A DNA stretch of 64,000 nt, taken from assembly GCA_005400705.1 (NCBI GenBank), contig GCA_005400705.1_4079.1. One strand, given 5' to 3'. Shown here in pieces: positions 1-64,000 of this stretch. The position numbers and the translations under genes are program-made. The DNA comes from Escherichia coli (GTDB lineage Bacteria > Pseudomonadota > Gammaproteobacteria > Enterobacterales > Enterobacteriaceae). A model generated the notes under the pieces. It had not been told where the DNA came from. It saw only the letters and a program-made list of their open reading frames with translations, and searched no databases. Positions within the stretch are counted from its first letter, which is position 1. Each line of letters begins with the position of its first letter.

Positions 1-1
1 T

Positions 2-307
2 ACTAAATGGATTGCATATTGGGAGGATTCACCAGTTGCAATTGAAATGACTGTGATTACAACAGTACTTGAAACTGGTTACATCAAAGCCATTATAGTT
101 GATAAGAAAGTCCGTACTCTTGATGAAATTAATCCATATCCAGCCCGAAATTCTAAAGTTTTTGGTGTGTTGGTTGATGGTAAATTTATGATAGAAAAAG
201 ATGCAAAGGAATATGTAATTAATAAACTTCAAACTACATCAGAAAAAAAGGAAGTATTGGATCAAAACTCTGTTGATGCAATCAAAAAAGCATGGGGACT
301 AAAGTAA
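2..307 (+). CDS. hypothetical protein (5' end probably outside window)
   Basis: Frame is open from window start to stop at 305-307; first in-window ATG at 47. Confidence 0.45.
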   Translation, partial: TKWIAYWEDSPVAIEMTVITTVLETGYIKAIIVDKKVRTLDEINPYPARNSKVFGVLVDGKFMIEKDAKEYVINKLQTTSEKKEVLDQNSVDAIKKAWGLK

Positions 308-308
308 T

Positions 309-731
309 ATGTTCACACTAAGTAATGCAAAATATCTTTTTCTTATTAGTATTATTGGTTGGGTTATGGCTCCAGTGCTAAATGCACTGGGGTTTTCCGA
401 TGAACATAAACTTTTAAATGTTTCAGGTTTAATTCAGGGTATTTCATGGTATACATTAATTACATTTTCAGTGTGCATCAATACATTTGCCCGTGAACAT
501 CGACGTTTGTTATATCTGAAAGTATTTGGAACTACCCGATATAGTTTTGTTTACACTTTCATTTTAGTACCGTGTATGTTATATGCATTTGTATTTGATT
601 ACTATACATATCTATGGGTATGTGGAACTATGTTTGTTATGTTGGAATACATCAGAACTGTTCAAAACTCATATGCCGATGAATTTCATGATCTAGAAGT
701 TAAACGAAAATTAACGGAGCTAAACAAATGA
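309..731 (+). CDS. hydrophobic membrane protein
   Basis: 140 aa ORF, several hydrophobic segments, tight tiling with neighbours. Confidence 0.5.
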   Translation: MFTLSNAKYLFLISIIGWVMAPVLNALGFSDEHKLLNVSGLIQGISWYTLITFSVCINTFAREHRRLLYLKVFGTTRYSFVYTFILVPCMLYAFVFDYYTYLWVCGTMFVMLEYIRTVQNSYADEFHDLEVKRKLTELNK

Positions 732-1153
732 GAGGTTATAATAAGATTTGTATTTTTGTATTTTTAGTTTGTGCATTCAATTCGTTTGGTTACTACTGTA
801 CAGAAAATAATATTTCATATGGTTTAAATCCTTTGTGGTTTACAATTTCTAATGTAGCACAAATTGGTATTGCTCTTATGTCTGCACTTATGTTCTGTCC
901 AATTGTCACTATGGATACTGATCATGAAAGGCTTGGATTTCTCCGTGATACTGGAGACGAACCTTACAGTAGATTGATTGTGTTGTATCCATTTATTGTT
1001 ATTTTAGGTACTAACATCCAACTTGGGTCATTATCTAATAGTGTTACATCAGCAGCTATTGCTATATTTGCATTCACATTTTTTATGGTACACAAATCAG
1101 TACTTAATTGGTATATCACAAAAATGGCAGAAGAAGGTACTAAAAATACTTGA
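728..1153 (+). CDS. hydrophobic membrane protein
   Basis: 141 aa ORF, start overlaps upstream stop (ATGA). Confidence 0.5.
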   Translation: MRGYNKICIFVFLVCAFNSFGYYCTENNISYGLNPLWFTISNVAQIGIALMSALMFCPIVTMDTDHERLGFLRDTGDEPYSRLIVLYPFIVILGTNIQLGSLSNSVTSAAIAIFAFTFFMVHKSVLNWYITKMAEEGTKNT

Positions 1154-1178
1154 CATAATTTAGTATGTTATATATAAT
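1150..1178 (+). promoter_or_regulatory. sigma70-type promoter TTGACA-17-TATAAT
   Basis: ttgaca at 1150-1155, tataat at 1173-1178. Confidence 0.6.
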
Positions 1179-1212
1179 TATTTTGTTAAAAACAAATTAG
1201 AGTAAGGAACTT

Positions 1213-1464
1213 ATGAACATCGATAAGGTCAAAGAACTTAGTGCTGCACTAATTAAGAATGAAGAAGTTTGTGAAGAACTTCGCAGTACTATCAAAGTTG
1301 AGTACGCACGACTCCAAGGTATGCTTCAAGAATCAGAATGGGTAGTAACTAAATCTATCGAAGCAATCTATAAGGATATCGAATCCCTTTTCAACAAGAA
1401 AAGTAAGATTGAATCTGATTCATATAACAAACGTAAAGAGTTATCTACTGCACTTGGTATCTAA
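1213..1464 (+). CDS. hypothetical protein
   Basis: 83 aa ORF, RBS aaggaac upstream, promoter upstream. Confidence 0.6.
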   Translation: MNIDKVKELSAALIKNEEVCEELRSTIKVEYARLQGMLQESEWVVTKSIEAIYKDIESLFNKKSKIESDSYNKRKELSTALGI

Positions 1465-1470
1465 AAGTAT

Positions 1471-1499
1471 TTGACATAACAAATAATATGGAGTACAAT
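1471..1499 (+). promoter_or_regulatory. sigma70-type promoter TTGACA-17-TACAAT
   Basis: ttgaca 1471-1476, tacaat 1494-1499. Confidence 0.55.
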
Positions 1500-1538
1500 G
1501 TGCTCCTAATTTAATTATCAGCTAAAAAGGAAAACATT

Positions 1539-1799
1539 ATGAAATCTATTCTCGTTGCAGTTAACCTGGTTGCTTCCCCATCTTTCAACTTCAAACAAGT
1601 TGTTGCTGATAATCTGAAGAAGATCTGTCCAAACGCTGAATTAACTTTCTGTGTGTTTGATTCAGAAAAAGTAACTAAAGTTGATCTAAACTATCTTTTG
1701 AACGAAGTAAAAAGCGTTTCTGGTGAAAGTAACTTAAAAGTTCTTCATGATATTGCTGATGATTATGATGATACACTTGTAATTTCGGAGAAATTCTAA
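1539..1799 (+). CDS. hypothetical protein
   Basis: 86 aa ORF, RBS aaaggaaa upstream. Confidence 0.6.
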   Translation: MKSILVAVNLVASPSFNFKQVVADNLKKICPNAELTFCVFDSEKVTKVDLNYLLNEVKSVSGESNLKVLHDIADDYDDTLVISEKF

Positions 1800-1804
1800 A
1801 TAAA

Positions 1805-2224
1805 ATGTTTAGATTTCTTCAGTACTTAATCATTAAGTTCTTTGGTTATCATACGATTGAAGGAAAAGCTACACTTGCACATAAAATCTTTGTAGCATTA
1901 TGTACGGGTGATTATGACGTATTGAATAAGTACTGTAAATCGCAAGCATGTATTGATATAATGGCACTTCGTATCTATGAGTGCCAGTTCAATAGATATA
2001 ATTTTTACCAGTACAGATTTGATAAAGAAGAATTTGATAGCATCAAAATGCTAAAGAATTTATGTAACAATAAAAAGAATATGCATATATCAGAATTTGT
2101 TGCTTTGTATTTTTATTTAAAAAGTTCATTGTATATGAACACGATGCAAAGATTCGATACTAGAATTAATGTATTCACCGATAAAGAATTTTATATATAC
2201 GATAAATTCTTAGATAAGGTTTAA
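1805..2224 (+). CDS. hypothetical protein
   Basis: 139 aa ORF, co-directional tiling. Confidence 0.5.
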   Translation: MFRFLQYLIIKFFGYHTIEGKATLAHKIFVALCTGDYDVLNKYCKSQACIDIMALRIYECQFNRYNFYQYRFDKEEFDSIKMLKNLCNNKKNMHISEFVALYFYLKSSLYMNTMQRFDTRINVFTDKEFYIYDKFLDKV

Positions 2225-2225
2225 T

Positions 2226-2723
2226 ATGACAACTGTTTATATTGATAAACGATTAAATTTATTGATTACCGATTCTAGAGTTACGTCAACTATACCACGA
2301 AACTTATTTGGTTTTTTTCCACTAAGACCAAAATATCAATATGGAGTTGTTAATCAAAAAACTTTATATGTACATGACCGTTTATTCAGTGCTAGTGGGG
2401 CAGTAAGTGAAATTGATAAAGTACTGGATTGGTTAATTAATAAAGTACCAGTTATACCTGACAGAAAGTTAAGTTGCCATTGTGTGCTTCTTTCTAAAGA
2501 TTATGTTATTCATATGATTTTAACTAAAGGAAAGTTTATTAAAAAACTTGAATATCTACATGAAGACTACACTTTCTTTATGGGAAGTGGTGGAGAATAC
2601 ATGGTAGATGCTGCTATTCATGAAGAACATACAACTTTATATGATAAAGTGTTTAGTACTTTCATGGATGTGCATAACCATGATTGCTTCACAGATGATA
2701 ATATTAATGTATATCGATTTTGA
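2226..2723 (+). CDS. hypothetical protein
   Basis: 165 aa ORF, co-directional tiling. Confidence 0.5.
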   Translation: MTTVYIDKRLNLLITDSRVTSTIPRNLFGFFPLRPKYQYGVVNQKTLYVHDRLFSASGAVSEIDKVLDWLINKVPVIPDRKLSCHCVLLSKDYVIHMILTKGKFIKKLEYLHEDYTFFMGSGGEYMVDAAIHEEHTTLYDKVFSTFMDVHNHDCFTDDNINVYRF

Positions 2724-2744
2724 TTTCGTCATTAGGAGATGTAA

Positions 2745-3710
2745 GTGAAAAAGCTTGATTTAAATACAATTGCCGAAGAAGTTCTGGATGAATGTTTTGC
2801 TAATGAAGAAGTCAACACACTAGAAGCCTTAGATTTCGTTGAAGATAAAGATGAAAATGAAGGTAAAGTACAAAGCAGTTTCAAATATAATATTACACTT
2901 AAGCGACCACCAAATGTTTCCAATGAAGATCTAATTCGTGATATTCAAGCTGGTATCAATGTAAAGAAAAACACTGAACTGTTAGTTCGTTACAATTATG
3001 GACTGATTATTGATGTAGCAAGTAAATGTACTTGTTATATCCCATTTGAAGATAAGATTTCATATGGTGTTGAGGGGTTCATGAGAGCACTAAAAACCTT
3101 TGATCTTAATAAGAATGTGAAGTTCATTACCTATGCTTCTTCTAGTATTTACATGACAGTTTATAACGAAAGTTCTGACGCTAACTATATGGTACACTTC
3201 CCACGTTATATGAGTGTTCATAAGATCAAAGTAAAAAGATTCTGCCAGGAATATATGCGTAAACATGGTGTTCGCCCAACTCCTGAAATAATCTCAGAGG
3301 GTACTGGGATTGAGATTCAGCATGTTAATAATTGTTTGTTATTTCAAAGCGAATACACTTCACTGGATGCACCATTAGACGGTGTTACAGATGGTACACT
3401 AGGTGACATTATTCATTCACCTGCTTCTGATTTTAACCTCAATGTTGATAGTATTCGTGCACCTTTACGTTATGCTATCAATGAACTGACTAACGAATTG
3501 AGTACTAAAGAACGTGAGATTATCCAGCGTGTTCATGGTCTAGGTGAATATGAACCTGAAACGCTTCGTGAGATTGCTGATAATGGTTTTGTTGATGATA
3601 ATGGAAAATATGTTAAATCCCGTTCATCAATACACCGAAAGTACAGTGAAGCTATGCAAAAGCTTAAGAAGCTAGTACTTGCAAAAGGGTACGAATACGA
3701 AGATTTCTAA
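2745..3710 (+). CDS. sigma-70 family RNA polymerase sigma factor-like protein
   Basis: 321 aa, GTG start with RBS aggaga; region-2-like YGVEGFMRALKTFDLNKNVKFITYASSSIY and region-4-like LSTKEREIIQRVHGLGEYEPETLREIADN...VKSRSSIHRKYSEAMQKLKKL. Confidence 0.65.
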   Translation: MKKLDLNTIAEEVLDECFANEEVNTLEALDFVEDKDENEGKVQSSFKYNITLKRPPNVSNEDLIRDIQAGINVKKNTELLVRYNYGLIIDVASKCTCYIPFEDKISYGVEGFMRALKTFDLNKNVKFITYASSSIYMTVYNESSDANYMVHFPRYMSVHKIKVKRFCQEYMRKHGVRPTPEIISEGTGIEIQHVNNCLLFQSEYTSLDAPLDGVTDGTLGDIIHSPASDFNLNVDSIRAPLRYAINELTNELSTKEREIIQRVHGLGEYEPETLREIADNGFVDDNGKYVKSRSSIHRKYSEAMQKLKKLVLAKGYEYEDF

Positions 3711-3717
3711 AGAAAAA

Positions 3718-3744
3718 GGGTTGGCTTATGCCAACCTTTTTTTA
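3718..3744 (+). terminator. intrinsic terminator
   Basis: gggttggc-ttat-gccaacc hairpin followed by T7 run. Confidence 0.7.
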
Positions 3745-4268
3745 TGGGATGAAGTAAAAGTTTGTGATATAATTATCTTGTACAATTCTGTTGGCATGAT
3801 ATTCATGTACCTGATCCACTCGAAAACGTAGAGGGCAGTTGAGCAGTCCGACAGTGCGAACAGCAAAAGAAACCCGTTAGATGTGGGCATAGTTTGAACC
3901 CCTCACGGCAATGCGGCTGTATAAAGAACCACGTTAGGATAGCTGGTGGTTCCTTGATAGACATATAAGGATAACACCTTACGAATTATCTAAGGGAGAG
4001 TTATCAAATTTTGTACAGGAAAGTTGCGTCCAGAATTTGAGTACTCACATTAAGTATTTGATTGCATAGATACTTAATGAAGATACACTATGTTTAAAAG
4101 TGTAGACCGTCATATGAAACTGAAGTAGAGAGAAACAGGATGACCCGCTTTCGCACTCGTTATGAGTAATCTTCAATGCAATAGCTCTGATACCATCAGC
4201 GTCAAATTTCCCTCCTTGTGGGGGGGAAGAAAAATCCCTTCCTCAAATCCCGTCAATATTAAAAGTCC
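3745..4268 (+). ncRNA. candidate structured non-coding RNA (unclassified)
   Basis: About 520 nt without ORF, locally GC-richer, nested helices e.g. gataac-a-cctta-cgaattatc-taagg-gaga-gttatc and gaaccac...gtggttc. Confidence 0.25.
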
Positions 4269-4297
4269 TTGACAGTTATTAATCATTCGCGTAGAAT
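4269..4297 (+). promoter_or_regulatory. sigma70-type promoter TTGACA-17-TAGAAT
   Basis: ttgaca 4269-4274, tagaat 4292-4297. Confidence 0.5.
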
Positions 4298-4361
4298 ACG
4301 TAGTATTAGAAGCGAACAGACATCTCTTCGAGATGGATGATTAACCATTAAGGAATATCAA

Positions 4362-4571
4362 ATGAATTCAGTAATCTTTTTAGTAGTCGCTTTCTCTGTT
4401 AATTCCGGTGTACAAATTACCCCAATGAACTCAATGAACCAATGTTTTTCTGTACGTGACAGTACTTATGATCAAGTAAACCACATGTCACTTATGACAG
4501 TTAGTAAAGAAAGTATGTGGTGTTACAATAGTAATACTAACACAAAGCTTATTGTAGGACAAACTCAATGA
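4362..4571 (+). CDS. hypothetical protein
   Basis: 69 aa ORF, RBS aagga upstream, hydrophobic N-terminus. Confidence 0.45.
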   Translation: MNSVIFLVVAFSVNSGVQITPMNSMNQCFSVRDSTYDQVNHMSLMTVSKESMWCYNSNTNTKLIVGQTQ

Positions 4572-4798
4572 GTTATGGTGTTCGTTTTGAGATTCGTTCT
4601 ATTGTCATCAATGCAGAGAAACAAGTATCGTTGGATGGTGATATACGTGAAATTTATCTATCATGTATCCGTGCGAAATCTGAAGCAGATGCCTTAGTAC
4701 AAATGTATAGTTTTAACTTTTCAAATGGATTCTATTTGGTACGAGTTGTTGAAGTTAAAAAAGTAATTCTTGGTTGTTGCATAGAAGGAATAATGTAA
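4568..4798 (+). CDS. hypothetical protein
   Basis: 76 aa ORF, ATGA overlap with upstream gene. Confidence 0.45.
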   Translation: MSYGVRFEIRSIVINAEKQVSLDGDIREIYLSCIRAKSEADALVQMYSFNFSNGFYLVRVVEVKKVILGCCIEGIM

Positions 4799-5587
4799 AT
4801 GAGCACTATCGATGAACTGATTCAACGGAATTCAAAATATTACCAACCATCAGAAATTGTGGATAACATTACTAAATCTGAGTTTGGACCGAACACACGC
4901 AAACTCATTCATGTAATGTCACGTGATGGCTTTAAATGTGATTGTTGTGGTGAATCAAATGTAGTATTCACTTTACACAAGCACAGTACTAAAGAACGTT
5001 ATAAATTCAGACCTTATGTACTTAAAGGGAAACGTCTTGTACGCATGACGTTAGACCATAACGTACTGGACTGTCTTCAGGGCGGTAATGATAAAGAGAA
5101 CATGACTGCACTGTGTGAAGATTGTAACGCATTACGCCAGCATAAGTTTGCTGAATACAGTGAGTTTAAACACTGGTATCATAACGCGGATCGTTCAATC
5201 GAGCCTGACGTTAACTACTGCTTCATTGAGTACATTAAGAATGCAAAAGATACATACATTCTTAAATCAATGTCACCTATTACCGTGTTTCCTGAGAACC
5301 TATTCACTACATTAAAGAATAGTTTTATTGTAGGTGATATTGATGCATTCAAGTATTTTGACAAAGGTGCAAAACATTTTGAAATTCAATGTCTTAGTAC
5401 TGCACTATGTGAACTCATTAAAATTTACATAAAAGAGTGTTTGGGTATTGACAATGTACGTGTACCAGAGTATACTTTTTCTATTGAATTCGATTGTGAA
5501 TCAATCAAAGAGTTTGGAATTCTTTTCAATAAACAAATAGAACTTGCAATTCAAAACGAAATCAAGTACTATACTACTAACATTTAA
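4799..5587 (+). CDS. HNH-family endonuclease (homing endonuclease-like)
   Basis: 262 aa; CDCCG ... TLDHNVLDCLQGGNDKENMTALCEDCNALRQHK matches the HNH CxxC/H-N/CxxC/H pattern. Confidence 0.65.
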   Translation: MSTIDELIQRNSKYYQPSEIVDNITKSEFGPNTRKLIHVMSRDGFKCDCCGESNVVFTLHKHSTKERYKFRPYVLKGKRLVRMTLDHNVLDCLQGGNDKENMTALCEDCNALRQHKFAEYSEFKHWYHNADRSIEPDVNYCFIEYIKNAKDTYILKSMSPITVFPENLFTTLKNSFIVGDIDAFKYFDKGAKHFEIQCLSTALCELIKIYIKECLGIDNVRVPEYTFSIEFDCESIKEFGILFNKQIELAIQNEIKYYTTNI

Positions 5588-5602
5588 TCAGAGGAAATTA
5601 TC

Positions 5603-5785
5603 ATGCAAATCATCATTCTTATCGTTGGTATCATGTTAGGTGTTTATGGTCACTCATGGATGAACGAGAAGTTTCCTAATACGCGTCCTGAATATTGCAG
5701 TACTAATGTATTCCAGAATGGTGAGAAACCAAAGGAAAGTATTGGTAAAAAGCTGGACAAAGTACTTGATGTAATCAACGAATAA
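5603..5785 (+). CDS. hypothetical small protein
   Basis: 60 aa ORF, hydrophobic N-terminus. Confidence 0.45.
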   Translation: MQIIILIVGIMLGVYGHSWMNEKFPNTRPEYCSTNVFQNGEKPKESIGKKLDKVLDVINE

Positions 5786-5794
5786 GGGGAAAGT

Positions 5795-5995
5795 ATGTTT
5801 AAATCAAATTCGAATGTTGGTAAGAAGGTTCAATTACTTGAGGATGTATCCACTCTGAGTGGGATTTTCCCAAGAGGTCACATCATGACTATTATTGCCG
5901 AAACATCCCGTGGTTGGGACTTGGAAGATGCTGATGGTAATCGCATCCTTGAGGCTGGCTTCTATGGTCATCGTGAATATAAAATTATCGATTAA
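5795..5995 (+). CDS. hypothetical protein
   Basis: 66 aa ORF. Confidence 0.45.
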   Translation: MFKSNSNVGKKVQLLEDVSTLSGIFPRGHIMTIIAETSRGWDLEDADGNRILEAGFYGHREYKIID

Positions 5996-6092
5996 GGATA
6001 TAAAATGATGTTAGAGGCTATCATTGGTATTGTTAGTTTTAGTCATCTGTGTTGCTTGCTTTGGGTATATGATGATTTTTGGTGATTAATAC

Positions 6093-6120
6093 TTGACAGA
6101 AGATATCAGTACTGTATAAT
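6093..6120 (+). promoter_or_regulatory. sigma70-type promoter TTGACA-16-TATAAT
   Basis: ttgaca 6093-6098, tataat 6115-6120, AGTACTG in spacer. Confidence 0.6.
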
Positions 6121-6150
6121 GTTTATATCAAACGAAATCCACTTTAACAA

Positions 6151-6444
6151 ATGATAGGAAATATTATGTCTTTTTCTAAAGAAGAACGTGACCTTATTAA
6201 AAAAGCAATTTGGTTTTATGCTAATGAAGGGAAGTGCGATGAAGAAAAAGCACGTGAACTGTGTAATATCCTTGAGAAGAAACAAGAACTGAAAGTGTTT
6301 CGTATCCGTGATTTGGATGAAGGGGATCGTATTGTCCTAGCTGAAACAAAAGAAGAAGCAGAACAAATCTTCACTGATAAAAACGAAAATCCACATTGGA
6401 TGGAAGAAGTCTGTGATGTTAAAAAAGGTACTTATATCGATTGA
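6151..6444 (+). CDS. hypothetical protein
   Basis: 97 aa ORF; alternative start at 6166. Confidence 0.5.
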   Translation: MIGNIMSFSKEERDLIKKAIWFYANEGKCDEEKARELCNILEKKQELKVFRIRDLDEGDRIVLAETKEEAEQIFTDKNENPHWMEEVCDVKKGTYID

Positions 6445-6532
6445 CAGTACTGAATAATAGCAGTATAATGTTTATATCAAAGGGAATGCAGTGAAAGGAA
6501 AGACAGCATAATCGTACTCGTCACTGCGTTCC
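6441..6532 (+). promoter_or_regulatory. promoter (TTGACA-17-TATAAT) followed by long 5' stem-loop
   Basis: ttgaca 6441-6446, tataat 6464-6469, stem gggaatgcagtga (6482-6494) pairing tcactgcgttccc (6520-6532). Confidence 0.55.
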
Positions 6533-6562
6533 CGCCCTTTTAAATTAAATGAGGAATTAACT

Positions 6563-6871
6563 ATGTTTCAAACTAACACTCAAGGTTTTGTAATCATCGA
6601 TTTGAATCAAAACAGCGGTTATTGGATGAAACCTACTGACGCATGTATGCAGTTTGATTTCTTAGGTTACAGAATTAGTGTAAGTACTGGTGCTTCTGTA
6701 CTGAGAGGTGGTTGTATCGTTGAACATCTGGTAACTGATCCAGAAGGTCGTGAGTATGAAATCGCAGGTTCAGTACAAGATGCCATTATGTTTGTATGTC
6801 AGCGTGAAATGAATGGTTCGAATTCAAATGCACTGACTCATGCTCTTTCTCAAGAAGTGGAGGTTCGTTAA
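6563..6871 (+). CDS. hypothetical protein
   Basis: 102 aa ORF, RBS gaggaa upstream. Confidence 0.55.
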   Translation: MFQTNTQGFVIIDLNQNSGYWMKPTDACMQFDFLGYRISVSTGASVLRGGCIVEHLVTDPEGREYEIAGSVQDAIMFVCQREMNGSNSNALTHALSQEVEVR

Positions 6872-7116
6872 TGAAATATATTGTAGCAGTACTAATCGCT
6901 TTTCTACTCACTGCATGTGATGCTTCTACCAAAGAACGTACAAGTGATTTTGTTCTACCTGCTGAATTAAAAGAAGCAGGGTGTAAGATTTATCGTATGC
7001 AACAAGATGGTGCTGGTGCGACTTTGTACACTGTGTACTGTCCTAATGCAAACACTTCTACGTCGCATACGAGTGGGAAAATTCGTATGAATACATCAGT
7101 GGTTCATGGAGAATAA
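6871..7116 (+). CDS. putative lipoprotein
   Basis: 81 aa; signal peptide with lipobox LTAC. Confidence 0.5.
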   Translation: MKYIVAVLIAFLLTACDASTKERTSDFVLPAELKEAGCKIYRMQQDGAGATLYTVYCPNANTSTSHTSGKIRMNTSVVHGE

Positions 7117-7118
7117 CA

Positions 7119-7487
7119 ATGAGTCTTGATACAACTCGTGCAGCAAATATCTTAGAACGTTTGAATGATGAAGAATATCTTGCTAATGCAAAATATCAGC
7201 TTGAAAAACTCATTCGAAATGTAAAATATGTTGATATCACTACACAGCTTCCACTAGATGAATATCATAAGCTAAACGAAAATATTGTATATCACCCAAA
7301 TGAAATTTGGATTGAGTGGGAATCATGGACCCATTCGGTTCTCCGTATCGAGGGCTATTGTGTGAAATATGAAAGTTCACCAGGTGATTTTACAAAAAAA
7401 CTGTCGATATTGTGCACTGACACACATGAAATAGTTGAGGTGAATTTGAATCATATGAAGGGTTGCCGTTGGGGAGATCTTAAATGA
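7119..7487 (+). CDS. hypothetical protein
   Basis: 122 aa ORF. Confidence 0.5.
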   Translation: MSLDTTRAANILERLNDEEYLANAKYQLEKLIRNVKYVDITTQLPLDEYHKLNENIVYHPNEIWIEWESWTHSVLRIEGYCVKYESSPGDFTKKLSILCTDTHEIVEVNLNHMKGCRWGDLK

Positions 7488-7759
7488 TTAAAAAACTATT
7501 GACTGTGTTTGTTGTATTCTGTACAATGTTTCTTACAGCATGTAATGATGACGGCAGGTTTAGTGCAAAAGACTTAGTTCGTCAGGATTGTACATTCACA
7601 GGCAAGTCTTTTATTAACGAGTATGAAATATGTACACAATCAGGTCGTATCTGTGGTGGTTGGGAAAAACGTCAGGAGCGATTGTATGTATATGAATGCC
7701 CTGGACATCACAACAAAGTACTAAGCACACACAAACTTGTTTATGATAAGGTTGAATAA
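7484..7759 (+). CDS. putative lipoprotein
   Basis: 91 aa; signal peptide with lipobox LTAC, Cys-rich. Confidence 0.5.
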   Translation: MIKKLLTVFVVFCTMFLTACNDDGRFSAKDLVRQDCTFTGKSFINEYEICTQSGRICGGWEKRQERLYVYECPGHHNKVLSTHKLVYDKVE

Positions 7760-7974
7760 TGACTACCAATGAAATGATGCAGGTTATTTGGGATAAAGGT
7801 TGTGATATTAAAATCACTAGTACTGATGTTCGTGTATTCAAAACTGAATATATGGAGTACTTGGATCTTGATACTTATAATAATATTGTATCAATCGAAC
7901 ACAAAGGTGCAGTACTGGAAACGATTGATGTAGTACTCAAGAAAGCTACCGACCTATTAGGAGTGGCAGTGTGA
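7759..7974 (+). CDS. hypothetical protein
   Basis: 71 aa ORF. Confidence 0.45.
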   Translation: MTTNEMMQVIWDKGCDIKITSTDVRVFKTEYMEYLDLDTYNNIVSIEHKGAVLETIDVVLKKATDLLGVAV

Positions 7975-8117
7975 ATAACAAAGAGTGGGAAGATTACCGC
8001 AAGAAGTGCCGAGAGTTTGATAAAGAACTCACAGGTGCAGTGAACGCGGTAATGTGGGTATCTGCAATTATTGCAGTACTTGGTTTGGGTGCTATTATTA
8101 TTAATAAATTATTGTAA
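7971..8117 (+). CDS. small membrane protein (GTG start)
   Basis: 48 aa ORF below the ORF-track cutoff, GTGA overlap with upstream stop, C-terminal TM segment. Confidence 0.3.
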   Translation: MNNKEWEDYRKKCREFDKELTGAVNAVMWVSAIIAVLGLGAIIINKLL

Positions 8118-8125
8118 GGACTAAT

Positions 8126-8326
8126 ATGTTTACTTTATATCTTGCAGTAGTACTAACTAATGGTGAAATCACTCGCACCGTTGGTGAAGGTGTATATAAA
8201 ACACCTGAGCAGTGTTACTCTGCAACTCATTGGCCTCGTGATGCTGGTGATGAATCTCGCACTGAATACAAATGTATGAAGGTTAAAGGTGATTTTGTAA
8301 ATCTAAAGGTTATTGAGACTAAGTAA
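8126..8326 (+). CDS. hypothetical protein
   Basis: 66 aa ORF. Confidence 0.45.
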   Translation: MFTLYLAVVLTNGEITRTVGEGVYKTPEQCYSATHWPRDAGDESRTEYKCMKVKGDFVNLKVIETK

Positions 8327-8844
8327 TGGATATTAATGAGTTGTTGAAATTAGTGTTTAATCGTGAACGCCGCGATACAAGACCAATTGAATATCAAGAT
8401 GTGATACGCATTGAAACTGATTTCTGTTATGGTAAAACAACTCATGACCTTTTGAATCTCTCTGGAAAACGCTATGCTGATGTTTGTTTTTCAGAGAGAA
8501 GTGATGGTTCAGAAATAACGAGTACTGATATTGTTTGTTACGCACGCAGTGCTGATAAATCTTATGAAATAGAACTTATATATTCCCCTAGTTCTAAAAC
8601 AAATCATCACCGCCATATTTTATATGATGTTTACACACCACCTGGTATTGCTGAATATTTTGTTATTGATTATAGTACTGAAGAAAATGTGTTTCAACAA
8701 AGTTTGATTCATAACTTTGAGGTGAATGATCCATTAGTACCAAAGTTGTTCAAACTACTTGACACCATAGATGTTGATTTTGAATTTGTTATGTGCATTA
8801 GAACTTCTTTATTCAATGAATTCATGGAACTTTTTAATATATGA
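8326..8844 (+). CDS. hypothetical protein
   Basis: 172 aa ORF. Confidence 0.55.
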   Translation: MDINELLKLVFNRERRDTRPIEYQDVIRIETDFCYGKTTHDLLNLSGKRYADVCFSERSDGSEITSTDIVCYARSADKSYEIELIYSPSSKTNHHRHILYDVYTPPGIAEYFVIDYSTEENVFQQSLIHNFEVNDPLVPKLFKLLDTIDVDFEFVMCIRTSLFNEFMELFNI

Positions 8845-9062
8845 ATAGATACTATGTTGTGTATGAACACGTCTCTGAATTTAATAACATACGCGGGTTT
8901 TCCAGAGTAGTCACCAAGATGGATGTATTCATTCGTGCTCTTAGTGAAGTAGATGCACTGTTTAAATTGTTTGATGAAATTACAAAGTATAACACACCTA
9001 AAACACACCGCTATGTGGAAACTGTACATAGCATTATGCTAACTGAAAGTGATGAGGAATGA
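8841..9062 (+). CDS. hypothetical protein
   Basis: 73 aa ORF, ATGA overlap. Confidence 0.45.
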   Translation: MNRYYVVYEHVSEFNNIRGFSRVVTKMDVFIRALSEVDALFKLFDEITKYNTPKTHRYVETVHSIMLTESDEE

Positions 9063-9065
9063 TAA

Positions 9066-9284
9066 ATGAATTTATATCTAGTTGAAGGTTTAGTACAAGT
9101 CTATAAACCAGAAGGTGAAGGTCAACGTTTTTCACACGTAGAAGAATTTAAGTACGTTGTACAGGCTGATGGTCAGTACGATGCGGAAATTCAAGTAGAT
9201 GAATCATTCCGTAAGAAAAATGAAATTGGTAAATTTCAATACCAGAACTTACAATATAAAGTATGGCCTAGTATAAATGACTAA
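9066..9284 (+). CDS. hypothetical protein
   Basis: 72 aa ORF. Confidence 0.45.
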   Translation: MNLYLVEGLVQVYKPEGEGQRFSHVEEFKYVVQADGQYDAEIQVDESFRKKNEIGKFQYQNLQYKVWPSIND

Positions 9285-9492
9285 GATGTGGTGGTGTCAT
9301 GGTGTATATAACGTGTATGTAAATGGTAGATATAAAATGTCTAGTACCTATACAAGACGTGTTAATGCGAACAACCAAGTTGATGCTGCTTGTGAGATCA
9401 TTGAGTGGTATGCTGAGTTCAATGCACCTGACTATATGTACGAAATAGTTACAATAAATGTTGTACAAATCGATACATCTTTGATACAATAA
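9277..9492 (+). CDS. hypothetical protein
   Basis: 71 aa ORF. Confidence 0.4.
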   Translation: MTKMWWCHGVYNVYVNGRYKMSSTYTRRVNANNQVDAACEIIEWYAEFNAPDYMYEIVTINVVQIDTSLIQ

Positions 9493-9524
9493 CCACATCA
9501 AAAAAATTGCATCTGAGGATACTT

Positions 9525-10187
9525 ATGTTAGTTAATCTTAATTTCATCACTTCACCTGACTGGGCATTACGTGGAGTTTCTTTAAACTTCAAGGAAACTA
9601 TGTTTGATTACATTGGTGAGTGTACATTGGTAAATGCAACTTTTGACCCAAATCATCCGTTCTGGGCTGAAATTCATGATCCAACTGTAAACAACAATAC
9701 ATCTGTTATGACTATTGTCCAGACTAAACATGCAGGTATCCTTGCAGGTTATCGACCTGGACATGCAATTGAACACTTCACTGATTACGATGTAGTGGAT
9801 GAATACCCAATGATCCATGAAGATGGAAGTCTATACACATCTGAGGACTTCCGTGCTATCTTTAATAGTACTGATGATATTCTACCAAGTGGACGTCCAC
9901 GTCCTGAGTCTTATCTTATGCATCCATCTTATGGTGTAGCAGATACGCTTGAACAGATTATGAATAAGTACAAGAACCTAATTGAAGGTCCAGAAGAAAT
10001 TGTCCTGTGCTATCACCCAGTACTGAAGTCTGAACAACCAAAGGATGGTGGATGGCGTTGGCATAAGAATGGTGAGTATATCGGTACTAAACGAAGTAAA
10101 GAACGTTTTGAGTACTTGTATGATGAGCCAGATGTTGATGTGGTTTTGTGTTATAATTTTATTAAGGTGAAAAAGAAATGTATCTAG
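9525..10187 (+). CDS. hypothetical protein
   Basis: 220 aa from ATG 9525 (RBS gagga); ORF-track start 9507 lacks an RBS. Confidence 0.55.
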   Translation: MLVNLNFITSPDWALRGVSLNFKETMFDYIGECTLVNATFDPNHPFWAEIHDPTVNNNTSVMTIVQTKHAGILAGYRPGHAIEHFTDYDVVDEYPMIHEDGSLYTSEDFRAIFNSTDDILPSGRPRPESYLMHPSYGVADTLEQIMNKYKNLIEGPEEIVLCYHPVLKSEQPKDGGWRWHKNGEYIGTKRSKERFEYLYDEPDVDVVLCYNFIKVKKKCI

Positions 10188-10417
10188 TACTAAGTTTTGT
10201 TGTTGCACTATTGTTTATGTTTTATCCTACACTAGTAGCATTAGCCACTAAACGACCGATTGTAGATATCACTACTGTATTCTTGCTAAACGTGGCATTA
10301 GTACTGGTTTCTATTATCATTCCCGTGAGCTTTACTGTTATTGATATTGTGTCGGTATTACTCTTCGTAATCAGTTATCTTATGCTTATTGAAGAAAAAC
10401 CAGTTGACAACCATTAG
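10178..10417 (+). CDS. small membrane protein
   Basis: 79 aa, two hydrophobic helices. Confidence 0.45.
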   Translation: MYLVLSFVVALLFMFYPTLVALATKRPIVDITTVFLLNVALVLVSIIIPVSFTVIDIVSVLLFVISYLMLIEEKPVDNH

Positions 10418-10431
10418 TAGTACTGTATAAT
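10404..10431 (+). promoter_or_regulatory. sigma70-type promoter TTGACA-16-TATAAT
   Basis: ttgaca 10404-10409, tataat 10426-10431, AGTACTG in spacer. Confidence 0.55.
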
Positions 10432-10477
10432 GGTTCCTGTAGTCTGAAACTTAACACTTAAACTTGAGGTAAAAAAT

Positions 10478-10804
10478 ATGCTATCAGTACTAATTTCAAT
10501 TCCGTCTTTAATTCTGATTTGGCTTCTGGTTTACGAATGCTTTATTACTGATGATAATGATAAAAAAGAGTTCTCTGAGTTGTTTATGCTTGATTCACCG
10601 ATTGTGCGTATTTTCTATACAGTCGTTGTGGTTTCAGTAATTGTATGGGTTTTGAGTTTTATCTTCCCACTCGGTGCAGTAGTTAAAACTTTGGATTTAG
10701 TTGAGAACTTTGTTGCAATTATGTGGCTAATCAAAGCACTATTTGCAGGAAATGTTAAAATTTGGATTGATATTATCAAATTCAAGTTCACGAATAAGAT
10801 GTAA
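10478..10804 (+). CDS. small membrane protein
   Basis: 108 aa, multiple hydrophobic segments. Confidence 0.5.
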   Translation: MLSVLISIPSLILIWLLVYECFITDDNDKKEFSELFMLDSPIVRIFYTVVVVSVIVWVLSFIFPLGAVVKTLDLVENFVAIMWLIKALFAGNVKIWIDIIKFKFTNKM

Positions 10805-10831
10805 CAGTCAAAATACCTCTATAGTATTAAA

Positions 10832-10862
10832 TACTTCTGTACATATATATAGTACAGAAGTA
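10832..10862. promoter_or_regulatory. perfect palindrome (terminator or operator)
   Basis: tacttctgtac-atatatat-gtacagaagta. Confidence 0.4.
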
Positions 10863-10882
10863 TTTCTCGTTAGAGGTTTGTT

Positions 10883-11242
10883 ATGAAAAGTTATATAAAA
10901 TTAATAGCACTTGTGTGTGCATTATTTTCATGTTTTAGTTATGGTGCAGCAGCAGAAACATATTGTCGTAGTACTAAGGGAACGTGGCATGTATTGACTA
11001 ACGACCCTAGAAATGGTAAAAATATAGTTGTTGATGGCGTGATTTATCGTTTTAAAGTAGAAAGTATTATTGGTAATAAAAAAATCTCGACTTATAGAGA
11101 TGATTCTGGTACATTAGCAAACGTAATATTAATTGTAGACCCAAGAACTGGTAATGGTGATATCTATATAGTAATTTACTTGGACTCATCGGTACGCCGT
11201 GACCTAGATATAGATAAATTGAACTTACACTGTGAAATATAG
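10883..11242 (+). CDS. secreted protein (signal peptide)
   Basis: 119 aa, N-terminal signal peptide MKSYIKLIALVCALFSCFSYGAAA. Confidence 0.5.
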   Translation: MKSYIKLIALVCALFSCFSYGAAAETYCRSTKGTWHVLTNDPRNGKNIVVDGVIYRFKVESIIGNKKISTYRDDSGTLANVILIVDPRTGNGDIYIVIYLDSSVRRDLDIDKLNLHCEI

Positions 11243-11253
11243 GACTTAAAAAA

Positions 11254-11631
11254 ATGGTAAACACTATTTTACTTTTGTTGTTGAATATTCCAATTATTCT
11301 GTCTTTTTTAATTTCTATTTTTATGGCAGGATATTGTTTAGTTGCAGTAATTCATTTTATTTTAACAAACAAATATGTCCTAATTTCTAAGCTTGATTCT
11401 ATTTTTGCTTGCGATTCAATGGCTTATAACTTATGGTTAATTTGTTCTTGCATTATGGGAGTAACTTTCCTTCTGCATGTATTTGATGTCCTTGACCAAA
11501 AGTTCGTATACATCAGTACTGGATTGGCTCTTTATCCTGCTACGTGGTACTTGATTTACGTTGGTGATATATGGTATAGTACTTATAAAGAATATCAGTA
11601 CAAGAAATCACTTAACGTTGGAGGAAAATAA
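11254..11631 (+). CDS. membrane protein
   Basis: 125 aa, hydrophobic. Confidence 0.5.
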   Translation: MVNTILLLLLNIPIILSFLISIFMAGYCLVAVIHFILTNKYVLISKLDSIFACDSMAYNLWLICSCIMGVTFLLHVFDVLDQKFVYISTGLALYPATWYLIYVGDIWYSTYKEYQYKKSLNVGGK

Positions 11632-11633
11632 TC

Positions 11634-11984
11634 ATGAAAATTATTTTATTTTTTGTATGTATGTTAATGTGTGGATTGTCATATGCTGAACCATTGGAAG
11701 GTTTAGTTTGTACAGATGGTAATATTAAACATATCTATCAAGGTGATAGTGACGATCGAGATATTGTATATATTGATGGACAATCATATACGTTTGTTAA
11801 AGTGCATACAGTAGGCGACATTAGCTTCACTGAGTTTTCTAACGACACAGACCCTAACTTCTTAGCGTTTATTGAAGTAGATGTATATGAAGATAGTAAT
11901 GGTACACAATATGCTAAATTAGTTATGATGCGTCGTGGTGCTAAAGAAACTAGTTTTGGTGGCTTGTGTAAATATAAGGATTGA
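11634..11984 (+). CDS. secreted protein (signal peptide)
   Basis: 116 aa, signal peptide MKIILFFVCMLMCGLSYA; loosely resembles 10883 product. Confidence 0.5.
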   Translation: MKIILFFVCMLMCGLSYAEPLEGLVCTDGNIKHIYQGDSDDRDIVYIDGQSYTFVKVHTVGDISFTEFSNDTDPNFLAFIEVDVYEDSNGTQYAKLVMMRRGAKETSFGGLCKYKD

Positions 11985-11988
11985 TATT

Positions 11989-12180
11989 ATGTTGATTTAT
12001 CAAAGTGAAAATATTCGTGTTATGCAGCATCCCTACTTACAAATCTTTGATGTGCAGCAGTATATGGAAGGTGATGACCCAAGAACCTATGGTCGTAAGT
12101 ATGATTACTTCACTGTAAAGCAGTGTAAAAATATTAACGAAGTACGACAATTAGTTCAAGAACTTCAAAACAAAGGTTGA
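11989..12180 (+). CDS. hypothetical protein
   Basis: 63 aa from internal ATG with RBS aagga. Confidence 0.4.
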   Translation: MLIYQSENIRVMQHPYLQIFDVQQYMEGDDPRTYGRKYDYFTVKQCKNINEVRQLVQELQNKG

Positions 12181-12206
12181 CTTCGGTCAGCCTTTTTTGT
12201 TATAAT
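12175..12206 (+). terminator. fused terminator-promoter: hairpin GGTTGAC-TTCG-GTCAGCC, T-run, TATAAT
   Basis: Hairpin 12175-12192, T6 run, tataat 12201-12206; TTGACT inside stem lies 18 nt upstream of the -10. Confidence 0.65.
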
Positions 12207-12234
12207 TCTCTTAATAAATTAGAGGATTTTAATT

Positions 12235-12675
12235 ATGTATGTATATCGTTTTGAACTTAAATTTAGTTACATTGAACCTAACTTAGATCCTGCACGAACT
12301 GTAGGTCCGTTTGCACGGTATTCAACCAGATACAGTACTAAAAATGGATTTGACCGTTTGCTCATGACTACACCTTCTCAATTCCAACCTGAACCAACTG
12401 AGGATGGGATCTATTCAATCAAAAGTGGATGGGTATTTGGCTGTCAAAGTTTGAAAGATTTGTTCAGATTCTTCACTATGGACTTAGGTAAATTGCATCG
12501 TGCTGGGTTTGCTATATCTGTATATGAAGTTCCAGACCACCATGTAGACATTGGTCGTAATCAGGTTCAGTACTATTGCGGTAGTGCTAAATTAGTTCGT
12601 ATCATGTCAGTTAAGGAAGCAAAGGATGAGTTCCGACAAAGTAAAAGAGAAACAAATGAGGTAATATATGGATAA
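12235..12675 (+). CDS. hypothetical protein
   Basis: 146 aa ORF, RBS agagga. Confidence 0.55.
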   Translation: MYVYRFELKFSYIEPNLDPARTVGPFARYSTRYSTKNGFDRLLMTTPSQFQPEPTEDGIYSIKSGWVFGCQSLKDLFRFFTMDLGKLHRAGFAISVYEVPDHHVDIGRNQVQYYCGSAKLVRIMSVKEAKDEFRQSKRETNEVIYG

Positions 12676-13012
12676 AACTCAAATAGAATTAAAGAAATTT
12701 GTTTCATTCTATCTTCCTGATGACCCACGTAATTCACAAAAAGATATTGAATATTATAATATCCTATCTAAACAGTTAATGAGAAAGTTTCAACAGTGTT
12801 TAACAATATTCAATACAGATGGAAGACGTAGATACCGAATCGTTTCAATGAATGATGAAAACGCAAATTTCTTTGATTACGATGTAGTCTTTAGGGCATA
12901 TAATGATGATCGTATAAAATTAAATTATGATCAAATTATACTTGACCTGAATGTTATATGTGTTATAATTACTCACATAGCCGAACTTAATGGTTTTAAA
13001 GAATGGTATTGA
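12668..13012 (+). CDS. hypothetical protein
   Basis: 114 aa ORF. Confidence 0.5.
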   Translation: MDKTQIELKKFVSFYLPDDPRNSQKDIEYYNILSKQLMRKFQQCLTIFNTDGRRRYRIVSMNDENANFFDYDVVFRAYNDDRIKLNYDQIILDLNVICVIITHIAELNGFKEWY

Positions 13013-13026
13013 ATATAGGATAACAT

Positions 13027-13293
13027 ATGAAGCTTAAATTACAATATAATGGATTTACTTTACGTAATGATACTGAATTTATTAATCGTTCTCCTGGTGC
13101 TGAACTGTTTTTACGAGAGATGAACATTCCTTTCATCATTACTACAGTGGGCGACCGTGAAGTTCTACAATACGCAGAGCATCCGATCATTGATGTTCCT
13201 TGGTACTCTGAGCATATGTACATGGATATGGCACGTCGCTACAACTGTAAGTTCGTAGTTGAAGGTGATAAAATTACAGTCGAATTTAAATAA
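13027..13293 (+). CDS. hypothetical protein
   Basis: 88 aa ORF. Confidence 0.5.
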   Translation: MKLKLQYNGFTLRNDTEFINRSPGAELFLREMNIPFIITTVGDREVLQYAEHPIIDVPWYSEHMYMDMARRYNCKFVVEGDKITVEFK

Positions 13294-13304
13294 GGTAAAT
13301 TAAA

Positions 13305-13598
13305 ATGATCAGTACTTCAGTTAATGAAAGCATCGTCGCTGACGTAGAAATGGTTAAAGAATGTGCAGATGAAACTCTTCGTGATATGTACATTAATGAT
13401 TTAATTACTGAATACGGTAGTCGTGGTGTACACGAATTTATTCGTTTAAGTGGAGAGTTGATGAAAAATCGAATTCGTATGAAGCTTAACGTACATCCAA
13501 AAGCATGGGCATTTACATTAAAATACGCAGAAGATATTGTGAATTTGCGTCGAACTGAAGTATATGAACGTTTGCACAATGGTATGTTAGATAAATGA
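13305..13598 (+). CDS. hypothetical protein
   Basis: 97 aa ORF. Confidence 0.5.
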   Translation: MISTSVNESIVADVEMVKECADETLRDMYINDLITEYGSRGVHEFIRLSGELMKNRIRMKLNVHPKAWAFTLKYAEDIVNLRRTEVYERLHNGMLDK

Positions 13599-13650
13599 TT
13601 GTAAAATAGGAATTCTTAAATGAATTCCTTTTTGTTTATAAGGTATAGTA

Positions 13651-13872
13651 ATGAAATATATAGTACTTGTACTGATATTATTCAGTACTGTTGTAAGTGC
13701 TAAACAAAAAGAATATGTTAAATGTATAAATTATGAAGAGAAATATGTTGAAACATATAAAAAAAGTATAATTAAAAACGTTTCGATTACTAACAGAGCA
13801 ACAATCATTGTACTTAAAAATGGGTTAATTATGCTATATAAACCACACGTTAAATGTGAAATTATTAATTGA
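13651..13872 (+). CDS. secreted small protein
   Basis: 73 aa, signal peptide. Confidence 0.45.
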   Translation: MKYIVLVLILFSTVVSAKQKEYVKCINYEEKYVETYKKSIIKNVSITNRATIIVLKNGLIMLYKPHVKCEIIN

Positions 13873-13879
13873 GGAAATT

Positions 13880-14452
13880 ATGAATCGTAAAGGTCGTTTT
13901 AAAGTATCAAAAAAGAACAAAAGTTCTAGGTTTAAACCTATTGTTTTAACAGTTAAATCTAACAAAGAATTAACTGCACTTAGTAAAAAGATAATTTCAT
14001 CTAAGATTGAAGTATCATACGTAAATTCATTAAAATATATGAATGTCAAACCACTGGACCAACTCATTTCACTTATATTTGAACGTAATGATTTTGAGAT
14101 ATCAGTAGATGATTATAGAGCCTATAATGCTGGTTTCATTAATGTTACTTGTAATAAAAAACTAACTGAGTTGGAAAATTTGTCATGTATAATAAATCTA
14201 GATAAAGGTGTAGTGAAGTACCATTTTGTACATTTCACTAATATCAATAATGGAATGGGTGTACAATCCAGACCTATAGTGCCTACGTGTGATGTTACTA
14301 AATTAGCAAAGCTCAATGATGAAGAATATTTTCAAGAAAGCATTGTAACTGAGCATTTAGATGATATAATAGCTACTTACAAAGAATGCATATGGGTGTT
14401 GAATGCTATAAAACCTAAATTGTGTTTAATGAATATTGTTCGTGATTTATGA
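13880..14452 (+). CDS. hypothetical protein
   Basis: 190 aa from ATG 13880 (RBS gaggaa). Confidence 0.5.
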   Translation: MNRKGRFKVSKKNKSSRFKPIVLTVKSNKELTALSKKIISSKIEVSYVNSLKYMNVKPLDQLISLIFERNDFEISVDDYRAYNAGFINVTCNKKLTELENLSCIINLDKGVVKYHFVHFTNINNGMGVQSRPIVPTCDVTKLAKLNDEEYFQESIVTEHLDDIIATYKECIWVLNAIKPKLCLMNIVRDL

Positions 14453-14465
14453 ATGGGGAATCGTA

Positions 14466-14909
14466 ATGAGTTGGGTAAATGTTAATAGTATTGAACTTAA
14501 CGAACAAGATATTTTTGCATTTGTAAATTTAACTAATAACACAGTACTAAAAGGGCGTTTGTTCAGTGCGAGTGATGGATATAAATGGATCTCTTTGATG
14601 GATGATAGTGGTGTGATTTATAATGTAATGCAATTACCCCAATGGGTATATAGTAACACTGCCGACGATGTTCTTGCCGCAGTTATGCGTGAGTTTGAAA
14701 AACTCCCAGGTGGTGATATCAAAAACAAAGTTTTTAATGCAGAACGGAAAAATTATACAGCACAGCAGTTGGAATCCCTTGCCATTGCTGCTTATCAAGC
14801 TGCTATTAAGAAGCCAGAGTGCGTTATTCTTAAGTATGTACCAGACTTAAAACTTACGTTGGAAGACATGGATGCATTCATTTTTACATCTGAACTTGAT
14901 CAGTACTAA
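14466..14909 (+). CDS. hypothetical protein
   Basis: 147 aa from ATG 14466. Confidence 0.5.
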   Translation: MSWVNVNSIELNEQDIFAFVNLTNNTVLKGRLFSASDGYKWISLMDDSGVIYNVMQLPQWVYSNTADDVLAAVMREFEKLPGGDIKNKVFNAERKNYTAQQLESLAIAAYQAAIKKPECVILKYVPDLKLTLEDMDAFIFTSELDQY

Positions 14910-15024
14910 TTTAACTTTGGGACAACCATTCTTATTATGATATAATGTTTTATGTCATTCGATATAAATGACAACGGAACTATAAATATTATAGTAAAAT
15001 TTATCTCTTATAGGAGTTATAAAA

Positions 15025-15408
15025 ATGGTTGATAAATGGAATAAGAAAGATCCATCACATGATGTTGATATTTCTGGTCTAGACAATGCACATAAGCACA
15101 AGTATCTAGATTCACTAGGTCTTCTAAAACCGGACCAAAGTCTTGCACATGATCGTCCATCCCGTGAAAAAGCATTTAGCCTAGAATCACTAGGTCATGA
15201 GCTTAATCGTGTGTTTGAGGATCACCCAATCTATGTACGTGATATTATCGAGAAACTTAAAGTAACTCCTAAAGAGCACTTTAAAGCAACAGTACACTCT
15301 GCATTCCGTGCATTGCATGATTCTCTCAAGAAAACTCACAATCTTCGTAAAATTCATGATGAAATCGTGAATGCAATCGAAAGTGAAAAACATAAGTTCA
15401 AGAAGTAA
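15025..15408 (+). CDS. hypothetical protein
   Basis: 127 aa, RBS taggag; shares YLDSLGLL motif with 15655 product. Confidence 0.55.
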   Translation: MVDKWNKKDPSHDVDISGLDNAHKHKYLDSLGLLKPDQSLAHDRPSREKAFSLESLGHELNRVFEDHPIYVRDIIEKLKVTPKEHFKATVHSAFRALHDSLKKTHNLRKIHDEIVNAIESEKHKFKK

Positions 15409-15414
15409 TAAAAA

Positions 15415-15448
15415 GGGGTTGACTAAGGTCAGCCCTTTGTTGTATCAT
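15415..15448 (+). terminator. fused terminator-promoter (GGGTTGAC-TAAG-GTCAGCCC)
   Basis: Hairpin 15415-15436, then TTT; candidate -10 tatcat 18 nt after the stem TTGACT. Confidence 0.55.
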
Positions 15449-15477
15449 AACTTCTCAATATAACTGAGGTATCATAT

Positions 15478-15591
15478 ATGCAAGGTTTGAAATTTGTAGT
15501 TGCTGCACTCATCGCCGCAGTACTGGTTGGTGGTGTATTCTATGTAGTGGATCAAAAAGTAAATCCACCTGCACAAGAACAATCTAAGTAA
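15478..15591 (+). CDS. small membrane peptide
   Basis: 37 aa ORF between two terminator hairpins, RBS gaggt, single TM helix. Confidence 0.35.
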   Translation: MQGLKFVVAALIAAVLVGGVFYVVDQKVNPPAQEQSK

Positions 15592-15599
15592 CAAAATAA

Positions 15600-15630
15600 G
15601 GTTGACTTCGGTCAGCCTTTTCTTTATACT
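15600..15630 (+). terminator. fused terminator-promoter (GGTTGAC-TTCG-GTCAGCC)
   Basis: Hairpin 15600-15617, T-run, tatact 15625-15630 (17 nt spacer from stem TTGACT). Confidence 0.6.
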
Positions 15631-15654
15631 ATAAATATAGTCATAGAGAAAAAA

Positions 15655-16932
15655 ATGAAATCTATGGAGAGAAATCAAATGCCAAGTAATTTTACTGATA
15701 AAAATGGTGGTAACATGGCTGGTCACTCTGATAAATGGAGTGAACGCAACCGCCGTCCAAATAGTTATCAAGCAGGTCAAGGTTCACGTGGGTCACGTAA
15801 TCAAGGAACTGGTCTAGCTGGTAAAGCAAACGCAGAAGCAGGTGAAGTTAAGAGTACTGAGAACATGACTGAGCTAGAAAAGCTACGTTATGTTAATTCA
15901 TTGGGACTTCTTAATGCTACACAAAAACAACGTCTAGCTGATATGGAACGTGAAGAAAAAGAAAAATCTGCTCCTGCTAAAGAAGAACCAAAACAAGAAG
16001 CACCAAAGGCGGTTAACCCTGTCAAAGAACTGTCTGATAAGTTAGGTAAGATTTTTGCTAATAAACCACAACTTATCCAAGGTATTGTGAAAGAATTGCA
16101 ATCTGTACCTAAAGAAGAATTAAAAGTCAAAGCACAAGCTGTACTTGATGCAATGAGTGGAAATACCAGTACTGAACCAACTGAAGTATTCAGTACTATA
16201 ATGCGTGCACTTGAAGGTACGCAACAAGGTGATGTGCCTGCACAAGAGGAAGTAAGTCTTGAAAGCGTACTTAAAACATTTGATAGTATTGGTAAAGAAG
16301 ACCGTGCTAATGCTCAACAAGTTAAGAATGTACTAGCTAAGTTAGAAAACCGTCTGGAAGGTAAAGACGATAAGATTAAATTAGTATCTGATGCAGTTAA
16401 CGATGCACTTAAATCTTACGTACAAGGTGAAAAGAGTCGTTTTGTAACTGCAATGGATGCTGCATTCAATACTATGAAAAAGTATGAAGCTGATCACGGT
16501 GAGAAGGTTACACGAGATGGTTATCTGATGCGTGATGATGAAGAAGGTGCAGTAGAACAGAACGATGTTCATTCAGACGAAGAAATTGATGACATGGAAG
16601 CTGAACTGTCACAAGACCGCCAAATGACTGAAAAATCCCATAACGAACTACAGAAATTAATGCAATGGGTTGCAGATGTTGGTGAAAAAGCTGGTGCTGA
16701 TAAGAAGAGTATAAACCGAAATCTTAGTTGGATTAAAGATAAAGTTGGTAACAACGCTCGTAAACTACAAAAAGCGTGGACTGATGTAGTGAATGGTGCT
16801 GTTGACATTGATGTTGAATCCGGTGAGGCATATGATTATGCATTGACTACACTTGATGACTCTTTCCGTGATTACGAAAATGGAAATGTAACTCCTTGGG
16901 AAAAGGACATCATGAGCAAATACGGTAAATGA
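15655..16932 (+). CDS. hypothetical charged (K/E/D-rich) protein
   Basis: 425 aa, largest plus-strand ORF, predicted coiled-coil-like; N-terminal YVNSLGLL motif. Confidence 0.65.
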   Translation: MKSMERNQMPSNFTDKNGGNMAGHSDKWSERNRRPNSYQAGQGSRGSRNQGTGLAGKANAEAGEVKSTENMTELEKLRYVNSLGLLNATQKQRLADMEREEKEKSAPAKEEPKQEAPKAVNPVKELSDKLGKIFANKPQLIQGIVKELQSVPKEELKVKAQAVLDAMSGNTSTEPTEVFSTIMRALEGTQQGDVPAQEEVSLESVLKTFDSIGKEDRANAQQVKNVLAKLENRLEGKDDKIKLVSDAVNDALKSYVQGEKSRFVTAMDAAFNTMKKYEADHGEKVTRDGYLMRDDEEGAVEQNDVHSDEEIDDMEAELSQDRQMTEKSHNELQKLMQWVADVGEKAGADKKSINRNLSWIKDKVGNNARKLQKAWTDVVNGAVDIDVESGEAYDYALTTLDDSFRDYENGNVTPWEKDIMSKYGK

Positions 16933-16942
16933 TAAAACAAAA

Positions 16943-16974
16943 GGTTGACTTCGGTCAGCCTTTTTTTGTAAATA
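16943..16974 (+). terminator. fused terminator-promoter (GGTTGAC-TTCG-GTCAGCC)
   Basis: Hairpin 16943-16960, T7 run, weak -10 taaata. Confidence 0.6.
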
Positions 16975-17003
16975 CAAAAGAGGAATTAAGAAGAGGGATT
17001 ACA

Positions 17004-17255
17004 ATGAAAAAATATATTATATTTGGAATTGTATTATTTTCCAGTACTACTTATGGTGCAGATTATCATTGCTCCGTAGCAAGGCAGGATTTCAGAAATG
17101 GGGAGTTCTATACTACCTCATACACAAAAGGAATAATACACGACACCGACAGAACTATTGGATTTAATGCGTTTGACAACAAAGATTCATATACTTCAGG
17201 TATACTATCTGAGCGTAAGACGGATGTACTCGGAATAGAAAAAGAGTTTCGGTGA
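17004..17255 (+). CDS. secreted small protein
   Basis: 83 aa from ATG 17004 with RBS; signal peptide; ORF-track start 16929 lies in the terminator. Confidence 0.5.
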   Translation: MKKYIIFGIVLFSSTTYGADYHCSVARQDFRNGEFYTTSYTKGIIHDTDRTIGFNAFDNKDSYTSGILSERKTDVLGIEKEFR

Positions 17256-17259
17256 TTCC

Positions 17260-17589
17260 GTGGCAATGTGTAATGACATTGAAAGTACTAAAAAAATTTA
17301 TTATAATAATGAAATAAATTATCGTTTTCATAATTTAACCACAAATAAAAGTTTACTATTTTACAATTGTAAAGAAGTAAAACTCCCACCAGACAATAGC
17401 TGTACTCCAACTAATCAACCCCCAGCACAATGTAATACTCCCTCTGAACCTGATAAAAATAAAAAAGACAAAGATAAAGATAAAAAAGAAGACAAAAAAC
17501 CTTTAAAAGATAAAAAGAAAGATAAAAAACCTAATCCGTTTAAAAATAATAAACCAGCACAACCCGATATGACGTGTAAAATAAAATAA
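17260..17589 (+). CDS. hypothetical protein with K/D-rich low-complexity tail
   Basis: 109 aa; KDKDKDKKEDKKPLKDKKKDKK. Confidence 0.4.
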   Translation: MAMCNDIESTKKIYYNNEINYRFHNLTTNKSLLFYNCKEVKLPPDNSCTPTNQPPAQCNTPSEPDKNKKDKDKDKKEDKKPLKDKKKDKKPNPFKNNKPAQPDMTCKIK

Positions 17590-17598
17590 GGATATAAA

Positions 17599-18018
17599 AT
17601 GAAAAAGATTTTTTTAAGTATTATTTTAGTACTTTTTAGTTTTAATGTATATGCAGCAGATGCTAAACAGGTTGCTAATACAGTAAAAGATGTTATAGTA
17701 GACAATGCTCCTACCTTAGAGGAAATTGGGGTAAAAACTTGTGATATTGTAATATATAATTTAGTTAATGATGAACGAGTTATGTTGAATACGTATGAAC
17801 AAGTAGTCCCATTGGTTGAATCTGGTGCTGCTTTTAGCTTTACATATAAAGTTAAATTAACAGGAGGGGTTGAAGTTAATCTTGACATTGATACCGCTTC
17901 AGTACTAAAAGATAAACTAGGATATGTGTTCAATCGTATTCGTGAAGAAGGTCATCTTAAGTATGTTTATGAAAGTAAAATACTAAAACGTGCAATAGTT
18001 ATAGAAAACTGTAAATGA
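17599..18018 (+). CDS. secreted protein (signal peptide)
   Basis: 139 aa, signal peptide MKKIFLSIILVLFSFNVYA. Confidence 0.55.
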   Translation: MKKIFLSIILVLFSFNVYAADAKQVANTVKDVIVDNAPTLEEIGVKTCDIVIYNLVNDERVMLNTYEQVVPLVESGAAFSFTYKVKLTGGVEVNLDIDTASVLKDKLGYVFNRIREEGHLKYVYESKILKRAIVIENCK

Positions 18019-18026
18019 TAATAAAA

Positions 18027-18059
18027 GGGTTGACTTCGGTCAGCCTTTTTTGTTATGAT
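18027..18059 (+). terminator. fused terminator-promoter (GGGTTGAC-TTCG-GTCAGCC)
   Basis: Hairpin 18027-18045, T6, tatgat 18054-18059. Confidence 0.65.
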
Positions 18060-18087
18060 GTTGATATTAACTACAGAGGATAAAGTA

Positions 18088-18729
18088 ATGACTAAGCAAG
18101 AAATATTCAAAACTTTAATTGACATTTTGCGTCCATCAAAAACTCGTTGTGCGATGGAGTTTGATATTCCTTATGCTGAACGCGTAATCTTTCCACAAGT
18201 TAAAGCTGCTGGACTTACTTTGCTTGGAATGGGGATGTACTCTGTAGTAGTTGAACATAAAAACTATCCTGGGCGTGCATTTAAAGTAACCACTTCACGC
18301 TGGGATGGTTTTCGTGCTTATGCAATGTACTGCATTGAAAACGCAGGAACCAAGTTTCTTCCAGTGATCTACAGTGCAAACGAACAAGGAAACTTTGGAT
18401 GGTATGAGATGGACAAGTACTATCCTATAATTAAACAAAAAAATAATTATGATGACTTTGTTAGTACTAAAATTGGAGATTTATATTCTTATGCACATGC
18501 TGGTCAGTATGCTACTTCAGTGAATGATATGCGTGGAAATTCTGAAGAGATTGCTATTGCGACGGTCGCTGCTAACATCATGAAAGAGTTTCACGGGTGT
18601 TTTGTACCAGACATTCATTCCAGTAATGTCATGATGGATAAAGATGGCAATGTATTCATTACTGATCCTCTTTCGTGTGATGTACGTAGAGAAATACCAG
18701 TTACTGAAGAAGATCCAGTTTTTTATTGA
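18088..18729 (+). CDS. kinase-like (phosphotransferase-fold) protein
   Basis: 213 aa from ATG 18088 (RBS gagga); DIHSSNVMMDKDGNVFITDP resembles the APH/protein-kinase catalytic loop and metal-binding Asp. Confidence 0.45.
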   Translation: MTKQEIFKTLIDILRPSKTRCAMEFDIPYAERVIFPQVKAAGLTLLGMGMYSVVVEHKNYPGRAFKVTTSRWDGFRAYAMYCIENAGTKFLPVIYSANEQGNFGWYEMDKYYPIIKQKNNYDDFVSTKIGDLYSYAHAGQYATSVNDMRGNSEEIAIATVAANIMKEFHGCFVPDIHSSNVMMDKDGNVFITDPLSCDVRREIPVTEEDPVFY

Positions 18730-18791
18730 CAGAACTGATGTAATGAGGTATTCTTAATAAACCATTAAAAAGTGCGGTAAAGGATAAAATC

Positions 18792-19073
18792 ATGCGTTCA
18801 TTTGAAAACTTAATAGGTAAGAATCTTTTATCTGAAATTGATGCAGACGTTAAAGAATTATCCAAATCAAAAAGTTACATTCATTTGGATGAACTATTTG
18901 TTAAGTACGGTGAGATTGGTTTTAAGTCATTATTTGTTTTTACTATGAAAGTACATAGTTTAAAGTACTTCGATTTGAGTGCTAAAGATGGTGAACCGAA
19001 TCTATATTACATGTATTACCTTAAGAACAAAGATGAAGCTAATACATTACTCTCTGAATATATATTGGGGTAA
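18792..19073 (+). CDS. hypothetical protein
   Basis: 93 aa ORF. Confidence 0.5.
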   Translation: MRSFENLIGKNLLSEIDADVKELSKSKSYIHLDELFVKYGEIGFKSLFVFTMKVHSLKYFDLSAKDGEPNLYYMYYLKNKDEANTLLSEYILG

Positions 19074-19075
19074 AA

Positions 19076-19414
19076 ATGGAACAATATTTTGAATTAATAA
19101 ACAAAGTATCATTTTATGTAGTATCTTTGGTTTGGGTGTATTATATGTTTTGCTACATTATTGCATTCTTCCGATACACTACTTTATATGAACGTATCTA
19201 CTATGATGCCCCAATTTCATTCTTGATGTTTTGTGCATGTACGTGGGGAATATTAGAAGTACTGATATGTGGGTATAGTACTGATGAATTAAATCTGGTA
19301 TCGGTGTTGACTGGGTTTTCATTTGTTGTTATGATAGCTGCCGTTCCAGTATGGTTGTTCTTTGGACTAGTTCATCGCATTGATATATGGCGTTCTAATA
19401 TCCCTGAAAAGTAA
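19076..19414 (+). CDS. small multi-pass membrane protein (paralog family M)
   Basis: 112 aa, 3-4 hydrophobic helices, C-terminal RSNIPEK. Confidence 0.55.
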   Translation: MEQYFELINKVSFYVVSLVWVYYMFCYIIAFFRYTTLYERIYYDAPISFLMFCACTWGILEVLICGYSTDELNLVSVLTGFSFVVMIAAVPVWLFFGLVHRIDIWRSNIPEK

Positions 19415-19417
19415 GGA

Positions 19418-19765
19418 TTGGTAATGATTTATTACACTAACATGTTTGCCTATGCTGTTGCTTGCATTTACATTGTTTACTTCTTATTCGGTGGAGTACT
19501 GTGCTTCTTTAAGTACAAAACGTTGTTCAACCGAATGTACCCAAATCATCCAATTGTAGTTGTACTTTTGATTCTTTCAGTTTCTCAAATAATCGTTGAA
19601 ACTACAATGGGTATCAGTAGTGTACATTATAGTTTTGGTACTATAGTAATTATTACTATGCTTATTGCATACATTTTAGTACTTGGATATGGTATCTTTG
19701 GTAATATTGGTATGAAAATGTATCATCGAATTAAAACATTACGTGATAATCTACCGGAGCGTTGA
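19418..19765 (+). CDS. small multi-pass membrane protein (paralog family M)
   Basis: 115 aa, C-terminal RDNLPER. Confidence 0.55.
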   Translation: MVMIYYTNMFAYAVACIYIVYFLFGGVLCFFKYKTLFNRMYPNHPIVVVLLILSVSQIIVETTMGISSVHYSFGTIVIITMLIAYILVLGYGIFGNIGMKMYHRIKTLRDNLPER

Positions 19766-19766
19766 T

Positions 19767-20111
19767 ATGTATAATTTGAACCTAATCTCATATATTATAA
19801 CAACACTGTTTACATTCTATGCCTTTGTTGGTATAATCCTACTGTACTTTAAATTTTATAAAGTGTTTAACCGTTTCTATCCTTCAATGGAGAATGAGTT
19901 TTTCTTTGTGTTGTACGTATGTTACACATTCATGGCTACATGTTTCACTGTAGTCGATGGTGTCATCGGCATTAAAACTGCTGCACCAAATGGTAGTACG
20001 CTGGTTGCATTTATTCTTACCGGATTCCTTGCAACTTATATTGCCTTCATTGCAACATGGTCAGTGGTTGAATTTCTCTTGCGACTACGAAAGAATATGC
20101 CGAATCGATAG
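19767..20111 (+). CDS. small multi-pass membrane protein (paralog family M)
   Basis: 114 aa from ATG 19767, C-terminal RKNMPNR. Confidence 0.5.
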   Translation: MYNLNLISYIITTLFTFYAFVGIILLYFKFYKVFNRFYPSMENEFFFVLYVCYTFMATCFTVVDGVIGIKTAAPNGSTLVAFILTGFLATYIAFIATWSVVEFLLRLRKNMPNR

Positions 20112-20120
20112 GAGACATAT

Positions 20121-20375
20121 ATGTTTGCATTGCGTAACAAAAACACTAAAGAAATATTATGTTTAGATACCGTATGGGATTGTGCGGGATCAACTACAGT
20201 TCTTGAAGAAGGAACTGGATATTGCGTGTTTGTTGTACATGATAGGAATGAACTCGAATTATTACTTGCTGAGTTCAATGCTGGTGGTAATCCTAACAGT
20301 ACTGAATACCCTGAGATTATCAATCCAGCACCACCAGGCTCTTATGAAATTCTACAACTGTGGGAGTTGAAGTAA
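20121..20375 (+). CDS. hypothetical protein
   Basis: 84 aa ORF, RBS aggaga. Confidence 0.5.
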   Translation: MFALRNKNTKEILCLDTVWDCAGSTTVLEEGTGYCVFVVHDRNELELLLAEFNAGGNPNSTEYPEIINPAPPGSYEILQLWELK

Positions 20376-20755
20376 TGCGTCAAATGCACAAAGTAACCGA
20401 GCTAAACAAGCGTCTGGTTAAACAATCAATGTTCGAGGATAAAGAGTCTTATTATAACTTTAAACGTGCTGTAGAGGCTGCTATCCACATTCAGAAGCTT
20501 AAAGAACGTGGTTGTATTATTCTGGAAAATGGGTCGGAAGTTGTAACGGATGACTTTAGTGTAGCGTTTGATGTTTCACCTGACGGGACGCTATCAATGC
20601 CCCGCTTAGGAACTGGAAACATGACTGTTTGGGTTGGCTTCACTATGGGGAATGTACCTGGTACTGTGTACGTAGATGATGCGGAATTGAAAGACAGTTT
20701 CAAAAACTTATCTTATCTTGAACCACAATACGCACATGAAATGAATTTATTTTGA
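20375..20755 (+). CDS. hypothetical protein
   Basis: 126 aa from ATG overlapping upstream stop (TAATG). Confidence 0.5.
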   Translation: MRQMHKVTELNKRLVKQSMFEDKESYYNFKRAVEAAIHIQKLKERGCIILENGSEVVTDDFSVAFDVSPDGTLSMPRLGTGNMTVWVGFTMGNVPGTVYVDDAELKDSFKNLSYLEPQYAHEMNLF

Positions 20756-20756
20756 G

Positions 20757-20815
20757 TTGACAAACACATTCAGTACTGTATAATGCTTATCAAGGGGATG
20801 AACTTCTCATCCCTA
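20757..20815 (+). promoter_or_regulatory. promoter TTGACA-16-TATAAT plus 5' stem-loop
   Basis: ttgaca 20757-20762, tataat 20779-20784, stem gggatga-acttc-tcatccc. Confidence 0.55.
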
Positions 20816-20831
20816 CAATCGAGGAACTACC

Positions 20832-21386
20832 ATGATTACTTTTAAGAAAACTGCTAACCACATCCATGAAATCTACATTAACGGTCACAAAGCTGGCCTT
20901 CTTCGTTTACTCGCCCATCATCCTGATGTTACCGTATCTGATAATGAACCTAAAGATTGGCGTGTATTTTTCTTTGGAAAGTACAGTGATTTTCAAGTAT
21001 CAAACCTGAAGAACATTCGTTCAGTATGCACGTTAACTGAAATTAAAGAAAAGTTAGAAAAAGCATTGAAAACTAATCCAGATGGTGTTCTTCCACCTGA
21101 TAACTTTGTAGAGAAAGGTTATGCATTAGCTCATTTCAAAGATGGTACTATTCAATCTATCAGTACTGAATATGAATATCAATGGACTGAGTACTTCACT
21201 TATGGATCGCGTAATACATTGATGGCTTCACGTAGTAAATTGGAAGAAGTACTGACTCGTATGAATGAACGCGAACGTCAATTTTATGACAAACCAGAAA
21301 TGTGGAGTTCAACTTACATTGACCGTATTGACTATGTTATTATGACTCCAATCTTTGACACTGCTTACTATGATTCTTTGAAATAA
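20832..21386 (+). CDS. hypothetical protein
   Basis: 184 aa, RBS gaggaa. Confidence 0.6.
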   Translation: MITFKKTANHIHEIYINGHKAGLLRLLAHHPDVTVSDNEPKDWRVFFFGKYSDFQVSNLKNIRSVCTLTEIKEKLEKALKTNPDGVLPPDNFVEKGYALAHFKDGTIQSISTEYEYQWTEYFTYGSRNTLMASRSKLEEVLTRMNERERQFYDKPEMWSSTYIDRIDYVIMTPIFDTAYYDSLK

Positions 21387-21397
21387 GGATAACTTAT

Positions 21398-21574
21398 ATG
21401 AAACTACGTACTCGTAATCGACTGATGGATGCACTGTACCATGAACAGCTTTCACTGAATGAAGTGAAGCGACAGTTAATGTACACATATCTGTTACCCG
21501 CTCGCATTGCAAAACAACGTGCTAAAGAATTGCTGAAAGAAGCAATCGAGTACTGGGAATCTGATTCATACTAA
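21398..21574 (+). CDS. hypothetical small protein
   Basis: 58 aa ORF (below ORF-track cutoff), RBS aagga. Confidence 0.4.
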   Translation: MKLRTRNRLMDALYHEQLSLNEVKRQLMYTYLLPARIAKQRAKELLKEAIEYWESDSY

Positions 21575-21613
21575 TATTACGTGATATGTCACGTTAATTA
21601 AGTGAGGCGATAA

Positions 21614-21865
21614 ATGAAAATATTATTAGTTTTAATACTACTAATAGTTTTACCATTTACTTTAGTATCCCCTGGACTTGCATGGAATGTATTTGTGTAC
21701 TTAGTATGTACTATTGTAGTAAATGGTATCTTGTTCTTAGTTCTATTCATAAATGGAATAGGACACGGTGGAGGATGGACCAGTACTGCTGATATTGTAC
21801 ATAAAACCACTATGTCTTTATTTGTAGTGTGGAATTTATTCTGGACTTGGTTTGTGTTCTTCTAA
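21614..21865 (+). CDS. small membrane protein
   Basis: 83 aa, hydrophobic. Confidence 0.5.
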   Translation: MKILLVLILLIVLPFTLVSPGLAWNVFVYLVCTIVVNGILFLVLFINGIGHGGGWTSTADIVHKTTMSLFVVWNLFWTWFVFF

Positions 21866-21874
21866 TTAAAAAAT

Positions 21875-22246
21875 ATGAATATAGATTTGAAAGGTGCAAC
21901 CCGAACTGTTATCCTCATTGGGGAATACGCTATCAAGATTCCAACCTTTAAAAGTTGGAAGCTATTCTTAACAGGGATGATAGCTAACCTCAATGAACGT
22001 TCGTGGATGCAGTACTCCAAGCGTAGTGATACTGGTATCTGTCCTACTTTGTGGTCATCATGTACTGGACTAGTAACTGTACAGAAACGTTGTAAGCCAG
22101 TGCAACATAGGGGTTTATTTTGGGTGGAGTTGTGTGCTTTAGCATTGAATACAGAGTTAAGTACTGACTTCTTCTATTCAGATGCGAAGCCAGAAAACTT
22201 TGGGTATCTGGGTGGTAAGTTAGTTAAACTTGATTATGGAGATTAA
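21875..22246 (+). CDS. kinase-like small protein
   Basis: 123 aa; EYAIKIP (Lys motif), DAKPENFG (catalytic-loop-like), KLDYGD (DFG-like). Confidence 0.4.
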   Translation: MNIDLKGATRTVILIGEYAIKIPTFKSWKLFLTGMIANLNERSWMQYSKRSDTGICPTLWSSCTGLVTVQKRCKPVQHRGLFWVELCALALNTELSTDFFYSDAKPENFGYLGGKLVKLDYGD

Positions 22247-22247
22247 T

Positions 22248-22517
22248 ATGTACGCACTGTATAATAAAGAAAAGAAACGATTTGCTAAGGTTGAAATTTC
22301 GATTGATACATTTGATATGTTGGAGTACTGTATTGTAACTGACCTATCTGCTAACTTGTATTACGTTCATGATGACGTATCAGTACTGCAACGATTGCTT
22401 GAGAATTCCAAAAGTCAATGCCAGGACATCCATGATGGTTCATCTTATGAAACACCTGAGTGTCCCCACGGGCAACTCGATGGGTATGAGATTGTTAAGT
22501 TGGGAATTGTTGAGTAA
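22248..22517 (+). CDS. hypothetical protein
   Basis: 89 aa from ATG 22248 with RBS ggaga. Confidence 0.5.
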   Translation: MYALYNKEKKRFAKVEISIDTFDMLEYCIVTDLSANLYYVHDDVSVLQRLLENSKSQCQDIHDGSSYETPECPHGQLDGYEIVKLGIVE

Positions 22518-22523
22518 AAGGTA

Positions 22524-22552
22524 TTGACACCGTACTCATTTAACTGTATTAT
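22524..22552 (+). promoter_or_regulatory. sigma70-type promoter TTGACA-17-TATTAT
   Basis: ttgaca 22524-22529, tattat 22547-22552. Confidence 0.5.
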
Positions 22553-22582
22553 GTATGTACACCAACTAATGAGGAATCGGAA

Positions 22583-22942
22583 ATGGCATCTTTATCTGAA
22601 ATCACTGAACTGAATCCACTGGTAATTAGTACTGTTCAACGCACCAAGACGTTTTACTTCCGTCCTGCTGATGGATGGAAACGTGGAATGAATGGTGACT
22701 ATCGAGTACTGGAAGATTCGCTCATCGAGCGTATCAACTCTGAACTACAGAAGTATGAAGGTGTTAAAGTTGTCCGTTCAACTTCTCGTTATTTTGAGTA
22801 CTACATTGAGTCTTCAACTGTAAATGAAAACTCATCATTCTCGGTGGATAACACTGATATTCTTCGCAATGCAGTTGGTTTGCTATGCAACATTGCAGAA
22901 GAAATGGGATTAACTATCACCACAATGAGTGAGTTAGAATAG
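22583..22942 (+). CDS. hypothetical protein
   Basis: 119 aa, RBS gaggaa. Confidence 0.55.
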   Translation: MASLSEITELNPLVISTVQRTKTFYFRPADGWKRGMNGDYRVLEDSLIERINSELQKYEGVKVVRSTSRYFEYYIESSTVNENSSFSVDNTDILRNAVGLLCNIAEEMGLTITTMSELE

Positions 22943-22952
22943 AATAAAAAAA

Positions 22953-22984
22953 GGGTTGACTTAGGTCGGCCCTTTTGCTATTAT
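22953..22984 (+). terminator. fused terminator-promoter (GGGTTGAC-TTAG-GTCGGCCC, G-U wobbles)
   Basis: Hairpin 22953-22972, TTTT, tattat 22979-22984. Confidence 0.55.
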
Positions 22985-23012
22985 ATCTATATCGAAACGA
23001 AGGAGACAAACC

Positions 23013-23786
23013 ATGACCCGTCAAGAGAAAGCAATCCAAATCGAAAAAAACTTCAATAGCATGATGGCTGCACTGGAATGCCTTCTTGATACACAAGCTA
23101 ACTCTATCAACTCTCTGATCGTATCAGGTAAAGGTGGTGTTGGTAAAACTTATAACGTTGACCAACGGTTGCAGAAAGCTGATGATAACTTTGAAATCGA
23201 CTACAAGAAAATCAGTGGTAAAGTAACTACTTTGGGTCTGTACGAAGCACTGTATCGTTCACGTCATGCCGCATCAGTACTGTTACTTGATGACGTTGAT
23301 ATCTTCTCTGACGAGACTAATATTGATTTGCTTAAAGCTGTGTTGGATACGTCAGAGAAGCGTGTAGTTTCTTACGCGACTTCTGCTAAGTACCTGGAAC
23401 AGCAGGGTATCCCTAAGCAGTTTGAATTCCGTGGTAAAGTAATCTTTCTGACTAACAAAAACCTGTCACAGATTGCTAAAGGTAAAAGCAGCTTAGCACC
23501 ACACATCGATGCACTGATCACTCGTAGTATCTTTGTTGACCTGCAACTGTTCACCAACGAAGAAGTGATGATTCACATTGAGAACATCATGAACAAAACT
23601 AACATCCTTGAAAACAATGGTGTTAACAAAAATGGTTGTAAAGCAATCCTGAATTGGATGCTGAACAACGAAGAACGTTTGCGTAGTCCATCACTGCGTA
23701 TGCCAGTACTGATCGCTGGTTTGTATAATAAATTCCCATACGATTGGGAATCAATGGCAGAGAATATGTTCCTTGAGAAAATTTAA
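23013..23786 (+). CDS. P-loop NTPase (AAA-like ATPase)
   Basis: 257 aa; Walker A GKGGVGKT, Walker B VLLLDDVD. Confidence 0.6.
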   Translation: MTRQEKAIQIEKNFNSMMAALECLLDTQANSINSLIVSGKGGVGKTYNVDQRLQKADDNFEIDYKKISGKVTTLGLYEALYRSRHAASVLLLDDVDIFSDETNIDLLKAVLDTSEKRVVSYATSAKYLEQQGIPKQFEFRGKVIFLTNKNLSQIAKGKSSLAPHIDALITRSIFVDLQLFTNEEVMIHIENIMNKTNILENNGVNKNGCKAILNWMLNNEERLRSPSLRMPVLIAGLYNKFPYDWESMAENMFLEKI

Positions 23787-23853
23787 TTACATGTATTGAC
23801 AGTACTACACTATGGTAGTACTATAACTTAATATTCACCACCGGAGATACGAT

Positions 23854-24192
23854 ATGCTTGAGTTTTTTAATTCAGATACAATGCTTAGTATTACTTTGAT
23901 TTATCTGTTTGGTTTTTTCTTTTATCATGCACTAGTTGTAGTACTATGGTATTTTAAAAAGAAAATCGTTTTCAAACTGTATCCTGATGGAAACATTTCA
24001 CTACTTCTTTTCACTATTATCCAAGGTATGTTTGCAATTGTTGGTCTTATCGCACACTTAATTTATTGTGCTAATCCACAGTTGAACTCAATATCACAAT
24101 ATATTGTATTCCTTGGATTACTAATTTGGGTGCTGATATACTTGTTTAATCTCATCATTAATGGAAGAGCAAAAATTCGTGGGGACTTCTAA
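23854..24192 (+). CDS. small multi-pass membrane protein (family M)
   Basis: 112 aa, hydrophobic. Confidence 0.5.
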   Translation: MLEFFNSDTMLSITLIYLFGFFFYHALVVVLWYFKKKIVFKLYPDGNISLLLFTIIQGMFAIVGLIAHLIYCANPQLNSISQYIVFLGLLIWVLIYLFNLIINGRAKIRGDF

Positions 24193-24539
24193 TGTTTGAA
24201 TCTTATCTTGAGTTTTTAAAGAGTAGTTCTGTTGCACATTCAATTGCAGGGATTATTCTAACAGGTTATGTAACATTTTGGGTAGTTATGTTTCTAGGAT
24301 GGTATTTTAAACGACAATTCTATAAGCGTAATGGTGAAGATTTTATGAATTCTTTCATTAATCAATCGTTGTTTGCATCAACATTGATAGCATGTATTGT
24401 AGCAACACTCACAGGAAAGGTACTGCCAGCATTCTCCGCAGTTTACGGTACATTGGGTATGATATGTGTAGTTTTTTACTTGACCATTAAAATTTGTTGT
24501 GTTATGATTGAACTTCGAAATAAGATACCGGAGGAATGA
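24192..24539 (+). CDS. small multi-pass membrane protein (family M)
   Basis: 115 aa, C-terminal LRNKIPEE. Confidence 0.5.
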   Translation: MFESYLEFLKSSSVAHSIAGIILTGYVTFWVVMFLGWYFKRQFYKRNGEDFMNSFINQSLFASTLIACIVATLTGKVLPAFSAVYGTLGMICVVFYLTIKICCVMIELRNKIPEE

Positions 24540-24874
24540 TGGAGTACTTTATTGATTTACTGCCGTGGTATATGAAAGTTAGTACTTTGTACTATATTAT
24601 TAGTGCTGGATTCTACTTTCTGATGTGGTTCTTTAAACGACCAATTTCAGTATTCATCGCTGATAACATGCTGCAATTAAAATTACACGCATGGTTTGGT
24701 ATGGCGATGATTATGCCTATTATTCACTACTCAATGATTAGTAGAGGTTTCCGTTCTAATGGTGAACCAATTGTATTAGTATTCTATTGGGGTTCAACTA
24801 TTGCATATGTAAGTTTGTTGTTGTTCCCAGTCGTTCATAAGTTACGTGCTAAAATTCCTGATGCGAGGTACTAA
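24536..24874 (+). CDS. small multi-pass membrane protein (family M)
   Basis: 112 aa, C-terminal LRAKIPDARY. Confidence 0.5.
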   Translation: MMEYFIDLLPWYMKVSTLYYIISAGFYFLMWFFKRPISVFIADNMLQLKLHAWFGMAMIMPIIHYSMISRGFRSNGEPIVLVFYWGSTIAYVSLLLFPVVHKLRAKIPDARY

Positions 24875-25188
24875 TGGATATAGTAACATTGATTTACACG
24901 TTGTATTCATTCTATTTCATTATGTGTTGGGTTGGATTTTTATTTGTACTCAAGATGTTTGATTATGTTGAAAAACAGATAAAAGAATTTTGTATTCCTT
25001 TTATCGGTTCAACCATTATTAGTGTTTCTTGTGTGTATTTTTTGGTTTTTGATCCACCAGATAACACTGCAATGATTGACTTGATGTTACTACCAACAAC
25101 TGTTACTTTTTTATGTAGTCTGATGCCGCCGATTAGCCGTGGACTAACAGAATTTAGACGCAATCAAAAGCGTAAACGAGGGATGTAA
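24874..25188 (+). CDS. small multi-pass membrane protein (family M)
   Basis: 104 aa, basic C-terminus. Confidence 0.5.
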   Translation: MDIVTLIYTLYSFYFIMCWVGFLFVLKMFDYVEKQIKEFCIPFIGSTIISVSCVYFLVFDPPDNTAMIDLMLLPTTVTFLCSLMPPISRGLTEFRRNQKRKRGM

Positions 25189-25556
25189 TGGAAATTGCTC
25201 TTATTATCTTAACTGCTATGCTGTTTATTAGTACTGTGGTTATAATTGGTAAATTCTTTTGTGTATCATTTTTAGAAACGGTATACGATGAAATTGCTGA
25301 TGATTATGAATTACAAGCCGGATTTTTCATTACGTATTGGCTTAGTTTATTTTGTCTAGTCATTGCTTGGATTTTACATATCTTTAAATGGGGTATGGTA
25401 GACGGTGATCCTATTATGGCAATTATTGTTCTAGTGTTTGGTATCCTTGGTGGTGCAGTGCATAATCTAATGGTTATCTGGCAAACTGTTCAATATGTTT
25501 TGGTTCCCTATTTCGAAAAGATGCACAGTACAATTAAAAAACGTAAACGAGGTTAG
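25188..25556 (+). CDS. small multi-pass membrane protein (family M)
   Basis: 122 aa, basic C-terminus KKRKRG. Confidence 0.5.
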   Translation: MEIALIILTAMLFISTVVIIGKFFCVSFLETVYDEIADDYELQAGFFITYWLSLFCLVIAWILHIFKWGMVDGDPIMAIIVLVFGILGGAVHNLMVIWQTVQYVLVPYFEKMHSTIKKRKRG

Positions 25557-25557
25557 T

Positions 25558-25920
25558 ATGAACGGGATAGAATTATCTTTCGTTGGTCAATTACTAGTAA
25601 TGGCGTATACATTTATCTTCTCACTGAATGCATTCGTGTGCATTGGGAAGTACTTCCATAAGCGACCATTATCAAATATATATGATGTAATCCAAAAGAG
25701 ATATAGTCCAGCATATACTGTGTTGGGTACAGTATTCAATTTTGGTTTTATTGTATTAATAATTGGACTGTTCACATCCTCTTTGAATACAATAACCTTC
25801 GGTCTTATGATATGTTCATTGGTATTAGCCGTAATTATATGTTGTTTAGTACTACACCTTGTGATACTATTATATATAAAGATCTCTGAAATCCACCAAC
25901 GTTTGGGTATGAGGAAATAA
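25558..25920 (+). CDS. small multi-pass membrane protein (family M)
   Basis: 120 aa from ATG 25558. Confidence 0.45.
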   Translation: MNGIELSFVGQLLVMAYTFIFSLNAFVCIGKYFHKRPLSNIYDVIQKRYSPAYTVLGTVFNFGFIVLIIGLFTSSLNTITFGLMICSLVLAVIICCLVLHLVILLYIKISEIHQRLGMRK

Positions 25921-25921
25921 T

Positions 25922-26293
25922 ATGAGTTACCGTGAGATATTTTCCATTATTTCAATTATTATGTTCAGTACTGGAACACTGGTATGGTTATTATATTTCT
26001 TCTGTATTAATCCAGTGTATAATATGTTATGTAATATTAAATCAAGTGCCGGATATATCACTTTTATGGTCTTTATGGGATATTATTGTCTAAGCATTTT
26101 AGGTGTTGTTTTGGTTGTTATATTTGATGTGGGGCCAAATAGTGATGGTATGGAAATACATGAATTAATAACCATGTTTGGATGTATGATACCAACAGCA
26201 CTACTGTTTGTAGCTACTGGTAGTGGATTGATAAAATTATATAATTATTTAAAATCCATTCATAATTCCATTCATAATAAGCGTATGTCATAA
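25922..26293 (+). CDS. small multi-pass membrane protein (family M)
   Basis: 123 aa, hydrophobic. Confidence 0.5.
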   Translation: MSYREIFSIISIIMFSTGTLVWLLYFFCINPVYNMLCNIKSSAGYITFMVFMGYYCLSILGVVLVVIFDVGPNSDGMEIHELITMFGCMIPTALLFVATGSGLIKLYNYLKSIHNSIHNKRMS

Positions 26294-26335
26294 TAAAAAA
26301 TCCAGTACTATTAAGTACTGGATGTATAAGGAGTT

Positions 26336-26998
26336 ATGATGAAATCAAAATTAGGTTTGTTTTATAAAAACTATTTTGTTAAACAACGTAAATTTATAAA
26401 AAAATATTTCTCTGGTGAGAAGTCTAGTCCTATAATTTTTAAAAGACCAAGTTATAATACTTACTTAGCTTGTGCTAAACAGTCTAAGAAATTTATTACT
26501 CTTTTAAATAAAAACAAAATTAAAGCTTCTTATGTTGAAACGAGAAGAAACTCATCAATAACTCCTGGTGATTTTATTGAGTACGGATGTTTCAATATTA
26601 AGTATAATGATAATACATACTTTATGGATATTGATTGTAATACATCCAATCTTTTTAACATTGTAGTAAATCCATTAAAACAATATAATGTTTATGGTGA
26701 TTCTATTATCAAATTAATCAAAAACAAAGATGGCTTTGATTTTGAAATAAATGTTTTAGATGATAATTTTGACGAAGTACCCGTAAACCCTGAAATCTGT
26801 GATATTTTAAACAGTTTAAAAGGTAGTACCTACAATATATCATCTGATTTAATGTTTCAGTACTCATTAATCCATAAAGATATTGAAAAGTATATTGAAT
26901 GCTCCAGAATTTTGAATTTTCTCTATGATGAATTTAAAAAGAGTTCTAAAATAACTGCATACACTTTGTACAATATTCCTAAAATGGTGAATCTTTAA
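26336..26998 (+). CDS. hypothetical protein
   Basis: 220 aa, RBS aaggag; 3' end converges on the minus-strand array. Confidence 0.55.
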   Translation: MMKSKLGLFYKNYFVKQRKFIKKYFSGEKSSPIIFKRPSYNTYLACAKQSKKFITLLNKNKIKASYVETRRNSSITPGDFIEYGCFNIKYNDNTYFMDIDCNTSNLFNIVVNPLKQYNVYGDSIIKLIKNKDGFDFEINVLDDNFDEVPVNPEICDILNSLKGSTYNISSDLMFQYSLIHKDIEKYIECSRILNFLYDEFKKSSKITAYTLYNIPKMVNL

Positions 26999-27604
26999 CA
27001 AATACAGTACTGGCAACTCCACCGTCTGTAATATATTGTCCAGTACTGTAAATTTGTATACCATCGGTTAAGTAAGTTCTGTATAAAGTTGCTGTAACAT
27101 ATACGTTATTCATATTCATCTCTATTGGTAGTACACATTTGGTATAGGCCGACACATCTGTTTGTGTACCTATACCCAATTGACCTGCGTTATCGCCTGT
27201 GTTATTACCAGTTGCGTAAACACCCAATGAAGTTATAATATGATTAGAAAAATATGAATAACCCAAACTCTTGAGATTCTCTACTGTACAACGTACCATC
27301 TGACATAAGGGCAAAAACTGTTGTATCAGATGAAGCTATTTTTGTTACAGAAGGTTGTATGTTCTGTTTTGATGATGTGATAATTCTTCGAAAGGGTAGC
27401 ATTGTATCCTCCAAATGTAAATCATTATTATATTTAGGACAAAAAAATGCCAGTACAAGGCACTGGCATAAAATCTAAGCAGAAGGCATATCCTTCATCT
27501 TAATAAATGAAAATTGTGTACCAGTATTTGTGGTTCCAATTTCTTTATTTCAGGAAGAGTTGGTTTAATATTTCCGTACTTGACCATTCTTGCAAAAGGT
27601 AACA
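26979..27604 (-). pseudogene. decayed ninth copy of the RCC1-like leader-peptide family
   Basis: Intact start MLPFARMVKYGNI near 27604 hits a stop after about 35 codons; C-terminal fragment ORF 26979-27314 still has GQLGIG. Confidence 0.5.
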
Positions 27605-27678
27605 TAATTCCCTCCTTTTATTTGTTATACTATATTTAATACAAATAAGAAAGCCAGTATCAAGTACTGGCTTTTACA
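27605..27678 (-). promoter_or_regulatory. family cassette: hairpin GCCAGTA-CTTGA-TACTGGC, TATAAT-like element, AAGGAGG RBS
   Basis: Conserved block preceding each RCC1-like paralog. Confidence 0.5.
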
Positions 27679-28869
27679 TTACAATTGTCTAGGTGTATCC
27701 AGTACATATCTATTTGTACGAGGACCACCATCATCATCAGTTCCGGTTGAATATATATTTTTCATATCAGCAGTTAGGAAAGTACGATACGAACCGCGAT
27801 ATATTTTTATTTTATCATACATAGAATATGTTATTTCTGACGGCAATGGACATGCAGTAAATTTACCAATGGTAACATCAGAACCAACACCCAATGTGCC
27901 AGCATAACTACTCGCATTTAAACCAGTTGCATATACACCTGCACTCGTAACTAGTATACTAGATTGTGTTGGGTATCCAGTATGAATTGAATACAAAGTA
28001 CCGGGTGGTAAGGTTGTACTATTGTTTCCTAAAACTCCATTAACAGTGCTAGATGTAGTTTTATTTCCCCATGCTCCATTATTAGCTAATCCACCAACTA
28101 GAAACTGACGTGCTCCTGTATTTGGATTCTCCACTAAAGCACTGACTGAACCCATTGAGCATACAGTGTATTGTAACGTTTTTGTGTATGTTGTACTTGG
28201 CTGATATAAAGTATATTCATTATATAAAGTCCATGTAGTGCTGGAACTTATACCGGATGTACCACCACCAATATATAAATTATTTTGTGTATCAAAAAAC
28301 ATTGCACAGCTATTTGTTGACATTATTTGTGCAATATCAACATCTGGTGTTACAGCTTTAACAAATGAACCATCGGTTATTTGTTGAGTTTTTCCAGTAC
28401 CATCAGCGAATTGTTTAGCCCCACTCCAACCAGTACTCCATATTGTATTATTATCCATTAAGAAAGTAAACCACGTAGTACCTGCATACATCTGTTTAAT
28501 TGAAGTACTTGAACTTTGTGTGAACAAATTTTCAATATATTGGTTATAACTTAAAAATGATGTAGTACTAGTTTCTAAACCAATATGACTACCATATCCA
28601 CAATAAAAATAATTTAAGTCATTATCTTGTACTAACAAAGTTCCTTCTGACATCCAACAATCGTTAACGTTTTCTCTAATTAATGTCCATGTTCTTAATG
28701 CAGTGTTGTTTCCTCTCCCAAACTTCCCAAAACTATTATTGCCTCGTGCGTATAGTTGACCATCAGTATAAAGTACAACAACATCACTATTGATTGGTAT
28801 TATTTTCTTAATTTGAAGAGGCTCAGGTGTAATATTTCCATAATCAAACATTCTAACAAAAGGTAACAT
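27679..28869 (-). CDS. RCC1-like repeat (beta-propeller) protein with MLPFVRMFDYGN leader, paralog 1
   Basis: 396 aa from ATG with RBS aaggagg; G-x-F/L-G-x-G repeats; ORF-track extension MPVLDTG... reads through the upstream hairpin. Confidence 0.7.
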   Translation of the reverse strand: MLPFVRMFDYGNITPEPLQIKKIIPINSDVVVLYTDGQLYARGNNSFGKFGRGNNTALRTWTLIRENVNDCWMSEGTLLVQDNDLNYFYCGYGSHIGLETSTTSFLSYNQYIENLFTQSSSTSIKQMYAGTTWFTFLMDNNTIWSTGWSGAKQFADGTGKTQQITDGSFVKAVTPDVDIAQIMSTNSCAMFFDTQNNLYIGGGTSGISSSTTWTLYNEYTLYQPSTTYTKTLQYTVCSMGSVSALVENPNTGARQFLVGGLANNGAWGNKTTSSTVNGVLGNNSTTLPPGTLYSIHTGYPTQSSILVTSAGVYATGLNASSYAGTLGVGSDVTIGKFTACPLPSEITYSMYDKIKIYRGSYRTFLTADMKNIYSTGTDDDGGPRTNRYVLDTPRQL

Positions 28870-28939
28870 ATTTCCTCCTTTATTCATTATACTATATTTA
28901 ATACAAAAAGAAATGCCAGTATCAAGTACTGGCATAATA
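28870..28939 (-). promoter_or_regulatory. family cassette (hairpin, TATAAT, AAGGAGG)
   Basis: Near-identical to the other inter-paralog blocks. Confidence 0.5.
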
Positions 28940-30118
28940 TTATCGGTTAAATTTAAAATCTGTTATGTGTGTCCATGTATGATTTAATGGTGTACTCATT
29001 GGTGTAAAGCCAGCAGGGTCTGACAAAGCTGTACCACGTGCGTACATAAATTGATTGCCAGTACAATCCATTATAGCATAAGAACGTGTTGCTGTGCCAC
29101 ATTTGAACCCAACTGCACTACTTGGGGTCGGTAATACTTCAAATGTAGGTGCATTTGAACTACCACCCCCATCTTTTGTTCCAGCTATGTACAGAACTCC
29201 ATTAGTATCAATGATTAAGTTAGTCCAATATGCTTGTTCTCGACCAGCATAAAAATATGTTAAATCACCGGGTACAAATGGTAACGTTCCTTTATATATT
29301 GTGGTATTAACATTCACTGGTGCACCAGCTACACCCCATGAACTCATATAGTTTCTCCCACTTGCGTAGAATGTAGTTCCTTTACCGTAAAGTATTAATG
29401 TTGCTTGACTTGTTCGCATTGCATTATATTCAAACTCAGGATCATCAGTAGCGTCCTTAAAAATCTGTGTCCATGTTGTTATATTGCCAGTAGTTGTAAC
29501 ACCCATTTGATAATAATAATTATCACCAGTAGCATAGAATTCTTTAGGGCCAGTTTGTACAATTGCATTCCCATTAGTTAACCAAAAATCTAATGTATTA
29601 GTCTTGATCTTGGTTGGTGTGTAATTCGCCACGGTATTTCCTTTTCCGAAATAACCATTAGCGTTATTTCCATGACCCCATAAATCACCATTAGTTGTGC
29701 GTAGGAATAATGTACCAGTATTGAATCCAACTTTTTCTATAGTACTTATGTCAATACCAACAGCAGTGTACTTCGTTGTAAAATCTTGAAAAGTACTCCA
29801 ATAATTTGATGAACCATTAAACATGGTTTGTCTGCCAGTGTACTTCACTTTATTATCGTTAGTGATAAGTAATGTCCCCCACACTGACGCGAACATTAAC
29901 TTAACATTTTCCATAACAAAGTATGGCTTACCGTATGCTGACGCGGTAGTGTTTAAACCTAATAGTTGTCCATCATTACTACAACCCCATACTTCGCCGT
30001 TATCCAAAAGCATCAACATAGTAGGTTTGCCAGATGATACATCCAAAAAGAAATCTTTTGGTGTTGGTACACCAGGTGTGATATTCCCATAATCAAACAA
30101 TCTTACAAAAGGTAACAT
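28940..30118 (-). CDS. RCC1-like repeat protein with MLPFVRLFDYGN leader, paralog 2
   Basis: 392 aa; conserved leader and RBS. Confidence 0.7.
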   Translation of the reverse strand: MLPFVRLFDYGNITPGVPTPKDFFLDVSSGKPTMLMLLDNGEVWGCSNDGQLLGLNTTASAYGKPYFVMENVKLMFASVWGTLLITNDNKVKYTGRQTMFNGSSNYWSTFQDFTTKYTAVGIDISTIEKVGFNTGTLFLRTTNGDLWGHGNNANGYFGKGNTVANYTPTKIKTNTLDFWLTNGNAIVQTGPKEFYATGDNYYYQMGVTTTGNITTWTQIFKDATDDPEFEYNAMRTSQATLILYGKGTTFYASGRNYMSSWGVAGAPVNVNTTIYKGTLPFVPGDLTYFYAGREQAYWTNLIIDTNGVLYIAGTKDGGGSSNAPTFEVLPTPSSAVGFKCGTATRSYAIMDCTGNQFMYARGTALSDPAGFTPMSTPLNHTWTHITDFKFNR

Positions 30119-30189
30119 ATTTCCCTCCTTTATTCATTATACTATATTTAATACAAATAAGAATGCCAGTATCAAGTACTGGCATTATG
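30119..30189 (-). promoter_or_regulatory. family cassette (hairpin, TATAAT, AAGGAGG)
   Basis: gccagtacttgatactggc hairpin and tatagtataatgaataaaggaggg. Confidence 0.5.
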
Positions 30190-31299
30190 TTATTTTGGTA
30201 AATCAATTTTAGTAAAGACTGCAACATCTTCACTTGCTCCTGGTATTGCGTAATAAGAACCAGTACTATACACATCTCCATTTTTGGTTAATATCGATGT
30301 CAAACCATCACTAAAAAGAACATCCCTAATCTCACTAACTTCAACTGGTAATTGTAAATTGGTAGCACTATATATAGCACCAGTTTGAGAATTGTTTAAT
30401 CCCAAACCACGGTTCGCCCCAACACCCTTCTGATATGTACTAGTAATTACCATTTGTGTAGCAGTATTTAAGGCAGGTGAATTCGTCATAAACAACGGAG
30501 AACTATTAGGCAAAGTACTTACAGGAACGGCACGGAATGTAGTCGTACCTGAACTAAGAAAGTTTGGAGTTTGACCACATACGAAATATGATGTACCATT
30601 ATAGTAATTGAATGCATTACCACCAATGGCTGCATCGATTACACCAGAACTACGCAATCCCCAAGTGTTAATTTGTGTTTGGTTCCCCGTACCATGCTGT
30701 CCACTACTATTCCATCCAGAACTATATAGCTTATTATCTAATGTAAGATACATACTATCATTCGCATTGGTCATTACTTTACGAACGTTCGTAGCACATT
30801 GAGTTAATGTGTAAATTGATGAGGAACCAATACCCAAAGAACCACGATATCCATTATCTCCTGCACCATAGAGTACTGAATTAGTGCTAAGTACAAATAT
30901 TAAACCATTTGTACATACAATATTAGCAATTTCACTTACTGGTATAGCATTGGTAAACCAATTAGTCCTTTCAACTAATACAGTACTGTAAGAAGTAGTT
31001 GTAGAAGATGAGAACCAGTACGTTTGACCTGATGTCCATATCGTATTATCATTTTTAATAATAACAAGTGTACGATCACCCACGAAAAAATTAGAAACAT
31101 CTGTACTTACTAATATCCATGAAGATACCGTGTTGGTATTACCATTTCCAGATTCACCACCTTGATTTCTACCTATGTAATATAAATCATGTGAATCAGT
31201 CAATAAGAATTGACCTTGTGTAGAAGCACCAACTTTAATTATATTTTTAGGACCAGGTACAATATTTCCGTACTTAACCATTCTTGCAAAAGGTAACAT
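30190..31299 (-). CDS. RCC1-like repeat protein with MLPFARMVKYGN leader, paralog 3
   Basis: 369 aa; GSLGIG, GQHGTG motifs; only 10 nt downstream of paralog 4 (likely co-transcribed). Confidence 0.7.
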   Translation of the reverse strand: MLPFARMVKYGNIVPGPKNIIKVGASTQGQFLLTDSHDLYYIGRNQGGESGNGNTNTVSSWILVSTDVSNFFVGDRTLVIIKNDNTIWTSGQTYWFSSSTTTSYSTVLVERTNWFTNAIPVSEIANIVCTNGLIFVLSTNSVLYGAGDNGYRGSLGIGSSSIYTLTQCATNVRKVMTNANDSMYLTLDNKLYSSGWNSSGQHGTGNQTQINTWGLRSSGVIDAAIGGNAFNYYNGTSYFVCGQTPNFLSSGTTTFRAVPVSTLPNSSPLFMTNSPALNTATQMVITSTYQKGVGANRGLGLNNSQTGAIYSATNLQLPVEVSEIRDVLFSDGLTSILTKNGDVYSTGSYYAIPGASEDVAVFTKIDLPK

Positions 31300-31309
31300 A
31301 ATTCTCTCC

Positions 31310-32440
31310 TTAATTTAATAATGCCCCTGGCAAATCCACTTTGACGAATTGTGCATATGCTGAGGAATTTTGATCAAAGTTTGGTCCCAATCCATAAAAT
31401 GAGCTAATGCCGTCTTCATTTGTGTATATGATATAAACGTTCTTTACATCATTTCCGCATATAAATCGAATGTCTTTCGTTTGTGTTCCCGCTGGAACAT
31501 TACGAAGGTTCACAACGCCATTACTTGCATTGTTATCAGCCGACGCAATTGGTAATTGATTTTGACCATATTGACCACGCATATTTTTTGCATCTAAACC
31601 AAACACAGTATTTGATACCGCACCAACTTTCAAAAATGAACCAAAACTATTATTGAATGACTTTGGAAATGTACCACTATAAACACTTCTCCCATCTGAT
31701 AATACCGCTGAACTGAATTTCCCGTTATTCGATATGGCAAATTCATTGTAAGGAAGTGTACCCATTTTGGTATATACAGAATATGAATTAGTGGAAGTAT
31801 TATCAATAATCTTATTACCATTATATCCAATACCATACTGGTATCCGTCTGCATCTTGAACTATACACAAAGGACCACTTGGGGTTTGTGTCAACGAAAC
31901 AACACGTTCAACTTGTATATCACCAAATGTATTTCTTCGCCATGTTCTATCTATTATAGTACTAGTATTACCCAAAGATAATTCCACACTATATAATAGA
32001 TTGTTTTCAGTAAAAATGGCAACATAATATGCGTGGTTAATAACTTGCTTCATCCCAGCATCAATAACTTCCTGTGGAATATGATCAGTAACATCCAACC
32101 AATCAAGGTTAGATGATGCAATATCTGGAGTACTGAATTTGTCAAATCTAGTTGAGCCACAAACTAGCACTCTATCATCATTTGTCAAAGCCACTGTGCT
32201 AGTCTGCATATTAGAACTGAATGATTTAACATTACTAATGTTAGACTTGTACCAACCCTTATCAGCAGCACCCACCGTGAATCCGGTTCCCATTGATCCA
32301 CTTGTACTTGTACCATAAGCCCACATCTCACCACTATATGTTAGTGCCATACAGTGGCTTCCATTTGCTTGGAAATCCTTTATACCAGTGGGAGCAACCA
32401 CTGTATTCCCATAATCAAACATTCTAACAAAAGGTAACAT
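31310..32440 (-). CDS. RCC1-like repeat protein with MLPFVRMFDYGN leader, paralog 4
   Basis: 376 aa from ATG 32440 (RBS ggag); ORF-track start 32455 adds 5 codons without an RBS. Confidence 0.65.
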   Translation of the reverse strand: MLPFVRMFDYGNTVVAPTGIKDFQANGSHCMALTYSGEMWAYGTSTSGSMGTGFTVGAADKGWYKSNISNVKSFSSNMQTSTVALTNDDRVLVCGSTRFDKFSTPDIASSNLDWLDVTDHIPQEVIDAGMKQVINHAYYVAIFTENNLLYSVELSLGNTSTIIDRTWRRNTFGDIQVERVVSLTQTPSGPLCIVQDADGYQYGIGYNGNKIIDNTSTNSYSVYTKMGTLPYNEFAISNNGKFSSAVLSDGRSVYSGTFPKSFNNSFGSFLKVGAVSNTVFGLDAKNMRGQYGQNQLPIASADNNASNGVVNLRNVPAGTQTKDIRFICGNDVKNVYIIYTNEDGISSFYGLGPNFDQNSSAYAQFVKVDLPGALLN

Positions 32441-32515
32441 AACTAAAATCTCCATATAATAATTATAATGTATTTACAAAAAAATACCAGTACATATTTC
32501 AGTACTGGTATAATG
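32441..32515 (-). promoter_or_regulatory. family cassette variant (hairpin ACCAGTACTGAAATATGTACTGGT, TATAAT)
   Basis: Palindromic hairpin plus tataat. Confidence 0.45.
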
Positions 32516-33688
32516 TTATGGTAAAATAATAGCTTGTAACGAACTCATACCCAATGTTGGGACACTCGCCTGTGGTGCTGGTGCATTCACTTTTGGTGAT
32601 GAAACCGCATAAGTCATTCCTGTACCCAAATCTGGATCAAAAACTACAGAACAATAATCCCCATTGTATATAAGTCCATTAGTATATCCTTGTGCACTTT
32701 GAATGCATTTCGTGAACGTACCAATGTCAGTAGTGGCATTTATTAAGTTCCTCCCACGGTAGCCACAGGTGTATATGAAATTATCAACACCTATGTACAT
32801 ACTCGCAGAACCAGAAGAACTACATAGATAAGACATATAAGCACGCATGTTTTTAGGAGCAACTGACAATGTACCAGCATAGAATTTATTATTCATACTC
32901 GAAATATCACCATCACCCAAAGCACCAAAACTCCCCCAACCAGTACCATAATATCTCTTATCACTCAAGAATATAATACAGTTGTTATTACACATCTTGA
33001 CTTGATATATCAATGAAGGATCAACCCCAGGGAATGATTCAGTGTATGTTAGAACAGCCAGATCAGTACTAGCATTACATTGATGATATGTATTAGTACC
33101 AGCGGACAATATTGTACCATCAACTAATAGAATCCTCGAAGTGCCAGTACCAGCAATACAAGCAACAGCATTACCTGTATATATTTGTCTGAAAGTAAAG
33201 AAACCAACAGTCTTACTCCCCTGTCCACTCCAACCAGTATTATCAACACCACATGCCCATACTGAACCATCTTGCATGATCATCATTACACCATAGCGTT
33301 CTATCGAAATATAGACAATCTTCGTAGTATCAACTGCACTAAATCTAGAAGTTATATCAGTCCAAACCTTTACACTCACCGCCGTCGCACCGAAAGTAGG
33401 ATCTTCCCCTGCTATCATTATCCTACCATTGTTAGTCAGATACATTGTCTGACTATAACCAGTACTACAAAACTTAACACTATCAGTCTCTGGAACTTTT
33501 AACCACTCGTTGTAACGTGTTACGTTAGTGTTATTACCTAACTGATAATAGTTATTCATCCCAGATACATATAACACACCATCCTTTATTAAACTATAAG
33601 TCGCACTATAGTCACTACAGGTATAACGTGTACCCACAGGTCGCTCAACGACGTTCCCATAATCAAACATTCTAACAAAAGGTAACAT
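32516..33688 (-). CDS. RCC1-like repeat protein with MLPFVRMFDYGN leader, paralog 5
   Basis: 390 aa; GALGDG motif. Confidence 0.7.
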   Translation of the reverse strand: MLPFVRMFDYGNVVERPVGTRYTCSDYSATYSLIKDGVLYVSGMNNYYQLGNNTNVTRYNEWLKVPETDSVKFCSTGYSQTMYLTNNGRIMIAGEDPTFGATAVSVKVWTDITSRFSAVDTTKIVYISIERYGVMMIMQDGSVWACGVDNTGWSGQGSKTVGFFTFRQIYTGNAVACIAGTGTSRILLVDGTILSAGTNTYHQCNASTDLAVLTYTESFPGVDPSLIYQVKMCNNNCIIFLSDKRYYGTGWGSFGALGDGDISSMNNKFYAGTLSVAPKNMRAYMSYLCSSSGSASMYIGVDNFIYTCGYRGRNLINATTDIGTFTKCIQSAQGYTNGLIYNGDYCSVVFDPDLGTGMTYAVSSPKVNAPAPQASVPTLGMSSLQAIILP

Positions 33689-33768
33689 AATTAAATCTCC
33701 AAAATTAAAATAATTAGATAGTATTTACAAAAAATACCAGTACATATTTCAGTACTGGTATCGTAGCG
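33689..33768 (-). promoter_or_regulatory. family cassette variant
   Basis: Same hairpin type as 32441-32515. Confidence 0.45.
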
Positions 33769-34911
33769 TTAAAATGGCATCTTAACCTCTTTATATACTA
33801 ATATATCACCGGATAAACCAGGAAACGCAGAACCATTACCACATGCATATATAGTACTATCATTCCACACTGCTTGATGGTAATTGCCTATAGTACATTT
33901 ATAATTCGATAAATCAGTCACACCAGGTGTTAGTACATAATATACTGGTCCACTAGGTAAATTAAAATCAAATCTACCAAAGTAGTTCAAACCAGATGAA
34001 TAGGACTTGTCATTAGCAAATATTACAGTACCATCTTCTGTAAAAGAACTGTGAGAAATGTCTTTGAGATTGTTCACAACACCAGACGGTATTGATGTAT
34101 TCAACGTAAAGGACGTCAATGGTGCTGCACTTGGTGTGTTGTTCGCCGTGTAACCATAATATGCATAACCAGCTACATATACACTCGAATCTGAACAAAA
34201 TAAAAATGCACTCCTATAACCCAACCTAATACTCTCTATAGTCTTACTAAAAGTAACTTTAGTAAAGGTAGGAACTAAACCACTATATCCTACCCCACAT
34301 GTACCAAAATCATTCTTCCCAGTACTGTACAATTCGTTATTATTTGTAAGGTAAAATGACGCAGCAGCACCGCTATCTAAAGTACTGTAAACGTCTTTTA
34401 CATTACTCGCAATCAATTTAAATGCACTCAATACGGTAGCCGAACCATTGTTAGACAGCGTTGTTGAATCCGTGCCTTGTCCTATTGTATATAAATCTCC
34501 AGTACTAGTCAAAACAAATATACCATTAGTCGCCATAACAATTCTGTCATTCTTTAAATTAAATGAACTAAAAAGTGTACTTATATCAGTAAAGGTAGTA
34601 TAACGCCCACTCTGCCCTATACTCGATAAATTCCCACTCAAATAAACCTTATTATCATTACCAACAGCTACATAACAACCCCACCCAGCATATATCTGAT
34701 CAATGCCTTGTATCGGTATTTGTAACCATTCACTACCAGTTACCGAAGCAGTACTTCCAGTTCCAAGTTCACCAGAGTTATTAGCTCCGAATACATATAA
34801 ATTCCCACTATCCGATAAAACAACTGTATTACCAACTCCAGTTTTTATATCCTTGATACCATTCTTAGGAGCAACATTCCCATAATCAAACATTCTAACA
34901 AAAGGTAACAT
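33769..34911 (-). CDS. RCC1-like repeat protein with MLPFVRMFDYGN leader, paralog 6
   Basis: 380 aa; GELGTG motif. Confidence 0.7.
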   Translation of the reverse strand: MLPFVRMFDYGNVAPKNGIKDIKTGVGNTVVLSDSGNLYVFGANNSGELGTGSTASVTGSEWLQIPIQGIDQIYAGWGCYVAVGNDNKVYLSGNLSSIGQSGRYTTFTDISTLFSSFNLKNDRIVMATNGIFVLTSTGDLYTIGQGTDSTTLSNNGSATVLSAFKLIASNVKDVYSTLDSGAAASFYLTNNNELYSTGKNDFGTCGVGYSGLVPTFTKVTFSKTIESIRLGYRSAFLFCSDSSVYVAGYAYYGYTANNTPSAAPLTSFTLNTSIPSGVVNNLKDISHSSFTEDGTVIFANDKSYSSGLNYFGRFDFNLPSGPVYYVLTPGVTDLSNYKCTIGNYHQAVWNDSTIYACGNGSAFPGLSGDILVYKEVKMPF

Positions 34912-34983
34912 ATTTCCCTCCTTTATTCATTATACTATATTTAATCAAAAAGAAAAGCCAGTACTTGAGTACTGGCATAGTTT
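34912..34983 (-). promoter_or_regulatory. family cassette (hairpin, TATAAT, AAGGAGG)
   Basis: gccagtactcaagtactggc hairpin, tatagtataatgaataaaggagg. Confidence 0.5.
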
Positions 34984-36111
34984 TCAAAAAGGTAAATCAA
35001 TTTGCTTAGTAATAATAGTATCTAACGGTATTGAACACAATGAGAAATTCTTTCCACCCGTATTTTCAGGATTATATCCATTCATCCATACATTATTACC
35101 TTCGTAAAATGTATTCCAGTATAAAGCCCCACTATATCGTGTATTCGAATTGAACGATGGAAAGTTGAATTCTTGGAATGATGTAAAATATGGAATGGAA
35201 CTTGAACTACTTCCCGTAAATGGGGTATACCCAGTTGCTATTAGTTTGTTTGTATCTGCATTAATTAAAAATACAACACTAGTCGAATAGTCCAACGAAT
35301 CAGGATGATATATATTACTCATATCACCTATAGTAAAACCAACATCAAAAACTTTACTATGTGCACCACTACCAGCAAAAGTAGTTCCAGTTGCATATAT
35401 TTTATTATCAGATGTTATCATTACAAAACCAGCACCAGAAACAAAACTGCATTTTATATCATAAGATATATCATCAAACAACGGAACAAATGTGGTTGCA
35501 TCACCCGATGTTGCTTTAACTTGAAAGCTGTTATTTGAACCTGAACCATATACAGTTCCATCGTTTTTAATCTTAAACAATGTATCGCCAAGGTAACCGC
35601 CAAATATATTATCCACATTAGTGTCAAGTACAGTCCACGCTGAAACATAATTTTTATGTCCTAAACCTAATGCACCACTTCGATTCCATCCTCTTCCATA
35701 AAGTGTTCCGTCTTTCATTAATATAAATGCTGTATAACCACATAACATTTTTTTAATTTGGGTAACATCTATACCAGTGAAATACACACCCCAGTCAGTA
35801 TATCCTTGTTGGAAAGTATCAGAATTCGTGAATGCATATGTTGAACCTGAACCATATATTTTATCACCTTTAATAACAACGGAAAACAATCCTAACCATA
35901 AGTCATCAACTTCAGTTGTGATTTGTTGAACTGCTCCTAACGATACAAACTGTGTACTTAAACCCGCATTATAGTTTGAATCTTCACCGTGTGCATATAC
36001 AGTGCCATCTTGCATTAGAAACATTTCAAGAGTGTAACTAACAACACTTTTCTTTATATTATTAACTTCGATTATATTCCCATAATCAAACATTCTAACA
36101 AAAGGTAACAT
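34984..36111 (-). CDS. RCC1-like repeat protein with MLPFVRMFDYGN leader, paralog 7
   Basis: 375 aa; GALGLG motif. Confidence 0.7.
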   Translation of the reverse strand: MLPFVRMFDYGNIIEVNNIKKSVVSYTLEMFLMQDGTVYAHGEDSNYNAGLSTQFVSLGAVQQITTEVDDLWLGLFSVVIKGDKIYGSGSTYAFTNSDTFQQGYTDWGVYFTGIDVTQIKKMLCGYTAFILMKDGTLYGRGWNRSGALGLGHKNYVSAWTVLDTNVDNIFGGYLGDTLFKIKNDGTVYGSGSNNSFQVKATSGDATTFVPLFDDISYDIKCSFVSGAGFVMITSDNKIYATGTTFAGSGAHSKVFDVGFTIGDMSNIYHPDSLDYSTSVVFLINADTNKLIATGYTPFTGSSSSSIPYFTSFQEFNFPSFNSNTRYSGALYWNTFYEGNNVWMNGYNPENTGGKNFSLCSIPLDTIITKQIDLPF

Positions 36112-36183
36112 AATTCCCTCCTTTATTCATTATACTTTATTTAATACAAATAAGAATTCCTGTATCGAGTACTGGCATTCAAT
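36112..36183 (-). promoter_or_regulatory. family cassette (hairpin, TATAAT, AAGGAGG)
   Basis: gccagtactcgatacagg hairpin-like, tataatgaataaaggagg. Confidence 0.45.
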
Positions 36184-37332
36184 TTATTGTAAAAAGGACA
36201 TATCTACTTCTGTATAACTAAGAATGTTTTGACCAGCAATTCCACCCATTACTACTATTGCATACCCACAATAATATAATTTCCCAGTGTCCGTAAGTAT
36301 AAGTGAACCAGAAGGTGTTCTTACCAAATTACACGAACTATTAAAAGAAGTATACGAAGGAGTATAGGAGTACTGATCAATATTATTACCAACACCTAAT
36401 TGACCACCCCTATTCGAACCAGATGCATAAAGTACTTCATCTGCTTTGACAATATGTGATGCCATGTTACCAACACATGCATATACACCATATACCCCTG
36501 TACTCAATAATGTAGGAGTCTTGTATTGAATATCAGTACTAGTAGATGTTCCACCTGTGCCAAATTCATTACCATATTGTGCTCCGTACTGCTTCCCACA
36601 TGCGTACAAATTATTATCGGACTTAATAAAAAATGTACTCTGATAACTTACATCAAAATCTATAACATCCGAAGAAATCATCGTTACCCCAGTAATCGAA
36701 GTTTGATTACCAGTACCCAACTGGTAGTAATAGTTAAAACCACAACCCCATAAAGTATTATCTTCTCGCAAATAAATGTTACCAACAGCCTTTTTAACAG
36801 ATGTTATAGTACTGACCTTCTTGAAGGTATTAAATGAATCAATGTTAGTACCATCTCCAAAGGAGGATATGTTCGATGCGTTATTAGCACCACAACAATA
36901 TAATGTCCCATCCTTCAGTACTAAATTTACCTTCATATCATTAAAACTGCTCATATACTCAATATCAGATACACTAATACCACCTGATGTTATCCACGTA
37001 GTACAGTCCGTCCATAACGTCTTCCTATCAGTTACCCCAGTAAATGCCTCCGTGTTACCAGTGATAAACACTTTACCAGTACCCTTTTCTTCATACAATT
37101 GACAATCACTACTGTTATCTTCCAATAAAACCCTCTGTACATTCTCTGCACAAAGAATAAATTTACTCGATGCTACACCTGTTCCAGTACCCCAATTCGT
37201 CGCAGAAGATGCATACAACTTATGTGTTAGTGTATCATGCAAATACATAGAACCACTAGAATATATTTTAAAACGCCCAGAGTTGGTAGGTGCTTCATTC
37301 CCATAATCAAACATTCTAACAAAAGGTAACAT
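36184..37332 (-). CDS. RCC1-like repeat protein with MLPFVRMFDYGN leader, paralog 8
   Basis: 382 aa; GQLGVGNN motif; first gene of the minus-strand block. Confidence 0.7.
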   Translation of the reverse strand: MLPFVRMFDYGNEAPTNSGRFKIYSSGSMYLHDTLTHKLYASSATNWGTGTGVASSKFILCAENVQRVLLEDNSSDCQLYEEKGTGKVFITGNTEAFTGVTDRKTLWTDCTTWITSGGISVSDIEYMSSFNDMKVNLVLKDGTLYCCGANNASNISSFGDGTNIDSFNTFKKVSTITSVKKAVGNIYLREDNTLWGCGFNYYYQLGTGNQTSITGVTMISSDVIDFDVSYQSTFFIKSDNNLYACGKQYGAQYGNEFGTGGTSTSTDIQYKTPTLLSTGVYGVYACVGNMASHIVKADEVLYASGSNRGGQLGVGNNIDQYSYTPSYTSFNSSCNLVRTPSGSLILTDTGKLYYCGYAIVVMGGIAGQNILSYTEVDMSFLQ

Positions 37333-37375
37333 AATTCCCTCCTTTATTCATTATATCATATTTACCCCATAACCC

Positions 37376-37404
37376 TTGACATCCTTTCAGTACTGGTGTA
37401 CTAT
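37376..37404 (+). promoter_or_regulatory. candidate promoter TTGACA-17-TACTAT in divergent region
   Basis: ttgaca 37376-37381, AGTACTG in spacer. Confidence 0.4.
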
Positions 37405-37429
37405 AGAAGGAATATAAGGAGAACTACAC

Positions 37430-37657
37430 ATGACAGCTACACTTAAGTACTACATTAATACTCTAAATGAACTAGAGTACGCGAAGTTTCTCGCGGATTG
37501 TTCGTGGCTAATAGAGCTAAAAACACATAACAGTACTGGATGTAACCTTATGCTGAACAGTGCACTTGATACCCTTGTAGTGAGTATTTTACACAGCAAC
37601 ATCTGCGTGGATAGCAATAAACAATTATCAAAAATCTTAGTACTGGTAGCTATATGA
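37430..37657 (+). CDS. small protein, tandem family A
   Basis: 75 aa, RBS aaggag. Confidence 0.5.
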   Translation: MTATLKYYINTLNELEYAKFLADCSWLIELKTHNSTGCNLMLNSALDTLVVSILHSNICVDSNKQLSKILVLVAI

Positions 37658-37866
37658 ACACTATGAACATTAAACAGTACTACATCGATGCACTACCAAC
37701 AAAAGGTCTACGAGAAAGCCTACTGTATACACAAAATAATTTTATACACTACAAACGTTATCCTAAACTCCTGAACTCGTACAGGAATAATAACATAAGA
37801 AATGCTTTACAAGGGGTAGAAAGTATGCAATACTATTACATCCTTACCCTTTTAATCGAGTACTAA
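37654..37866 (+). CDS. small protein, tandem family A
   Basis: 70 aa; QYYIDALP N-terminus, C-terminal LTLLIEY. Confidence 0.5.
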   Translation: MNTMNIKQYYIDALPTKGLRESLLYTQNNFIHYKRYPKLLNSYRNNNIRNALQGVESMQYYYILTLLIEY

Positions 37867-37867
37867 T

Positions 37868-38053
37868 ATGTATAAAGAATTCTACTGTAGTAAGCTGCAC
37901 AAACAATACAGAGATTCATTTCCCAATGAACCTATGGACATGAATAGTCCCTTTTATAATTTTGACTTCAGACTGGAGACACGTTATGCAATAGAACATC
38001 AATTTCCTGAAACTAAGTACTTAGCTATCATGAACCTCATCTTTAAGTTCTAA
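37868..38053 (+). CDS. small protein, tandem family A
   Basis: 61 aa. Confidence 0.45.
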   Translation: MYKEFYCSKLHKQYRDSFPNEPMDMNSPFYNFDFRLETRYAIEHQFPETKYLAIMNLIFKF

Positions 38054-38274
38054 AAGAGTACTATATGAAAACTATGAACATTCATCAGTACTACTTAGAT
38101 ATTCTCCCTAAAGATGTGCAGAACATCCTTAAACAAGAATTCAGTACTTTAAAAAAACCTTAAAAGATCCGCACCGAATGTACTCATCCTGCACCAAATA
38201 AATGTAGTTGATAATATTCTACAAGGTGTACCAGGAACCGAGTACTTTAATATAGTAAGGCTAATTACATTACA

Positions 38275-38460
38275 ATGAATCATATAAGCTACTATTACCA
38301 AAAACTATCCGACCGAGACAAGTACAGCCACAACTCCCATGTATGGTACTACAAACGCGGTAGTATAAGGGACAAACAACATTACTTCTGTACTGCTATA
38401 AAAGAAACACTAACAACTAAGTACACGTACAGAGCAGTACTGAAACTTATTGATATGTAA
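38275..38460 (+). CDS. small protein, tandem family A
   Basis: 61 aa; C-terminal YTYRAVLKLIDM. Confidence 0.45.
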   Translation: MNHISYYYQKLSDRDKYSHNSHVWYYKRGSIRDKQHYFCTAIKETLTTKYTYRAVLKLIDM

Positions 38461-38470
38461 AGAGAATACT

Positions 38471-38656
38471 ATGAATACATTTGAGTACTATACAAATAAA
38501 CTATCTATGCCAGAAAGATCTCATCTCTATGTGTGGAGAAATGCGTATAAAAGCGGCAATAAACTTATACAAAGAAATTCCCTTACAGTGTGTACAAATT
38601 TAATTAAAGCAGAGTACCGCACATATATTGAAGTACTGAAACTAATCTCTATCTAA
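38471..38656 (+). CDS. small protein, tandem family A
   Basis: 61 aa from ATG 38471; C-terminal EVLKLISI. Confidence 0.45.
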   Translation: MNTFEYYTNKLSMPERSHLYVWRNAYKSGNKLIQRNSLTVCTNLIKAEYRTYIEVLKLISI

Positions 38657-38664
38657 GGTACTCT

Positions 38665-38844
38665 ATGCAAGAATTCTATATCTATAAACTTCAGCACAAA
38701 GATAGATACAACTATAATAAATTCCAAAGGTACTACACAGTCGGGAACAAAAGAGATAAAAAACGATACTTTCTATCATGTACAGTAGAAGCACAAAACG
38801 AAAAGTACACGTACAGAGAAGTACTGAAACTCATCTCAATCTAA
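38665..38844 (+). CDS. small protein, tandem family A
   Basis: 59 aa (below ORF-track cutoff); C-terminal YTYREVLKLISI. Confidence 0.4.
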   Translation: MQEFYIYKLQHKDRYNYNKFQRYYTVGNKRDKKRYFLSCTVEAQNEKYTYREVLKLISI

Positions 38845-38852
38845 GGAATAAT

Positions 38853-39032
38853 ATGCAAGAATACTATATAGAACACATAAGCATTAAAGACCGTTTCATG
38901 TACGACACCTTCGTGAAGTACTACAACCTGGCAACTAACAGTACTAAAAATATTAATCTCAATAGCTGCATTCATCACGCACTAACAAAAGATAATCCCT
39001 TCAGGGAAATCCTCGCACTAGCATCTGTATAA
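38853..39032 (+). CDS. small protein, tandem family A
   Basis: 59 aa from ATG 38853 with RBS aagga. Confidence 0.45.
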   Translation: MQEYYIEHISIKDRFMYDTFVKYYNLATNSTKNINLNSCIHHALTKDNPFREILALASV

Positions 39033-39042
39033 AGGAAACCAA

Positions 39043-39702
39043 ATGAAACTTAATGCACACAGCAAACAATACCTTAAGCACTTTAAGTACCTCAACAGTA
39101 TTCAAGCAGAATCTATTACATCTGCATATACGTATCACCCTAATGTACTAAAGAAACGAAATAAAAAGAAAAAATCCAGAAATGTTCTCGTATCTAAGAA
39201 CCTCAAATCGTACTTGAAGAAAAATAATATAGCTCTTGCTTTTATTAATATCTATAATACTGATTTAAAAGTATTGAGTACTAATACCAGCACAAAAGCA
39301 CTAAAGAATGCATCTATCTATATACACATGGATAATATCCCGTGCACTATAATTCTATCTTTCGGGAATGTATACTTCTTCGGGAATTGTAATAGCACCC
39401 ATGATATCAGTACTGCACAATTCCAAATCGGCGATATGTACTGCATGGGTTCAGAAAAAATACACGATAACATGCACTTCTTCCAAAAGCAACGTACTAA
39501 CGAAACTGATACAGTACTGCAATTCCTCAAAGAATTACAAAACAAAGAATTATCCGAGGAAGAAGAATTCATGTACAGTACTGTAATCGATAATCCAGAA
39601 CTCTATAAAAACGCGTACAATCTAACAAAACATGTACAGGAACTTATCAGTACTGATAAGAAATTTCATCACCTCATTACGTATATTTCAAACTATGTAT
39701 AA
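39043..39702 (+). CDS. hypothetical protein
   Basis: 219 aa, RBS aaggaaa; interrupts family A array. Confidence 0.55.
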   Translation: MKLNAHSKQYLKHFKYLNSIQAESITSAYTYHPNVLKKRNKKKKSRNVLVSKNLKSYLKKNNIALAFINIYNTDLKVLSTNTSTKALKNASIYIHMDNIPCTIILSFGNVYFFGNCNSTHDISTAQFQIGDMYCMGSEKIHDNMHFFQKQRTNETDTVLQFLKELQNKELSEEEEFMYSTVIDNPELYKNAYNLTKHVQELISTDKKFHHLITYISNYV

Positions 39703-39877
39703 AGAATACTACAAAGATAAAATCCCAATGCATCTACAACACCATATACCAAACGTTGCATTGGGTATCAAAGATCACGCAAAGATAATGTTCCAACAAT
39801 GTACTAAGTACACGCTCATATACGATGATAATCCATATATGCTGTACTACGTAGTAATGCTAACATTCAGGTACTAA
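39695..39877 (+). CDS. small protein, tandem family A
   Basis: 60 aa from ATG 39695; MYKEYYKDKIP ... LTFRY. Confidence 0.45.
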   Translation: MYKEYYKDKIPMHLQHHIPNVALGIKDHAKIMFQQCTKYTLIYDDNPYMLYYVVMLTFRY

Positions 39878-39878
39878 T

Positions 39879-40058
39879 ATGAATACTTATAAAGAATTCT
39901 ACCTCTCGTACCTTAATTCCGATATAGTAACATCCAATACATTCAGTACTAAAATTATCTATAATGAATTAATGAAAGAATGTATTAAAGGTGCTATTAA
40001 CCCTAAAGATACGTATGACTTGTACTATGCAGTACTAACCCTTGTTTTCACGAAATAA
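39879..40058 (+). CDS. small protein, tandem family A
   Basis: 59 aa (below cutoff); TAATATG overlap. Confidence 0.4.
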   Translation: MNTYKEFYLSYLNSDIVTSNTFSTKIIYNELMKECIKGAINPKDTYDLYYAVLTLVFTK

Positions 40059-40066
40059 CACATAAT

Positions 40067-40258
40067 ATGAATAACCACAAAGAATACTACATAGAGAAAC
40101 TCCCAATGTATCTCCAACACCTTGTACCAACAGAACCATTGGGTATAGAAAAAAACTACGAAAAAGACTACTTCATTCAGTGCACTAAATCCTCGATATA
40201 TATTGAAGACTATAATCGAGTACTGTATCACATCCTTTTACTAATATATAGGTACTAA
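40067..40258 (+). CDS. small protein, tandem family A
   Basis: 63 aa; C-terminal LLLIYRY. Confidence 0.5.
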   Translation: MNNHKEYYIEKLPMYLQHLVPTEPLGIEKNYEKDYFIQCTKSSIYIEDYNRVLYHILLLIYRY

Positions 40259-40259
40259 T

Positions 40260-40442
40260 ATGCACAAAGAATACTACACACAATTTCTCCCCAGCATTTT
40301 TGAACACTACGCCAGATACAAAGTCCCTATGGATAACGATTTGGCAGTACTGGGATTCAATAACTGCATAGAACGAAGTATAGAAAATAGTAGTAGTTAT
40401 GACCAGCTATATAACACTATCCTACTTATATTCAGGTACTAA
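40260..40442 (+). CDS. small protein, tandem family A
   Basis: 60 aa; C-terminal ILLIFRY. Confidence 0.5.
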   Translation: MHKEYYTQFLPSIFEHYARYKVPMDNDLAVLGFNNCIERSIENSSSYDQLYNTILLIFRY

Positions 40443-40443
40443 T

Positions 40444-40629
40444 ATGCATAAAGAATACTACACACAATTTGTTAAAGGGAACTACAAACATGCCGTACCC
40501 AGAACCCCTTTAAATTCTCATGACCCAAGTACTATATTCTTGTTTAATGACGCAATACGTACAGTACTCAATACTAAAGATGAAGATGTGCAGTACGTAT
40601 TCTTACTATTACTTATATACAGACACTAA
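40444..40629 (+). CDS. small protein, tandem family A
   Basis: 61 aa from ATG 40444; C-terminal LLLLIYRH. Confidence 0.45.
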   Translation: MHKEYYTQFVKGNYKHAVPRTPLNSHDPSTIFLFNDAIRTVLNTKDEDVQYVFLLLLIYRH

Positions 40630-40634
40630 CTAAT

Positions 40635-40844
40635 ATGAATAAAGAACATAAAGAATTCTACTCCAAATACATAAGCCCCTCAGAACAAATGTTTCTAAGG
40701 ACTACTCCACCTTTAAGTACTAATACATTTTTCGGCAGAGTATGCTACAATAATTGTATTCAAATGACTTTAAACGCAAACGAAGATGGTAACAGTACTA
40801 ACCTGTACTCAGGTATCATAGGTATACTATTCCTGTATGAATAA
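40635..40844 (+). CDS. small protein, tandem family A
   Basis: 69 aa. Confidence 0.45.
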   Translation: MNKEHKEFYSKYISPSEQMFLRTTPPLSTNTFFGRVCYNNCIQMTLNANEDGNSTNLYSGIIGILFLYE

Positions 40845-41025
40845 TTACAAAGACTTCTATTTGAATACACTACCTACTGTACTTTCTCTAAGTGCTCAAT
40901 GTAAAATCCCGCTGGATAATGCTTACGCCAGATATAGCTATTCCATAACTGTTAATCGATGTATAGAGAATCATTGCAGTACTAACCAGTACTATAACAT
41001 AATCCTACTTATATTCAGGTACTAA
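40837..41025 (+). CDS. small protein, tandem family A
   Basis: 62 aa; C-terminal ILLIFRY. Confidence 0.5.
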   Translation: MNNYKDFYLNTLPTVLSLSAQCKIPLDNAYARYSYSITVNRCIENHCSTNQYYNIILLIFRY

Positions 41026-41026
41026 T

Positions 41027-41209
41027 ATGAATAAAGAACATAAAGAATTCTATATACGAAAACTAACATTCGTCCCCGTAAGAATATATAAAGAATGCGA
41101 CCCAAGATTATACCTATGGCACTTCAATGAGTGCATAAAAGATTCTATATACCATAAGAACTATAAAGAACAATTGTGCTCAGTACTAACACTAGTACTA
41201 TCATATTAA
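41027..41209 (+). CDS. small protein, tandem family A
   Basis: 60 aa. Confidence 0.45.
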   Translation: MNKEHKEFYIRKLTFVPVRIYKECDPRLYLWHFNECIKDSIYHKNYKEQLCSVLTLVLSY

Positions 41210-41224
41210 TTAATAGAGAATACT

Positions 41225-41416
41225 ATGTATAAAAACTTCTATATAAGTAAACTAAAAGAAAATGAACAAGTATGGATTAGATCTATAATTCCACTGGCAT
41301 TTAATAGATATGCATTTAACAGATGTACCGAGATTGCTATAGACCCTTATAATATTAAAGAGAATGTACAGTATAATCAGTACTACTATATCTTAATGCT
41401 TATATATAGAAAGTAA
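41225..41416 (+). CDS. small protein, tandem family A
   Basis: 63 aa; C-terminal ILMLIYRK. Confidence 0.45.
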   Translation: MYKNFYISKLKENEQVWIRSIIPLAFNRYAFNRCTEIAIDPYNIKENVQYNQYYYILMLIYRK

Positions 41417-42054
41417 TTAAACACAAGTAGACAGGGGAAGCTCCTAGTGAACAACCTTTATGTACAGGCGAATTGTTAAAATTCAGCCTGGACAAATGCG
41501 ATCACTAGGATTCTCCCCAGGCTAAACCCCGTAATCATAGGTAGTCATAAGTAATCATATATAAACATTTATATGAGCACCGTAGAATCACAGAATGATT
41601 ATATATGATTCAGTACTGATTAGTATAGACAAGATTGCTCAAGAATGCACGGAAATGTGTGTGAATGATTCAGTACTGATATCCCACTAAGTAGGCAGAG
41701 GAAGTCTGCCGTACTTTTTAGTTTCCAAGCTCCTTTTCCATTTTTCAAATTACATCAAATGTAATCAAAAGTAATCACGCAATGATTAGTACTGAATTAT
41801 TACTTTCACCTTAATTACAATTACCCTTTTACCCTTCGGGGTAAAATTCCATTACCCCTTGAGGCTCCAGCAAAAAGTTGGTTAGTACTCCATCCTAAAT
41901 CTCGATCCTAAAAATTTTGGAGTACCTATGAAATAAAAGTTGGATCTTCGAAAGTTGAAATTTACGTTGGGACGTTTATGATTTGTGGGATATAATGATG
42001 TTTGTAGTCGGGTAGTTCTCAAGAATATCAGTACTGAATGATGAAAGAAAGCTA

Positions 42055-42082
42055 TTGACTTTATGATTCAGTACTGTATAAT
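42055..42082 (+). promoter_or_regulatory. orphan promoter TTGACT-16-TATAAT with no ORF downstream
   Basis: ttgact 42055-42060, tataat 42077-42082, followed by gttttacat as in the PeSL-type promoters. Confidence 0.5.
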
Positions 42083-42088
42083 GTTTTA

Positions 42089-42200
42089 CATAGAGAGATG
42101 AGTTGCCGCAAACAATTCATTCACTCTACTTCCTGTCGTGAGACAGTACAGAAAGATAGTTCCTCCTATGGGTGGTACATCTTTTAGAACCTCTTTTTTC
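42089..42200 (+). ncRNA. candidate small RNA
   Basis: About 110 nt from the orphan promoter to the T-run ctcttttttc at 42191-42200, no ORF. Confidence 0.25.
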
Positions 42201-42410
42201 GTAATATGAACAGTACTGATATTAACAGAATGGTGTCAGTACTGATTTTAATTTAATGCATTATGCCACCAGCACAAGCTGGTGGATTCCCTCTAACAGT
42301 ATTCAGTACTACATGATGGTCTTCATCCTCCTAGGGTAACATAGTGAGGGCTATGATGGCAGTACTGAATACTCCCTTTCAAAAGATAGATCTATGGTAT
42401 AGTACTGACG

Positions 42411-42600
42411 GATTTTGGGCGTAGTTACCCTGGATGGATTTTGGACGTAGATATGTCTAGCCCTCCAGAAGTCTGGAAGTAAAGATGGCTATCCATCTAG
42501 ACGGCTAAACGGCTAGATTTCTGGATGGCTGGATGGCTAGACGTTTGGACGGCTAAACGGCTAGATGGTTACACGTCTGGAAGTATAGACGGCTAAATCA
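42411..42600. repeat. iteron-like direct repeats
   Basis: gacggctaaacggctagat twice (42500-42518, 42548-42566); ggatggct three times; gtctggaagta twice; gattttgg(g/a)cgtag twice. Confidence 0.6.
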
Positions 42601-43337
42601 AAATTTTATTTTGTTTTTTCCAATAGTTCCCCTACCGCGTGGGGATAGTTTCCCCGCAGTATCTGGAGTTAGATTTTTCTGAATCTGGAATCATTATCTT
42701 ATAAACTGGGGGCAATGTCAACCGCCTGGACGGATATTTTTAAAAATTTTTTCAGTACTGAATTTTGGGCGTAACTATGCACCCGGTGGGCTTGAGTCTT
42801 TCTCGACTTGATGGAACTATTATACAGTACTGGAAAAATAAAGCAATACCCTGGAAGCAAAAAAGTTTTAATTAATTTGCTTGCTATCCTGGGCCGGACT
42901 ATGGTACTATATTTCAGTACTGAGAAAGTGCGTTTACCTGCTAGGGTGCGGGAGTGTATCCTTTTTTTATATCTTGAATTTTGGGCGTAATTCCGCACCC
43001 TCTGGGGTTTCCGCTTTCTCGCGTCTATGTAGTAATTATACGCTTTTTCAGGATCAAGTCAATACCTAAAAACAAAATAATTGAAAATAATTTAACGCGT
43101 TTAAACGGCCCGTAAAGCCCTGGAATGATTGGAATGGTGCAAATGTATAGCTTAGGTGTATTAATGCGTTAGAATGCGTCTGAGGCCGTTTTACGGGGTA
43201 TAGGGATGATTTGGTGGATTGATTCAGTACTGAATGATAGTACTACTATATAGAAAGATAGTTCCCCTGAATGGTTGCAGTACTGAATGATAGTTCCCCT
43301 ATATAGAAAGAAAACTATTTTAAAAGTATTTGTAGAA

Positions 43338-43402
43338 AGTACTTGCAAACTAAGTTTAACGGCGTATAATGTTTTACATCGAGAGCGGGAACACTTCCCG
43401 CT
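43338..43402 (+). promoter_or_regulatory. PeSL-like cassette (promoter AGTACTTGCAAAC..TATAAT, stem-loop GCGGGAA-CAC-TTCCCGC)
   Basis: tataat 43365-43370 within gtataatgttttacatc; hairpin 43385-43401. Confidence 0.6.
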
Positions 43403-43425
43403 ACATATTACGAGAGATTAAAACG

Positions 43426-43788
43426 ATGGCGACTCAAATCACTAAAATTATTGCTAACCTGGTTAACTTTCGCGACGAGATGAAAGATCTTCCGGCAGAA
43501 ACGGTAAAAATTCACATTTCAGCTTATCGGGAACTTATTGCAATGTTACCGCTTAAGCGTGAACAATACGCCGCGACCGTGATGCTTGATGCGATGATCC
43601 ATAAGATGATCGCCAGTGATTTAACGATGGTTTATCAGTATATGGGCGAAAATTTCGCGGTGTATAGTAAACCAGTACCAGGAATGGAAAGTACAGAAGT
43701 ATTACACGGTTTAAATTTAAAACAAGATGCATGGGATAATATGCCTCGTTTCCTGGTATGGGCTGACAGTGGCAAGATTTACGAATAA
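43426..43788 (+). CDS. hypothetical protein
   Basis: 120 aa from ATG 43426 downstream of the cassette hairpin; ORF-track start 43369 is the ATG inside tataATGtttt. Confidence 0.55.
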   Translation: MATQITKIIANLVNFRDEMKDLPAETVKIHISAYRELIAMLPLKREQYAATVMLDAMIHKMIASDLTMVYQYMGENFAVYSKPVPGMESTEVLHGLNLKQDAWDNMPRFLVWADSGKIYE

Positions 43789-43797
43789 GTTTTAGAA

Positions 43798-43860
43798 AGT
43801 ACTTGCAAACTAAGTTTAAAAGCGTATAATGTTTTACATCAGGTGGGGAATAGTTCCCCA
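43798..43860 (+). promoter_or_regulatory. PeSL-like cassette
   Basis: agtacttgcaaactaagtttaaaagcgtataat then hairpin tggggaa-tag-ttcccca 43844-43860. Confidence 0.6.
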
Positions 43861-43881
43861 CTATATAAGAGGATTAAAAAA

Positions 43882-44121
43882 ATGGCTAAATCAAAAATGT
43901 TCTTAGGTCACAAAAACAAAACTCATTGGAATGTAAGCCTTTGGATTAATAACGATGAGTCATTGTACCGGTTGGCCCAGGACTTTATTAACGATAGCAC
44001 TAATCGCAATGATGCGGCCCGTCATATGATGTTATTTTTAGAACAGACTGGACAAGATAAAACACCGGACGGATTCAAATATAGCACTACTGCGATCCGT
44101 GCGGCGATGGTTGGAATGTAA
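43882..44121 (+). CDS. hypothetical protein
   Basis: 79 aa from ATG 43882, RBS gagga. Confidence 0.55.
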   Translation: MAKSKMFLGHKNKTHWNVSLWINNDESLYRLAQDFINDSTNRNDAARHMMLFLEQTGQDKTPDGFKYSTTAIRAAMVGM

Positions 44122-44136
44122 TAGAATATATTTAAA

Positions 44137-44170
44137 GTACTATCGCAAAAAATGATAGTACTTTATAATA
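44137..44170 (+). promoter_or_regulatory. promoter with upstream palindrome AGTACTATC...GATAGTACT
   Basis: Palindrome 44137-44163, tataat 44165-44170; same design at 55759-55794. Confidence 0.5.
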
Positions 44171-44206
44171 GTGTTTTATTCATACACAAACGATAAGGGC
44201 AACAGC

Positions 44207-44473
44207 ATGAATATTAAGTATTTTGCGACGCGTGAACAAGCTCGGATCGCCGCACGCCAGGACGGGGCAACGTTTAAAGATATGGGCGTACAATCGGAAC
44301 GTGGTAAACGTTGGGCCATTATAAAGCGTAGTACCGCCAGATCATTACAGTACTGGTTAGCGGCGTTAAAAAGTCCTGATAGTGTATCGCGTCGAGTGGT
44401 AGAAATAAAGCTCGACCGAAAGGGCAACCGCGTGACCGTGTACCGTACTAAAAAGATAGCAGTACTTGAATAA
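44207..44473 (+). CDS. hypothetical protein (paralog of 55839 product)
   Basis: 88 aa; FATREQARIAARQDGATFKDMG ... DRKGNRVTVY shared with the 55839-56234 product. Confidence 0.55.
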   Translation: MNIKYFATREQARIAARQDGATFKDMGVQSERGKRWAIIKRSTARSLQYWLAALKSPDSVSRRVVEIKLDRKGNRVTVYRTKKIAVLE

Positions 44474-44474
44474 A

Positions 44475-44538
44475 AGTACTTGCATACTATGTTTAAAGGC
44501 GTATAATGTTTTACATCGAGAGCGGGAACACTTCCCGC
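44475..44538 (+). promoter_or_regulatory. PeSL-like cassette
   Basis: aaagtacttgcatactatgtttaaaggcgtataat, hairpin gcgggaacacttcccgc 44522-44538. Confidence 0.6.
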
Positions 44539-44559
44539 CTATAACCTGGAGTAATAAAA

Positions 44560-44790
44560 ATGACTAATATGTATATGACTGAAGTTAAAACTGTAAAAGA
44601 TACTACCACGAATAAAACTACTTACTTACAGCGGATCTGTGGTGTCTGGCAACGTATCAGCAAAATAAAGTACTATAAATTGACATCACATGCTAACCGT
44701 TCGGATTCATTCAGTACTGAAATAAAAGGTAATAAAGTACACCAATACGGCACTTATTATTATTATAGCCTGGATGCGATTGCAGTATAA
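44560..44790 (+). CDS. hypothetical protein
   Basis: 76 aa, RBS ggag. Confidence 0.55.
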   Translation: MTNMYMTEVKTVKDTTTNKTTYLQRICGVWQRISKIKYYKLTSHANRSDSFSTEIKGNKVHQYGTYYYYSLDAIAV

Positions 44791-44820
44791 GCAGTTTACA
44801 AATCTTTACAATTGCCGGTA

Positions 44821-44849
44821 TTGACTTATTTTGTCAGTACTGGCATAAT
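44821..44849 (+). promoter_or_regulatory. promoter TTGACT-17-CATAAT (AGTACTGG class)
   Basis: ttgact 44821-44826, agtactggcataat. Confidence 0.45.
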
Positions 44850-45032
44850 GTATTCATTGGCAGATAAGCCGTAGCCCATAGGGTGCGGGAGTGTATCTAT
44901 AGAAAAAGTAGTTTATTACAGTTACAATTGTGCACCCGGTGGGTTAGCTGTTGTCATGGGGTATATTATACCAGTACTGGATAGTGCTGTCAATACCTTT
45001 TTACTATTCAGTACTGAAAACTATTTTTAAAA

Positions 45033-45065
45033 AGTACTTGCAAACTATGTTTAAAGGCGTATAAT
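45033..45065 (+). promoter_or_regulatory. PeSL-type promoter driving the structured element
   Basis: agtacttgcaaactatgtttaaaggcgtataat. Confidence 0.55.
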
Positions 45066-45150
45066 GTTTTACATCAGGACGGGGAACGAAATAAGTAACT
45101 TCCCGTTAAGTAGCCCAGGAGTAAGGCACACGAAAAACTCCCCTGATAAA
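45066..45150 (+). ncRNA. candidate structured small RNA, copy A (identical copy at 54907-54990)
   Basis: No ORF; closing helix atcagg...cctgat and inner hairpin acgggga...ttcccgt; about 100 nt identical in both copies. Confidence 0.35.
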
Positions 45151-45155
45151 ATAGT

Positions 45156-45183
45156 TTGACAAATGTTTTTAAAAGCGTATAAT
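45156..45183 (+). promoter_or_regulatory. sigma70-type promoter TTGACA-16-TATAAT
   Basis: ttgaca 45156-45161, tataat 45178-45183. Confidence 0.55.
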
Positions 45184-45215
45184 ACTTACATCAACTACTG
45201 AATGAGGGTTACAAA

Positions 45216-45827
45216 ATGAAAACTATCACTACTACTACTTTCGTTATGGCTTTTTCTGAATTGAACGCAGAACAACAAACGTCAGCTATCGAACTGGTTC
45301 GGGATCGGGAACGTTCAAGCGGTGATGATTTCTTTTCTGAGTCAGTGATCGAGTACTATAAAGAAACAGTACTACCAGAATATGGAATTGATGACGCTGA
45401 TTTGCAATTCAGTGGTTTTTGGTCGCAGGGTGACGGTGCATCAATCAGTACTGACCACGTTGACGCTGTGAAGTTTTTACGCAAGATTAAAGCATTAACT
45501 AAGTATCGTTCTATCCGTCACCTGCTGAATGAAGATGATTTGGCGATGAGTGTAAAGCGTTCTCACTCCCACTACTCGCATGAAAACACTGTAAGCGGGT
45601 ACATTGAATCGGGGTACACTGATTTAACCGCAAAACAAGAAACGTTAGTTAATGAGCTTGAGGAACTACTCACTGAAACTATTCGTGAATTATCCCGCAA
45701 GTTGTACCGTGATTTAGAGAATGCATATGAGGATCAATTCACTACTGAAAACATTACGGCACTGATTGAGGGTAACGAATATCAATTCAATGTTATTGAT
45801 GGCGTAGTAGAATCTATCGAATATTAA
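45216..45827 (+). CDS. hypothetical acidic protein
   Basis: 203 aa, RBS gagggt. Confidence 0.6.
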   Translation: MKTITTTTFVMAFSELNAEQQTSAIELVRDRERSSGDDFFSESVIEYYKETVLPEYGIDDADLQFSGFWSQGDGASISTDHVDAVKFLRKIKALTKYRSIRHLLNEDDLAMSVKRSHSHYSHENTVSGYIESGYTDLTAKQETLVNELEELLTETIRELSRKLYRDLENAYEDQFTTENITALIEGNEYQFNVIDGVVESIEY

Positions 45828-45883
45828 TTCAGTACTGAATCAATGGCGGGAGTGGTTCCCGCCTATAACCAGGAGTAAGCATC

Positions 45884-46117
45884 ATGATCGAACAAATTCA
45901 AACGACCACAAGCCGGAGCGGAACGAAAGTACATTACATCGCTGATACTGATAAAGGTGTACCCTATTGTGCTGTACACGTAAATACTGACGGTGACTAT
46001 TGGTTAACTGTATACGGGCGTTACTCGTTTGCTTTTAGTGCACATTGTAAGATCCTGGAAGTAGTGAAGCCTACCGGTAAGAATATCACGCCGGGAAAAT
46101 GTTTTACTAAGCACTAA
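45884..46117 (+). CDS. hypothetical protein (paralog of 47039 product)
   Basis: 77 aa; GVPYCAVHVNT.G.YW.TVYG.YSF ... PTGKNIT shared with 47039. Confidence 0.6.
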   Translation: MIEQIQTTTSRSGTKVHYIADTDKGVPYCAVHVNTDGDYWLTVYGRYSFAFSAHCKILEVVKPTGKNITPGKCFTKH

Positions 46118-46118
46118 A

Positions 46119-46185
46119 AAGTACTTGCATACTAAGTTTAAAAGCGTATAATACTTTATATCGAGGCGGGGGAATGGTTCCCGCC
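46119..46185 (+). promoter_or_regulatory. PeSL-like cassette
   Basis: aaagtacttgcatactaagtttaaaagcgtataat, hairpin ggcggggg-aatgg-ttcccgcc. Confidence 0.6.
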
Positions 46186-46203
46186 TTTACTGAGGATTAT
46201 CTA

Positions 46204-46491
46204 ATGAGCAAAGTAATTAACTATACAGTACTAAGCAAGTCATTATCTATTAGCCAGTGCACCGATGGTTTTTGGCTGTACGATGAAACGCGTGGCATGA
46301 ATTTAGCTATGCGGGAGAAAACTGCTGAGGCGGCGTATTTACAAGCCCTGGAATACTACCAGGAACGTTTAAAGGAAGTAGAAAACAATTATCAAAATTT
46401 AAAAGAGAAAGTAGATAATTTCGTTTGTCAATTCGTTGACGATGACGAGGAAGACGGGCACTACTGCAACCGTTGCGGATCTTACAATTAA
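46204..46491 (+). CDS. hypothetical protein
   Basis: 95 aa from ATG 46204; C-terminal CNRCGSYN. Confidence 0.5.
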   Translation: MSKVINYTVLSKSLSISQCTDGFWLYDETRGMNLAMREKTAEAAYLQALEYYQERLKEVENNYQNLKEKVDNFVCQFVDDDEEDGHYCNRCGSYN

Positions 46492-46554
46492 GTACTTGCA
46501 ATTAGTTTTCAGTACTGTATAATGGTTTACATCAAAGGGAGAAATGGTTCTCCC
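46491..46554 (+). promoter_or_regulatory. PeSL-like cassette
   Basis: agtacttgcaattagttttcagtactgtataat, hairpin gggaga-aatggt-tctccc. Confidence 0.6.
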
Positions 46555-46573
46555 TGGTAATGAGGAAAATAAA

Positions 46574-46795
46574 ATGGCTAATATCACTACTCTTTCCCAA
46601 CTGGAAGCACTGGTTAAATCTATGCGGGAACATGCCGACAAAATCGGCGTACAAGATCCAGCCGTTTGCTTCTGCGACGAATTGAATGATGATACCCTGG
46701 TAATAGCAGAAGTCCAGGACGTTTCTAACTATTCCTCGCGTTACACTGGCGGCGTAGCAAATAAAGGTGACTTCTGTTTATACCTTACAAAATAA
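46574..46795 (+). CDS. hypothetical protein
   Basis: 73 aa from ATG 46574, RBS gagga. Confidence 0.55.
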   Translation: MANITTLSQLEALVKSMREHADKIGVQDPAVCFCDELNDDTLVIAEVQDVSNYSSRYTGGVANKGDFCLYLTK

Positions 46796-46798
46796 CAA

Positions 46799-46836
46799 CG
46801 CGGGGAGATAATAACTCCCCGTTACTTTTTCAGTAC
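46799..46836 (+). terminator. intrinsic terminator
   Basis: cgcggggag-ataataa-ctccccg then ttacttttt. Confidence 0.6.
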
Positions 46837-46958
46837 TGAATCATTTAATAGACGGATCTCGGCACCCGGTGGGTTAGTGACTGTTTCGTCTTGATGTAGT
46901 AATTATGCCAGTACTGGATGCACTTGTCAACAATTATTTTTCAAATACTTTTTATTAA

Positions 46959-47017
46959 AATACTTGCAATTAGTTTTTAAACGCGTATAATGTTTTGCAT
47001 AGGGGGAGCGGTTCCCC
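46959..47017 (+). promoter_or_regulatory. PeSL-like cassette
   Basis: tacttgcaattagtttttaaacgcgtataat, hairpin gggga-gcggt-tcccc. Confidence 0.55.
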
Positions 47018-47038
47018 TGGTAACTAAGGAATAATAAA

Positions 47039-47275
47039 ATGCTTGAACAAATCAAATCAACGTCTTCGAATGTAACGGGAACGGTAGCACACTTTACTAG
47101 TGATGAATCGCGGGGCGTTCCCTATTGTGCTGTACATGTAAACACTGAGGGTAACTACTGGTTTACGGTTTACGGTTCATATTCATTTGGACGGCCAGGG
47201 CATCAAAAAATTCTGGATAAAGTACAGCCAACGGGTAAAAATATCACTGCTGAAATGTTTTATAAAAAATCATAA
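47039..47275 (+). CDS. hypothetical protein (paralog of 45884 product)
   Basis: 78 aa, RBS aagga. Confidence 0.6.
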   Translation: MLEQIKSTSSNVTGTVAHFTSDESRGVPYCAVHVNTEGNYWFTVYGSYSFGRPGHQKILDKVQPTGKNITAEMFYKKS

Positions 47276-47276
47276 A

Positions 47277-47339
47277 GTACTTGCAATTAGTTTTTAGTAC
47301 TGTATAATATTTTACATCGCAAGGGGGAGCGGTTCCCCC
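47277..47339 (+). promoter_or_regulatory. PeSL-like cassette
   Basis: aagtacttgcaattagtttttagtactgtataat, hairpin ggggga-gcggt-tccccc. Confidence 0.6.
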
Positions 47340-47359
47340 TGGTAACTAAGGATAATCAA

Positions 47360-47659
47360 ATGAAAATTGCAATCATCGCCCTGGCTTTATCTGTTTCCTC
47401 TTTCGCTGTTAATGCGTCATTAGATGTAAGTAGTGAAAAATTCATTCAGTGCACTGTTGCAATGACCGATGAAAGTACTGGCGAGATTGTTTTAAAGGAT
47501 TTAGAGATCCAGCCCGAAGCATTTAAAAACGGGCCGTTCCATGAAGAAGACGAAAAAGGTAGCACGACAATTTATTACGATGCAAGTACTAAACGCGGTT
47601 CGGTCACTGTTATGGATACTGAGAAAGTAACTCATACTGGCGTTATTAATTGCCGTTGA
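47360..47659 (+). CDS. secreted protein (signal peptide)
   Basis: 99 aa, signal peptide MKIAIIALALSVSSFAVNA. Confidence 0.55.
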   Translation: MKIAIIALALSVSSFAVNASLDVSSEKFIQCTVAMTDESTGEIVLKDLEIQPEAFKNGPFHEEDEKGSTTIYYDASTKRGSVTVMDTEKVTHTGVINCR

Positions 47660-47680
47660 TAGATACTACGGGGTAACATC

Positions 47681-47911
47681 ATGACTAAGCGAATTGTTTT
47701 ACTTAACGAAAGCAGTACTACACAACTACTTAACGCCGTGCATTATGATATTGAAACGAGCGTTAATCTTATCAGTACTGTAGTACTGTTGGACACTGGA
47801 AAGGTCGCCAATGATAAAGCGATTGCAGGTATACTAACGGATCTTGAGCCTGGTAGCAGTGCACCAATAACGTTAAATGGTAAAGTGTTTAATATTTTAC
47901 TCACTGATTAA
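47681..47911 (+). CDS. hypothetical protein
   Basis: 76 aa. Confidence 0.5.
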   Translation: MTKRIVLLNESSTTQLLNAVHYDIETSVNLISTVVLLDTGKVANDKAIAGILTDLEPGSSAPITLNGKVFNILLTD

Positions 47912-47917
47912 GTACAT

Positions 47918-47941
47918 AGCCCACCTGGTGGGCTTTTTTGT
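47918..47941 (+). terminator. intrinsic terminator
   Basis: agcccacc-t-ggtgggct then T6. Confidence 0.7.
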
Positions 47942-47992
47942 TTTTGTAGTATCGTAGTACTGAGATACTTTGAAAATAGTTTTAAAAAATAG

Positions 47993-48020
47993 TTGACATT
48001 ACCGCAGAAAAGCGTAGAAT
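47993..48020 (+). promoter_or_regulatory. sigma70-type promoter TTGACA-16-TAGAAT
   Basis: ttgaca 47993-47998, tagaat 48015-48020. Confidence 0.5.
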
Positions 48021-48143
48021 GTATTACATCAAGACGGGGAGCACTAAGTAGACCGCCAGTAAGTCGAACGAAAAACTGGACACGTCGAGAAAACTTTGAT
48101 ACACTAATAAACGTAAACTAAACTTTAATTGAGGATTTATAAA

Positions 48144-48626
48144 ATGGCTAATGTAAAATCATTCATCAAAGCACTGGTAGCAAATGAAACTAACGTCGCG
48201 GCAGAGATCCTGGCTGATCTGGATAACGATACCATGAAAGCGGTACGCAATAATTTTAACATCGCTTATAGTACTGCGAAAGAACTACAAGCAAATAAAG
48301 CGGCAGAAATTGAAGCGGCAAAGGCGGCCCGTGAAGCAGAACTACAAGCAACAATTGAAAGTATCCAGGCGGCAGTAGTTGGATTGGATCTGGAAGTAGT
48401 TACAGAGATGGCACAAAAAGCCCTGGCGGTTAAGTATGGGGAAGATAAGCCGGAATCTAAGCCTAAAAAATGGATTCAAAAACGTGTAGCGGTAGTACTG
48501 GACAACGGGGAAGAATATCTGATTCCGGTGCGTGGTAACTGCATTGCGGTAGTACTGGATGCGATTAACTCCAGTGGTATGACTCGCGAGGAATGGATCG
48601 AAGCTCATCGCAAAGTTGAAGCATAA
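48144..48626 (+). CDS. hypothetical protein
   Basis: 160 aa from ATG 48144 (RBS gagga); alternative start 48129. Confidence 0.55.
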   Translation: MANVKSFIKALVANETNVAAEILADLDNDTMKAVRNNFNIAYSTAKELQANKAAEIEAAKAAREAELQATIESIQAAVVGLDLEVVTEMAQKALAVKYGEDKPESKPKKWIQKRVAVVLDNGEEYLIPVRGNCIAVVLDAINSSGMTREEWIEAHRKVEA

Positions 48627-48647
48627 CAATTAAAGTACTGAATCACT

Positions 48648-48675
48648 AGCCCACCTTAAACGGTGGGCTTTTTTG
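48648..48675 (+). terminator. intrinsic terminator
   Basis: agcccacc-ttaaac-ggtgggct then T6. Confidence 0.7.
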
Positions 48676-48823
48676 TGTTTATCGTTTACCAGGCCACCAG
48701 CACCGCCTAGAAACGATTCTAACGCATTAAACTGATTATCTGATGCATTGCCCTAGCTGGTGGCGTTAAGGCTGTAAGAACGCGATTGAGAGCGTTTAAA
48801 GTATTTTGCAAAAAGTAATAAAA

Positions 48824-48888
48824 AGTACTTGCACGATTAAGAGATTAGCGTATAATGTTTTACATCGAGAGGGGGAAACGGTTCTCCT
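48824..48888 (+). promoter_or_regulatory. PeSL-like cassette
   Basis: aaagtacttgcacgattaagagattagcgtataat, hairpin ggggaa-acgg-ttctcc. Confidence 0.55.
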
Positions 48889-48911
48889 TCCAAATCAAAG
48901 GAATTAAAACA

Positions 48912-49139
48912 ATGGCTATCGTAATCACTCGCGTAACTGGTACTACTGGCAATTCTTCTACTGTTGCTGTAATTACTAATAAGAAAGGTGCGGAATTGCA
49001 TTTTGCAATGGATAAATGGGCCGTTAATGAGTTCGGTCAGTGGGCAAGTGTAGCATACATTGAAACCTATCAAGTGCCGTCGATTAGTTTAACTGATTTG
49101 GGCGTTGAGCGTATCCTTTGCCTGGATGAATTAAATTAA
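48912..49139 (+). CDS. hypothetical protein
   Basis: 75 aa from ATG 48912, RBS aaggaa. Confidence 0.55.
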   Translation: MAIVITRVTGTTGNSSTVAVITNKKGAELHFAMDKWAVNEFGQWASVAYIETYQVPSISLTDLGVERILCLDELN

Positions 49140-49140
49140 A

Positions 49141-49206
49141 AAAGTACTTGCAAAGTAAATCAGATAAAGTATAATACATTACATCAAGGGGAGAAATGGT
49201 TCTCCC
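49141..49206 (+). promoter_or_regulatory. PeSL-like cassette
   Basis: aaagtacttgcaaagtaaatcagataaagtataat, hairpin gggaga-aatggt-tctccc. Confidence 0.6.
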
Positions 49207-49225
49207 TGATAATGAGGAAACTAAT

Positions 49226-49369
49226 ATGAAAACTTGTCAATGTGGTAAAAAATCTATTACTGGTTTAAAGCGGGGCGTTGCACTTTGCCAGTACCATTAT
49301 AATTTACAAGTATGGGGTAAAGAATGGGCCGACCAGGTGGAAGCAGCAAAGAAAGCAAAAAGTAAGTAA
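49226..49369 (+). CDS. small Cys-containing protein
   Basis: 47 aa (below cutoff), RBS gagga; CQCG...C..H. Confidence 0.45.
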   Translation: MKTCQCGKKSITGLKRGVALCQYHYNLQVWGKEWADQVEAAKKAKSK

Positions 49370-49388
49370 AAATATTATCACAGTACTA

Positions 49389-49417
49389 TTGACATAGTTT
49401 GATAGTACTGGCATAAT
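49389..49417 (+). promoter_or_regulatory. promoter TTGACA-17-CATAAT (AGTACTGG class)
   Basis: ttgaca 49389-49394, gatagtactggcataat. Confidence 0.5.
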
Positions 49418-49450
49418 AGATTTTATCAAGACAACTAAGAGGAAATTAAA

Positions 49451-49795
49451 ATGGCTAATATCAACACTATCGCAAAACAAAATATCAACCTGTCTTCTGT
49501 TGAAGTTGTACATATTGCCGCTCGGCGTTGGTTCCAGGCTTCATATGGTAACACTTATTTCTCTTTAAGTGTAGACGTAGAAATTGATGGTAATTTTATT
49601 GAAGTAGTAAACGTGCCGTTCCAATATGGATACGGGGATCACTTTGACACTGTAGCAATGGAAGAATTTAGCAAGGTTATTAATATGGAAGATAAGGAGT
49701 TTACACGCGGATCGTACCTTTCACGTTTTTGCCGTGATAATAATATCACTGTTTACAGTTCGGTAACTGATGTTAAACGCAAAAAAGATCTTTAA
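49451..49795 (+). CDS. hypothetical protein (paralog of 55420 product)
   Basis: 114 aa; shared features incl. C-terminal DVKRKKD. Confidence 0.55.
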   Translation: MANINTIAKQNINLSSVEVVHIAARRWFQASYGNTYFSLSVDVEIDGNFIEVVNVPFQYGYGDHFDTVAMEEFSKVINMEDKEFTRGSYLSRFCRDNNITVYSSVTDVKRKKDL

Positions 49796-49875
49796 TTCGC
49801 TTTACTTTATGCAGATACTTTGATATAGTGTCTGCATAGGGGAAAGAAATTAAATTAACTTAAGAGGAACGTATA

Positions 49876-50145
49876 ATGAAAAATATCAGTACTTTAATCG
49901 ATGCAGGTACACATGTTCGGCGGTCAATGGTTGCAACCAGTACTACAAAACAAGTAGCGAGCGGTTATCTTGTATTTGTGCACGATGGTAAACTCCTGGA
50001 ACGTTCAATCAATTTTGATGTTAAAAACAATTGCCGTTTTATTATCTTTCGCCGTGAACAATATAAGATCGACATTCCAGCGAAGCCCATTAGCGGTGCG
50101 TACAACGTGCAATCATTGTTTGAGCGTCAACCATACACCTATTAA
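49876..50145 (+). CDS. hypothetical protein
   Basis: 89 aa, RBS agagga. Confidence 0.5.
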   Translation: MKNISTLIDAGTHVRRSMVATSTTKQVASGYLVFVHDGKLLERSINFDVKNNCRFIIFRREQYKIDIPAKPISGAYNVQSLFERQPYTY

Positions 50146-50196
50146 TCAAAACATCGTTAGCGGTTGATTTAGGCCGCTTATATTGAGGATTATACC

Positions 50197-50469
50197 ATGA
50201 ACGTTAATCAAGTACTGAATGAGATCGAAAGCATCATTAAACCGATGAAGCGTACTGATGCTATGTTAACACCGGAAGAATGCCGCCTATATGAGCGTTA
50301 TAGCGTCGAACAAGTCCAGGCAATGGCTATGGCTACCACAGCCGTTAAACCGCCTGAGAATGCGTTACAGGACGTTACAGGGGATTATATCATCAATCCA
50401 GTACTAGGGAAGATGGCTGCAATCACCGAAGATCAACAAGACTACTTAAGCCAGTACTTAAAAGGTTAA
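50197..50469 (+). CDS. hypothetical protein
   Basis: 90 aa, RBS gagga. Confidence 0.5.
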   Translation: MNVNQVLNEIESIIKPMKRTDAMLTPEECRLYERYSVEQVQAMAMATTAVKPPENALQDVTGDYIINPVLGKMAAITEDQQDYLSQYLKG

Positions 50470-50474
50470 TTAAT

Positions 50475-50684
50475 ATGCTTACTGTACAGGATAAGATCGA
50501 CATCTTAAAGGTTAATATGTATGTGATTGATGCCGTACCTGGTAAAGTATTTGCATACGATGATAGTACTGTAAGCGATTTCTACTATAGCCAGGACGTG
50601 GGGGATCTTTCTGTACAGTCGGTTATTGAAAACGTAGTTAATGCAGCGTATGAGCATTTACTTTCAAATAGTACTTGCAATTAG
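50475..50684 (+). CDS. hypothetical protein
   Basis: 69 aa. Confidence 0.45.
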   Translation: MLTVQDKIDILKVNMYVIDAVPGKVFAYDDSTVSDFYYSQDVGDLSVQSVIENVVNAAYEHLLSNSTCN

Positions 50685-50734
50685 TTTTTAAACGCGTATA
50701 ATGTTTTACATGAAGGGGAGAAATGATTCTCCCC
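50670..50734 (+). promoter_or_regulatory. PeSL-like cassette
   Basis: agtacttgcaattagtttttaaacgcgtataat, hairpin ggggagaa-atga-ttctcccc. Confidence 0.6.
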
Positions 50735-50753
50735 ACTAATTAAGGAATATGAA

Positions 50754-50900
50754 ATGAAAGCATCAAAAAAGAGTAATACCAAGAAAGCATGTTCACCTTT
50801 CGCTGGGGTATTCCCTTTACGTTTCGTTGATGAAGTGGTTTCCTACCCGCCGGGCCTTACTCCTGAGATGGTAGAAAGTTTGCGTAAATCTAAAAAATAG
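50754..50900 (+). CDS. small basic protein
   Basis: 48 aa (below cutoff), RBS aagga. Confidence 0.4.
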   Translation: MKASKKSNTKKACSPFAGVFPLRFVDEVVSYPPGLTPEMVESLRKSKK

Positions 50901-50963
50901 TACTTGCAATTAGTTTTCAGTACTGTATAATGTTTTACATGAAGGGGAGAAATGATTCTCCCC
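50899..50963 (+). promoter_or_regulatory. PeSL-like cassette
   Basis: agtacttgcaattagttttcagtactgtataat, hairpin ggggagaa-atga-ttctcccc. Confidence 0.6.
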
Positions 50964-50981
50964 AATAACAGGAGAAACAAA

Positions 50982-51134
50982 ATGAAACAATACAACGCTC
51001 GGTTTGATGTTACTATCGGTAACGGCAAAGGTCAATTCTCTTTCAGTACTCGCAAAAGTTATACAGAAAACTTCCTGCGTAATTGTGCACTGACCGCCGC
51101 TCAAATTAAACATTACTTTCAGGCTAAAAAATGA
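50982..51134 (+). CDS. small protein
   Basis: 50 aa from ATG 50982, RBS aggaga. Confidence 0.45.
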   Translation: MKQYNARFDVTIGNGKGQFSFSTRKSYTENFLRNCALTAAQIKHYFQAKK

Positions 51135-51220
51135 AATCATTAGCTTACTATAGTTCGGCCCTGGTCGGTACATTGATCGCGGCATTGTTAGTAACCTATC
51201 TATTCTTTATGGTGATTTAA
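51131..51220 (+). CDS. small hydrophobic peptide
   Basis: 29 aa, ATGA overlap, single TM helix. Confidence 0.25.
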   Translation: MKSLAYYSSALVGTLIAALLVTYLFFMVI

Positions 51221-51364
51221 ATGAATCCAACAGGTTTAAATTATAAAAGTTGTTCGGCGTTTACGAAAGCAAATAAAGCGAATGCACGTAAAGCGAAAGT
51301 ACAGGAATACATCAAGCAAGGCATGACGCGAAAGGCGGCGATTCTAAAAGCTAAAAATAAATGA
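51221..51364 (+). CDS. small basic protein
   Basis: 47 aa, start abuts upstream stop. Confidence 0.35.
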   Translation: MNPTGLNYKSCSAFTKANKANARKAKVQEYIKQGMTRKAAILKAKNK

Positions 51365-51371
51365 AAAAAGT

Positions 51372-51402
51372 GGTTGACTCCGGTCAGCCATTTTGCTATT
51401 AT
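51372..51402 (+). terminator. fused terminator-promoter (GGTTGAC-TCCG-GTCAGCC)
   Basis: Hairpin 51372-51389, TTTT, tattat 51397-51402. Confidence 0.6.
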
Positions 51403-51488
51403 ATATTCATTGAGAGATAGCTCACTAGCCCACAGGGTGCATAAGTGTATCTATTATATAAGTATTGAGTACTGAAAACTATTTTTAA

Positions 51489-51554
51489 AAAGTACTTGCA
51501 AACTATCTCAATTGGCGTATAATGTTTTACATCGCAAGGGGAAACGGTTTCCCC
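51489..51554 (+). promoter_or_regulatory. PeSL-like cassette
   Basis: aaagtacttgcaaactatctcaattggcgtataat, palindromic stem ggggaaac-g-gtttcccc. Confidence 0.6.
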
Positions 51555-51574
51555 TGGTAATAAGGAAACGAATC

Positions 51575-51916
51575 ATGACTATCTCAATTGCTCAATCTAA
51601 CTTTGAAAACGAAATCATCGCCCAGGCACTGCGTTTAAATGATGGTCGGGCCGAAATTAATTACGGTTTCAATTCAGGCGGTTGCGAAAAATATCAGTAC
51701 TTTGTAACGGCTGATGGCGGTGTCCTGGGGATCAATACAGTTATTGTAAACATTCAGAAAATTAATTTCAATGATCCAGAAGATAGCCAGTTTTACATCA
51801 CGGGCGTGAACGTGAACTATGAGGATGATTATCTAACTGATGATCACACTGGCGAGAAGTTAGAAAGTGCATACGGTGAAGATGATTATCAGTCCGGTCC
51901 AGAAGATTTTGAATAA
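51575..51916 (+). CDS. hypothetical acidic protein
   Basis: 113 aa from ATG 51575, RBS aagga. Confidence 0.55.
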   Translation: MTISIAQSNFENEIIAQALRLNDGRAEINYGFNSGGCEKYQYFVTADGGVLGINTVIVNIQKINFNDPEDSQFYITGVNVNYEDDYLTDDHTGEKLESAYGEDDYQSGPEDFE

Positions 51917-51930
51917 TATTAAAAAATAGT

Positions 51931-51990
51931 TTGACAATAGATTATAGTACTGTATAATAAGTTACATCAAGGGGAGAAATGATTCTCCCC
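51931..51990 (+). promoter_or_regulatory. PeSL-like cassette (TTGACA-16-TATAAT)
   Basis: ttgaca 51931-51936, tataat 51953-51958, hairpin ggggagaaatgattctcccc 51971-51990. Confidence 0.6.
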
Positions 51991-52010
51991 ACTAACAAAG
52001 AGAAAACAAA

Positions 52011-52223
52011 ATGGCTAATATCTGCACTGTACTGAAAAATGCAAAACAAGTTTTATTTTCTGATCATGAAAATTTCAACAAGGATATTACGGGCGTTCGG
52101 AATATCAAAGATGTAAAAAGTGTTATGGGTATCTATTGCAATATGAAACGTGTTGGTACGTTCGGCGACAAAGTACTATACCAGGCAGGGGATTATAACT
52201 TTACATTAACCATTATCAATTAA
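52011..52223 (+). CDS. hypothetical protein
   Basis: 70 aa. Confidence 0.55.
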   Translation: MANICTVLKNAKQVLFSDHENFNKDITGVRNIKDVKSVMGIYCNMKRVGTFGDKVLYQAGDYNFTLTIIN

Positions 52224-52241
52224 AATATATTACCAGTACTA

Positions 52242-52270
52242 TTAACAATGATTGATAGTACTGGCATAAT
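52242..52270 (+). promoter_or_regulatory. promoter TTAACA-17-CATAAT (AGTACTGG class)
   Basis: gatagtactggcataat. Confidence 0.45.
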
Positions 52271-52314
52271 AACTTTTATCAACAGTAGTTAACTTAACAA
52301 AAGAGAGAAACAAA

Positions 52315-52458
52315 ATGATCGCACTAGATTCATTCATCGACGCAGTACTGGCAAAAACTGGCGAGGATCTGACCGCAGAACAATACGCGATGATCGAACA
52401 ATGTCAGCAAAACGGTAAATCGGTGAAAGATACTGTTAAGATTATCCGCAAGATGTAA
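52315..52458 (+). CDS. small protein
   Basis: 47 aa (below cutoff), RBS agagag. Confidence 0.4.
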   Translation: MIALDSFIDAVLAKTGEDLTAEQYAMIEQCQQNGKSVKDTVKIIRKM

Positions 52459-52563
52459 GATTATAGCCCACTGGTTAACGCTGGTGGGCTATAATTCATT
52501 ACCCTATACAATGCCAGTACTCAACCGTTTATCTCGTTAGAATGCGTTACAGGACGTTTACCA

Positions 52564-52761
52564 ATGATTAGCATGAAATCAGTACAAAAACAAATAGAAA
52601 CATTATCAAAAATTAAACGTAAACAGTACTCGTTAGAATATACAATCAATGGTAACTATCATCTAATGAAAGAGAATAATTTTATCGTCATTGATGAATC
52701 ATTGCAAGTTATTAGTATAGTACTGAAAGCATTAATCAATGACAGAAAAAAATTAAAATAA
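52564..52761 (+). CDS. hypothetical protein
   Basis: 65 aa. Confidence 0.45.
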   Translation: MISMKSVQKQIETLSKIKRKQYSLEYTINGNYHLMKENNFIVIDESLQVISIVLKALINDRKKLK

Positions 52762-52765
52762 TCTA

Positions 52766-52794
52766 TTGACAATATCCTCCAGTACTGGCATAAT
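52766..52794 (+). promoter_or_regulatory. promoter TTGACA-17-CATAAT (AGTACTGG class)
   Basis: ttgaca 52766-52771, agtactggcataat. Confidence 0.5.
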
Positions 52795-52856
52795 ACTTAC
52801 ATCAAGACGAGAACGTCACCAACCCATAGGGTGCACAAATGTAACTATATAATATC

Positions 52857-52929
52857 GATCAATAAATGATCAAAAAAGTACTGGATCAATTTAGCATAAG
52901 GCGTATAATTCTGATCAATTCTTGATCAA
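52857..52929. repeat. cluster of five (T)GATCAA repeats (GATC sites)
   Basis: gatcaa at 52857, 52868, 52884, 52913, 52924, flanking a tataat at 52903-52908. Confidence 0.5.
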
Positions 52930-53090
52930 AGGCAATATACGCAGTTGAATTTATATAGACAGTACAAAGGCGTTACTATCCGTGGTAATGCTGGTGGATA
53001 TGTAGTATCATATGGTTTGAATAAGATAAACACTAGTAGTATTATTGTAGCATTACAGTACTATAGTATTTTTATAATGAGGTTAAAATA

Positions 53091-53348
53091 ATGGCAGTAG
53101 GATACGCGAAAGACGGGGCCGAACAAGACGAGATTCATGCAGTGATTCAGGCCGCCGTTAACCACGCTAGAAAGCAAATTAACGCACAAAGAGAATCACT
53201 GGTACATTGCCTCGACTGCGGCGATAAAATTCCTGAGAATCGACGCCAGGCCGTTATAGGGTGCATGTATTGTATTACTTGCCAGGAGGATCATGATAGT
53301 ACTTTTAAAAGAGATCCGCGTAATTGTTGGCATAGATCTATGAGATAA
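53091..53348 (+). CDS. TraR/DksA-family C4 zinc-finger protein
   Basis: 85 aa; CLDCGDKIPENRRQAVIGCMYCITCQ gives CxxC-x17-CxxC as in TraR/DksA. Confidence 0.65.
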   Translation: MAVGYAKDGAEQDEIHAVIQAAVNHARKQINAQRESLVHCLDCGDKIPENRRQAVIGCMYCITCQEDHDSTFKRDPRNCWHRSMR

Positions 53349-53354
53349 AAAGTA

Positions 53355-53383
53355 ATTGACAGTACTGAAAGATAGTGTATAAT
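53355..53383 (+). promoter_or_regulatory. sigma70-type promoter TTGACA-17-TATAAT
   Basis: ttgaca 53355-53360, tataat 53378-53383. Confidence 0.55.
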
Positions 53384-53412
53384 GTTTTATATCTTAACTG
53401 AGGATAGAAATC

Positions 53413-53769
53413 ATGGGAATACAACATATCACGCGTACTACTGACAATGGCGAGATCACTGGTTATCAAGTACAGGGCAAAGTAGCACAATTGCAGTACT
53501 GGTTTGTTAAACGTGGAATCATTGCACCGGATCTTGATTATGACCGTGTAGCGTTTATTGATTCTCTTTATGTTGATCCTGATAGTCGGGGCAATGGTGA
53601 AGGTAACGAATTAATGAATGCCTTTATCGATGCCGCCGATGATTCAGATTGTATCATCTTAGAATGCGATACGGGAGAAGATAACGCCTTTAATCTTAAA
53701 GAATGGTACGAAGGTTTCGGATTCGAGGTATTGATAGATAGTGAATATCCTATCATGATTTTATCATAG
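53413..53769 (+). CDS. hypothetical protein, possibly GNAT-like acetyltransferase
   Basis: 118 aa; IDSLYVDPDSRGNGEGNELMNAFIDAA loosely resembles GNAT motif A. Confidence 0.5.
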   Translation: MGIQHITRTTDNGEITGYQVQGKVAQLQYWFVKRGIIAPDLDYDRVAFIDSLYVDPDSRGNGEGNELMNAFIDAADDSDCIILECDTGEDNAFNLKEWYEGFGFEVLIDSEYPIMILS

Positions 53770-53830
53770 TACTTGCATTTAGTTTTCAGTACTGTTATAG
53801 TACTTGCATCAAGGGGAAACATCTTCCCCT
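53768..53830 (+). promoter_or_regulatory. PeSL-like cassette (degenerate -10)
   Basis: agtacttgcatttagttttcagtactgttatag, hairpin aggggaa-acatc-ttcccct. Confidence 0.45.
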
Positions 53831-53847
53831 ACTAAGAGGAAATAAAA

Positions 53848-54036
53848 ATGGAAAACTTATCAAGTATTTTAGTACAAGATGATTTCGGTAATCCTGGAAG
53901 TGCTATCATTGTTCGGGGTAATAAAGCAACGTTTGTTATTGCTGGTGGACCCGTACAGCGTAGCATTAAAAATAATGCTGTTACCATTAATAATGTACGC
54001 TATCGCTTAGATAAAGAATTGATTCATAAACTGTAA
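53848..54036 (+). CDS. hypothetical protein
   Basis: 62 aa, RBS agagga. Confidence 0.5.
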   Translation: MENLSSILVQDDFGNPGSAIIVRGNKATFVIAGGPVQRSIKNNAVTINNVRYRLDKELIHKL

Positions 54037-54044
54037 AAAAGTAC

Positions 54045-54104
54045 TGGACAATAGATTATAGTACTGTATAATAAGTTACATGAAGGGGAGAAATGATTCT
54101 CCCC
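54045..54104 (+). promoter_or_regulatory. PeSL-like cassette
   Basis: tggaca-16-tataat (54067-54072), hairpin ggggagaaatgattctcccc. Confidence 0.55.
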
Positions 54105-54122
54105 AGTACTGAGGAAAGAAAA

Positions 54123-54335
54123 ATGCAAGGTCAACTAATCGTTCGTAAATGGTCTGATACTAACGCTAAACCGTGGGATGTACAATACATCGGCCCCAAT
54201 GGTGAATCCAGATATCAACCAGGTGTAACGCATAGTACTGAGCAATTCGCCGCCGCTCATCGTGAACGTCTGTTACAATCAATGCAGCAAGGTTCCGGTG
54301 AAAAATTCATTCAGGATCATTGGCTGAAAGATTAA
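54123..54335 (+). CDS. hypothetical protein
   Basis: 70 aa from ATG 54123, RBS gagga. Confidence 0.55.
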   Translation: MQGQLIVRKWSDTNAKPWDVQYIGPNGESRYQPGVTHSTEQFAAAHRERLLQSMQQGSGEKFIQDHWLKD

Positions 54336-54336
54336 A

Positions 54337-54400
54337 AAGTACTTGCACAGTACTGAATAAAGTGTATAATGTTTTATATCGAGAGGGGAATAGTTCCCCT
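54337..54400 (+). promoter_or_regulatory. PeSL-like cassette
   Basis: aaagtacttgcacagtactgaataaagtgtataat, hairpin gaggggaa-tag-ttcccctc. Confidence 0.6.
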
Positions 54401-54421
54401 CCTAACAAAAAGGAAAGTATA

Positions 54422-54595
54422 ATGATCCAAGTAGAATTATCAGTACTGAAAGATCTATTTTATCGGTTAGGTACTAATGGCGAGTATCCTAAAAGTGATA
54501 CCGCAAAACTTTTTGTATCACTCGACTTATGGCAACGCGAACAATTAGTAATGTCGTGGCGTAAAGGTAAAGCAGATCGCGAGGTGAAAGCATGA
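54422..54595 (+). CDS. small protein
   Basis: 57 aa from ATG 54422, RBS aaggaaag. Confidence 0.45.
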   Translation: MIQVELSVLKDLFYRLGTNGEYPKSDTAKLFVSLDLWQREQLVMSWRKGKADREVKA

Positions 54596-54741
54596 AAGAA
54601 TTCTTATTTGAAGTAGTGTTTCAAGGTGTCGGTAATAACCAACTGATTCGATCAAGTGGTTATAATGTTAACCAGGCATGGAATAACATTAAACAAATGT
54701 ACCCTAACGCTATCACCTATCGCAACCCGAAAGAAGTTTAA
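54592..54741 (+). CDS. small protein
   Basis: 49 aa, ATGA overlap. Confidence 0.35.
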   Translation: MKEFLFEVVFQGVGNNQLIRSSGYNVNQAWNNIKQMYPNAITYRNPKEV

Positions 54742-54755
54742 AAATAATTGAAAAA

Positions 54756-54789
54756 GGGATTGACTCCGGTCAGTCCCTTTGCTATTATA
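54756..54789 (+). terminator. fused terminator-promoter (GGGATTGAC-TCCG-GTCAGTCCC)
   Basis: Hairpin 54756-54777, TTT, tattat 54784-54789. Confidence 0.6.
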
Positions 54790-54873
54790 TACGCATAGAA
54801 ACAAATCAGCCCACCGGGTGCATAAATGTATCTATTGTTTGCTGGTGGCTAGTACTGAAAACTATTTTTAAAA

Positions 54874-54906
54874 AGTACTTGCATTGTACTTAGAATCAAG
54901 TATAAT
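54874..54906 (+). promoter_or_regulatory. PeSL-type promoter driving the structured element
   Basis: aaagtacttgcattgtacttagaatcaagtataat. Confidence 0.55.
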
Positions 54907-54990
54907 GTTTTACATCAGGACGGGGAACGAAATAAGTAACTTCCCGTTAAGTAGCCCAGGAGTAAGGCACACGAAAAACTCCCCTGATAA
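54907..54990 (+). ncRNA. candidate structured small RNA, copy B
   Basis: Sequence identical to 45066-45150. Confidence 0.35.
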
Positions 54991-54996
54991 AATAGT

Positions 54997-55024
54997 TTGA
55001 CAATAGAAAGTAAACGAGTATAAT
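54997..55024 (+). promoter_or_regulatory. sigma70-type promoter TTGACA-16-TATAAT
   Basis: ttgaca 54997-55002, tataat 55019-55024. Confidence 0.55.
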
Positions 55025-55057
55025 ACTTACATCAACCACTGATAAGGAAACATTAAA

Positions 55058-55333
55058 ATGCGGATTCTACTGACAGCTAACGAAATCGAACAAGTACTGA
55101 CTACTAACCTGGAACAATGGAAACGTGATGCAGATATCCAGGCGGTTCAATGGCTTAACGATAAGTTAACGCCGGATGACTTAAGCAAGATTGTAGATCC
55201 TCAATTCTACGAAGATATCCACGACACCGCGTTAAGCGTCGAGGATGTACTTGATAAGCACTACATTGATACTGATTTACAGGTTTACGGTCGTAAAAAC
55301 TTTATCACTATCCACGACATTTACAATAATTAA
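55058..55333 (+). CDS. hypothetical acidic protein
   Basis: 91 aa, RBS aaggaaa. Confidence 0.55.
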   Translation: MRILLTANEIEQVLTTNLEQWKRDADIQAVQWLNDKLTPDDLSKIVDPQFYEDIHDTALSVEDVLDKHYIDTDLQVYGRKNFITIHDIYNN

Positions 55334-55336
55334 GTA

Positions 55337-55398
55337 TTGACAAAGTATCTTAGTACTGTATAATAGTTTACATCAAGTGAGGGGAAACGGTTCCCCTC
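55337..55398 (+). promoter_or_regulatory. PeSL-like cassette
   Basis: ttgaca-16-tataat (55359-55364), hairpin gaggggaaacggttcccctc. Confidence 0.6.
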
Positions 55399-55419
55399 CT
55401 AACAAAGAGAGAAATAAAA

Positions 55420-55743
55420 ATGGCTATGATCCTTACCCAGAAAGTAGAACTGAAAATTGTAACCTCCTTTGACATTAAAGTTAATCGCTGGACTGATCGG
55501 AACGGCAATACTTACCACTCTTGCTACGTGTCTGCATTGATTGGTGATCGTTGGGAAGACCTGGGACACGAAACTTTTACATACGGTTACGGTACGCAAG
55601 GCGAATACACGGGCTTGGAGATCATTAAAGAAACCGTTATAGGTTTCAACCCGAAAGAAAAAGTTATTCACCGCATCGAAAAAGAGATTAACAAAGAAAT
55701 AACAGTTCGCTACTACGATGTAAAACGTAAGAAAGACATGTAA
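55420..55743 (+). CDS. hypothetical protein (paralog of 49451 product)
   Basis: 107 aa, RBS agagag. Confidence 0.55.
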   Translation: MAMILTQKVELKIVTSFDIKVNRWTDRNGNTYHSCYVSALIGDRWEDLGHETFTYGYGTQGEYTGLEIIKETVIGFNPKEKVIHRIEKEINKEITVRYYDVKRKKDM

Positions 55744-55758
55744 TAGAATCCATTTAAA

Positions 55759-55794
55759 GTACTATTTGACATTACACAGATAGTACTTTATAAT
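55759..55794 (+). promoter_or_regulatory. promoter with palindrome AGTACTAT...ATAGTACT
   Basis: ttgaca 55766-55771 inside the palindrome, tataat 55789-55794. Confidence 0.5.
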
Positions 55795-55838
55795 AGACTC
55801 TAGCTTGTAGTACTAACTTAACTAATAGGATGTATACC

Positions 55839-56234
55839 ATGATTACTAAATTCTACGCTACCCGTGAAGCTGCCCGTATTGTTGCACGCGAGGAAGGAGC
55901 AGCATTTAAAGACATGGGCAAAGATGCACCGAAAGGCCAACGCTGGGCCGTACAGTTCAAAGAGATCTCTGATATTGTGAATTCACCGGAGCCAGTACTG
56001 ACAGCAGCAGAACAGAAGAAAGCTGATGAACTGTCAGCAGTTCTTAACGCTCAAGATGACTTTATCGCGGGTTCTGATATTAAAGTTTCCGTAAATTCGA
56101 ATGCATGGACTCACGCGGATCATCTGGCTAACTTGAAGCGTCCAAGTGTACTGATTCGCAACCAACGAGAGATCCGCCACGACCGCAAGGGAAACAGTGT
56201 TACTGTATTCAGTAAACGCCGCCAGGTTATCTAA
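55839..56234 (+). CDS. hypothetical protein (paralog of 44207 product)
   Basis: 131 aa from ATG 55839, RBS agga. Confidence 0.55.
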   Translation: MITKFYATREAARIVAREEGAAFKDMGKDAPKGQRWAVQFKEISDIVNSPEPVLTAAEQKKADELSAVLNAQDDFIAGSDIKVSVNSNAWTHADHLANLKRPSVLIRNQREIRHDRKGNSVTVFSKRRQVI

Positions 56235-56255
56235 TAACTTGCAGTACTAACAACA

Positions 56256-56290
56256 CGGCGGGTTCAGTTCCCGCCTTTTTTTTATAGGAT
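56256..56290 (+). terminator. intrinsic terminator
   Basis: ggcggg-ttcagtt-cccgcc then T9. Confidence 0.7.
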
Positions 56291-56298
56291 AAACTAAA

Positions 56299-56553
56299 AT
56301 GATGAAGGTACAACTATCTAAAGATAATATCTTGCGGGTACACTATAAAGCACCACAGAGAATCATCACAAAGGCCGTACAGCTTGCTAATGAGTTTATT
56401 AATGGTAGTCTATTACCCAGGAAGTTAAGCAACGGGAAACTACGTGTTATCGATGTAGACACTAACAATAGAATAGTAATTGAGAGTACTGGAAAAATTA
56501 ATCTATATGAACACCAACAATACAATAAAAAAATAAAACTAATATCACGTTGA
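56299..56553 (+). CDS. hypothetical protein
   Basis: 84 aa. Confidence 0.5.
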   Translation: MMKVQLSKDNILRVHYKAPQRIITKAVQLANEFINGSLLPRKLSNGKLRVIDVDTNNRIVIESTGKINLYEHQQYNKKIKLISR

Positions 56554-56578
56554 CAGTACTCAATTGTTTTAGTATTAT
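56550..56578 (+). promoter_or_regulatory. promoter TTGACA-17-TATTAT
   Basis: Near-identical to the 56826 promoter and leader. Confidence 0.5.
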
Positions 56579-56606
56579 GTACACATACCAACACGGGAGA
56601 AACAAA

Positions 56607-56825
56607 ATGAAATTATCTAAAATCGAAAAGAAAACTATTGATGAAGCAGTTAAGCACGGTTATACCTTTCGTAATGATTCACATTTTACCAATTTTCAAC
56701 AAGGGTATCGTACTATTAAAAAACTAATTGACAAAGGTTTATTAGTTGAAGTCAATAACGGCAATGGCATTGAGTATCAACCAACACAGGACGCATTTTA
56801 TTTTAAGAAATATAATATTATCTAA
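56607..56825 (+). CDS. hypothetical protein
   Basis: 72 aa from ATG 56607, RBS gggaga. Confidence 0.5.
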   Translation: MKLSKIEKKTIDEAVKHGYTFRNDSHFTNFQQGYRTIKKLIDKGLLVEVNNGNGIEYQPTQDAFYFKKYNII

Positions 56826-56854
56826 TTGACAGTACTCAAATGTTTTAGTACTAT
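56826..56854 (+). promoter_or_regulatory. promoter TTGACA-17-TACTAT
   Basis: Duplicate of the 56550 cassette. Confidence 0.5.
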
Positions 56855-56883
56855 ATGTACATACCAACACGGGGAAAAACAAA

Positions 56884-57126
56884 ATGATTACTTTAGAAAA
56901 ACGTATCAAAGAAACTACATCGCTGGTGGAACTGTTAACAGTACTGAAATGTAAAACAACACCATTCAGCACGCCGGACTTTATTAATATGGTTGATGTT
57001 AATGGTCGCTATCGCATCACGGTCGAACAAGGAGCGGCGAAAGTATTCAGTACTAAAAACACCAAGGAAGTGATCCACGCCGTTAATGTTAAAAAAGTAG
57101 TTGCCATTGATAGTAAAGTACTGTAA
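56884..57126 (+). CDS. hypothetical protein
   Basis: 80 aa. Confidence 0.5.
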   Translation: MITLEKRIKETTSLVELLTVLKCKTTPFSTPDFINMVDVNGRYRITVEQGAAKVFSTKNTKEVIHAVNVKKVVAIDSKVL

Positions 57127-57157
57127 TATAGTTTCATTAACTCAAGGAGAACATGCA

Positions 57158-57742
57158 ATGCGTAATTATACTAAATTCATCCGTACACTGTCAGAAATGG
57201 AAACCAACAAAGAGATCCTTTCAGCTTGTCGGTTAGCTGGCCTGGAGATCATCGGTGCTGGTTCTTCCCGTATAGTATTCGCTTTAAATGATCGGTTAGT
57301 GATTAAGGTCGCGAATTGTGATGCGGGTGTAGAACAAAATGAAACTGAATGTAAGGTATGGAATTTTTTAGACTATGACCGCCCTCAGTTGAAACAGTAC
57401 TTTGCAAAGGTGCATATGCATTTATGCGATCCTGATAATATGTTTATCGTTATGGATCGGTTGAGTACTGCAAGCAAAGGCAGTGTGAAGCACGTTAACG
57501 CGTGCAATGAATTAAAGTACAATATTAAACGTAATGCCATTGAACGCCAGCACCGCTTTGCTGATGCACTACAACACGTTGATGATACCTTATCAACACT
57601 AACTATAAGAGATATCAGAAAACAGAATATCGGCCAGGATCGCAACGGCTTGATTAAAGTACTTGATTACGGTTTAACCCGCAATATCTGGAATCAGTAC
57701 TATAAAAAGCGTGATGTAAAAGCCGTAACTATAACACGATAA
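57158..57742 (+). CDS. protein kinase-like protein
   Basis: 194 aa from ATG 57158 (RBS aaggaga); Gly-rich IGAGSSRIVF, Lys in VIKVA, RDIRKQNIG (HRD-like), VLDYGL (DFG-like). Confidence 0.5.
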   Translation: MRNYTKFIRTLSEMETNKEILSACRLAGLEIIGAGSSRIVFALNDRLVIKVANCDAGVEQNETECKVWNFLDYDRPQLKQYFAKVHMHLCDPDNMFIVMDRLSTASKGSVKHVNACNELKYNIKRNAIERQHRFADALQHVDDTLSTLTIRDIRKQNIGQDRNGLIKVLDYGLTRNIWNQYYKKRDVKAVTITR

Positions 57743-57756
57743 AAAAGATTAAAAAA

Positions 57757-57790
57757 GGGATTGACTCCGGTCAGTCCCTTTGCTATTATA
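57757..57790 (+). terminator. fused terminator-promoter (GGGATTGAC-TCCG-GTCAGTCCC)
   Basis: Hairpin 57757-57778, TTT, tattat 57785-57790. Confidence 0.6.
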
Positions 57791-57871
57791 TATGCATGAA
57801 AACAATCTAACCCACCGGGTGCATAAATGTATCTATTATATAAGTATTCAGTACTGAAAACTATTTTTAAA

Positions 57872-57937
57872 AAGTACTTGCATACTATCTCAATTCGCGT
57901 ATAATGTTTTATATCGAGAGGGGGAAATGGTTCTCCC
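57872..57937 (+). promoter_or_regulatory. PeSL-like cassette
   Basis: aaagtacttgcatactatctcaattcgcgtataat, hairpin ggggaa-atgg-ttctcc. Confidence 0.6.
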
Positions 57938-57959
57938 TGGTACATTAAGGAATAAAATC

Positions 57960-58367
57960 ATGACTACTACCAATCAAGCTCGGAACATCACCAACGATAA
58001 AAATCATGCTGCAATGGTCGCTGGATACATTGAAGCTATGCAATTCAGTACTGTATACAATGAGAACGGCGATTACCTGGAAGATTATGAATTATCAGAG
58101 CAAGCCCATCAAGCGGCAGTGATTGCATGTTCACGTTTCCTTGCTGTACATGGTGAAGATATGGAAACAGTACAAAAACACCATAATCCTGATTATACTT
58201 ATAATCATGCAGGTCATGATCTCTTTCTTACTCGCGAAGGTCACGGCACTGGCTTTTGGGATCGTGATATCGGTCACTATGACGATGTATTCACTAAGTA
58301 CTGCGAAGAAATCAACGTTTGCGATCCCTATGTAGGCGATGATAATCTAATCTATATGGGCGAATAA
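57960..58367 (+). CDS. hypothetical His-rich protein
   Basis: 135 aa from ATG 57960, RBS aaggaa. Confidence 0.55.
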   Translation: MTTTNQARNITNDKNHAAMVAGYIEAMQFSTVYNENGDYLEDYELSEQAHQAAVIACSRFLAVHGEDMETVQKHHNPDYTYNHAGHDLFLTREGHGTGFWDRDIGHYDDVFTKYCEEINVCDPYVGDDNLIYMGE

Positions 58368-58373
58368 AAGTAT

Positions 58374-58432
58374 TTGACAAAGTATATCAGTACTGTATAA
58401 TAGTTTACATCAAGGGGAGAATAGTTCTCCCC
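58374..58432 (+). promoter_or_regulatory. PeSL-like cassette
   Basis: ttgaca-16-tataat (58396-58401), hairpin ggggagaa-tag-ttctcccc. Confidence 0.6.
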
Positions 58433-58456
58433 ACACCAATAAAAGGAAACAAAATT

Positions 58457-58729
58457 ATGTCCAGCTACTCCGCTACTATGATCATTAAAGATATGAACGG
58501 TAATCCTACTTCTGCTGGTGGATCATTTGGAAATATTAACTTAGATGGGCGGTTATCCATGCAATCAGCCATTGATGCAGCGAAAGAAGTTTTTAAGAAT
58601 GAATGTACTGTAAGTAAGCTGGATTATATGGGATTCGCTATCGAGAAAACTAATCGTTTTGTGAACTACAAAAATCCACTGATGATCGATACTAACCTGA
58701 AAGCAAACGAAGTGGAATACTTATTATGA
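58457..58729 (+). CDS. hypothetical protein
   Basis: 90 aa, RBS aaaggaaa. Confidence 0.55.
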   Translation: MSSYSATMIIKDMNGNPTSAGGSFGNINLDGRLSMQSAIDAAKEVFKNECTVSKLDYMGFAIEKTNRFVNYKNPLMIDTNLKANEVEYLL

Positions 58730-58917
58730 CAGTTGAAGAAGTTAAAAAAGTACTGGCAGTACTACGCTATCATAATCATTGTAAGGTGAAGAATGATCCT
58801 GATTATGTTGATTCATCCCTGGAGGAAGACACCTTAAACGCGATAAGCCATATGCAAACATTAGCAAAGCGTATGACCGAAAAGAATAGGCCGGACTATA
58901 TCGGAAATAAAATTTAA
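58726..58917 (+). CDS. hypothetical protein
   Basis: 63 aa, ATGA overlap. Confidence 0.45.
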   Translation: MTVEEVKKVLAVLRYHNHCKVKNDPDYVDSSLEEDTLNAISHMQTLAKRMTEKNRPDYIGNKI

Positions 58918-58986
58918 AAAGTACTTGCATTGTAGTTAGATTAACGTATAATGTTTTATATCGAGAGGGGGAAATGGTTTCCCCTC
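58918..58986 (+). promoter_or_regulatory. PeSL-like cassette
   Basis: aaagtacttgcattgtagttagattaacgtataat, hairpin gagggggaaa-tgg-tttcccctc. Confidence 0.6.
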
Positions 58987-59004
58987 AAGTCCAGGAGATA
59001 CACC

Positions 59005-59268
59005 ATGAACGCTATTGAAATCACTATCAATGCACACGTATACGACAACGTAGTACTGCAAACTACTATGACCGCTAACGATACCAGTACTTTGCGGAAT
59101 ACTGTTATTAGTGCTGTATGTGCCGCTATCGGTGATGTCGCCCTGGAAAATGCAAAACACGTAAACGATGGTTTCACTATGTGCAAACGTGATAACGCAA
59201 AACATATCATCGTAGAAGGTTACGGCGGTGTAGAATATAATGTTTATATGAAAAAAGTACTTGCATAG
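59005..59268 (+). CDS. hypothetical protein
   Basis: 87 aa from ATG 59005, RBS aggaga. Confidence 0.55.
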   Translation: MNAIEITINAHVYDNVVLQTTMTANDTSTLRNTVISAVCAAIGDVALENAKHVNDGFTMCKRDNAKHIIVEGYGGVEYNVYMKKVLA

Positions 59269-59318
59269 TACTGAATAAAGCGTATAATGTTTTGCATAGG
59301 GGGAGATATCCTCCCCCA
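59265..59318 (+). promoter_or_regulatory. PeSL-like cassette
   Basis: aaagtacttgcatagtactgaataaagcgtataat, hairpin gggggag-atatc-ctccccc. Confidence 0.6.
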
Positions 59319-59335
59319 CTAAAAGGAGTATTAAA

Positions 59336-59560
59336 ATGGCTAACTTTGATGAACTGATGCGGGAAGTAGCTAACCTGGCAGAAGAGAAGAAATCATTCGA
59401 TTCTATCTATAACACCGCTCACCGTGATTCAGTACTGGCATGTAACCAGGATCAAAAAGATGAACTAATCGCCACATATCATGAAGCATGGAAGTACTAC
59501 CGACAATGGGAGAAAGAAGAAAGCGAGTCTACCATCGAAGGTATCAATAATCTAATCTAA
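59336..59560 (+). CDS. hypothetical protein
   Basis: 74 aa, RBS aaggag. Confidence 0.55.
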   Translation: MANFDELMREVANLAEEKKSFDSIYNTAHRDSVLACNQDQKDELIATYHEAWKYYRQWEKEESESTIEGINNLI

Positions 59561-59579
59561 AAGTTTTATTTCAGTACTA

Positions 59580-59608
59580 TTGACATAGCTTGATAGTACT
59601 GATATGAT
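59580..59608 (+). promoter_or_regulatory. promoter TTGACA-17-TATGAT (AGTACTG class)
   Basis: ttgaca 59580-59585. Confidence 0.45.
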
Positions 59609-59635
59609 AACTTTACTAACTAAAGGGGAAACATA

Positions 59636-59893
59636 ATGGAACAGTTCACACAATATCGGGTAAATCCAATTGCTACAGCCTACGTAGAAGACCATAAAAC
59701 GTTACCAGTACTGCAACCAGTTAAAGGCCGTATCTATCGTGGCCTTGCCTGGGATACGGCCCAGGATGGATATAAAACCGTCGCCGTGGGGATGTATTGC
59801 GGGAATGGTGAATGGTTTGATCCTAACAATCCGATTGCACTTGACAGTACTGAAAAAATGAAATGGTCCGACTACATCGAAGATATTTCATAA
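59636..59893 (+). CDS. hypothetical protein
   Basis: 85 aa, RBS aagggga. Confidence 0.55.
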   Translation: MEQFTQYRVNPIATAYVEDHKTLPVLQPVKGRIYRGLAWDTAQDGYKTVAVGMYCGNGEWFDPNNPIALDSTEKMKWSDYIEDIS

Positions 59894-59900
59894 AAACTAT

Positions 59901-59961
59901 TTGACAGTACTAACCAGTAATGTATAATGTTTTACATAGAGCGGGGGAATAGTTCTCCCGC
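59901..59961 (+). promoter_or_regulatory. PeSL-like cassette
   Basis: ttgaca-16-tataat (59923-59928), hairpin gcgggggaa-tag-ttctcccgc. Confidence 0.6.
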
Positions 59962-59983
59962 CAATAGTTTGGAGTAAAACATT

Positions 59984-60184
59984 ATGTCTATCGCTATCGC
60001 CCTGGTTGAAGTACTGAAAGAAGCTAAAGCCAACCTTATCGATGTACAGATTAAGGAATTGCAAAACGGCTTAATCGGCTGTACTTGTACCGCTGGTGGA
60101 GCGGCAGACTATCGAGAACACGAATCACTCGAATCACTGGTTCGGTATCTTACCATGATCGTTGATGATTGGAGAATCATCTAA
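59984..60184 (+). CDS. hypothetical protein
   Basis: 66 aa, RBS ggag. Confidence 0.5.
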   Translation: MSIAIALVEVLKEAKANLIDVQIKELQNGLIGCTCTAGGAADYREHESLESLVRYLTMIVDDWRII

Positions 60185-60201
60185 CAAAAAAGAATAAAAA
60201 A

Positions 60202-60234
60202 GGGATTGACTCAGGTCAGTCCCTTTGCTATTAT
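60202..60234 (+). terminator. fused terminator-promoter (GGGATTGAC-TCAG-GTCAGTCCC)
   Basis: Hairpin 60202-60223, TTT, tattat 60229-60234. Confidence 0.6.
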
Positions 60235-60347
60235 ATACGCATAGACAAAAACTAGCCCACAGGGTGCATAAGTGTATCCAAAATATATAGTTAATAACGG
60301 TGAGTAACTATCTGCTGGTGGAGTGAAAACTATTAATAAAAAAAGTA

Positions 60348-60376
60348 TTGACAAAGTATATCAGTACTGCGATAAT
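60348..60376 (+). promoter_or_regulatory. promoter TTGACA-17-GATAAT
   Basis: ttgaca 60348-60353, AGTACTG in spacer. Confidence 0.5.
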
Positions 60377-60429
60377 GTATCTCGTAGGGCGGCAATGGTG
60401 CGACGGCCCACAAAGTTAGGAGATTCAAA

Positions 60430-60762
60430 ATGACTACTTCAATCGCTATCGTTAAAGCTTTCATCCGTACTAATGTTTCCTCTGTATTCATCGACGGCCT
60501 CGACCGTAACGTAGAATACTCAATCATTATCGCACAAACGGCAAACGGTTCTCGGTACATCCTGAATGATAGTGAAGCAAATCACTACTACTTCACTAAA
60601 GCCACTGGCTTTAAACGCATCGATGCTGATGTAGTATACGCTAAGATGAATAAGCTGGTAGACAAGATTAACGCGAAAGGTACTATCGATTTACAGTACT
60701 GGACCGAAACCGATCCAGAATATGGATCACACCGCTACCTGAATCCAGGTATCAAAATGTAA
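60430..60762 (+). CDS. hypothetical protein
   Basis: 110 aa, RBS aggaga. Confidence 0.55.
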   Translation: MTTSIAIVKAFIRTNVSSVFIDGLDRNVEYSIIIAQTANGSRYILNDSEANHYYFTKATGFKRIDADVVYAKMNKLVDKINAKGTIDLQYWTETDPEYGSHRYLNPGIKM

Positions 60763-60763
60763 A

Positions 60764-60830
60764 AAGTACTTGCATAGTACTTAGATTCATGTATAATGTT
60801 TTACATAGAGAGGGGGAAATGGTTCTCCCT
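60764..60830 (+). promoter_or_regulatory. PeSL-like cassette
   Basis: aaagtacttgcatagtacttagattcatgtataat, hairpin gagaggggg-aaatgg-ttctccctc. Confidence 0.6.
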
Positions 60831-60851
60831 CCTAAATTAAGGAGTTTTATC

Positions 60852-61253
60852 ATGACCTTCTCAATCACTTCCTTCGCTGACGTTTTAGTACTGGCTCGGA
60901 CTTTTGGTAAAGATGCACTGGAGTACGCTGTAAGTAATGGCACTATCCAACCGGAACAGTGCCGCATCATTGGAAACTGCAAACGTTGGGCGGTATCCAA
61001 TACTATTGCACTGGAAAACTTCAACGATGGCAACAATGAATATTCTGTTGATGCAGTATTCGAAGCCGTAGACCTGGGCGGTATCTATAACACTAACCTG
61101 AATGATGTGCGTATCGTTCGCACTGGCTTCGGTGCTTATGATGTATCTATCCGTGAAGCTATGGACAAGGGATACATTAGCAAGGACCAGTTAGCTTACA
61201 TCATGCAGCAAACTAAGGAGCGTAACGAAGCCCGTACTATCTTAGGGTTGTAA
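60852..61253 (+). CDS. hypothetical protein
   Basis: 133 aa from ATG 60852, RBS aaggag. Confidence 0.55.
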   Translation: MTFSITSFADVLVLARTFGKDALEYAVSNGTIQPEQCRIIGNCKRWAVSNTIALENFNDGNNEYSVDAVFEAVDLGGIYNTNLNDVRIVRTGFGAYDVSIREAMDKGYISKDQLAYIMQQTKERNEARTILGL

Positions 61254-61321
61254 GCGTTACACATCACCAAACATCATAGGCCGCCTTGTAGCGGCCTTAA
61301 CTATATCAGGAGTACATACAC

Positions 61322-61531
61322 ATGATCTATACAGTATATAGCGTTCTAGGTACTATTGCAGGCGTACACGATAACGTCGATAGTGCTATGCGTACAGTAC
61401 TGCAACAGGTTCCACTAAAGCCTAAGACCATTAAGCAGATGACAGCACGACTAACCAGGGCGACGGCTGGCGTGGAAGTATGGCAGGACTATGGGGATAC
61501 ACAGATAATCGTAAGCGTAACGAAGGATTAA
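61322..61531 (+). CDS. hypothetical protein
   Basis: 69 aa, RBS aggag. Confidence 0.5.
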   Translation: MIYTVYSVLGTIAGVHDNVDSAMRTVLQQVPLKPKTIKQMTARLTRATAGVEVWQDYGDTQIIVSVTKD

Positions 61532-61564
61532 TGCGTAAAAGGATTTAGTACTGATTCAGAAAAA

Positions 61565-61640
61565 AGTCAAGGCGTTTTTAAAATTATGCGTTAAAAAAAT
61601 GCATAGGTAATCCCTTGACTTTTTTGAAATAAAAGGGATT
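61565..61640. promoter_or_regulatory. long inverted repeat at block boundary
   Basis: aaaaaagtcaagg ... ccttgactttttt flanking an internal palindrome atgcgttaaaaaaatgcat. Confidence 0.4.
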
Positions 61641-61750
61641 GGACTATGGCAAAATGCGTAGGGGGGCTAAAGTGCGGGTAACTTAGCGACTTCGATAAAA
61701 GGGTATTACGAATAAAATGTTATTGACTTTTTATATAAATCGTATAAAAT

Positions 61751-61978
61751 ATGATTGATAATAATTTTAAGGGAGTCCCTGTGCGTATTTTAACTCAAGC
61801 AGAACACCACGAAAGACTTATCAATAACATGGCTATGATAATGTATAAGTCCCATGAACGTGGTATTGCCTATAAGCGTGAATTAGTACTGGAACTATTC
61901 ATTGGAACTAACTTTCAGGAAAGGTATGTCAACGATTGGATTTGGTATTTAATTGAAGATATAACGAGTAAACTATGA
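61751..61978 (+). CDS. small protein, tandem family B
   Basis: 75 aa; GTNFQERYV core motif. Confidence 0.5.
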   Translation: MIDNNFKGVPVRILTQAEHHERLINNMAMIMYKSHERGIAYKRELVLELFIGTNFQERYVNDWIWYLIEDITSKL

Positions 61979-62169
61979 TAATTTTAACTAAAAAAGAATA
62001 TCAAGAACTGTTACGTAAAAACTACGTAAAGATTTACAATACAGACACACACGTAGAACGAATGGAGTTATACCTTTTGATTACATTGGGAACTAACTAT
62101 CAGGAAAGATGGGTGATTCAATATATGGATACATTGAAAAATAAAATATTGTCCACGAGGAAACAATGA
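61975..62169 (+). CDS. small protein, tandem family B
   Basis: 64 aa; ATGA overlap; GTNYQERWV. Confidence 0.5.
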   Translation: MIILTKKEYQELLRKNYVKIYNTDTHVERMELYLLITLGTNYQERWVIQYMDTLKNKILSTRKQ

Positions 62170-62375
62170 AAATCATAACACACAGACAAGCATTGGGTCG
62201 TATGGTGAAGTATCTTGAATTGATGGTGTCTATACCAAAGAGCTTACCAAAAACTGAAAGAGCGATACATTCAGCAGAGTATCGTCTGTTAGCAGTACTG
62301 AATACTAACTACCAAGATGAATATGTTGACGATTGGATTCTATCATTAATAGAAGATATAAAGAGTAAACTATGA
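62166..62375 (+). CDS. small protein, tandem family B
   Basis: 69 aa; ATGA overlap; NTNYQDEYV. Confidence 0.5.
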   Translation: MKIITHRQALGRMVKYLELMVSIPKSLPKTERAIHSAEYRLLAVLNTNYQDEYVDDWILSLIEDIKSKL

Positions 62376-62584
62376 TTTTTTTAACACCAGAAGAATATAA
62401 GATACGTTTTGTTTCTGTCCAGAATAAAATCTTAATTATATACAATTCAAATGCAGACCTTAACTTATCAAGGGTATTAGAAAAAGATTTACTTATGGGT
62501 GCATTTTTGGATACAGACTTTCAGGAGTATTATGTAGGGGAATACTTAATTGCACTCAAGAATTATATTAAGAGTAAACTATGA
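62372..62584 (+). CDS. small protein, tandem family B
   Basis: 70 aa; ATGA overlap; DTDFQEYYV. Confidence 0.5.
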   Translation: MIFLTPEEYKIRFVSVQNKILIIYNSNADLNLSRVLEKDLLMGAFLDTDFQEYYVGEYLIALKNYIKSKL

Positions 62585-62796
62585 ATATCATTGCAAACTC
62601 AAATCAATATACCGAACGCGTCGCTGCAAGACAACTTGAAATTCTCATAGTATACGAAGAGACTTCTGATTTAAACTTAGCCGAGGTATTGGAAAATGAT
62701 ATACTATTGGGTGCATTCCTCGGCACAGACTATCAGGAGCACTTCTTGAATGAGTATATAATTGCACTCCAGAAATACATTAAGAGCAAACTATGA
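62581..62796 (+). CDS. small protein, tandem family B
   Basis: 71 aa; ATGA overlap; GTDYQEHFL. Confidence 0.5.
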   Translation: MNIIANSNQYTERVAARQLEILIVYEETSDLNLAEVLENDILLGAFLGTDYQEHFLNEYIIALQKYIKSKL

Positions 62797-63029
62797 AACA
62801 TTTAAGTAATTCCGAGAAGAATAAAATTATCGTTGCTGCAATAAACAAATATTTTACACTTCCTCACACAGAAGGTTTATGTGTAAGAGAACACAGGATA
62901 AACACCACCGATATACGCATGATGGCTGTACTGGGGACTAACTTTCAGAAGGAGTATGTTGATGCACACATTACCGCACTGATGAACTTTATAATGGGAA
63001 AGGTAAATGAAACACTTAACACTAGATGA
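62793..63029 (+). CDS. small protein, tandem family B
   Basis: 78 aa; ATGA overlap; GTNFQKEYV. Confidence 0.5.
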   Translation: MKHLSNSEKNKIIVAAINKYFTLPHTEGLCVREHRINTTDIRMMAVLGTNFQKEYVDAHITALMNFIMGKVNETLNTR

Positions 63030-63264
63030 ATATGAAACTATAGTCCGTAAACTAACCCCTATAGCAAGGATAGTCTACGATGACCCCAGCCTTACATGGA
63101 ACCAAATGCGAGCTAAAGTTAATGAGCTATGGTTGCTGTACTTTATGGGAACGCAATATCAAGATAAGTTTTGCACAGAATATGTCGAACAATTAATGAA
63201 TGTTATACAGGATAAACTAGATGATTATTGGCTCGCAAAACATGAAGACTTTATCAGGAGTTGA
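63007..63264 (+). CDS. small protein, tandem family B
   Basis: 85 aa; GTQYQDKF. Confidence 0.5.
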   Translation: MKHLTLDEYETIVRKLTPIARIVYDDPSLTWNQMRAKVNELWLLYFMGTQYQDKFCTEYVEQLMNVIQDKLDDYWLAKHEDFIRS

Positions 63265-63493
63265 GTATCAAACTGCCCTATTCTCTTTAATCCATACCCT
63301 TAGAAAAAACAATGCCTTACATGGTGCACCTGAAGTGGATGTTATCAACGGTGAACTTTATCTGATGAAATTCATTGGAACAAACTATCAAGATCTGTTC
63401 ATTCAACGATACCTATCAGCATTAAGAAACCAAATCCAATATAAAACCATCAAGGCCAAAAAAGAATGGAATAAACAATGCGACACAGACTAA
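63242..63493 (+). CDS. small protein, tandem family B
   Basis: 83 aa from ATG 63242; GTNYQDLF. Confidence 0.45.
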   Translation: MKTLSGVEYQTALFSLIHTLRKNNALHGAPEVDVINGELYLMKFIGTNYQDLFIQRYLSALRNQIQYKTIKAKKEWNKQCDTD

Positions 63494-63729
63494 ATCACAA
63501 AATGTATTGTAAACTATTGCAGACACTGGCACAGAAACACTATGACACGGTATCTGAAATATTACCCTATGATATCATGCGTTTACTTCACTGTGAGGCC
63601 GAGATGCTTGTACTGATGACAGGCACAGATAAAAAAGCAATTGCCAAATCAATAGATATGTTCATCGAAGCACAATGTCAACACATTAGAACCGAGATAT
63701 GGAGGCGAGAGAATGATAACCCTAAATGA
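63478..63729 (+). CDS. small protein, tandem family B (divergent)
   Basis: 83 aa; overlaps upstream gene. Confidence 0.45.
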   Translation: MRHRLNHKMYCKLLQTLAQKHYDTVSEILPYDIMRLLHCEAEMLVLMTGTDKKAIAKSIDMFIEAQCQHIRTEIWRRENDNPK

Positions 63730-63928
63730 GTATCAGTATCATTGGAGGTTACAAGCTATAAGAAGGAAAGTTGTTAGTATTTCTTTAGACAAGTCTATTG
63801 CACAAGAGGACAAATGTGTTATAATAGCTGAAATGAAGTTGGGTGTTTTCGTAGGGACAAACTATCAAAACATCTACACTGACGTATTGTTAAGTGTCTT
63901 ACGTAACAAGGTGATATCAAAAGAATGA
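63713..63928 (+). CDS. small protein, tandem family B
   Basis: 71 aa; GTNYQNIYT. Confidence 0.5.
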   Translation: MITLNEYQYHWRLQAIRRKVVSISLDKSIAQEDKCVIIAEMKLGVFVGTNYQNIYTDVLLSVLRNKVISKE

Positions 63929-64000
63929 GAAAATTACAAGGCTTTGAATACATCAGGCTCCTGAAAACATGTGGCAGCAGAAGGAGAATGATATCAAGCG
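63925..64000 (+). CDS. small protein, tandem family B (3' end outside window)
   Basis: ATGA overlap start; open to window end. Confidence 0.35.
   Translation, partial: MRKLQGFEYIRLLKTCGSRRRMISS

Follow-up and report, generated by a model that had tools for sequence, protein, structure and literature searches.

A YbiI-like C4 zinc-finger protein of the TraR/DksA superfamily in an Asteriusvirus jumbo phage is a candidate early modulator of host RNA polymerase

The DNA stretch analyzed here, 64,000 nucleotides in length and referred to as the window, carries an open reading frame (ORF) with an ATG start codon and a TAA stop codon, which encodes an 85-aa protein, MAVGYAKDGAEQDEIHAVIQAAVNHARKQINAQRESLVHCLDCGDKIPENRRQAVIGCMYCITCQEDHDSTFKRDPRNCWHRSMR. 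The original prediction, made from the sequence, placed a zinc-finger ORF with CxxC-x17-CxxC spacing at this site and quoted the peptide CLDCGDKIPENRRQAVIGCMYCITCQ. This peptide is present in the ORF, and the predicted spacing is found exactly, as CLDC-x17-CITC. The four cysteines are C40, C43, C61 and C64, with a gap of exactly 17 residues between C43 and C61, and I47, P48, E49, R51 and R52 form an IPExRR motif. When the six-frame translation of the window is searched with a regular expression, no other ORF of the CxxC-x17-CxxC type is found. The Shine-Dalgarno sequence of this gene, which is hereafter termed the TraR-like gene, is unchanged in 5 relatives. An intact ORF is found in each of the 11 phages examined, among them UB and PBECO4. 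The gene is under purifying selection, with dN/dS values of 0.11-0.22 against the Asteriusvirus orthologs. The positions of the gene and of the features surrounding it are summarized in Table 1.

Table 1. Features at the locus in window coordinates, and terminal repeats of related phages in their own coordinates
Feature	Position	Strand	Remarks
Direct repeat TTAAAATAAT (10 bp), left copy	52753..52762	+	Cassette boundary; comparison with phAPEC6
Promoter P1, TTGACA-17-CATAAT with TG extension	52766..52794	+	11/12; consensus scan; repeat family D4
Five GATCAA (Dam-site) repeats in 73 bp	52857..52929	+	Surround a promoter-like element
Promoter-like P2, AAAAAGTACTGGATC-N16-TATAAT	52873..52909	+	Repeat family D10; GATC in -35 region
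48-aa ORF	52945..53091	+	Stop overlaps start of TraR-like gene (TAATG)
Shine-Dalgarno GAGG	53079..53082	+	8 nt 5' of ATG; read from sequence
Direct repeat TTAAAATAAT, right copy	53083..53092	+	Covers stop of 48-aa ORF and start of TraR-like gene
TraR/YbiI-type C4 zinc-finger protein gene	53091..53348	+	ATG, 85 aa and TAA
Conserved N-terminal tip MAVG[FY]AKDGAEQDEI	53091..53135	+	Putative secondary-channel-inserting end
C4 zinc-binding motif CLDC-x17-CITC	53208..53282	+	Includes IPExRR; regex, six-frame translation
C-terminal basic tail KRDPRNCWHRSMR	53307..53345	+	Alignments; last nine residues RNCWHRSMR
Consensus sigma-70 promoter	53356..53383	+	12/12; just 3' of TraR-like gene; serves GNAT gene
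GNAT acetyltransferase gene	53413..53769		Next gene after TraR-like gene
Terminal repeat of vB_Ec-M-J	1-21525		Ortholog at 12349-12606
Terminal repeat of fENko-Kae01	1-19736		Ortholog at 4429-4689
Terminal repeat of fEgEco12, 20,993 bp (PMC13070987)			Ortholog at 11479-11736

The 85-aa protein matches the Pfam profile HMM PF01258 (zf-dskA_traR) with 36.9 bits (E 3.7e-9, residues 39-68), and thereby exceeds the curated gathering score of 24.9 bits. It also matches PHROG 54, annotated as 'DksA-like zinc-finger protein' (E 8e-19), and both matches lie well outside what chance would give. The top NCBIfam match is the YbiI equivalog PRK11019, with 78.6 bits over residues 1-73, which lies under the cutoff of 96. 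The score of 49.1 bits for TIGR02419 (C4_traR_proteo, the TraR subfamily of phages and conjugal plasmids) likewise lies under its cutoff of 59.7, and NF033459, a DksA-like model, gives 14.2 bits at a cutoff of 105. Sequence searches of the PDB retrieve E. coli YbiI (2KGO, E 2.4e-11), in an alignment that begins at residue 1, and F-plasmid TraR (6N57/5W1S, E 5e-6). In a profile-profile comparison with the TraR family, hhalign places residues 19-73 on TraR residues 16-70 with a probability of 99.2%. An AF2 model, built from 47 homologs and of moderate quality (pLDDT 71), consists of an N-terminal helix (residues 6-28), a zinc knuckle, a short C-helix (residues 62-68) and a low-confidence tail. 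When the PDB is searched with this model by Foldseek, YbiI ranks first, RNA polymerase-bound TraR ranks next, and chlamydial and E. coli DksA follow; the match to TraR (6n57_M) has an E-value of 1.8e-3 and TM-scores of just 0.45-0.52.

Because the Pfam, PHROG, NCBIfam, PDB, hhalign and AF2/Foldseek matches all point to it, membership of the 85-aa protein in the TraR/DksA C4 zinc-finger superfamily is judged secure from sequence and predicted structure. The original prediction called the protein TraR/DksA-like and proposed a Pfam search, in which a missing match would speak against this identity, and a structural prediction as checks; it is borne out by both. By its sequence, the protein is assigned to the YbiI branch and not to the TraR branch of the superfamily. 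Its length and its single-helix architecture, as modeled, are those of TraR and not those of DksA.

YbiI (2KGO, PRK11019) is the best match in both sequence and structure. The two proteins have in common the N-terminal MAxG[FWY]AxDGA, the cysteine spacing, IPExRR, a similar length (88 aa for YbiI) and a basic tail that ends with S-x-[LM]-R. They are only 43-57% identical, and they differ at position 11, which is Val in bacteria, where the N-terminal signature is MAxG[FW]AxDGAVQ, but Glu in the phage clade. Their tails also differ, with YNRRGSKDSQLR in bacterial YbiI and PRNCWHRSMR in the phage proteins, and YbiI is chromosomal, whereas the 85-aa protein is encoded by virulent phages.

F-plasmid TraR (5W1S, 6N57), which regulates RNA polymerase from the secondary channel independently of ppGpp, resembles the 85-aa protein in that it is small, borne by a mobile element, and composed of a single N-terminal helix, a C4 zinc globular domain and a C-terminal element. 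In the alignments, TraR P45, E46, R48 and R49 have P48, E49, R51 and R52 as their counterparts, and TraR E66 corresponds to D69. However, the two proteins are 26% identical, DxxDxA of TraR is not conserved in the 85-aa protein, and the 85-aa protein has an N-terminal extension of 2-3 residues. In addition, the 16-residue C-terminal helix of TraR, which binds beta-Si1, is replaced by a short helix and a 17-residue basic tail, which is unlike it.

The homologs of lambda (Orf73), P2 (Orf82), VP882 (Orf61) and VHML (Orf8) are similarly phage-encoded members of the same superfamily with the same size. These homologs are early proteins, bind RNA polymerase and inhibit the promoters for rRNA and ribosomal proteins (PMC9239242). 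Unlike the 85-aa protein, they come from temperate phages, and their tip lies at residues 3-8, with DxxDxA in Orf73 and DxxDxI in P2 Orf82. Lambda Orf73 is 37% identical to the 85-aa protein and has another tip and another tail, while the 85-aa protein belongs to a virulent jumbo phage and its gene lies, by homology, in a terminal repeat. DksA shares the Pfam zinc-finger domain and the cysteine spacing, and its structures stand lower in the Foldseek list. It is longer, at 151 aa against 85 aa, and has two helices in a coiled coil as well as the residues of ppGpp site 2, whereas the 85-aa protein has one helix.

Conservation was analyzed with the 47 homologs. No variation is seen at C40, C43, C61, C64, I47, P48, R51 or R52, and conservation of E49 is 90% or higher. 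At the N-terminus, M1, A2 and G4 do not vary between phages and bacterial YbiI, and A6, K7, D8, G9, A10 and Q12 reach 90% conservation or more over the same range. This tip is acidic (D8, E11, D13 and E14), is the best-conserved stretch of the protein and is thus under strong constraint. The strict DxxDxA motif is absent from the N-terminus MAVGYAKDGAEQDE, where KDGAEQDE is found. With the +3 helix offset, A6, G9 and E11 take the positions of TraR D3, D6 and A8. With a one-residue shift these positions are taken by F5, D8 and A10, so that D8-x-A10 is kept and an aromatic residue occupies the position of the first Asp. The distance from D6 to Cys is 29-33 residues in TraR-type proteins, and either D8 or E11 could match TraR D6, because the spacing to the first Cys fits both; a D8-x-x-E11 reading agrees with the spacing to the zinc finger equally well. 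Alignment does not fix the register of the tip against TraR DxxDxA: its placement by MAFFT is arbitrary, and hhalign leaves residues 1-18 unaligned to the TraR tip.

At the other end of the protein, the start of the C-helix is kept, with Q65 and D69 corresponding to TraR Q62 and E66. Beyond this start the helix is short and is followed by a proline-containing basic tail. The tail PRNCWHRSMR is invariant and phage-specific, while bacterial YbiI ends with YNRRGSKDSQLR instead, and the tail HNRKVWHRSMR of a distant relative is intermediate between the two. A second zinc site formed by C58, H68, C79 and H81 was rejected, since C58 and H68 vary within the phage clade, and it is also opposed by replacement of C79 with Val in a more distant relative. 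The four matches of the 231-aa protein P0262 to the C-terminal region were rejected as chance matches of a tandem-repeat sequence.

The region is 91-99% identical to the Asteriusvirus jumbo coliphages Ecwhy_1, vB_EcoM_JNE01, WPEC3/5, fEgEco12, 121Q and PBECO4, and the window is thus identified by sequence as Asteriusvirus DNA of the 121Q/PBECO4 group. The 'C-4 type zinc finger protein' of Ecwhy_1 is 100% identical to the 85-aa protein, and the orthologs of 121Q (gp294), fEgEco12 (g030) and vB_Ec-M-J (EcMJ_029) are labelled 'DksA-like zinc-finger protein', while the UB and PBECO4 records carry no annotation of this ORF. Protein, family and annotation can all be found in public records already, since the same protein is so annotated in public phage genomes, and the finding is therefore an ordinary one.

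Sequence searches reveal a phage clade of 84-87-aa proteins. A homolog is detected by tblastn in 533 phage records, mainly from large virulent myoviruses. The Asteriusvirus homologs are 88-96% identical to the 85-aa protein, and those of T4-like phages, such as Moon, SP18, RZ, Yersinia MHG19 and fHe-Yen9-01, are 62-72% identical. In T4-like phages, the gene lies within the variable tk - rI - mobD - nrdC.11 region. A 67%-identical protein from a 350-kb contig is tied by tblastn and annotation to the Salmonella Munch / Klebsiella fENko-Kae01 jumbo phages. Bacterial YbiI (88 aa) is 47-61% identical over its aligned part. Within the phage clade, the first 12 residues, MAVG[FY]AKDGAEQ, and the final nine, RNCWHRSMR, which follow a conserved [FY][KR]R-x-P, are near-invariant; both ends are thus kept although core identity falls to 62-72%. 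Upon exhaustive search of 1.84 billion representatives, 573 relatives are obtained, and their N-termini are of three types: the YbiI type, the TraR type (MxDxxDxA) and a third type with GYGGPDDE. A functional test of the YbiI-type clade of virulent phages, or a mention of its altered tip or invariant tail, was not found in a literature search, and a search for Asteriusvirus transcriptomics yielded genome descriptions only.

The interval between an upstream 65-aa gene and the TraR-like gene is a 330-bp cassette, which contains P1, a short conserved element that recurs at 51427 and 54808, the GATCAA cluster around P2, and the 48-aa ORF. The overlap of stop and start codons (TAATG) suggests, at the sequence level, that the 48-aa ORF and the TraR-like gene are translationally coupled. 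The product of the 48-aa ORF is 63% identical to that of PBECO4/UB although the DNA has diverged; it matches PHROG 38664 (E 3.7e-31) and is annotated as 121Q gp293 and fEgEco12 g029. P2 was missed by the consensus scan and is therefore considered weaker than its neighbours. It is a member of a repeated early-promoter family.

The five GATC sites of the cluster start at 52857, 52868, 52884, 52913 and 52924, and all are GATCAA on the + strand. Among the 148 GATC and 33 GATCAA sequences of the window, they form the densest GATC cluster. The Poisson probability of at least five GATC in 75 bp is about 1e-6 per position and about 0.07 after a crude correction for all positions, as computed before counting that all five share the 6-mer GATCAA. 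In UB and PBECO4, four upstream GATC are kept as TGATCAA/TTGATCAA despite diverged flanks, and the two downstream copies are missing. The cluster that the original prediction described as preceding the gene is thus real, but it does not adjoin the gene: the cluster occupies the stretch 160-235 bp upstream, beyond the 48-aa ORF, within an optional cassette. phAPEC6 lacks the entire 330-bp segment and has a single copy of TTAAAATAAT, so that the TAA of the upstream gene adjoins the ATG of the TraR-like gene. Four more relatives, among them ph0011 and Sharanji, match at the nucleotide level only from about 10 bp 5' of the ATG onward. The promoter cassette is, from these comparisons, optional. The possibility that the GATC cluster is a required control element of the TraR-like gene was therefore rejected; this gene does not need the cluster, because some relatives are without the cassette. 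A replication origin or a structured RNA at the cluster has no support: inspection by eye reveals no DnaA-box-like site there, the leader folds weakly (z -1.8), and Rfam has no match in the window. It is speculation that the cluster could make P2 sensitive to Dam or SeqA. Sharanji is reported to have an N6-adenine methyltransferase gene.

When positions 39500-43500 of the window are mapped on vB_Ec-M-J, the repeat boundary falls at about 42.3 kb. By homology to its relatives (Table 1), the TraR-like gene is located within a direct terminal repeat of about 21 kb. At least 36 near-consensus sigma-70 promoters are found between 41955 and 63016, all on the + strand, and none is found in the 6 kb preceding 41955. 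Their discriminators are AT-rich, typically GTTTTACA, with a mean GC of 0.30. In two Asteriusvirus papers, the transcription genes described include one for a phage sigma factor, and no phage RNA polymerase is reported (PMC11895373, PMC13070987), which suggests dependence on host RNA polymerase. It is thus very probable that unmodified host polymerase transcribes the TraR-like gene early and that each virion genome has two copies of this gene, because it lies at a terminal-repeat position among sigma-70 promoters and no phage RNA polymerase is reported. Promoter and stem-loop units are repeated ahead of each small gene. This layout recalls that of T4-type phages, in which PeSL cassettes drive modular shuffling (PMC2839356, PMC4122927). 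There is no support for a functional tie between the TraR-like gene and the GNAT gene: the GNAT gene is served by a consensus promoter of its own, and PBECO4 has a replacement in its place.

DksA/ppGpp and TraR inhibit promoters that form short-lived open complexes and have GC-rich discriminators, and spare or stimulate promoters that form stable complexes. In TraR, the N-terminal helix brings DxxDxA to the active site, and this motif is dispensable for binding but essential for activity; R48 of the globular domain contacts the rim helices, P45, E46 and R49 contact beta'Si3, and the C-terminal helix lies on the beta-lobe/Si1 (PMC9239242, PMC6970531). DxxDxA is likewise required for the activities of DksA and lambda Orf73, but not for their binding, and all five TraR homologs tested bind RNA polymerase (PMC9239242). 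Lambda Orf73 increases the burst size 3-4 fold, and it is proposed to shut the promoters for rRNA and ribosomal proteins, leaving phage promoters active (PMC9239242). Homologs with an imperfect tip, such as Gp34 without D3 and P2 Orf82 without A8, and VHML Orf8 with an N-terminal extension, bind RNA polymerase but work less well (PMC9239242).

[quoted passage not shown] The reported rescue of dksA auxotrophy by overexpressed YbiI (PMC2613031, data not shown there) is a further precedent. It would be an early, ppGpp-independent factor made from host sigma-70 promoters in the terminal-repeat block. Its zinc globular domain would dock at the mouth of the secondary channel, via IPExRR, on the beta' rim helices and beta'Si3, and its acidic N-terminal helix would extend toward the active site. 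The promoters for rRNA and ribosomal proteins, with their short-lived open complexes, would be inhibited, while the near-consensus phage promoters with AT-rich discriminators would be spared, and RNA polymerase and cell resources would thereby be redirected to the phage. That the protein binds RNA polymerase, in which direction it acts and when it is expressed are what this reading adds to the observed family membership, fold class, conservation under selection, genomic position and promoter context. We infer the TraR-like activity from sequence and analogy, and do no more than infer it, because the protein belongs to a YbiI-like branch and the strict DxxDxA tip is missing. The absent strict tip, the NCBIfam scores under their cutoffs, the short C-helix and the moderate model are counted against this reading. 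The original prediction of a host-transcription modulator in a cassette block is supported at the level of the family: the promoter block and the terminal-repeat context fit it, with the qualifications that the strict TraR tip is absent from this YbiI-branch protein and that the GATC cluster is part of the optional cassette and not of the gene.

The absence of the strict tip and the presence of an invariant tail raise a different view of the clade as a whole. The YbiI-type proteins of Asteriusviruses and T4-like phages, with their G[FY]AKDGAEQ tip and RNCWHRSMR tail, might constitute a distinct class of secondary-channel factor, which acts as a plug or an adaptor rather than as an inhibitor of rRNA promoters. 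We consider this view doubtful. In its first form, the protein would bind RNA polymerase, but its non-canonical tip would not inhibit initiation; it would instead exclude DksA (with ppGpp site 2) and the Gre factors from the channel, and thereby blunt the host stringent response. The IPExRR binding motif is invariant, while an aromatic residue stands at the first Asp position or else the tip is shifted in register. DksA and TraR can bind without their tip aspartates but do not function without them, and Gp34 and P2 Orf82, with imperfect motifs, bind well and act weakly (PMC9239242), as such a plug would. However, the N-terminal 12 residues are the best conserved from bacteria to phages, as is expected for an active rather than a decayed tip, and D8-G9-A10 (Asp-x-Ala) and the acidic residues E11, D13 and E14 are retained. 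Overexpressed YbiI rescued dksA auxotrophy, although the data were not shown in that paper (PMC2613031), and such rescue represents DksA-like activity rather than antagonism. A plug of this kind is therefore regarded as unlikely.

In its second form, the invariant tail PRNCWHRSMR or the N-terminus would recruit a phage or host protein or a nucleic acid, and activity would belong to the complex. The tail hardly varies among Asteriusviruses and T4-like phages, although the protein cores are only 62-72% identical, and AF2 predicts it to be disordered alone. In many relatives, translation of the gene is apparently coupled to that of the conserved 48-aa ORF. A precedent for a partner-dependent phage TraR is provided by the growth-arresting TraR_VP882-QisA complex (bioRxiv 10.64898/2026.07.27.740977). 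The 48-aa ORF, however, is missing in phAPEC6 and its relatives and in T4-like phages, in which the same tail is kept, and no co-conserved neighbour is seen, the GNAT gene being replaced in PBECO4. Moreover, the phage tail is not a phage invention, because it is a variant of the bacterial YbiI tail. It is therefore rather improbable that the protein functions as an adaptor.

A zinc ribbon that acts outside transcription, in metal or iron homeostasis or on another target, is the least probable of these readings and is considered quite unlikely. It draws on the fact that YbiI is the closest characterized relative by sequence and was suspected by the TraR authors to function more likely in iron metabolism (PMC2613031), and that some C4 proteins of the TraR/DksA family are not DksA-like in action (PMC9239242); but the non-functional family members are 105-114 aa in size and are without the tip motif and, among other features, the C-terminal helix (PMC9239242), whereas the 85-aa protein retains the RNA polymerase-contact residues and a TraR-like length and topology, and a putative immediate-early position in phages that use host RNA polymerase suits a takeover role.

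The preferred reading of the 85-aa protein thus remains that of an early secondary-channel factor with a TraR-like outcome. With TraR-family proteins, mobile elements can reprogram the RNA polymerase of the host and need not induce ppGpp. To our knowledge, such reprogramming has been demonstrated solely for the plasmid protein and its temperate-phage homologs. Here, a TraR-like gene is located among the putative immediate-early terminal-repeat genes of a virulent jumbo phage that probably uses host RNA polymerase, and T4-like phages widely carry members of this clade. This raises the question of whether strictly lytic phages use the TraR-type trick, and the further question of whether a YbiI-type tip and tail give a different outcome. 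The sequence finding adds little in itself, and the altered tip together with the invariant tail is a modest lead. If the YbiI-type clade does form a distinct class of secondary-channel factor, it would be a new way for phages to counter the stringent response of the host.

The near-consensus sigma-70 promoters in window 41955-63016 number at least 36 and lie without exception on the plus strand. Each of these promoters is followed by a small ORF, and often by a GGGGA..TCCCC stem-loop. The onset of this array is abrupt, at approximately 42 kb, where the direct terminal repeat of approximately 21 kb starts, as placed by homology to vB_Ec-M-J. The layout of the array is similar to those of the T4 PeSL cassettes and of the pre-early region in the terminal repeat of phage T5.

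The AGTACT palindrome shows the strongest hexamer bias of the whole window (1-64000), in which 299 copies are present versus approximately 21 expected from dinucleotide shuffles (14-fold excess). Its density varies from 9 to 31 copies per 4 kb and is highest at 36000-60000, and CAGTACTG is a frequent extended form. Promoters do not account for most of the copies, because only 33 of the 299 (approximately 11%) are located exactly 7 or 27 nt upstream of TATAAT.

A unit of approximately 110-150 nt is present in three copies, in which a promoter (TTGACT..TATTAT or TTGACA..CATAAT) is followed by a conserved element, (A/G)CCCAyaGGGTGCAyAArTGTAwCTAT, and then by the following promoter. As no convincing ORF is present in this unit, it possibly functions as a short leader or as a small RNA. 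It has no Rfam match at the gathering threshold.

Coordinates of the repeated units, the upstream ORF and the partial TraR-like matches
Feature	Position	Strand	Remark
Repeated unit, copy 1	51348-51500		
Repeated unit, copy 2	52766-52915		
Repeated unit, copy 3	54734-54885		
48-aa ORF	52945-53091	+	TTG start; MNLYRQYKGVTIRGNAGGYVVSYGLNKINTSSIIVALQYYSIFIMRLK; PHROG 38664
C-terminal-half match H134	vB_EcoM-RPN187 57249-57362		phage record
C-terminal-half match H135	PhAPEC2 56957-57070		phage record

The TraR-like ORF is intact in phages UB (locus L003, 954-1211) and PBECO4 (locus L004, 954-1211), but is unannotated in the GenBank/RefSeq record of either phage. In some T4-like phages, the match is confined to the C-terminal half of the protein (residues 47-85, approximately 52% identical), and PHROG 25948, a 54-aa family, likewise matches residues 57-85. 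These C-terminal-only matches may represent truncated derivatives of the TraR-like gene or its mis-called starts.

The end of the 48-aa ORF overlaps the start codon of the TraR-like gene at TAATG, and its protein sequence is kept although the DNA has diverged. Comparison of window 52753-53092 with the phAPEC6 locus (L005, 990-1020) reveals a 330-bp insertion/deletion, which is flanked on both sides by a 10-bp direct repeat, TTAAAATAAT, covering both the stop of a gene and the start of its downstream neighbour. This indel shows that a promoter-plus-small-gene cassette is gained or lost among close relatives.

Follow-up and report, generated by a model that had tools for sequence, protein, structure and literature searches.

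A repeated promoter-leader cassette and the variable presence of the gene between its copies in an Asteriusvirus jumbo coliphage

Two similar intergenic segments, at 56550-56606 and 56826-56883 on the plus strand of the window (the whole 64-kb stretch of DNA that was analysed), flank a small gene, ORF-C, that is missing together with one segment from a third of the related phage records carrying this cassette. We consider it likely that the segments are duplicate copies of an early promoter for the host RNA polymerase with its leader, and that recombination between the copies excises ORF-C. The window showed 88–95% nucleotide identity to 121Q, fEgEco12, TH47 and other phages and belongs to Asteriusvirus, the genus of the 121Q/PBECO4-like jumbo coliphages of ~350 kb. 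An earlier note on this DNA had placed two near-identical promoters and leaders at these positions, in front of unrelated proteins, and had read the arrangement as consistent with cassette-mediated gene swapping; its coordinates proved exact, and its other claims are taken up below with the evidence that bears on them.

Anatomy of the repeat pair

Copy 1 (56550-56606, plus strand) begins with a -35 element, TTGACA (56550-56555), followed by a 17-nt spacer, a -10 element, TATTAT (56573-56578), and a leader with the Shine-Dalgarno sequence GGGAG (56595-56599) 7 nt before the ATG at 56607, and it ends one base before that ATG. Copy 2 (56826-56883, plus strand) has the same layout, with TTGACA at 56826-56831, a 17-nt spacer, TACTAT at 56849-56854 and GGGGA at 56871-56875, 8 nt before the ATG at 56884, again ending one base before the start codon. 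The motif of both copies is TTGACA-N17-TAYTAT with a short leader and a ribosome-binding site, and in a scan for the sigma-70-type consensus copy 1 scored 11 of 12 matches and copy 2 scored 10 of 12, both with 17-nt spacers. Each copy is accordingly predicted to be a sigma-70-type promoter with its leader; that these promoters are used, and used early, is what their consensus matches would suggest.

Global alignment of the two copies gave 51 identical columns out of 58 (88%) with one gap, so that the copies are indeed alike, the description of them as near-identical being slightly generous. They differ by T/A at position 15, by T/C at position 26, by GTACAC versus ATGTAC 3' of the -10 element, and by GGGAG versus GGGGA in the Shine-Dalgarno sequence. 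When the flanks were included in the alignment, the likeness was bounded by the -35 element at its 5' end and by the ATG at its 3' end; the repeat period was 276 nt. Even when up to three mismatches were tolerated, the 25-nt core TTGACAGTACTCAANTGTTTTAGTA had just two occurrences in the 64-kb window, and it was found in none of 100 dinucleotide-preserving shuffles (0 expected). By identity the pair ranked 9th of 820 promoter-cassette pairs from the same 20-kb region, where the median pair was 61% identical, and therefore stands well above the level of a generic promoter consensus, although other pairs of the region are more similar still.

The TGA stop codon of the upstream ORF-B (56551-56553) lies inside the -35 element of copy 1, in the sequence AAAATAAAACTAATATCACG, and ORF-C ends in a TAA (56823-56825) directly adjoining the -35 element of copy 2, in the sequence AGAAATATAATATTATCTAA; with both stop codons thus belonging to the element, the cassette constitutes the whole intergenic space. 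A Shine-Dalgarno sequence and an ATG at the correct spacing were kept in all 25 cassette copies taken from 15 sequences, and the cassette was 89–100% conserved across 36 phage records. No significant stem-loop was found in either copy when folds were compared with those of shuffled sequences (-2.8 kcal/mol and z = +1.16 for copy 1; -4.8 kcal/mol and z = -0.52 for copy 2), merely a weak AGTACT-N10-AGTACT pairing being possible in copy 2. A scan for terminator-like sites returned none from 56286 to 57753.

Genes and elements of the locus

The locus is preceded, after ORF-A, by an element at 56238-56285 (plus strand) that appears to be a degraded half-cassette and terminator, with a -35-like sequence (TTGCAGTACT), no -10 element, and a hairpin, GGCGGG-N7-CCCGCC, followed by eight T. 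It contains a terminator-like call at 56257-56275, within the terminator at 56257-56285, and has a DNA fold of -8.4 kcal/mol (z = -2.3). In this it is like the PeSLs (promoter-early stem-loops) termed 'degraded' by Comeau 2014, which retain a -35 element and stem-loop and are missing the -10 element (PMC4122927).

ORF-B (56299-56553, plus strand; 84 aa) encodes a ParE-like toxin domain (Pfam PF24732, E = 3e-10; phrog_1525). No antitoxin gene was identified adjoining it, the next gene being the winged-helix ORF-C. The two were considered as a toxin-antitoxin pair and this candidate was rejected: 12 phages keep ORF-B without ORF-C, which makes an obligate pairing unlikely.

ORF-C (56607-56825, plus strand; 72 aa), between the two repeats, is a predicted winged-helix DNA-binding protein, its AlphaFold2 model (pLDDT 90) giving Foldseek matches to AspA, MarR and MecI with TM values of 0.78–0.84. 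Relatives with 37–57% identity were present in Vequintavirinae and in Xylella, Bordetella and Burkholderia phages. ORF-D (56884-57126, plus strand; 80 aa) is an ORFan, predicted by AlphaFold2 (pLDDT 77) to consist of two short helices and five strands and thus mostly of beta strands; its fold had no match in the PDB, and only 5 close homologues were found. Neither ORF-C nor ORF-D was assigned to a Pfam or PHROG family, and the profiles of both searched against PDB sequences gave nothing below E = 0.05.

ORF-E (57158-57742, plus strand; 194 aa) is weakly protein-kinase-like (Pkinase E = 0.002, below the Pfam cutoff; phrog_4301, E = 8e-42), its homologues are annotated as Ser/Thr kinases in several relatives, and it is probably the last gene of a transcription unit fed by both cassettes. 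This unit would be closed by a composite hairpin/promoter at 57754-57789 (plus strand), with a 12-bp stem, AAAGGGATTGAC-TCCG-GTCAGTCCCTTT, that contains TTGACT and is followed by the -10 element TATTAT. Terminator-like and promoter-like calls coincide at this element, which is part of repeat families D10/D14 and is a PeSL in the strict sense.

Presence and absence of ORF-C among related phages

The full 921-nt region was present in 24 of the 36 cassette-carrying phage records; in the other 12 it was found in two pieces totalling ~641 nt, so that one cassette and ORF-C (~276–280 nt, one repeat unit) were absent. In PBECO4, for instance, the order is ORF-B, one cassette, ORF-D. ORF-C is a dispensable, mobile module between the repeats.

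For junction typing, cassettes were extracted from 14 relatives and from the window, and the single cassettes of the one-cassette phages fell into three types. In PBECO4, SP27, E9.1, SD-1 (SD-1_S14) and ELP-22 the cassette is of copy-2 type throughout, with TATATGTACATACC after the -10 element; in EC.P1 a copy-1 promoter with all three copy-1 markers (CAATTG, GTATTAT and GTACAC) is fused to ORF-D; and in TH47 a copy-1-type segment after the -10 element, TATGTATATATACC, is fused to ORF-D. The copy-2-type single-cassette state could be ancestral instead of a deletion product. The chimeras of EC.P1 and TH47 are products of deletion or conversion, with exchange between copy 1 and copy 2 on the 3' side of the -10 element, whatever the ancestral state. 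In Turkey3 and CMSTMSU the first 29 nt of copy 1 match those of copy 2 without a difference, a pattern that fits conversion of one by the other.

Local neighbour-joining trees, built from ~900 nt of recombining sequence and carrying no support values, interleaved the one- and two-cassette phages, and the most divergent relatives, A4 and 121Q, carry both cassettes, which suggests repeated losses of ORF-C with a cassette among these relatives. The absence of the unit from 12 relatives, the EC.P1 and TH47 chimeras and a relocation in EJP2 (described below) speak for the gene swapping that the earlier note had proposed, with the qualification that replacement in place was not seen here: among the related phages compared, no other gene stood between the copies where ORF-C stands in the window.

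The cassette subtype was confined to one locus per genome in the 36 phage records. Searches for the core in IMG/VR and metagenome contigs returned only 121Q and two contigs, with two copies 276 nt apart, and there was no match in GTDB bacterial genomes; occurrence at a single locus identifies it as a local two-copy direct repeat, not a dispersed mobile cassette. In A4 (locus L008, positions 1186-1478) the leader of cassette 2 is 7 nt longer (CACGGAATAACTGGAGAAACAAAATG), and the ORF-D homologue of this phage is just 60% identical, with a different and shorter C-terminus.

Proposed mechanism and the case for convergence

If both copies act as promoters, transcription would start ~7 nt 3' of each -10 element and give a leader of ~20–25 nt, and, as there is no terminator between the copies, transcripts from both should run through ORF-D and the kinase-like ORF-E as far as the hairpin at 57754-57781. 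An exchange between the 58-nt direct repeats, 276 nt apart, whether by homologous recombination or by template switching, would excise ORF-C and one cassette and leave a single, at times chimeric, cassette before ORF-D. A 276-nt circle carrying ORF-C and a cassette would be its reciprocal product, for which re-entry at another cassette may be possible. A recombinase A and an exonuclease are encoded by the Asteriusvirus Sharanji (PMC11895373), and recombination in T4 needs <50 bp of homology, as cited by Arbiol et al. 2010 (PMC2839356).

The similarity of the copies might instead reflect functional convergence only, the flanked genes having the same regulatory needs (a promoter class, perhaps an operator), with illegitimate insertions and deletions supplying the differences between phages and selection retaining those with intergenic breakpoints. 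The strong conservation of the cassette over the 36 phage records fits such constraint, as does a 10-bp palindrome, TATGTACATA, at the -10/start region of copy 2, and with intergenic DNA in this region nearly all cassette, the location of breakpoints is compatible with mechanism and selection alike. However, the copies remain alike across the 17-nt spacer and along the leader, on which promoter function places little constraint, and typical regional pairs reach only the 61% already mentioned; the segment missing in the 12 phages is one repeat period, with its junctions in register inside the repeat; and two clean chimeras are the signature of homology-dependent exchange. The palindrome, moreover, is not enriched in the window (12 occurrences versus 8.5 expected) and is kept in phages that are without ORF-C, the sole nearby DNA-binding candidate; an operator bound by ORF-C was rejected on these two grounds. 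We therefore regard convergence alone as an unlikely explanation.

The surrounding array and its breakpoints

Base 1 of fEgEco12, its physical left end, aligned to position 41690 of the window, and the direct terminal repeat of that phage is 20,993 bp long and experimentally supported (PMC13070987), which places the terminal repeat at ~41690-61680 of the window. The repeat, ~21 kb in length, contains about 30–40 promoter cassettes before unrelated small ORFs. A repeat search recovered families of 25, 14, 9, 8 and 16 copies within ~42–61 kb, with a promoter-like copy at 6082 as the sole cassette copy outside the terminal repeat. Most array cassettes have a G-rich/C-rich stem-loop 3' of the -10 element (57867-57965, for example), and some, such as 57754-57789, are hairpins with the -35 element inside the stem. 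The 6-kb neighbourhood of the pair was matched by 78 Asteriusvirus records; relatives cover just 64–89% of it, in 2–9 pieces. The earlier statement that several PeSL cassettes likewise precede unrelated ORFs was confirmed, given families of 14–25 copies at 42–61 kb and 30 cassette-associated ORFs that are mutually unrelated.

Among individual cassette pairs that precede unrelated ORFs, 45010-45201 and 54851-55042 share 192 nt at 90%, 51425-51554 and 57807-57936 share 130 nt at 89%, and the pair at 51931 and 54045 shares 58 nt at 97%; each of these exceeds the pair studied here in length or in similarity. Hairpins of the form AAAGGGNTTGACT-NNGG-TCAGNCCCTTT, with a -35-like TTGAC in the stem and then a -10-like TATTAT or TATAAT, occur at 57754-57789 and also at 12167, 15409, 15592, 16935, 18020, 22946, 51364, 54750 and 60195; they are composite terminator/promoters, strict-sense PeSLs, and are thus found outside the terminal repeat too. 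About 750 nt inside from 41690, at 42435-42594, there is an array with an 8-nt period (GGATGGCT / AGACGGCT / AAACGGCT), which is possibly linked to the genome terminus. On the minus strand at 27558-37400, nine tandem units of ~1.2 kb share a common gene start (the reverse complement of AAAGGAGGGAAATATGTTACCTTTTGTTAGAATGTTTGATTATGGGAAT), and these look like an array of paralogous genes.

In EJP2 the homologue of ORF-C (79% nucleotide and 70% amino acid identity) occupies a different slot, between two stem-loop cassettes, where it adjoins homologues of window positions 58726-58917 and 59336-59560. Homology between EJP2 and the window extends from 6 nt before the ORF-C ATG to 13 nt before the stop codon, limits which show that the relocated module is gene-sized and cassette-bounded; other modules have been reordered or lost in EJP2 as well. 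For several extra ORFs of fEgEco12, both flanking blocks aligned to one and the same cassette of the window. Counted against fEgEco12, 121Q, PBECO4 and EJP2, 34 of the 42 unique block breakpoints fell within a cassette ±15 nt, a space amounting to 26% of the region (binomial, 2e-13). Because intergenic DNA is nearly all cassette, selection for intact ORFs alone would give a similar bias in breakpoint location, and we therefore take the in-register unit deletions and the chimeras as the stronger evidence.

The hexamer AGTACT, extended as C-AGTACT-G, was found 299 times in the 64-kb window against 21 ± 4.5 expected, a ~14-fold excess. It is the top hexamer by composition, occupies each of the three codon frames within long ORFs (54/21/29), and is densest at 41690-61700, reaching 6.9 per kb in the terminal-repeat part. 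Most promoter cassettes have it built in, in the forms AAAAAGTACTTGCA, CAGTACTGTATAAT and TTGACAGTACT, the last of which is that of the pair studied here; a literature search on the excess found nothing relevant. It is conceivable that the terminal repeat is a dedicated integron-like array of 30–40 promoter and ORF modules, turned over by a process that targets (C)AGTACT(G) and goes beyond general recombination, an idea to which we give little credence.

Lack of relationship between the downstream proteins

That the proteins behind the two cassettes are unrelated, as the earlier note had claimed from the sequence, was supported at four levels, and the homology between them that it had named as the finding that would speak against it did not emerge at any of these. 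BLASTP of ORF-C against ORF-D gave no alignment at E ≤ 100; hhalign comparison of profiles made from the homologues of each gave a probability of 0.1%; the AlphaFold2 folds are predicted to differ, a winged helix for ORF-C versus two helices and five strands for ORF-D; and the distributions differ, ORF-C being present in several phage groups and ORF-D being confined to sequences closely matching this locus. By similarity search, profile, predicted fold and distribution, the two proteins thus appear to be unrelated. In an all-against-all comparison, the 30 cassette-associated ORFs showed no significant similarity, and the few hits at E 0.01–0.1 among them arose from ATGs inside the shared hairpin.

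These comparisons bear directly on whether the pair arose by tandem duplication of a promoter together with its gene, the coding parts having since diverged so that ORF-C and ORF-D would be ancient paralogues. As such a duplication would have it, the two units lie next to each other in one orientation, their proteins are of comparable length (72 and 80 aa), and the same cassette stands at the start of both. ORF-C and ORF-D are nevertheless without sequence or profile similarity, and their predicted architectures, a winged helix against a mostly beta fold, also differ. Homologues of ORF-C (37–57%) occur, moreover, in other phage groups, including two Vequintavirinae loci where the flanks are different and there is no ORF-D-like neighbour, and in EJP2 the gene lies elsewhere, behind a different cassette. 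An origin of the two genes by duplication is, in our judgement, highly improbable.

That the repeat is itself coding, supplying a common 19-residue N-terminal extension (MTVLNCFS...) from the TTG of TTGACA, we discount almost entirely, for although a 91-aa TTG-start ORF at 56550-56825 is in the open-reading-frame list and the genes are so annotated in fEgEco12 (g042/g043) and PBECO4 (AGC34922.1), the 58-nt length of copy 2 puts its TTG out of frame with ORF-D, in a frame that stops after 42 codons, the -35-to-ATG distance of 57, 58, 60 or 65 nt among phages means that the frame is not conserved, and every copy has its Shine-Dalgarno sequence and ATG at the correct spacing. The annotations that start at the -35 TTG (fEgEco12, locus L021, 15554-15829 and 15830-16129; PBECO4, locus L001, 1809-2108) give a spurious shared N-terminus, MTVLNCFS or MTVLKCFS..., to the unrelated ORF-C and ORF-D proteins.

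Comparison with known systems

The pre-early block of phage T5 is a set of small genes of host-takeover type with strong host-type promoters in a long direct terminal repeat. The present array is similar in having early-type genes behind host-type promoters, as predicted, in a long direct terminal repeat; to our knowledge, stepwise entry of the DNA is not known for Asteriusvirus.

The paper on phage CBB goes no further than to list RpoD-like promoters, which cluster ahead of short hypothetical genes and within the terminal repeat (PMC5259590), and our search of the literature on Asteriusvirus and other Rak2-like phages found no description of such promoter cassettes, nor an Asteriusvirus transcriptome.

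In lambdoid phages, a moron is a gene that has entered between two neighbours and brings its own promoter and terminator (PMC2839356). ORF-C is like a moron in being small and dispensable, in having its own putative promoter, in lying between genes that are adjacent elsewhere, and in belonging to a family also present in unrelated phages. It differs in that no terminator of its own intervenes between its stop codon (ending at 56825) and cassette 2 (beginning at 56826), and in that its gain or loss is in register with flanking repeats, whereas moron accretion is thought to be independent of conserved flanks.

The closest parallel is with the PeSLs, defined in the T4-like phages RB49/phi1, PST/T4 and nt-1/KVP40 as cassettes in which an AT-rich upstream part holding a stop codon precedes a sigma-70-like promoter and a stem-loop that serves as terminator/attenuator, the 3' end being formed by a Shine-Dalgarno sequence and start codon (PMC2839356; PMC4122927). 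PeSLs lie in hyperplastic regions, where they take part in the deletion, insertion and replacement of ORFans; their crossovers have been mapped between the -10 element and the ATG, and mini-circles have been demonstrated (PMC2839356; PMC4122927), Arbiol et al. 2010 having described for them the same deletion topology that is seen here, with mini-circles (PMC2839356). Some differences are clear. The pair has no significant stem-loop, a feature which the neighbouring cassettes do have, and, lacking the terminator/attenuator role by which PeSLs are defined, it does not count as one in the strict sense; the host genome is that of an Asteriusvirus jumbo phage, not a strict T4-like phage, with the array in the ~21-kb direct terminal repeat; and the cassette subtype of the pair is found at a single locus, with the mini-circles known from T4-like PeSLs having their counterpart here in a circle predicted from sequence.

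Since promoter-cassette shuffling is already established, the present result fills in a known picture and adds no new principle, carrying PeSL-type modular shuffling beyond the T4-like phages into the 121Q/PBECO4 jumbo coliphages and placing it in a long terminal repeat that would be a block of early, probably host-takeover, genes. The gene content of this block will differ between otherwise near-identical therapeutic phage isolates. For the recombination role a stem-loop appears to be unnecessary, 58 nt of promoter-leader homology apparently sufficing for repeated in-register loss. Notwithstanding the differences from strict PeSLs, the AT-rich tail of an upstream gene with its stop codon adjoins the -35 and -10 elements here too, the 3' end of the pair's cassettes carries a Shine-Dalgarno sequence and leads into the ATG of a small ORFan, the setting is a hyperplastic, putatively early region beside ORFans, and insertions and deletions comprise one ORF and one cassette and leave a single chimeric cassette; as a recombination substrate, the pair would thus work like a PeSL.
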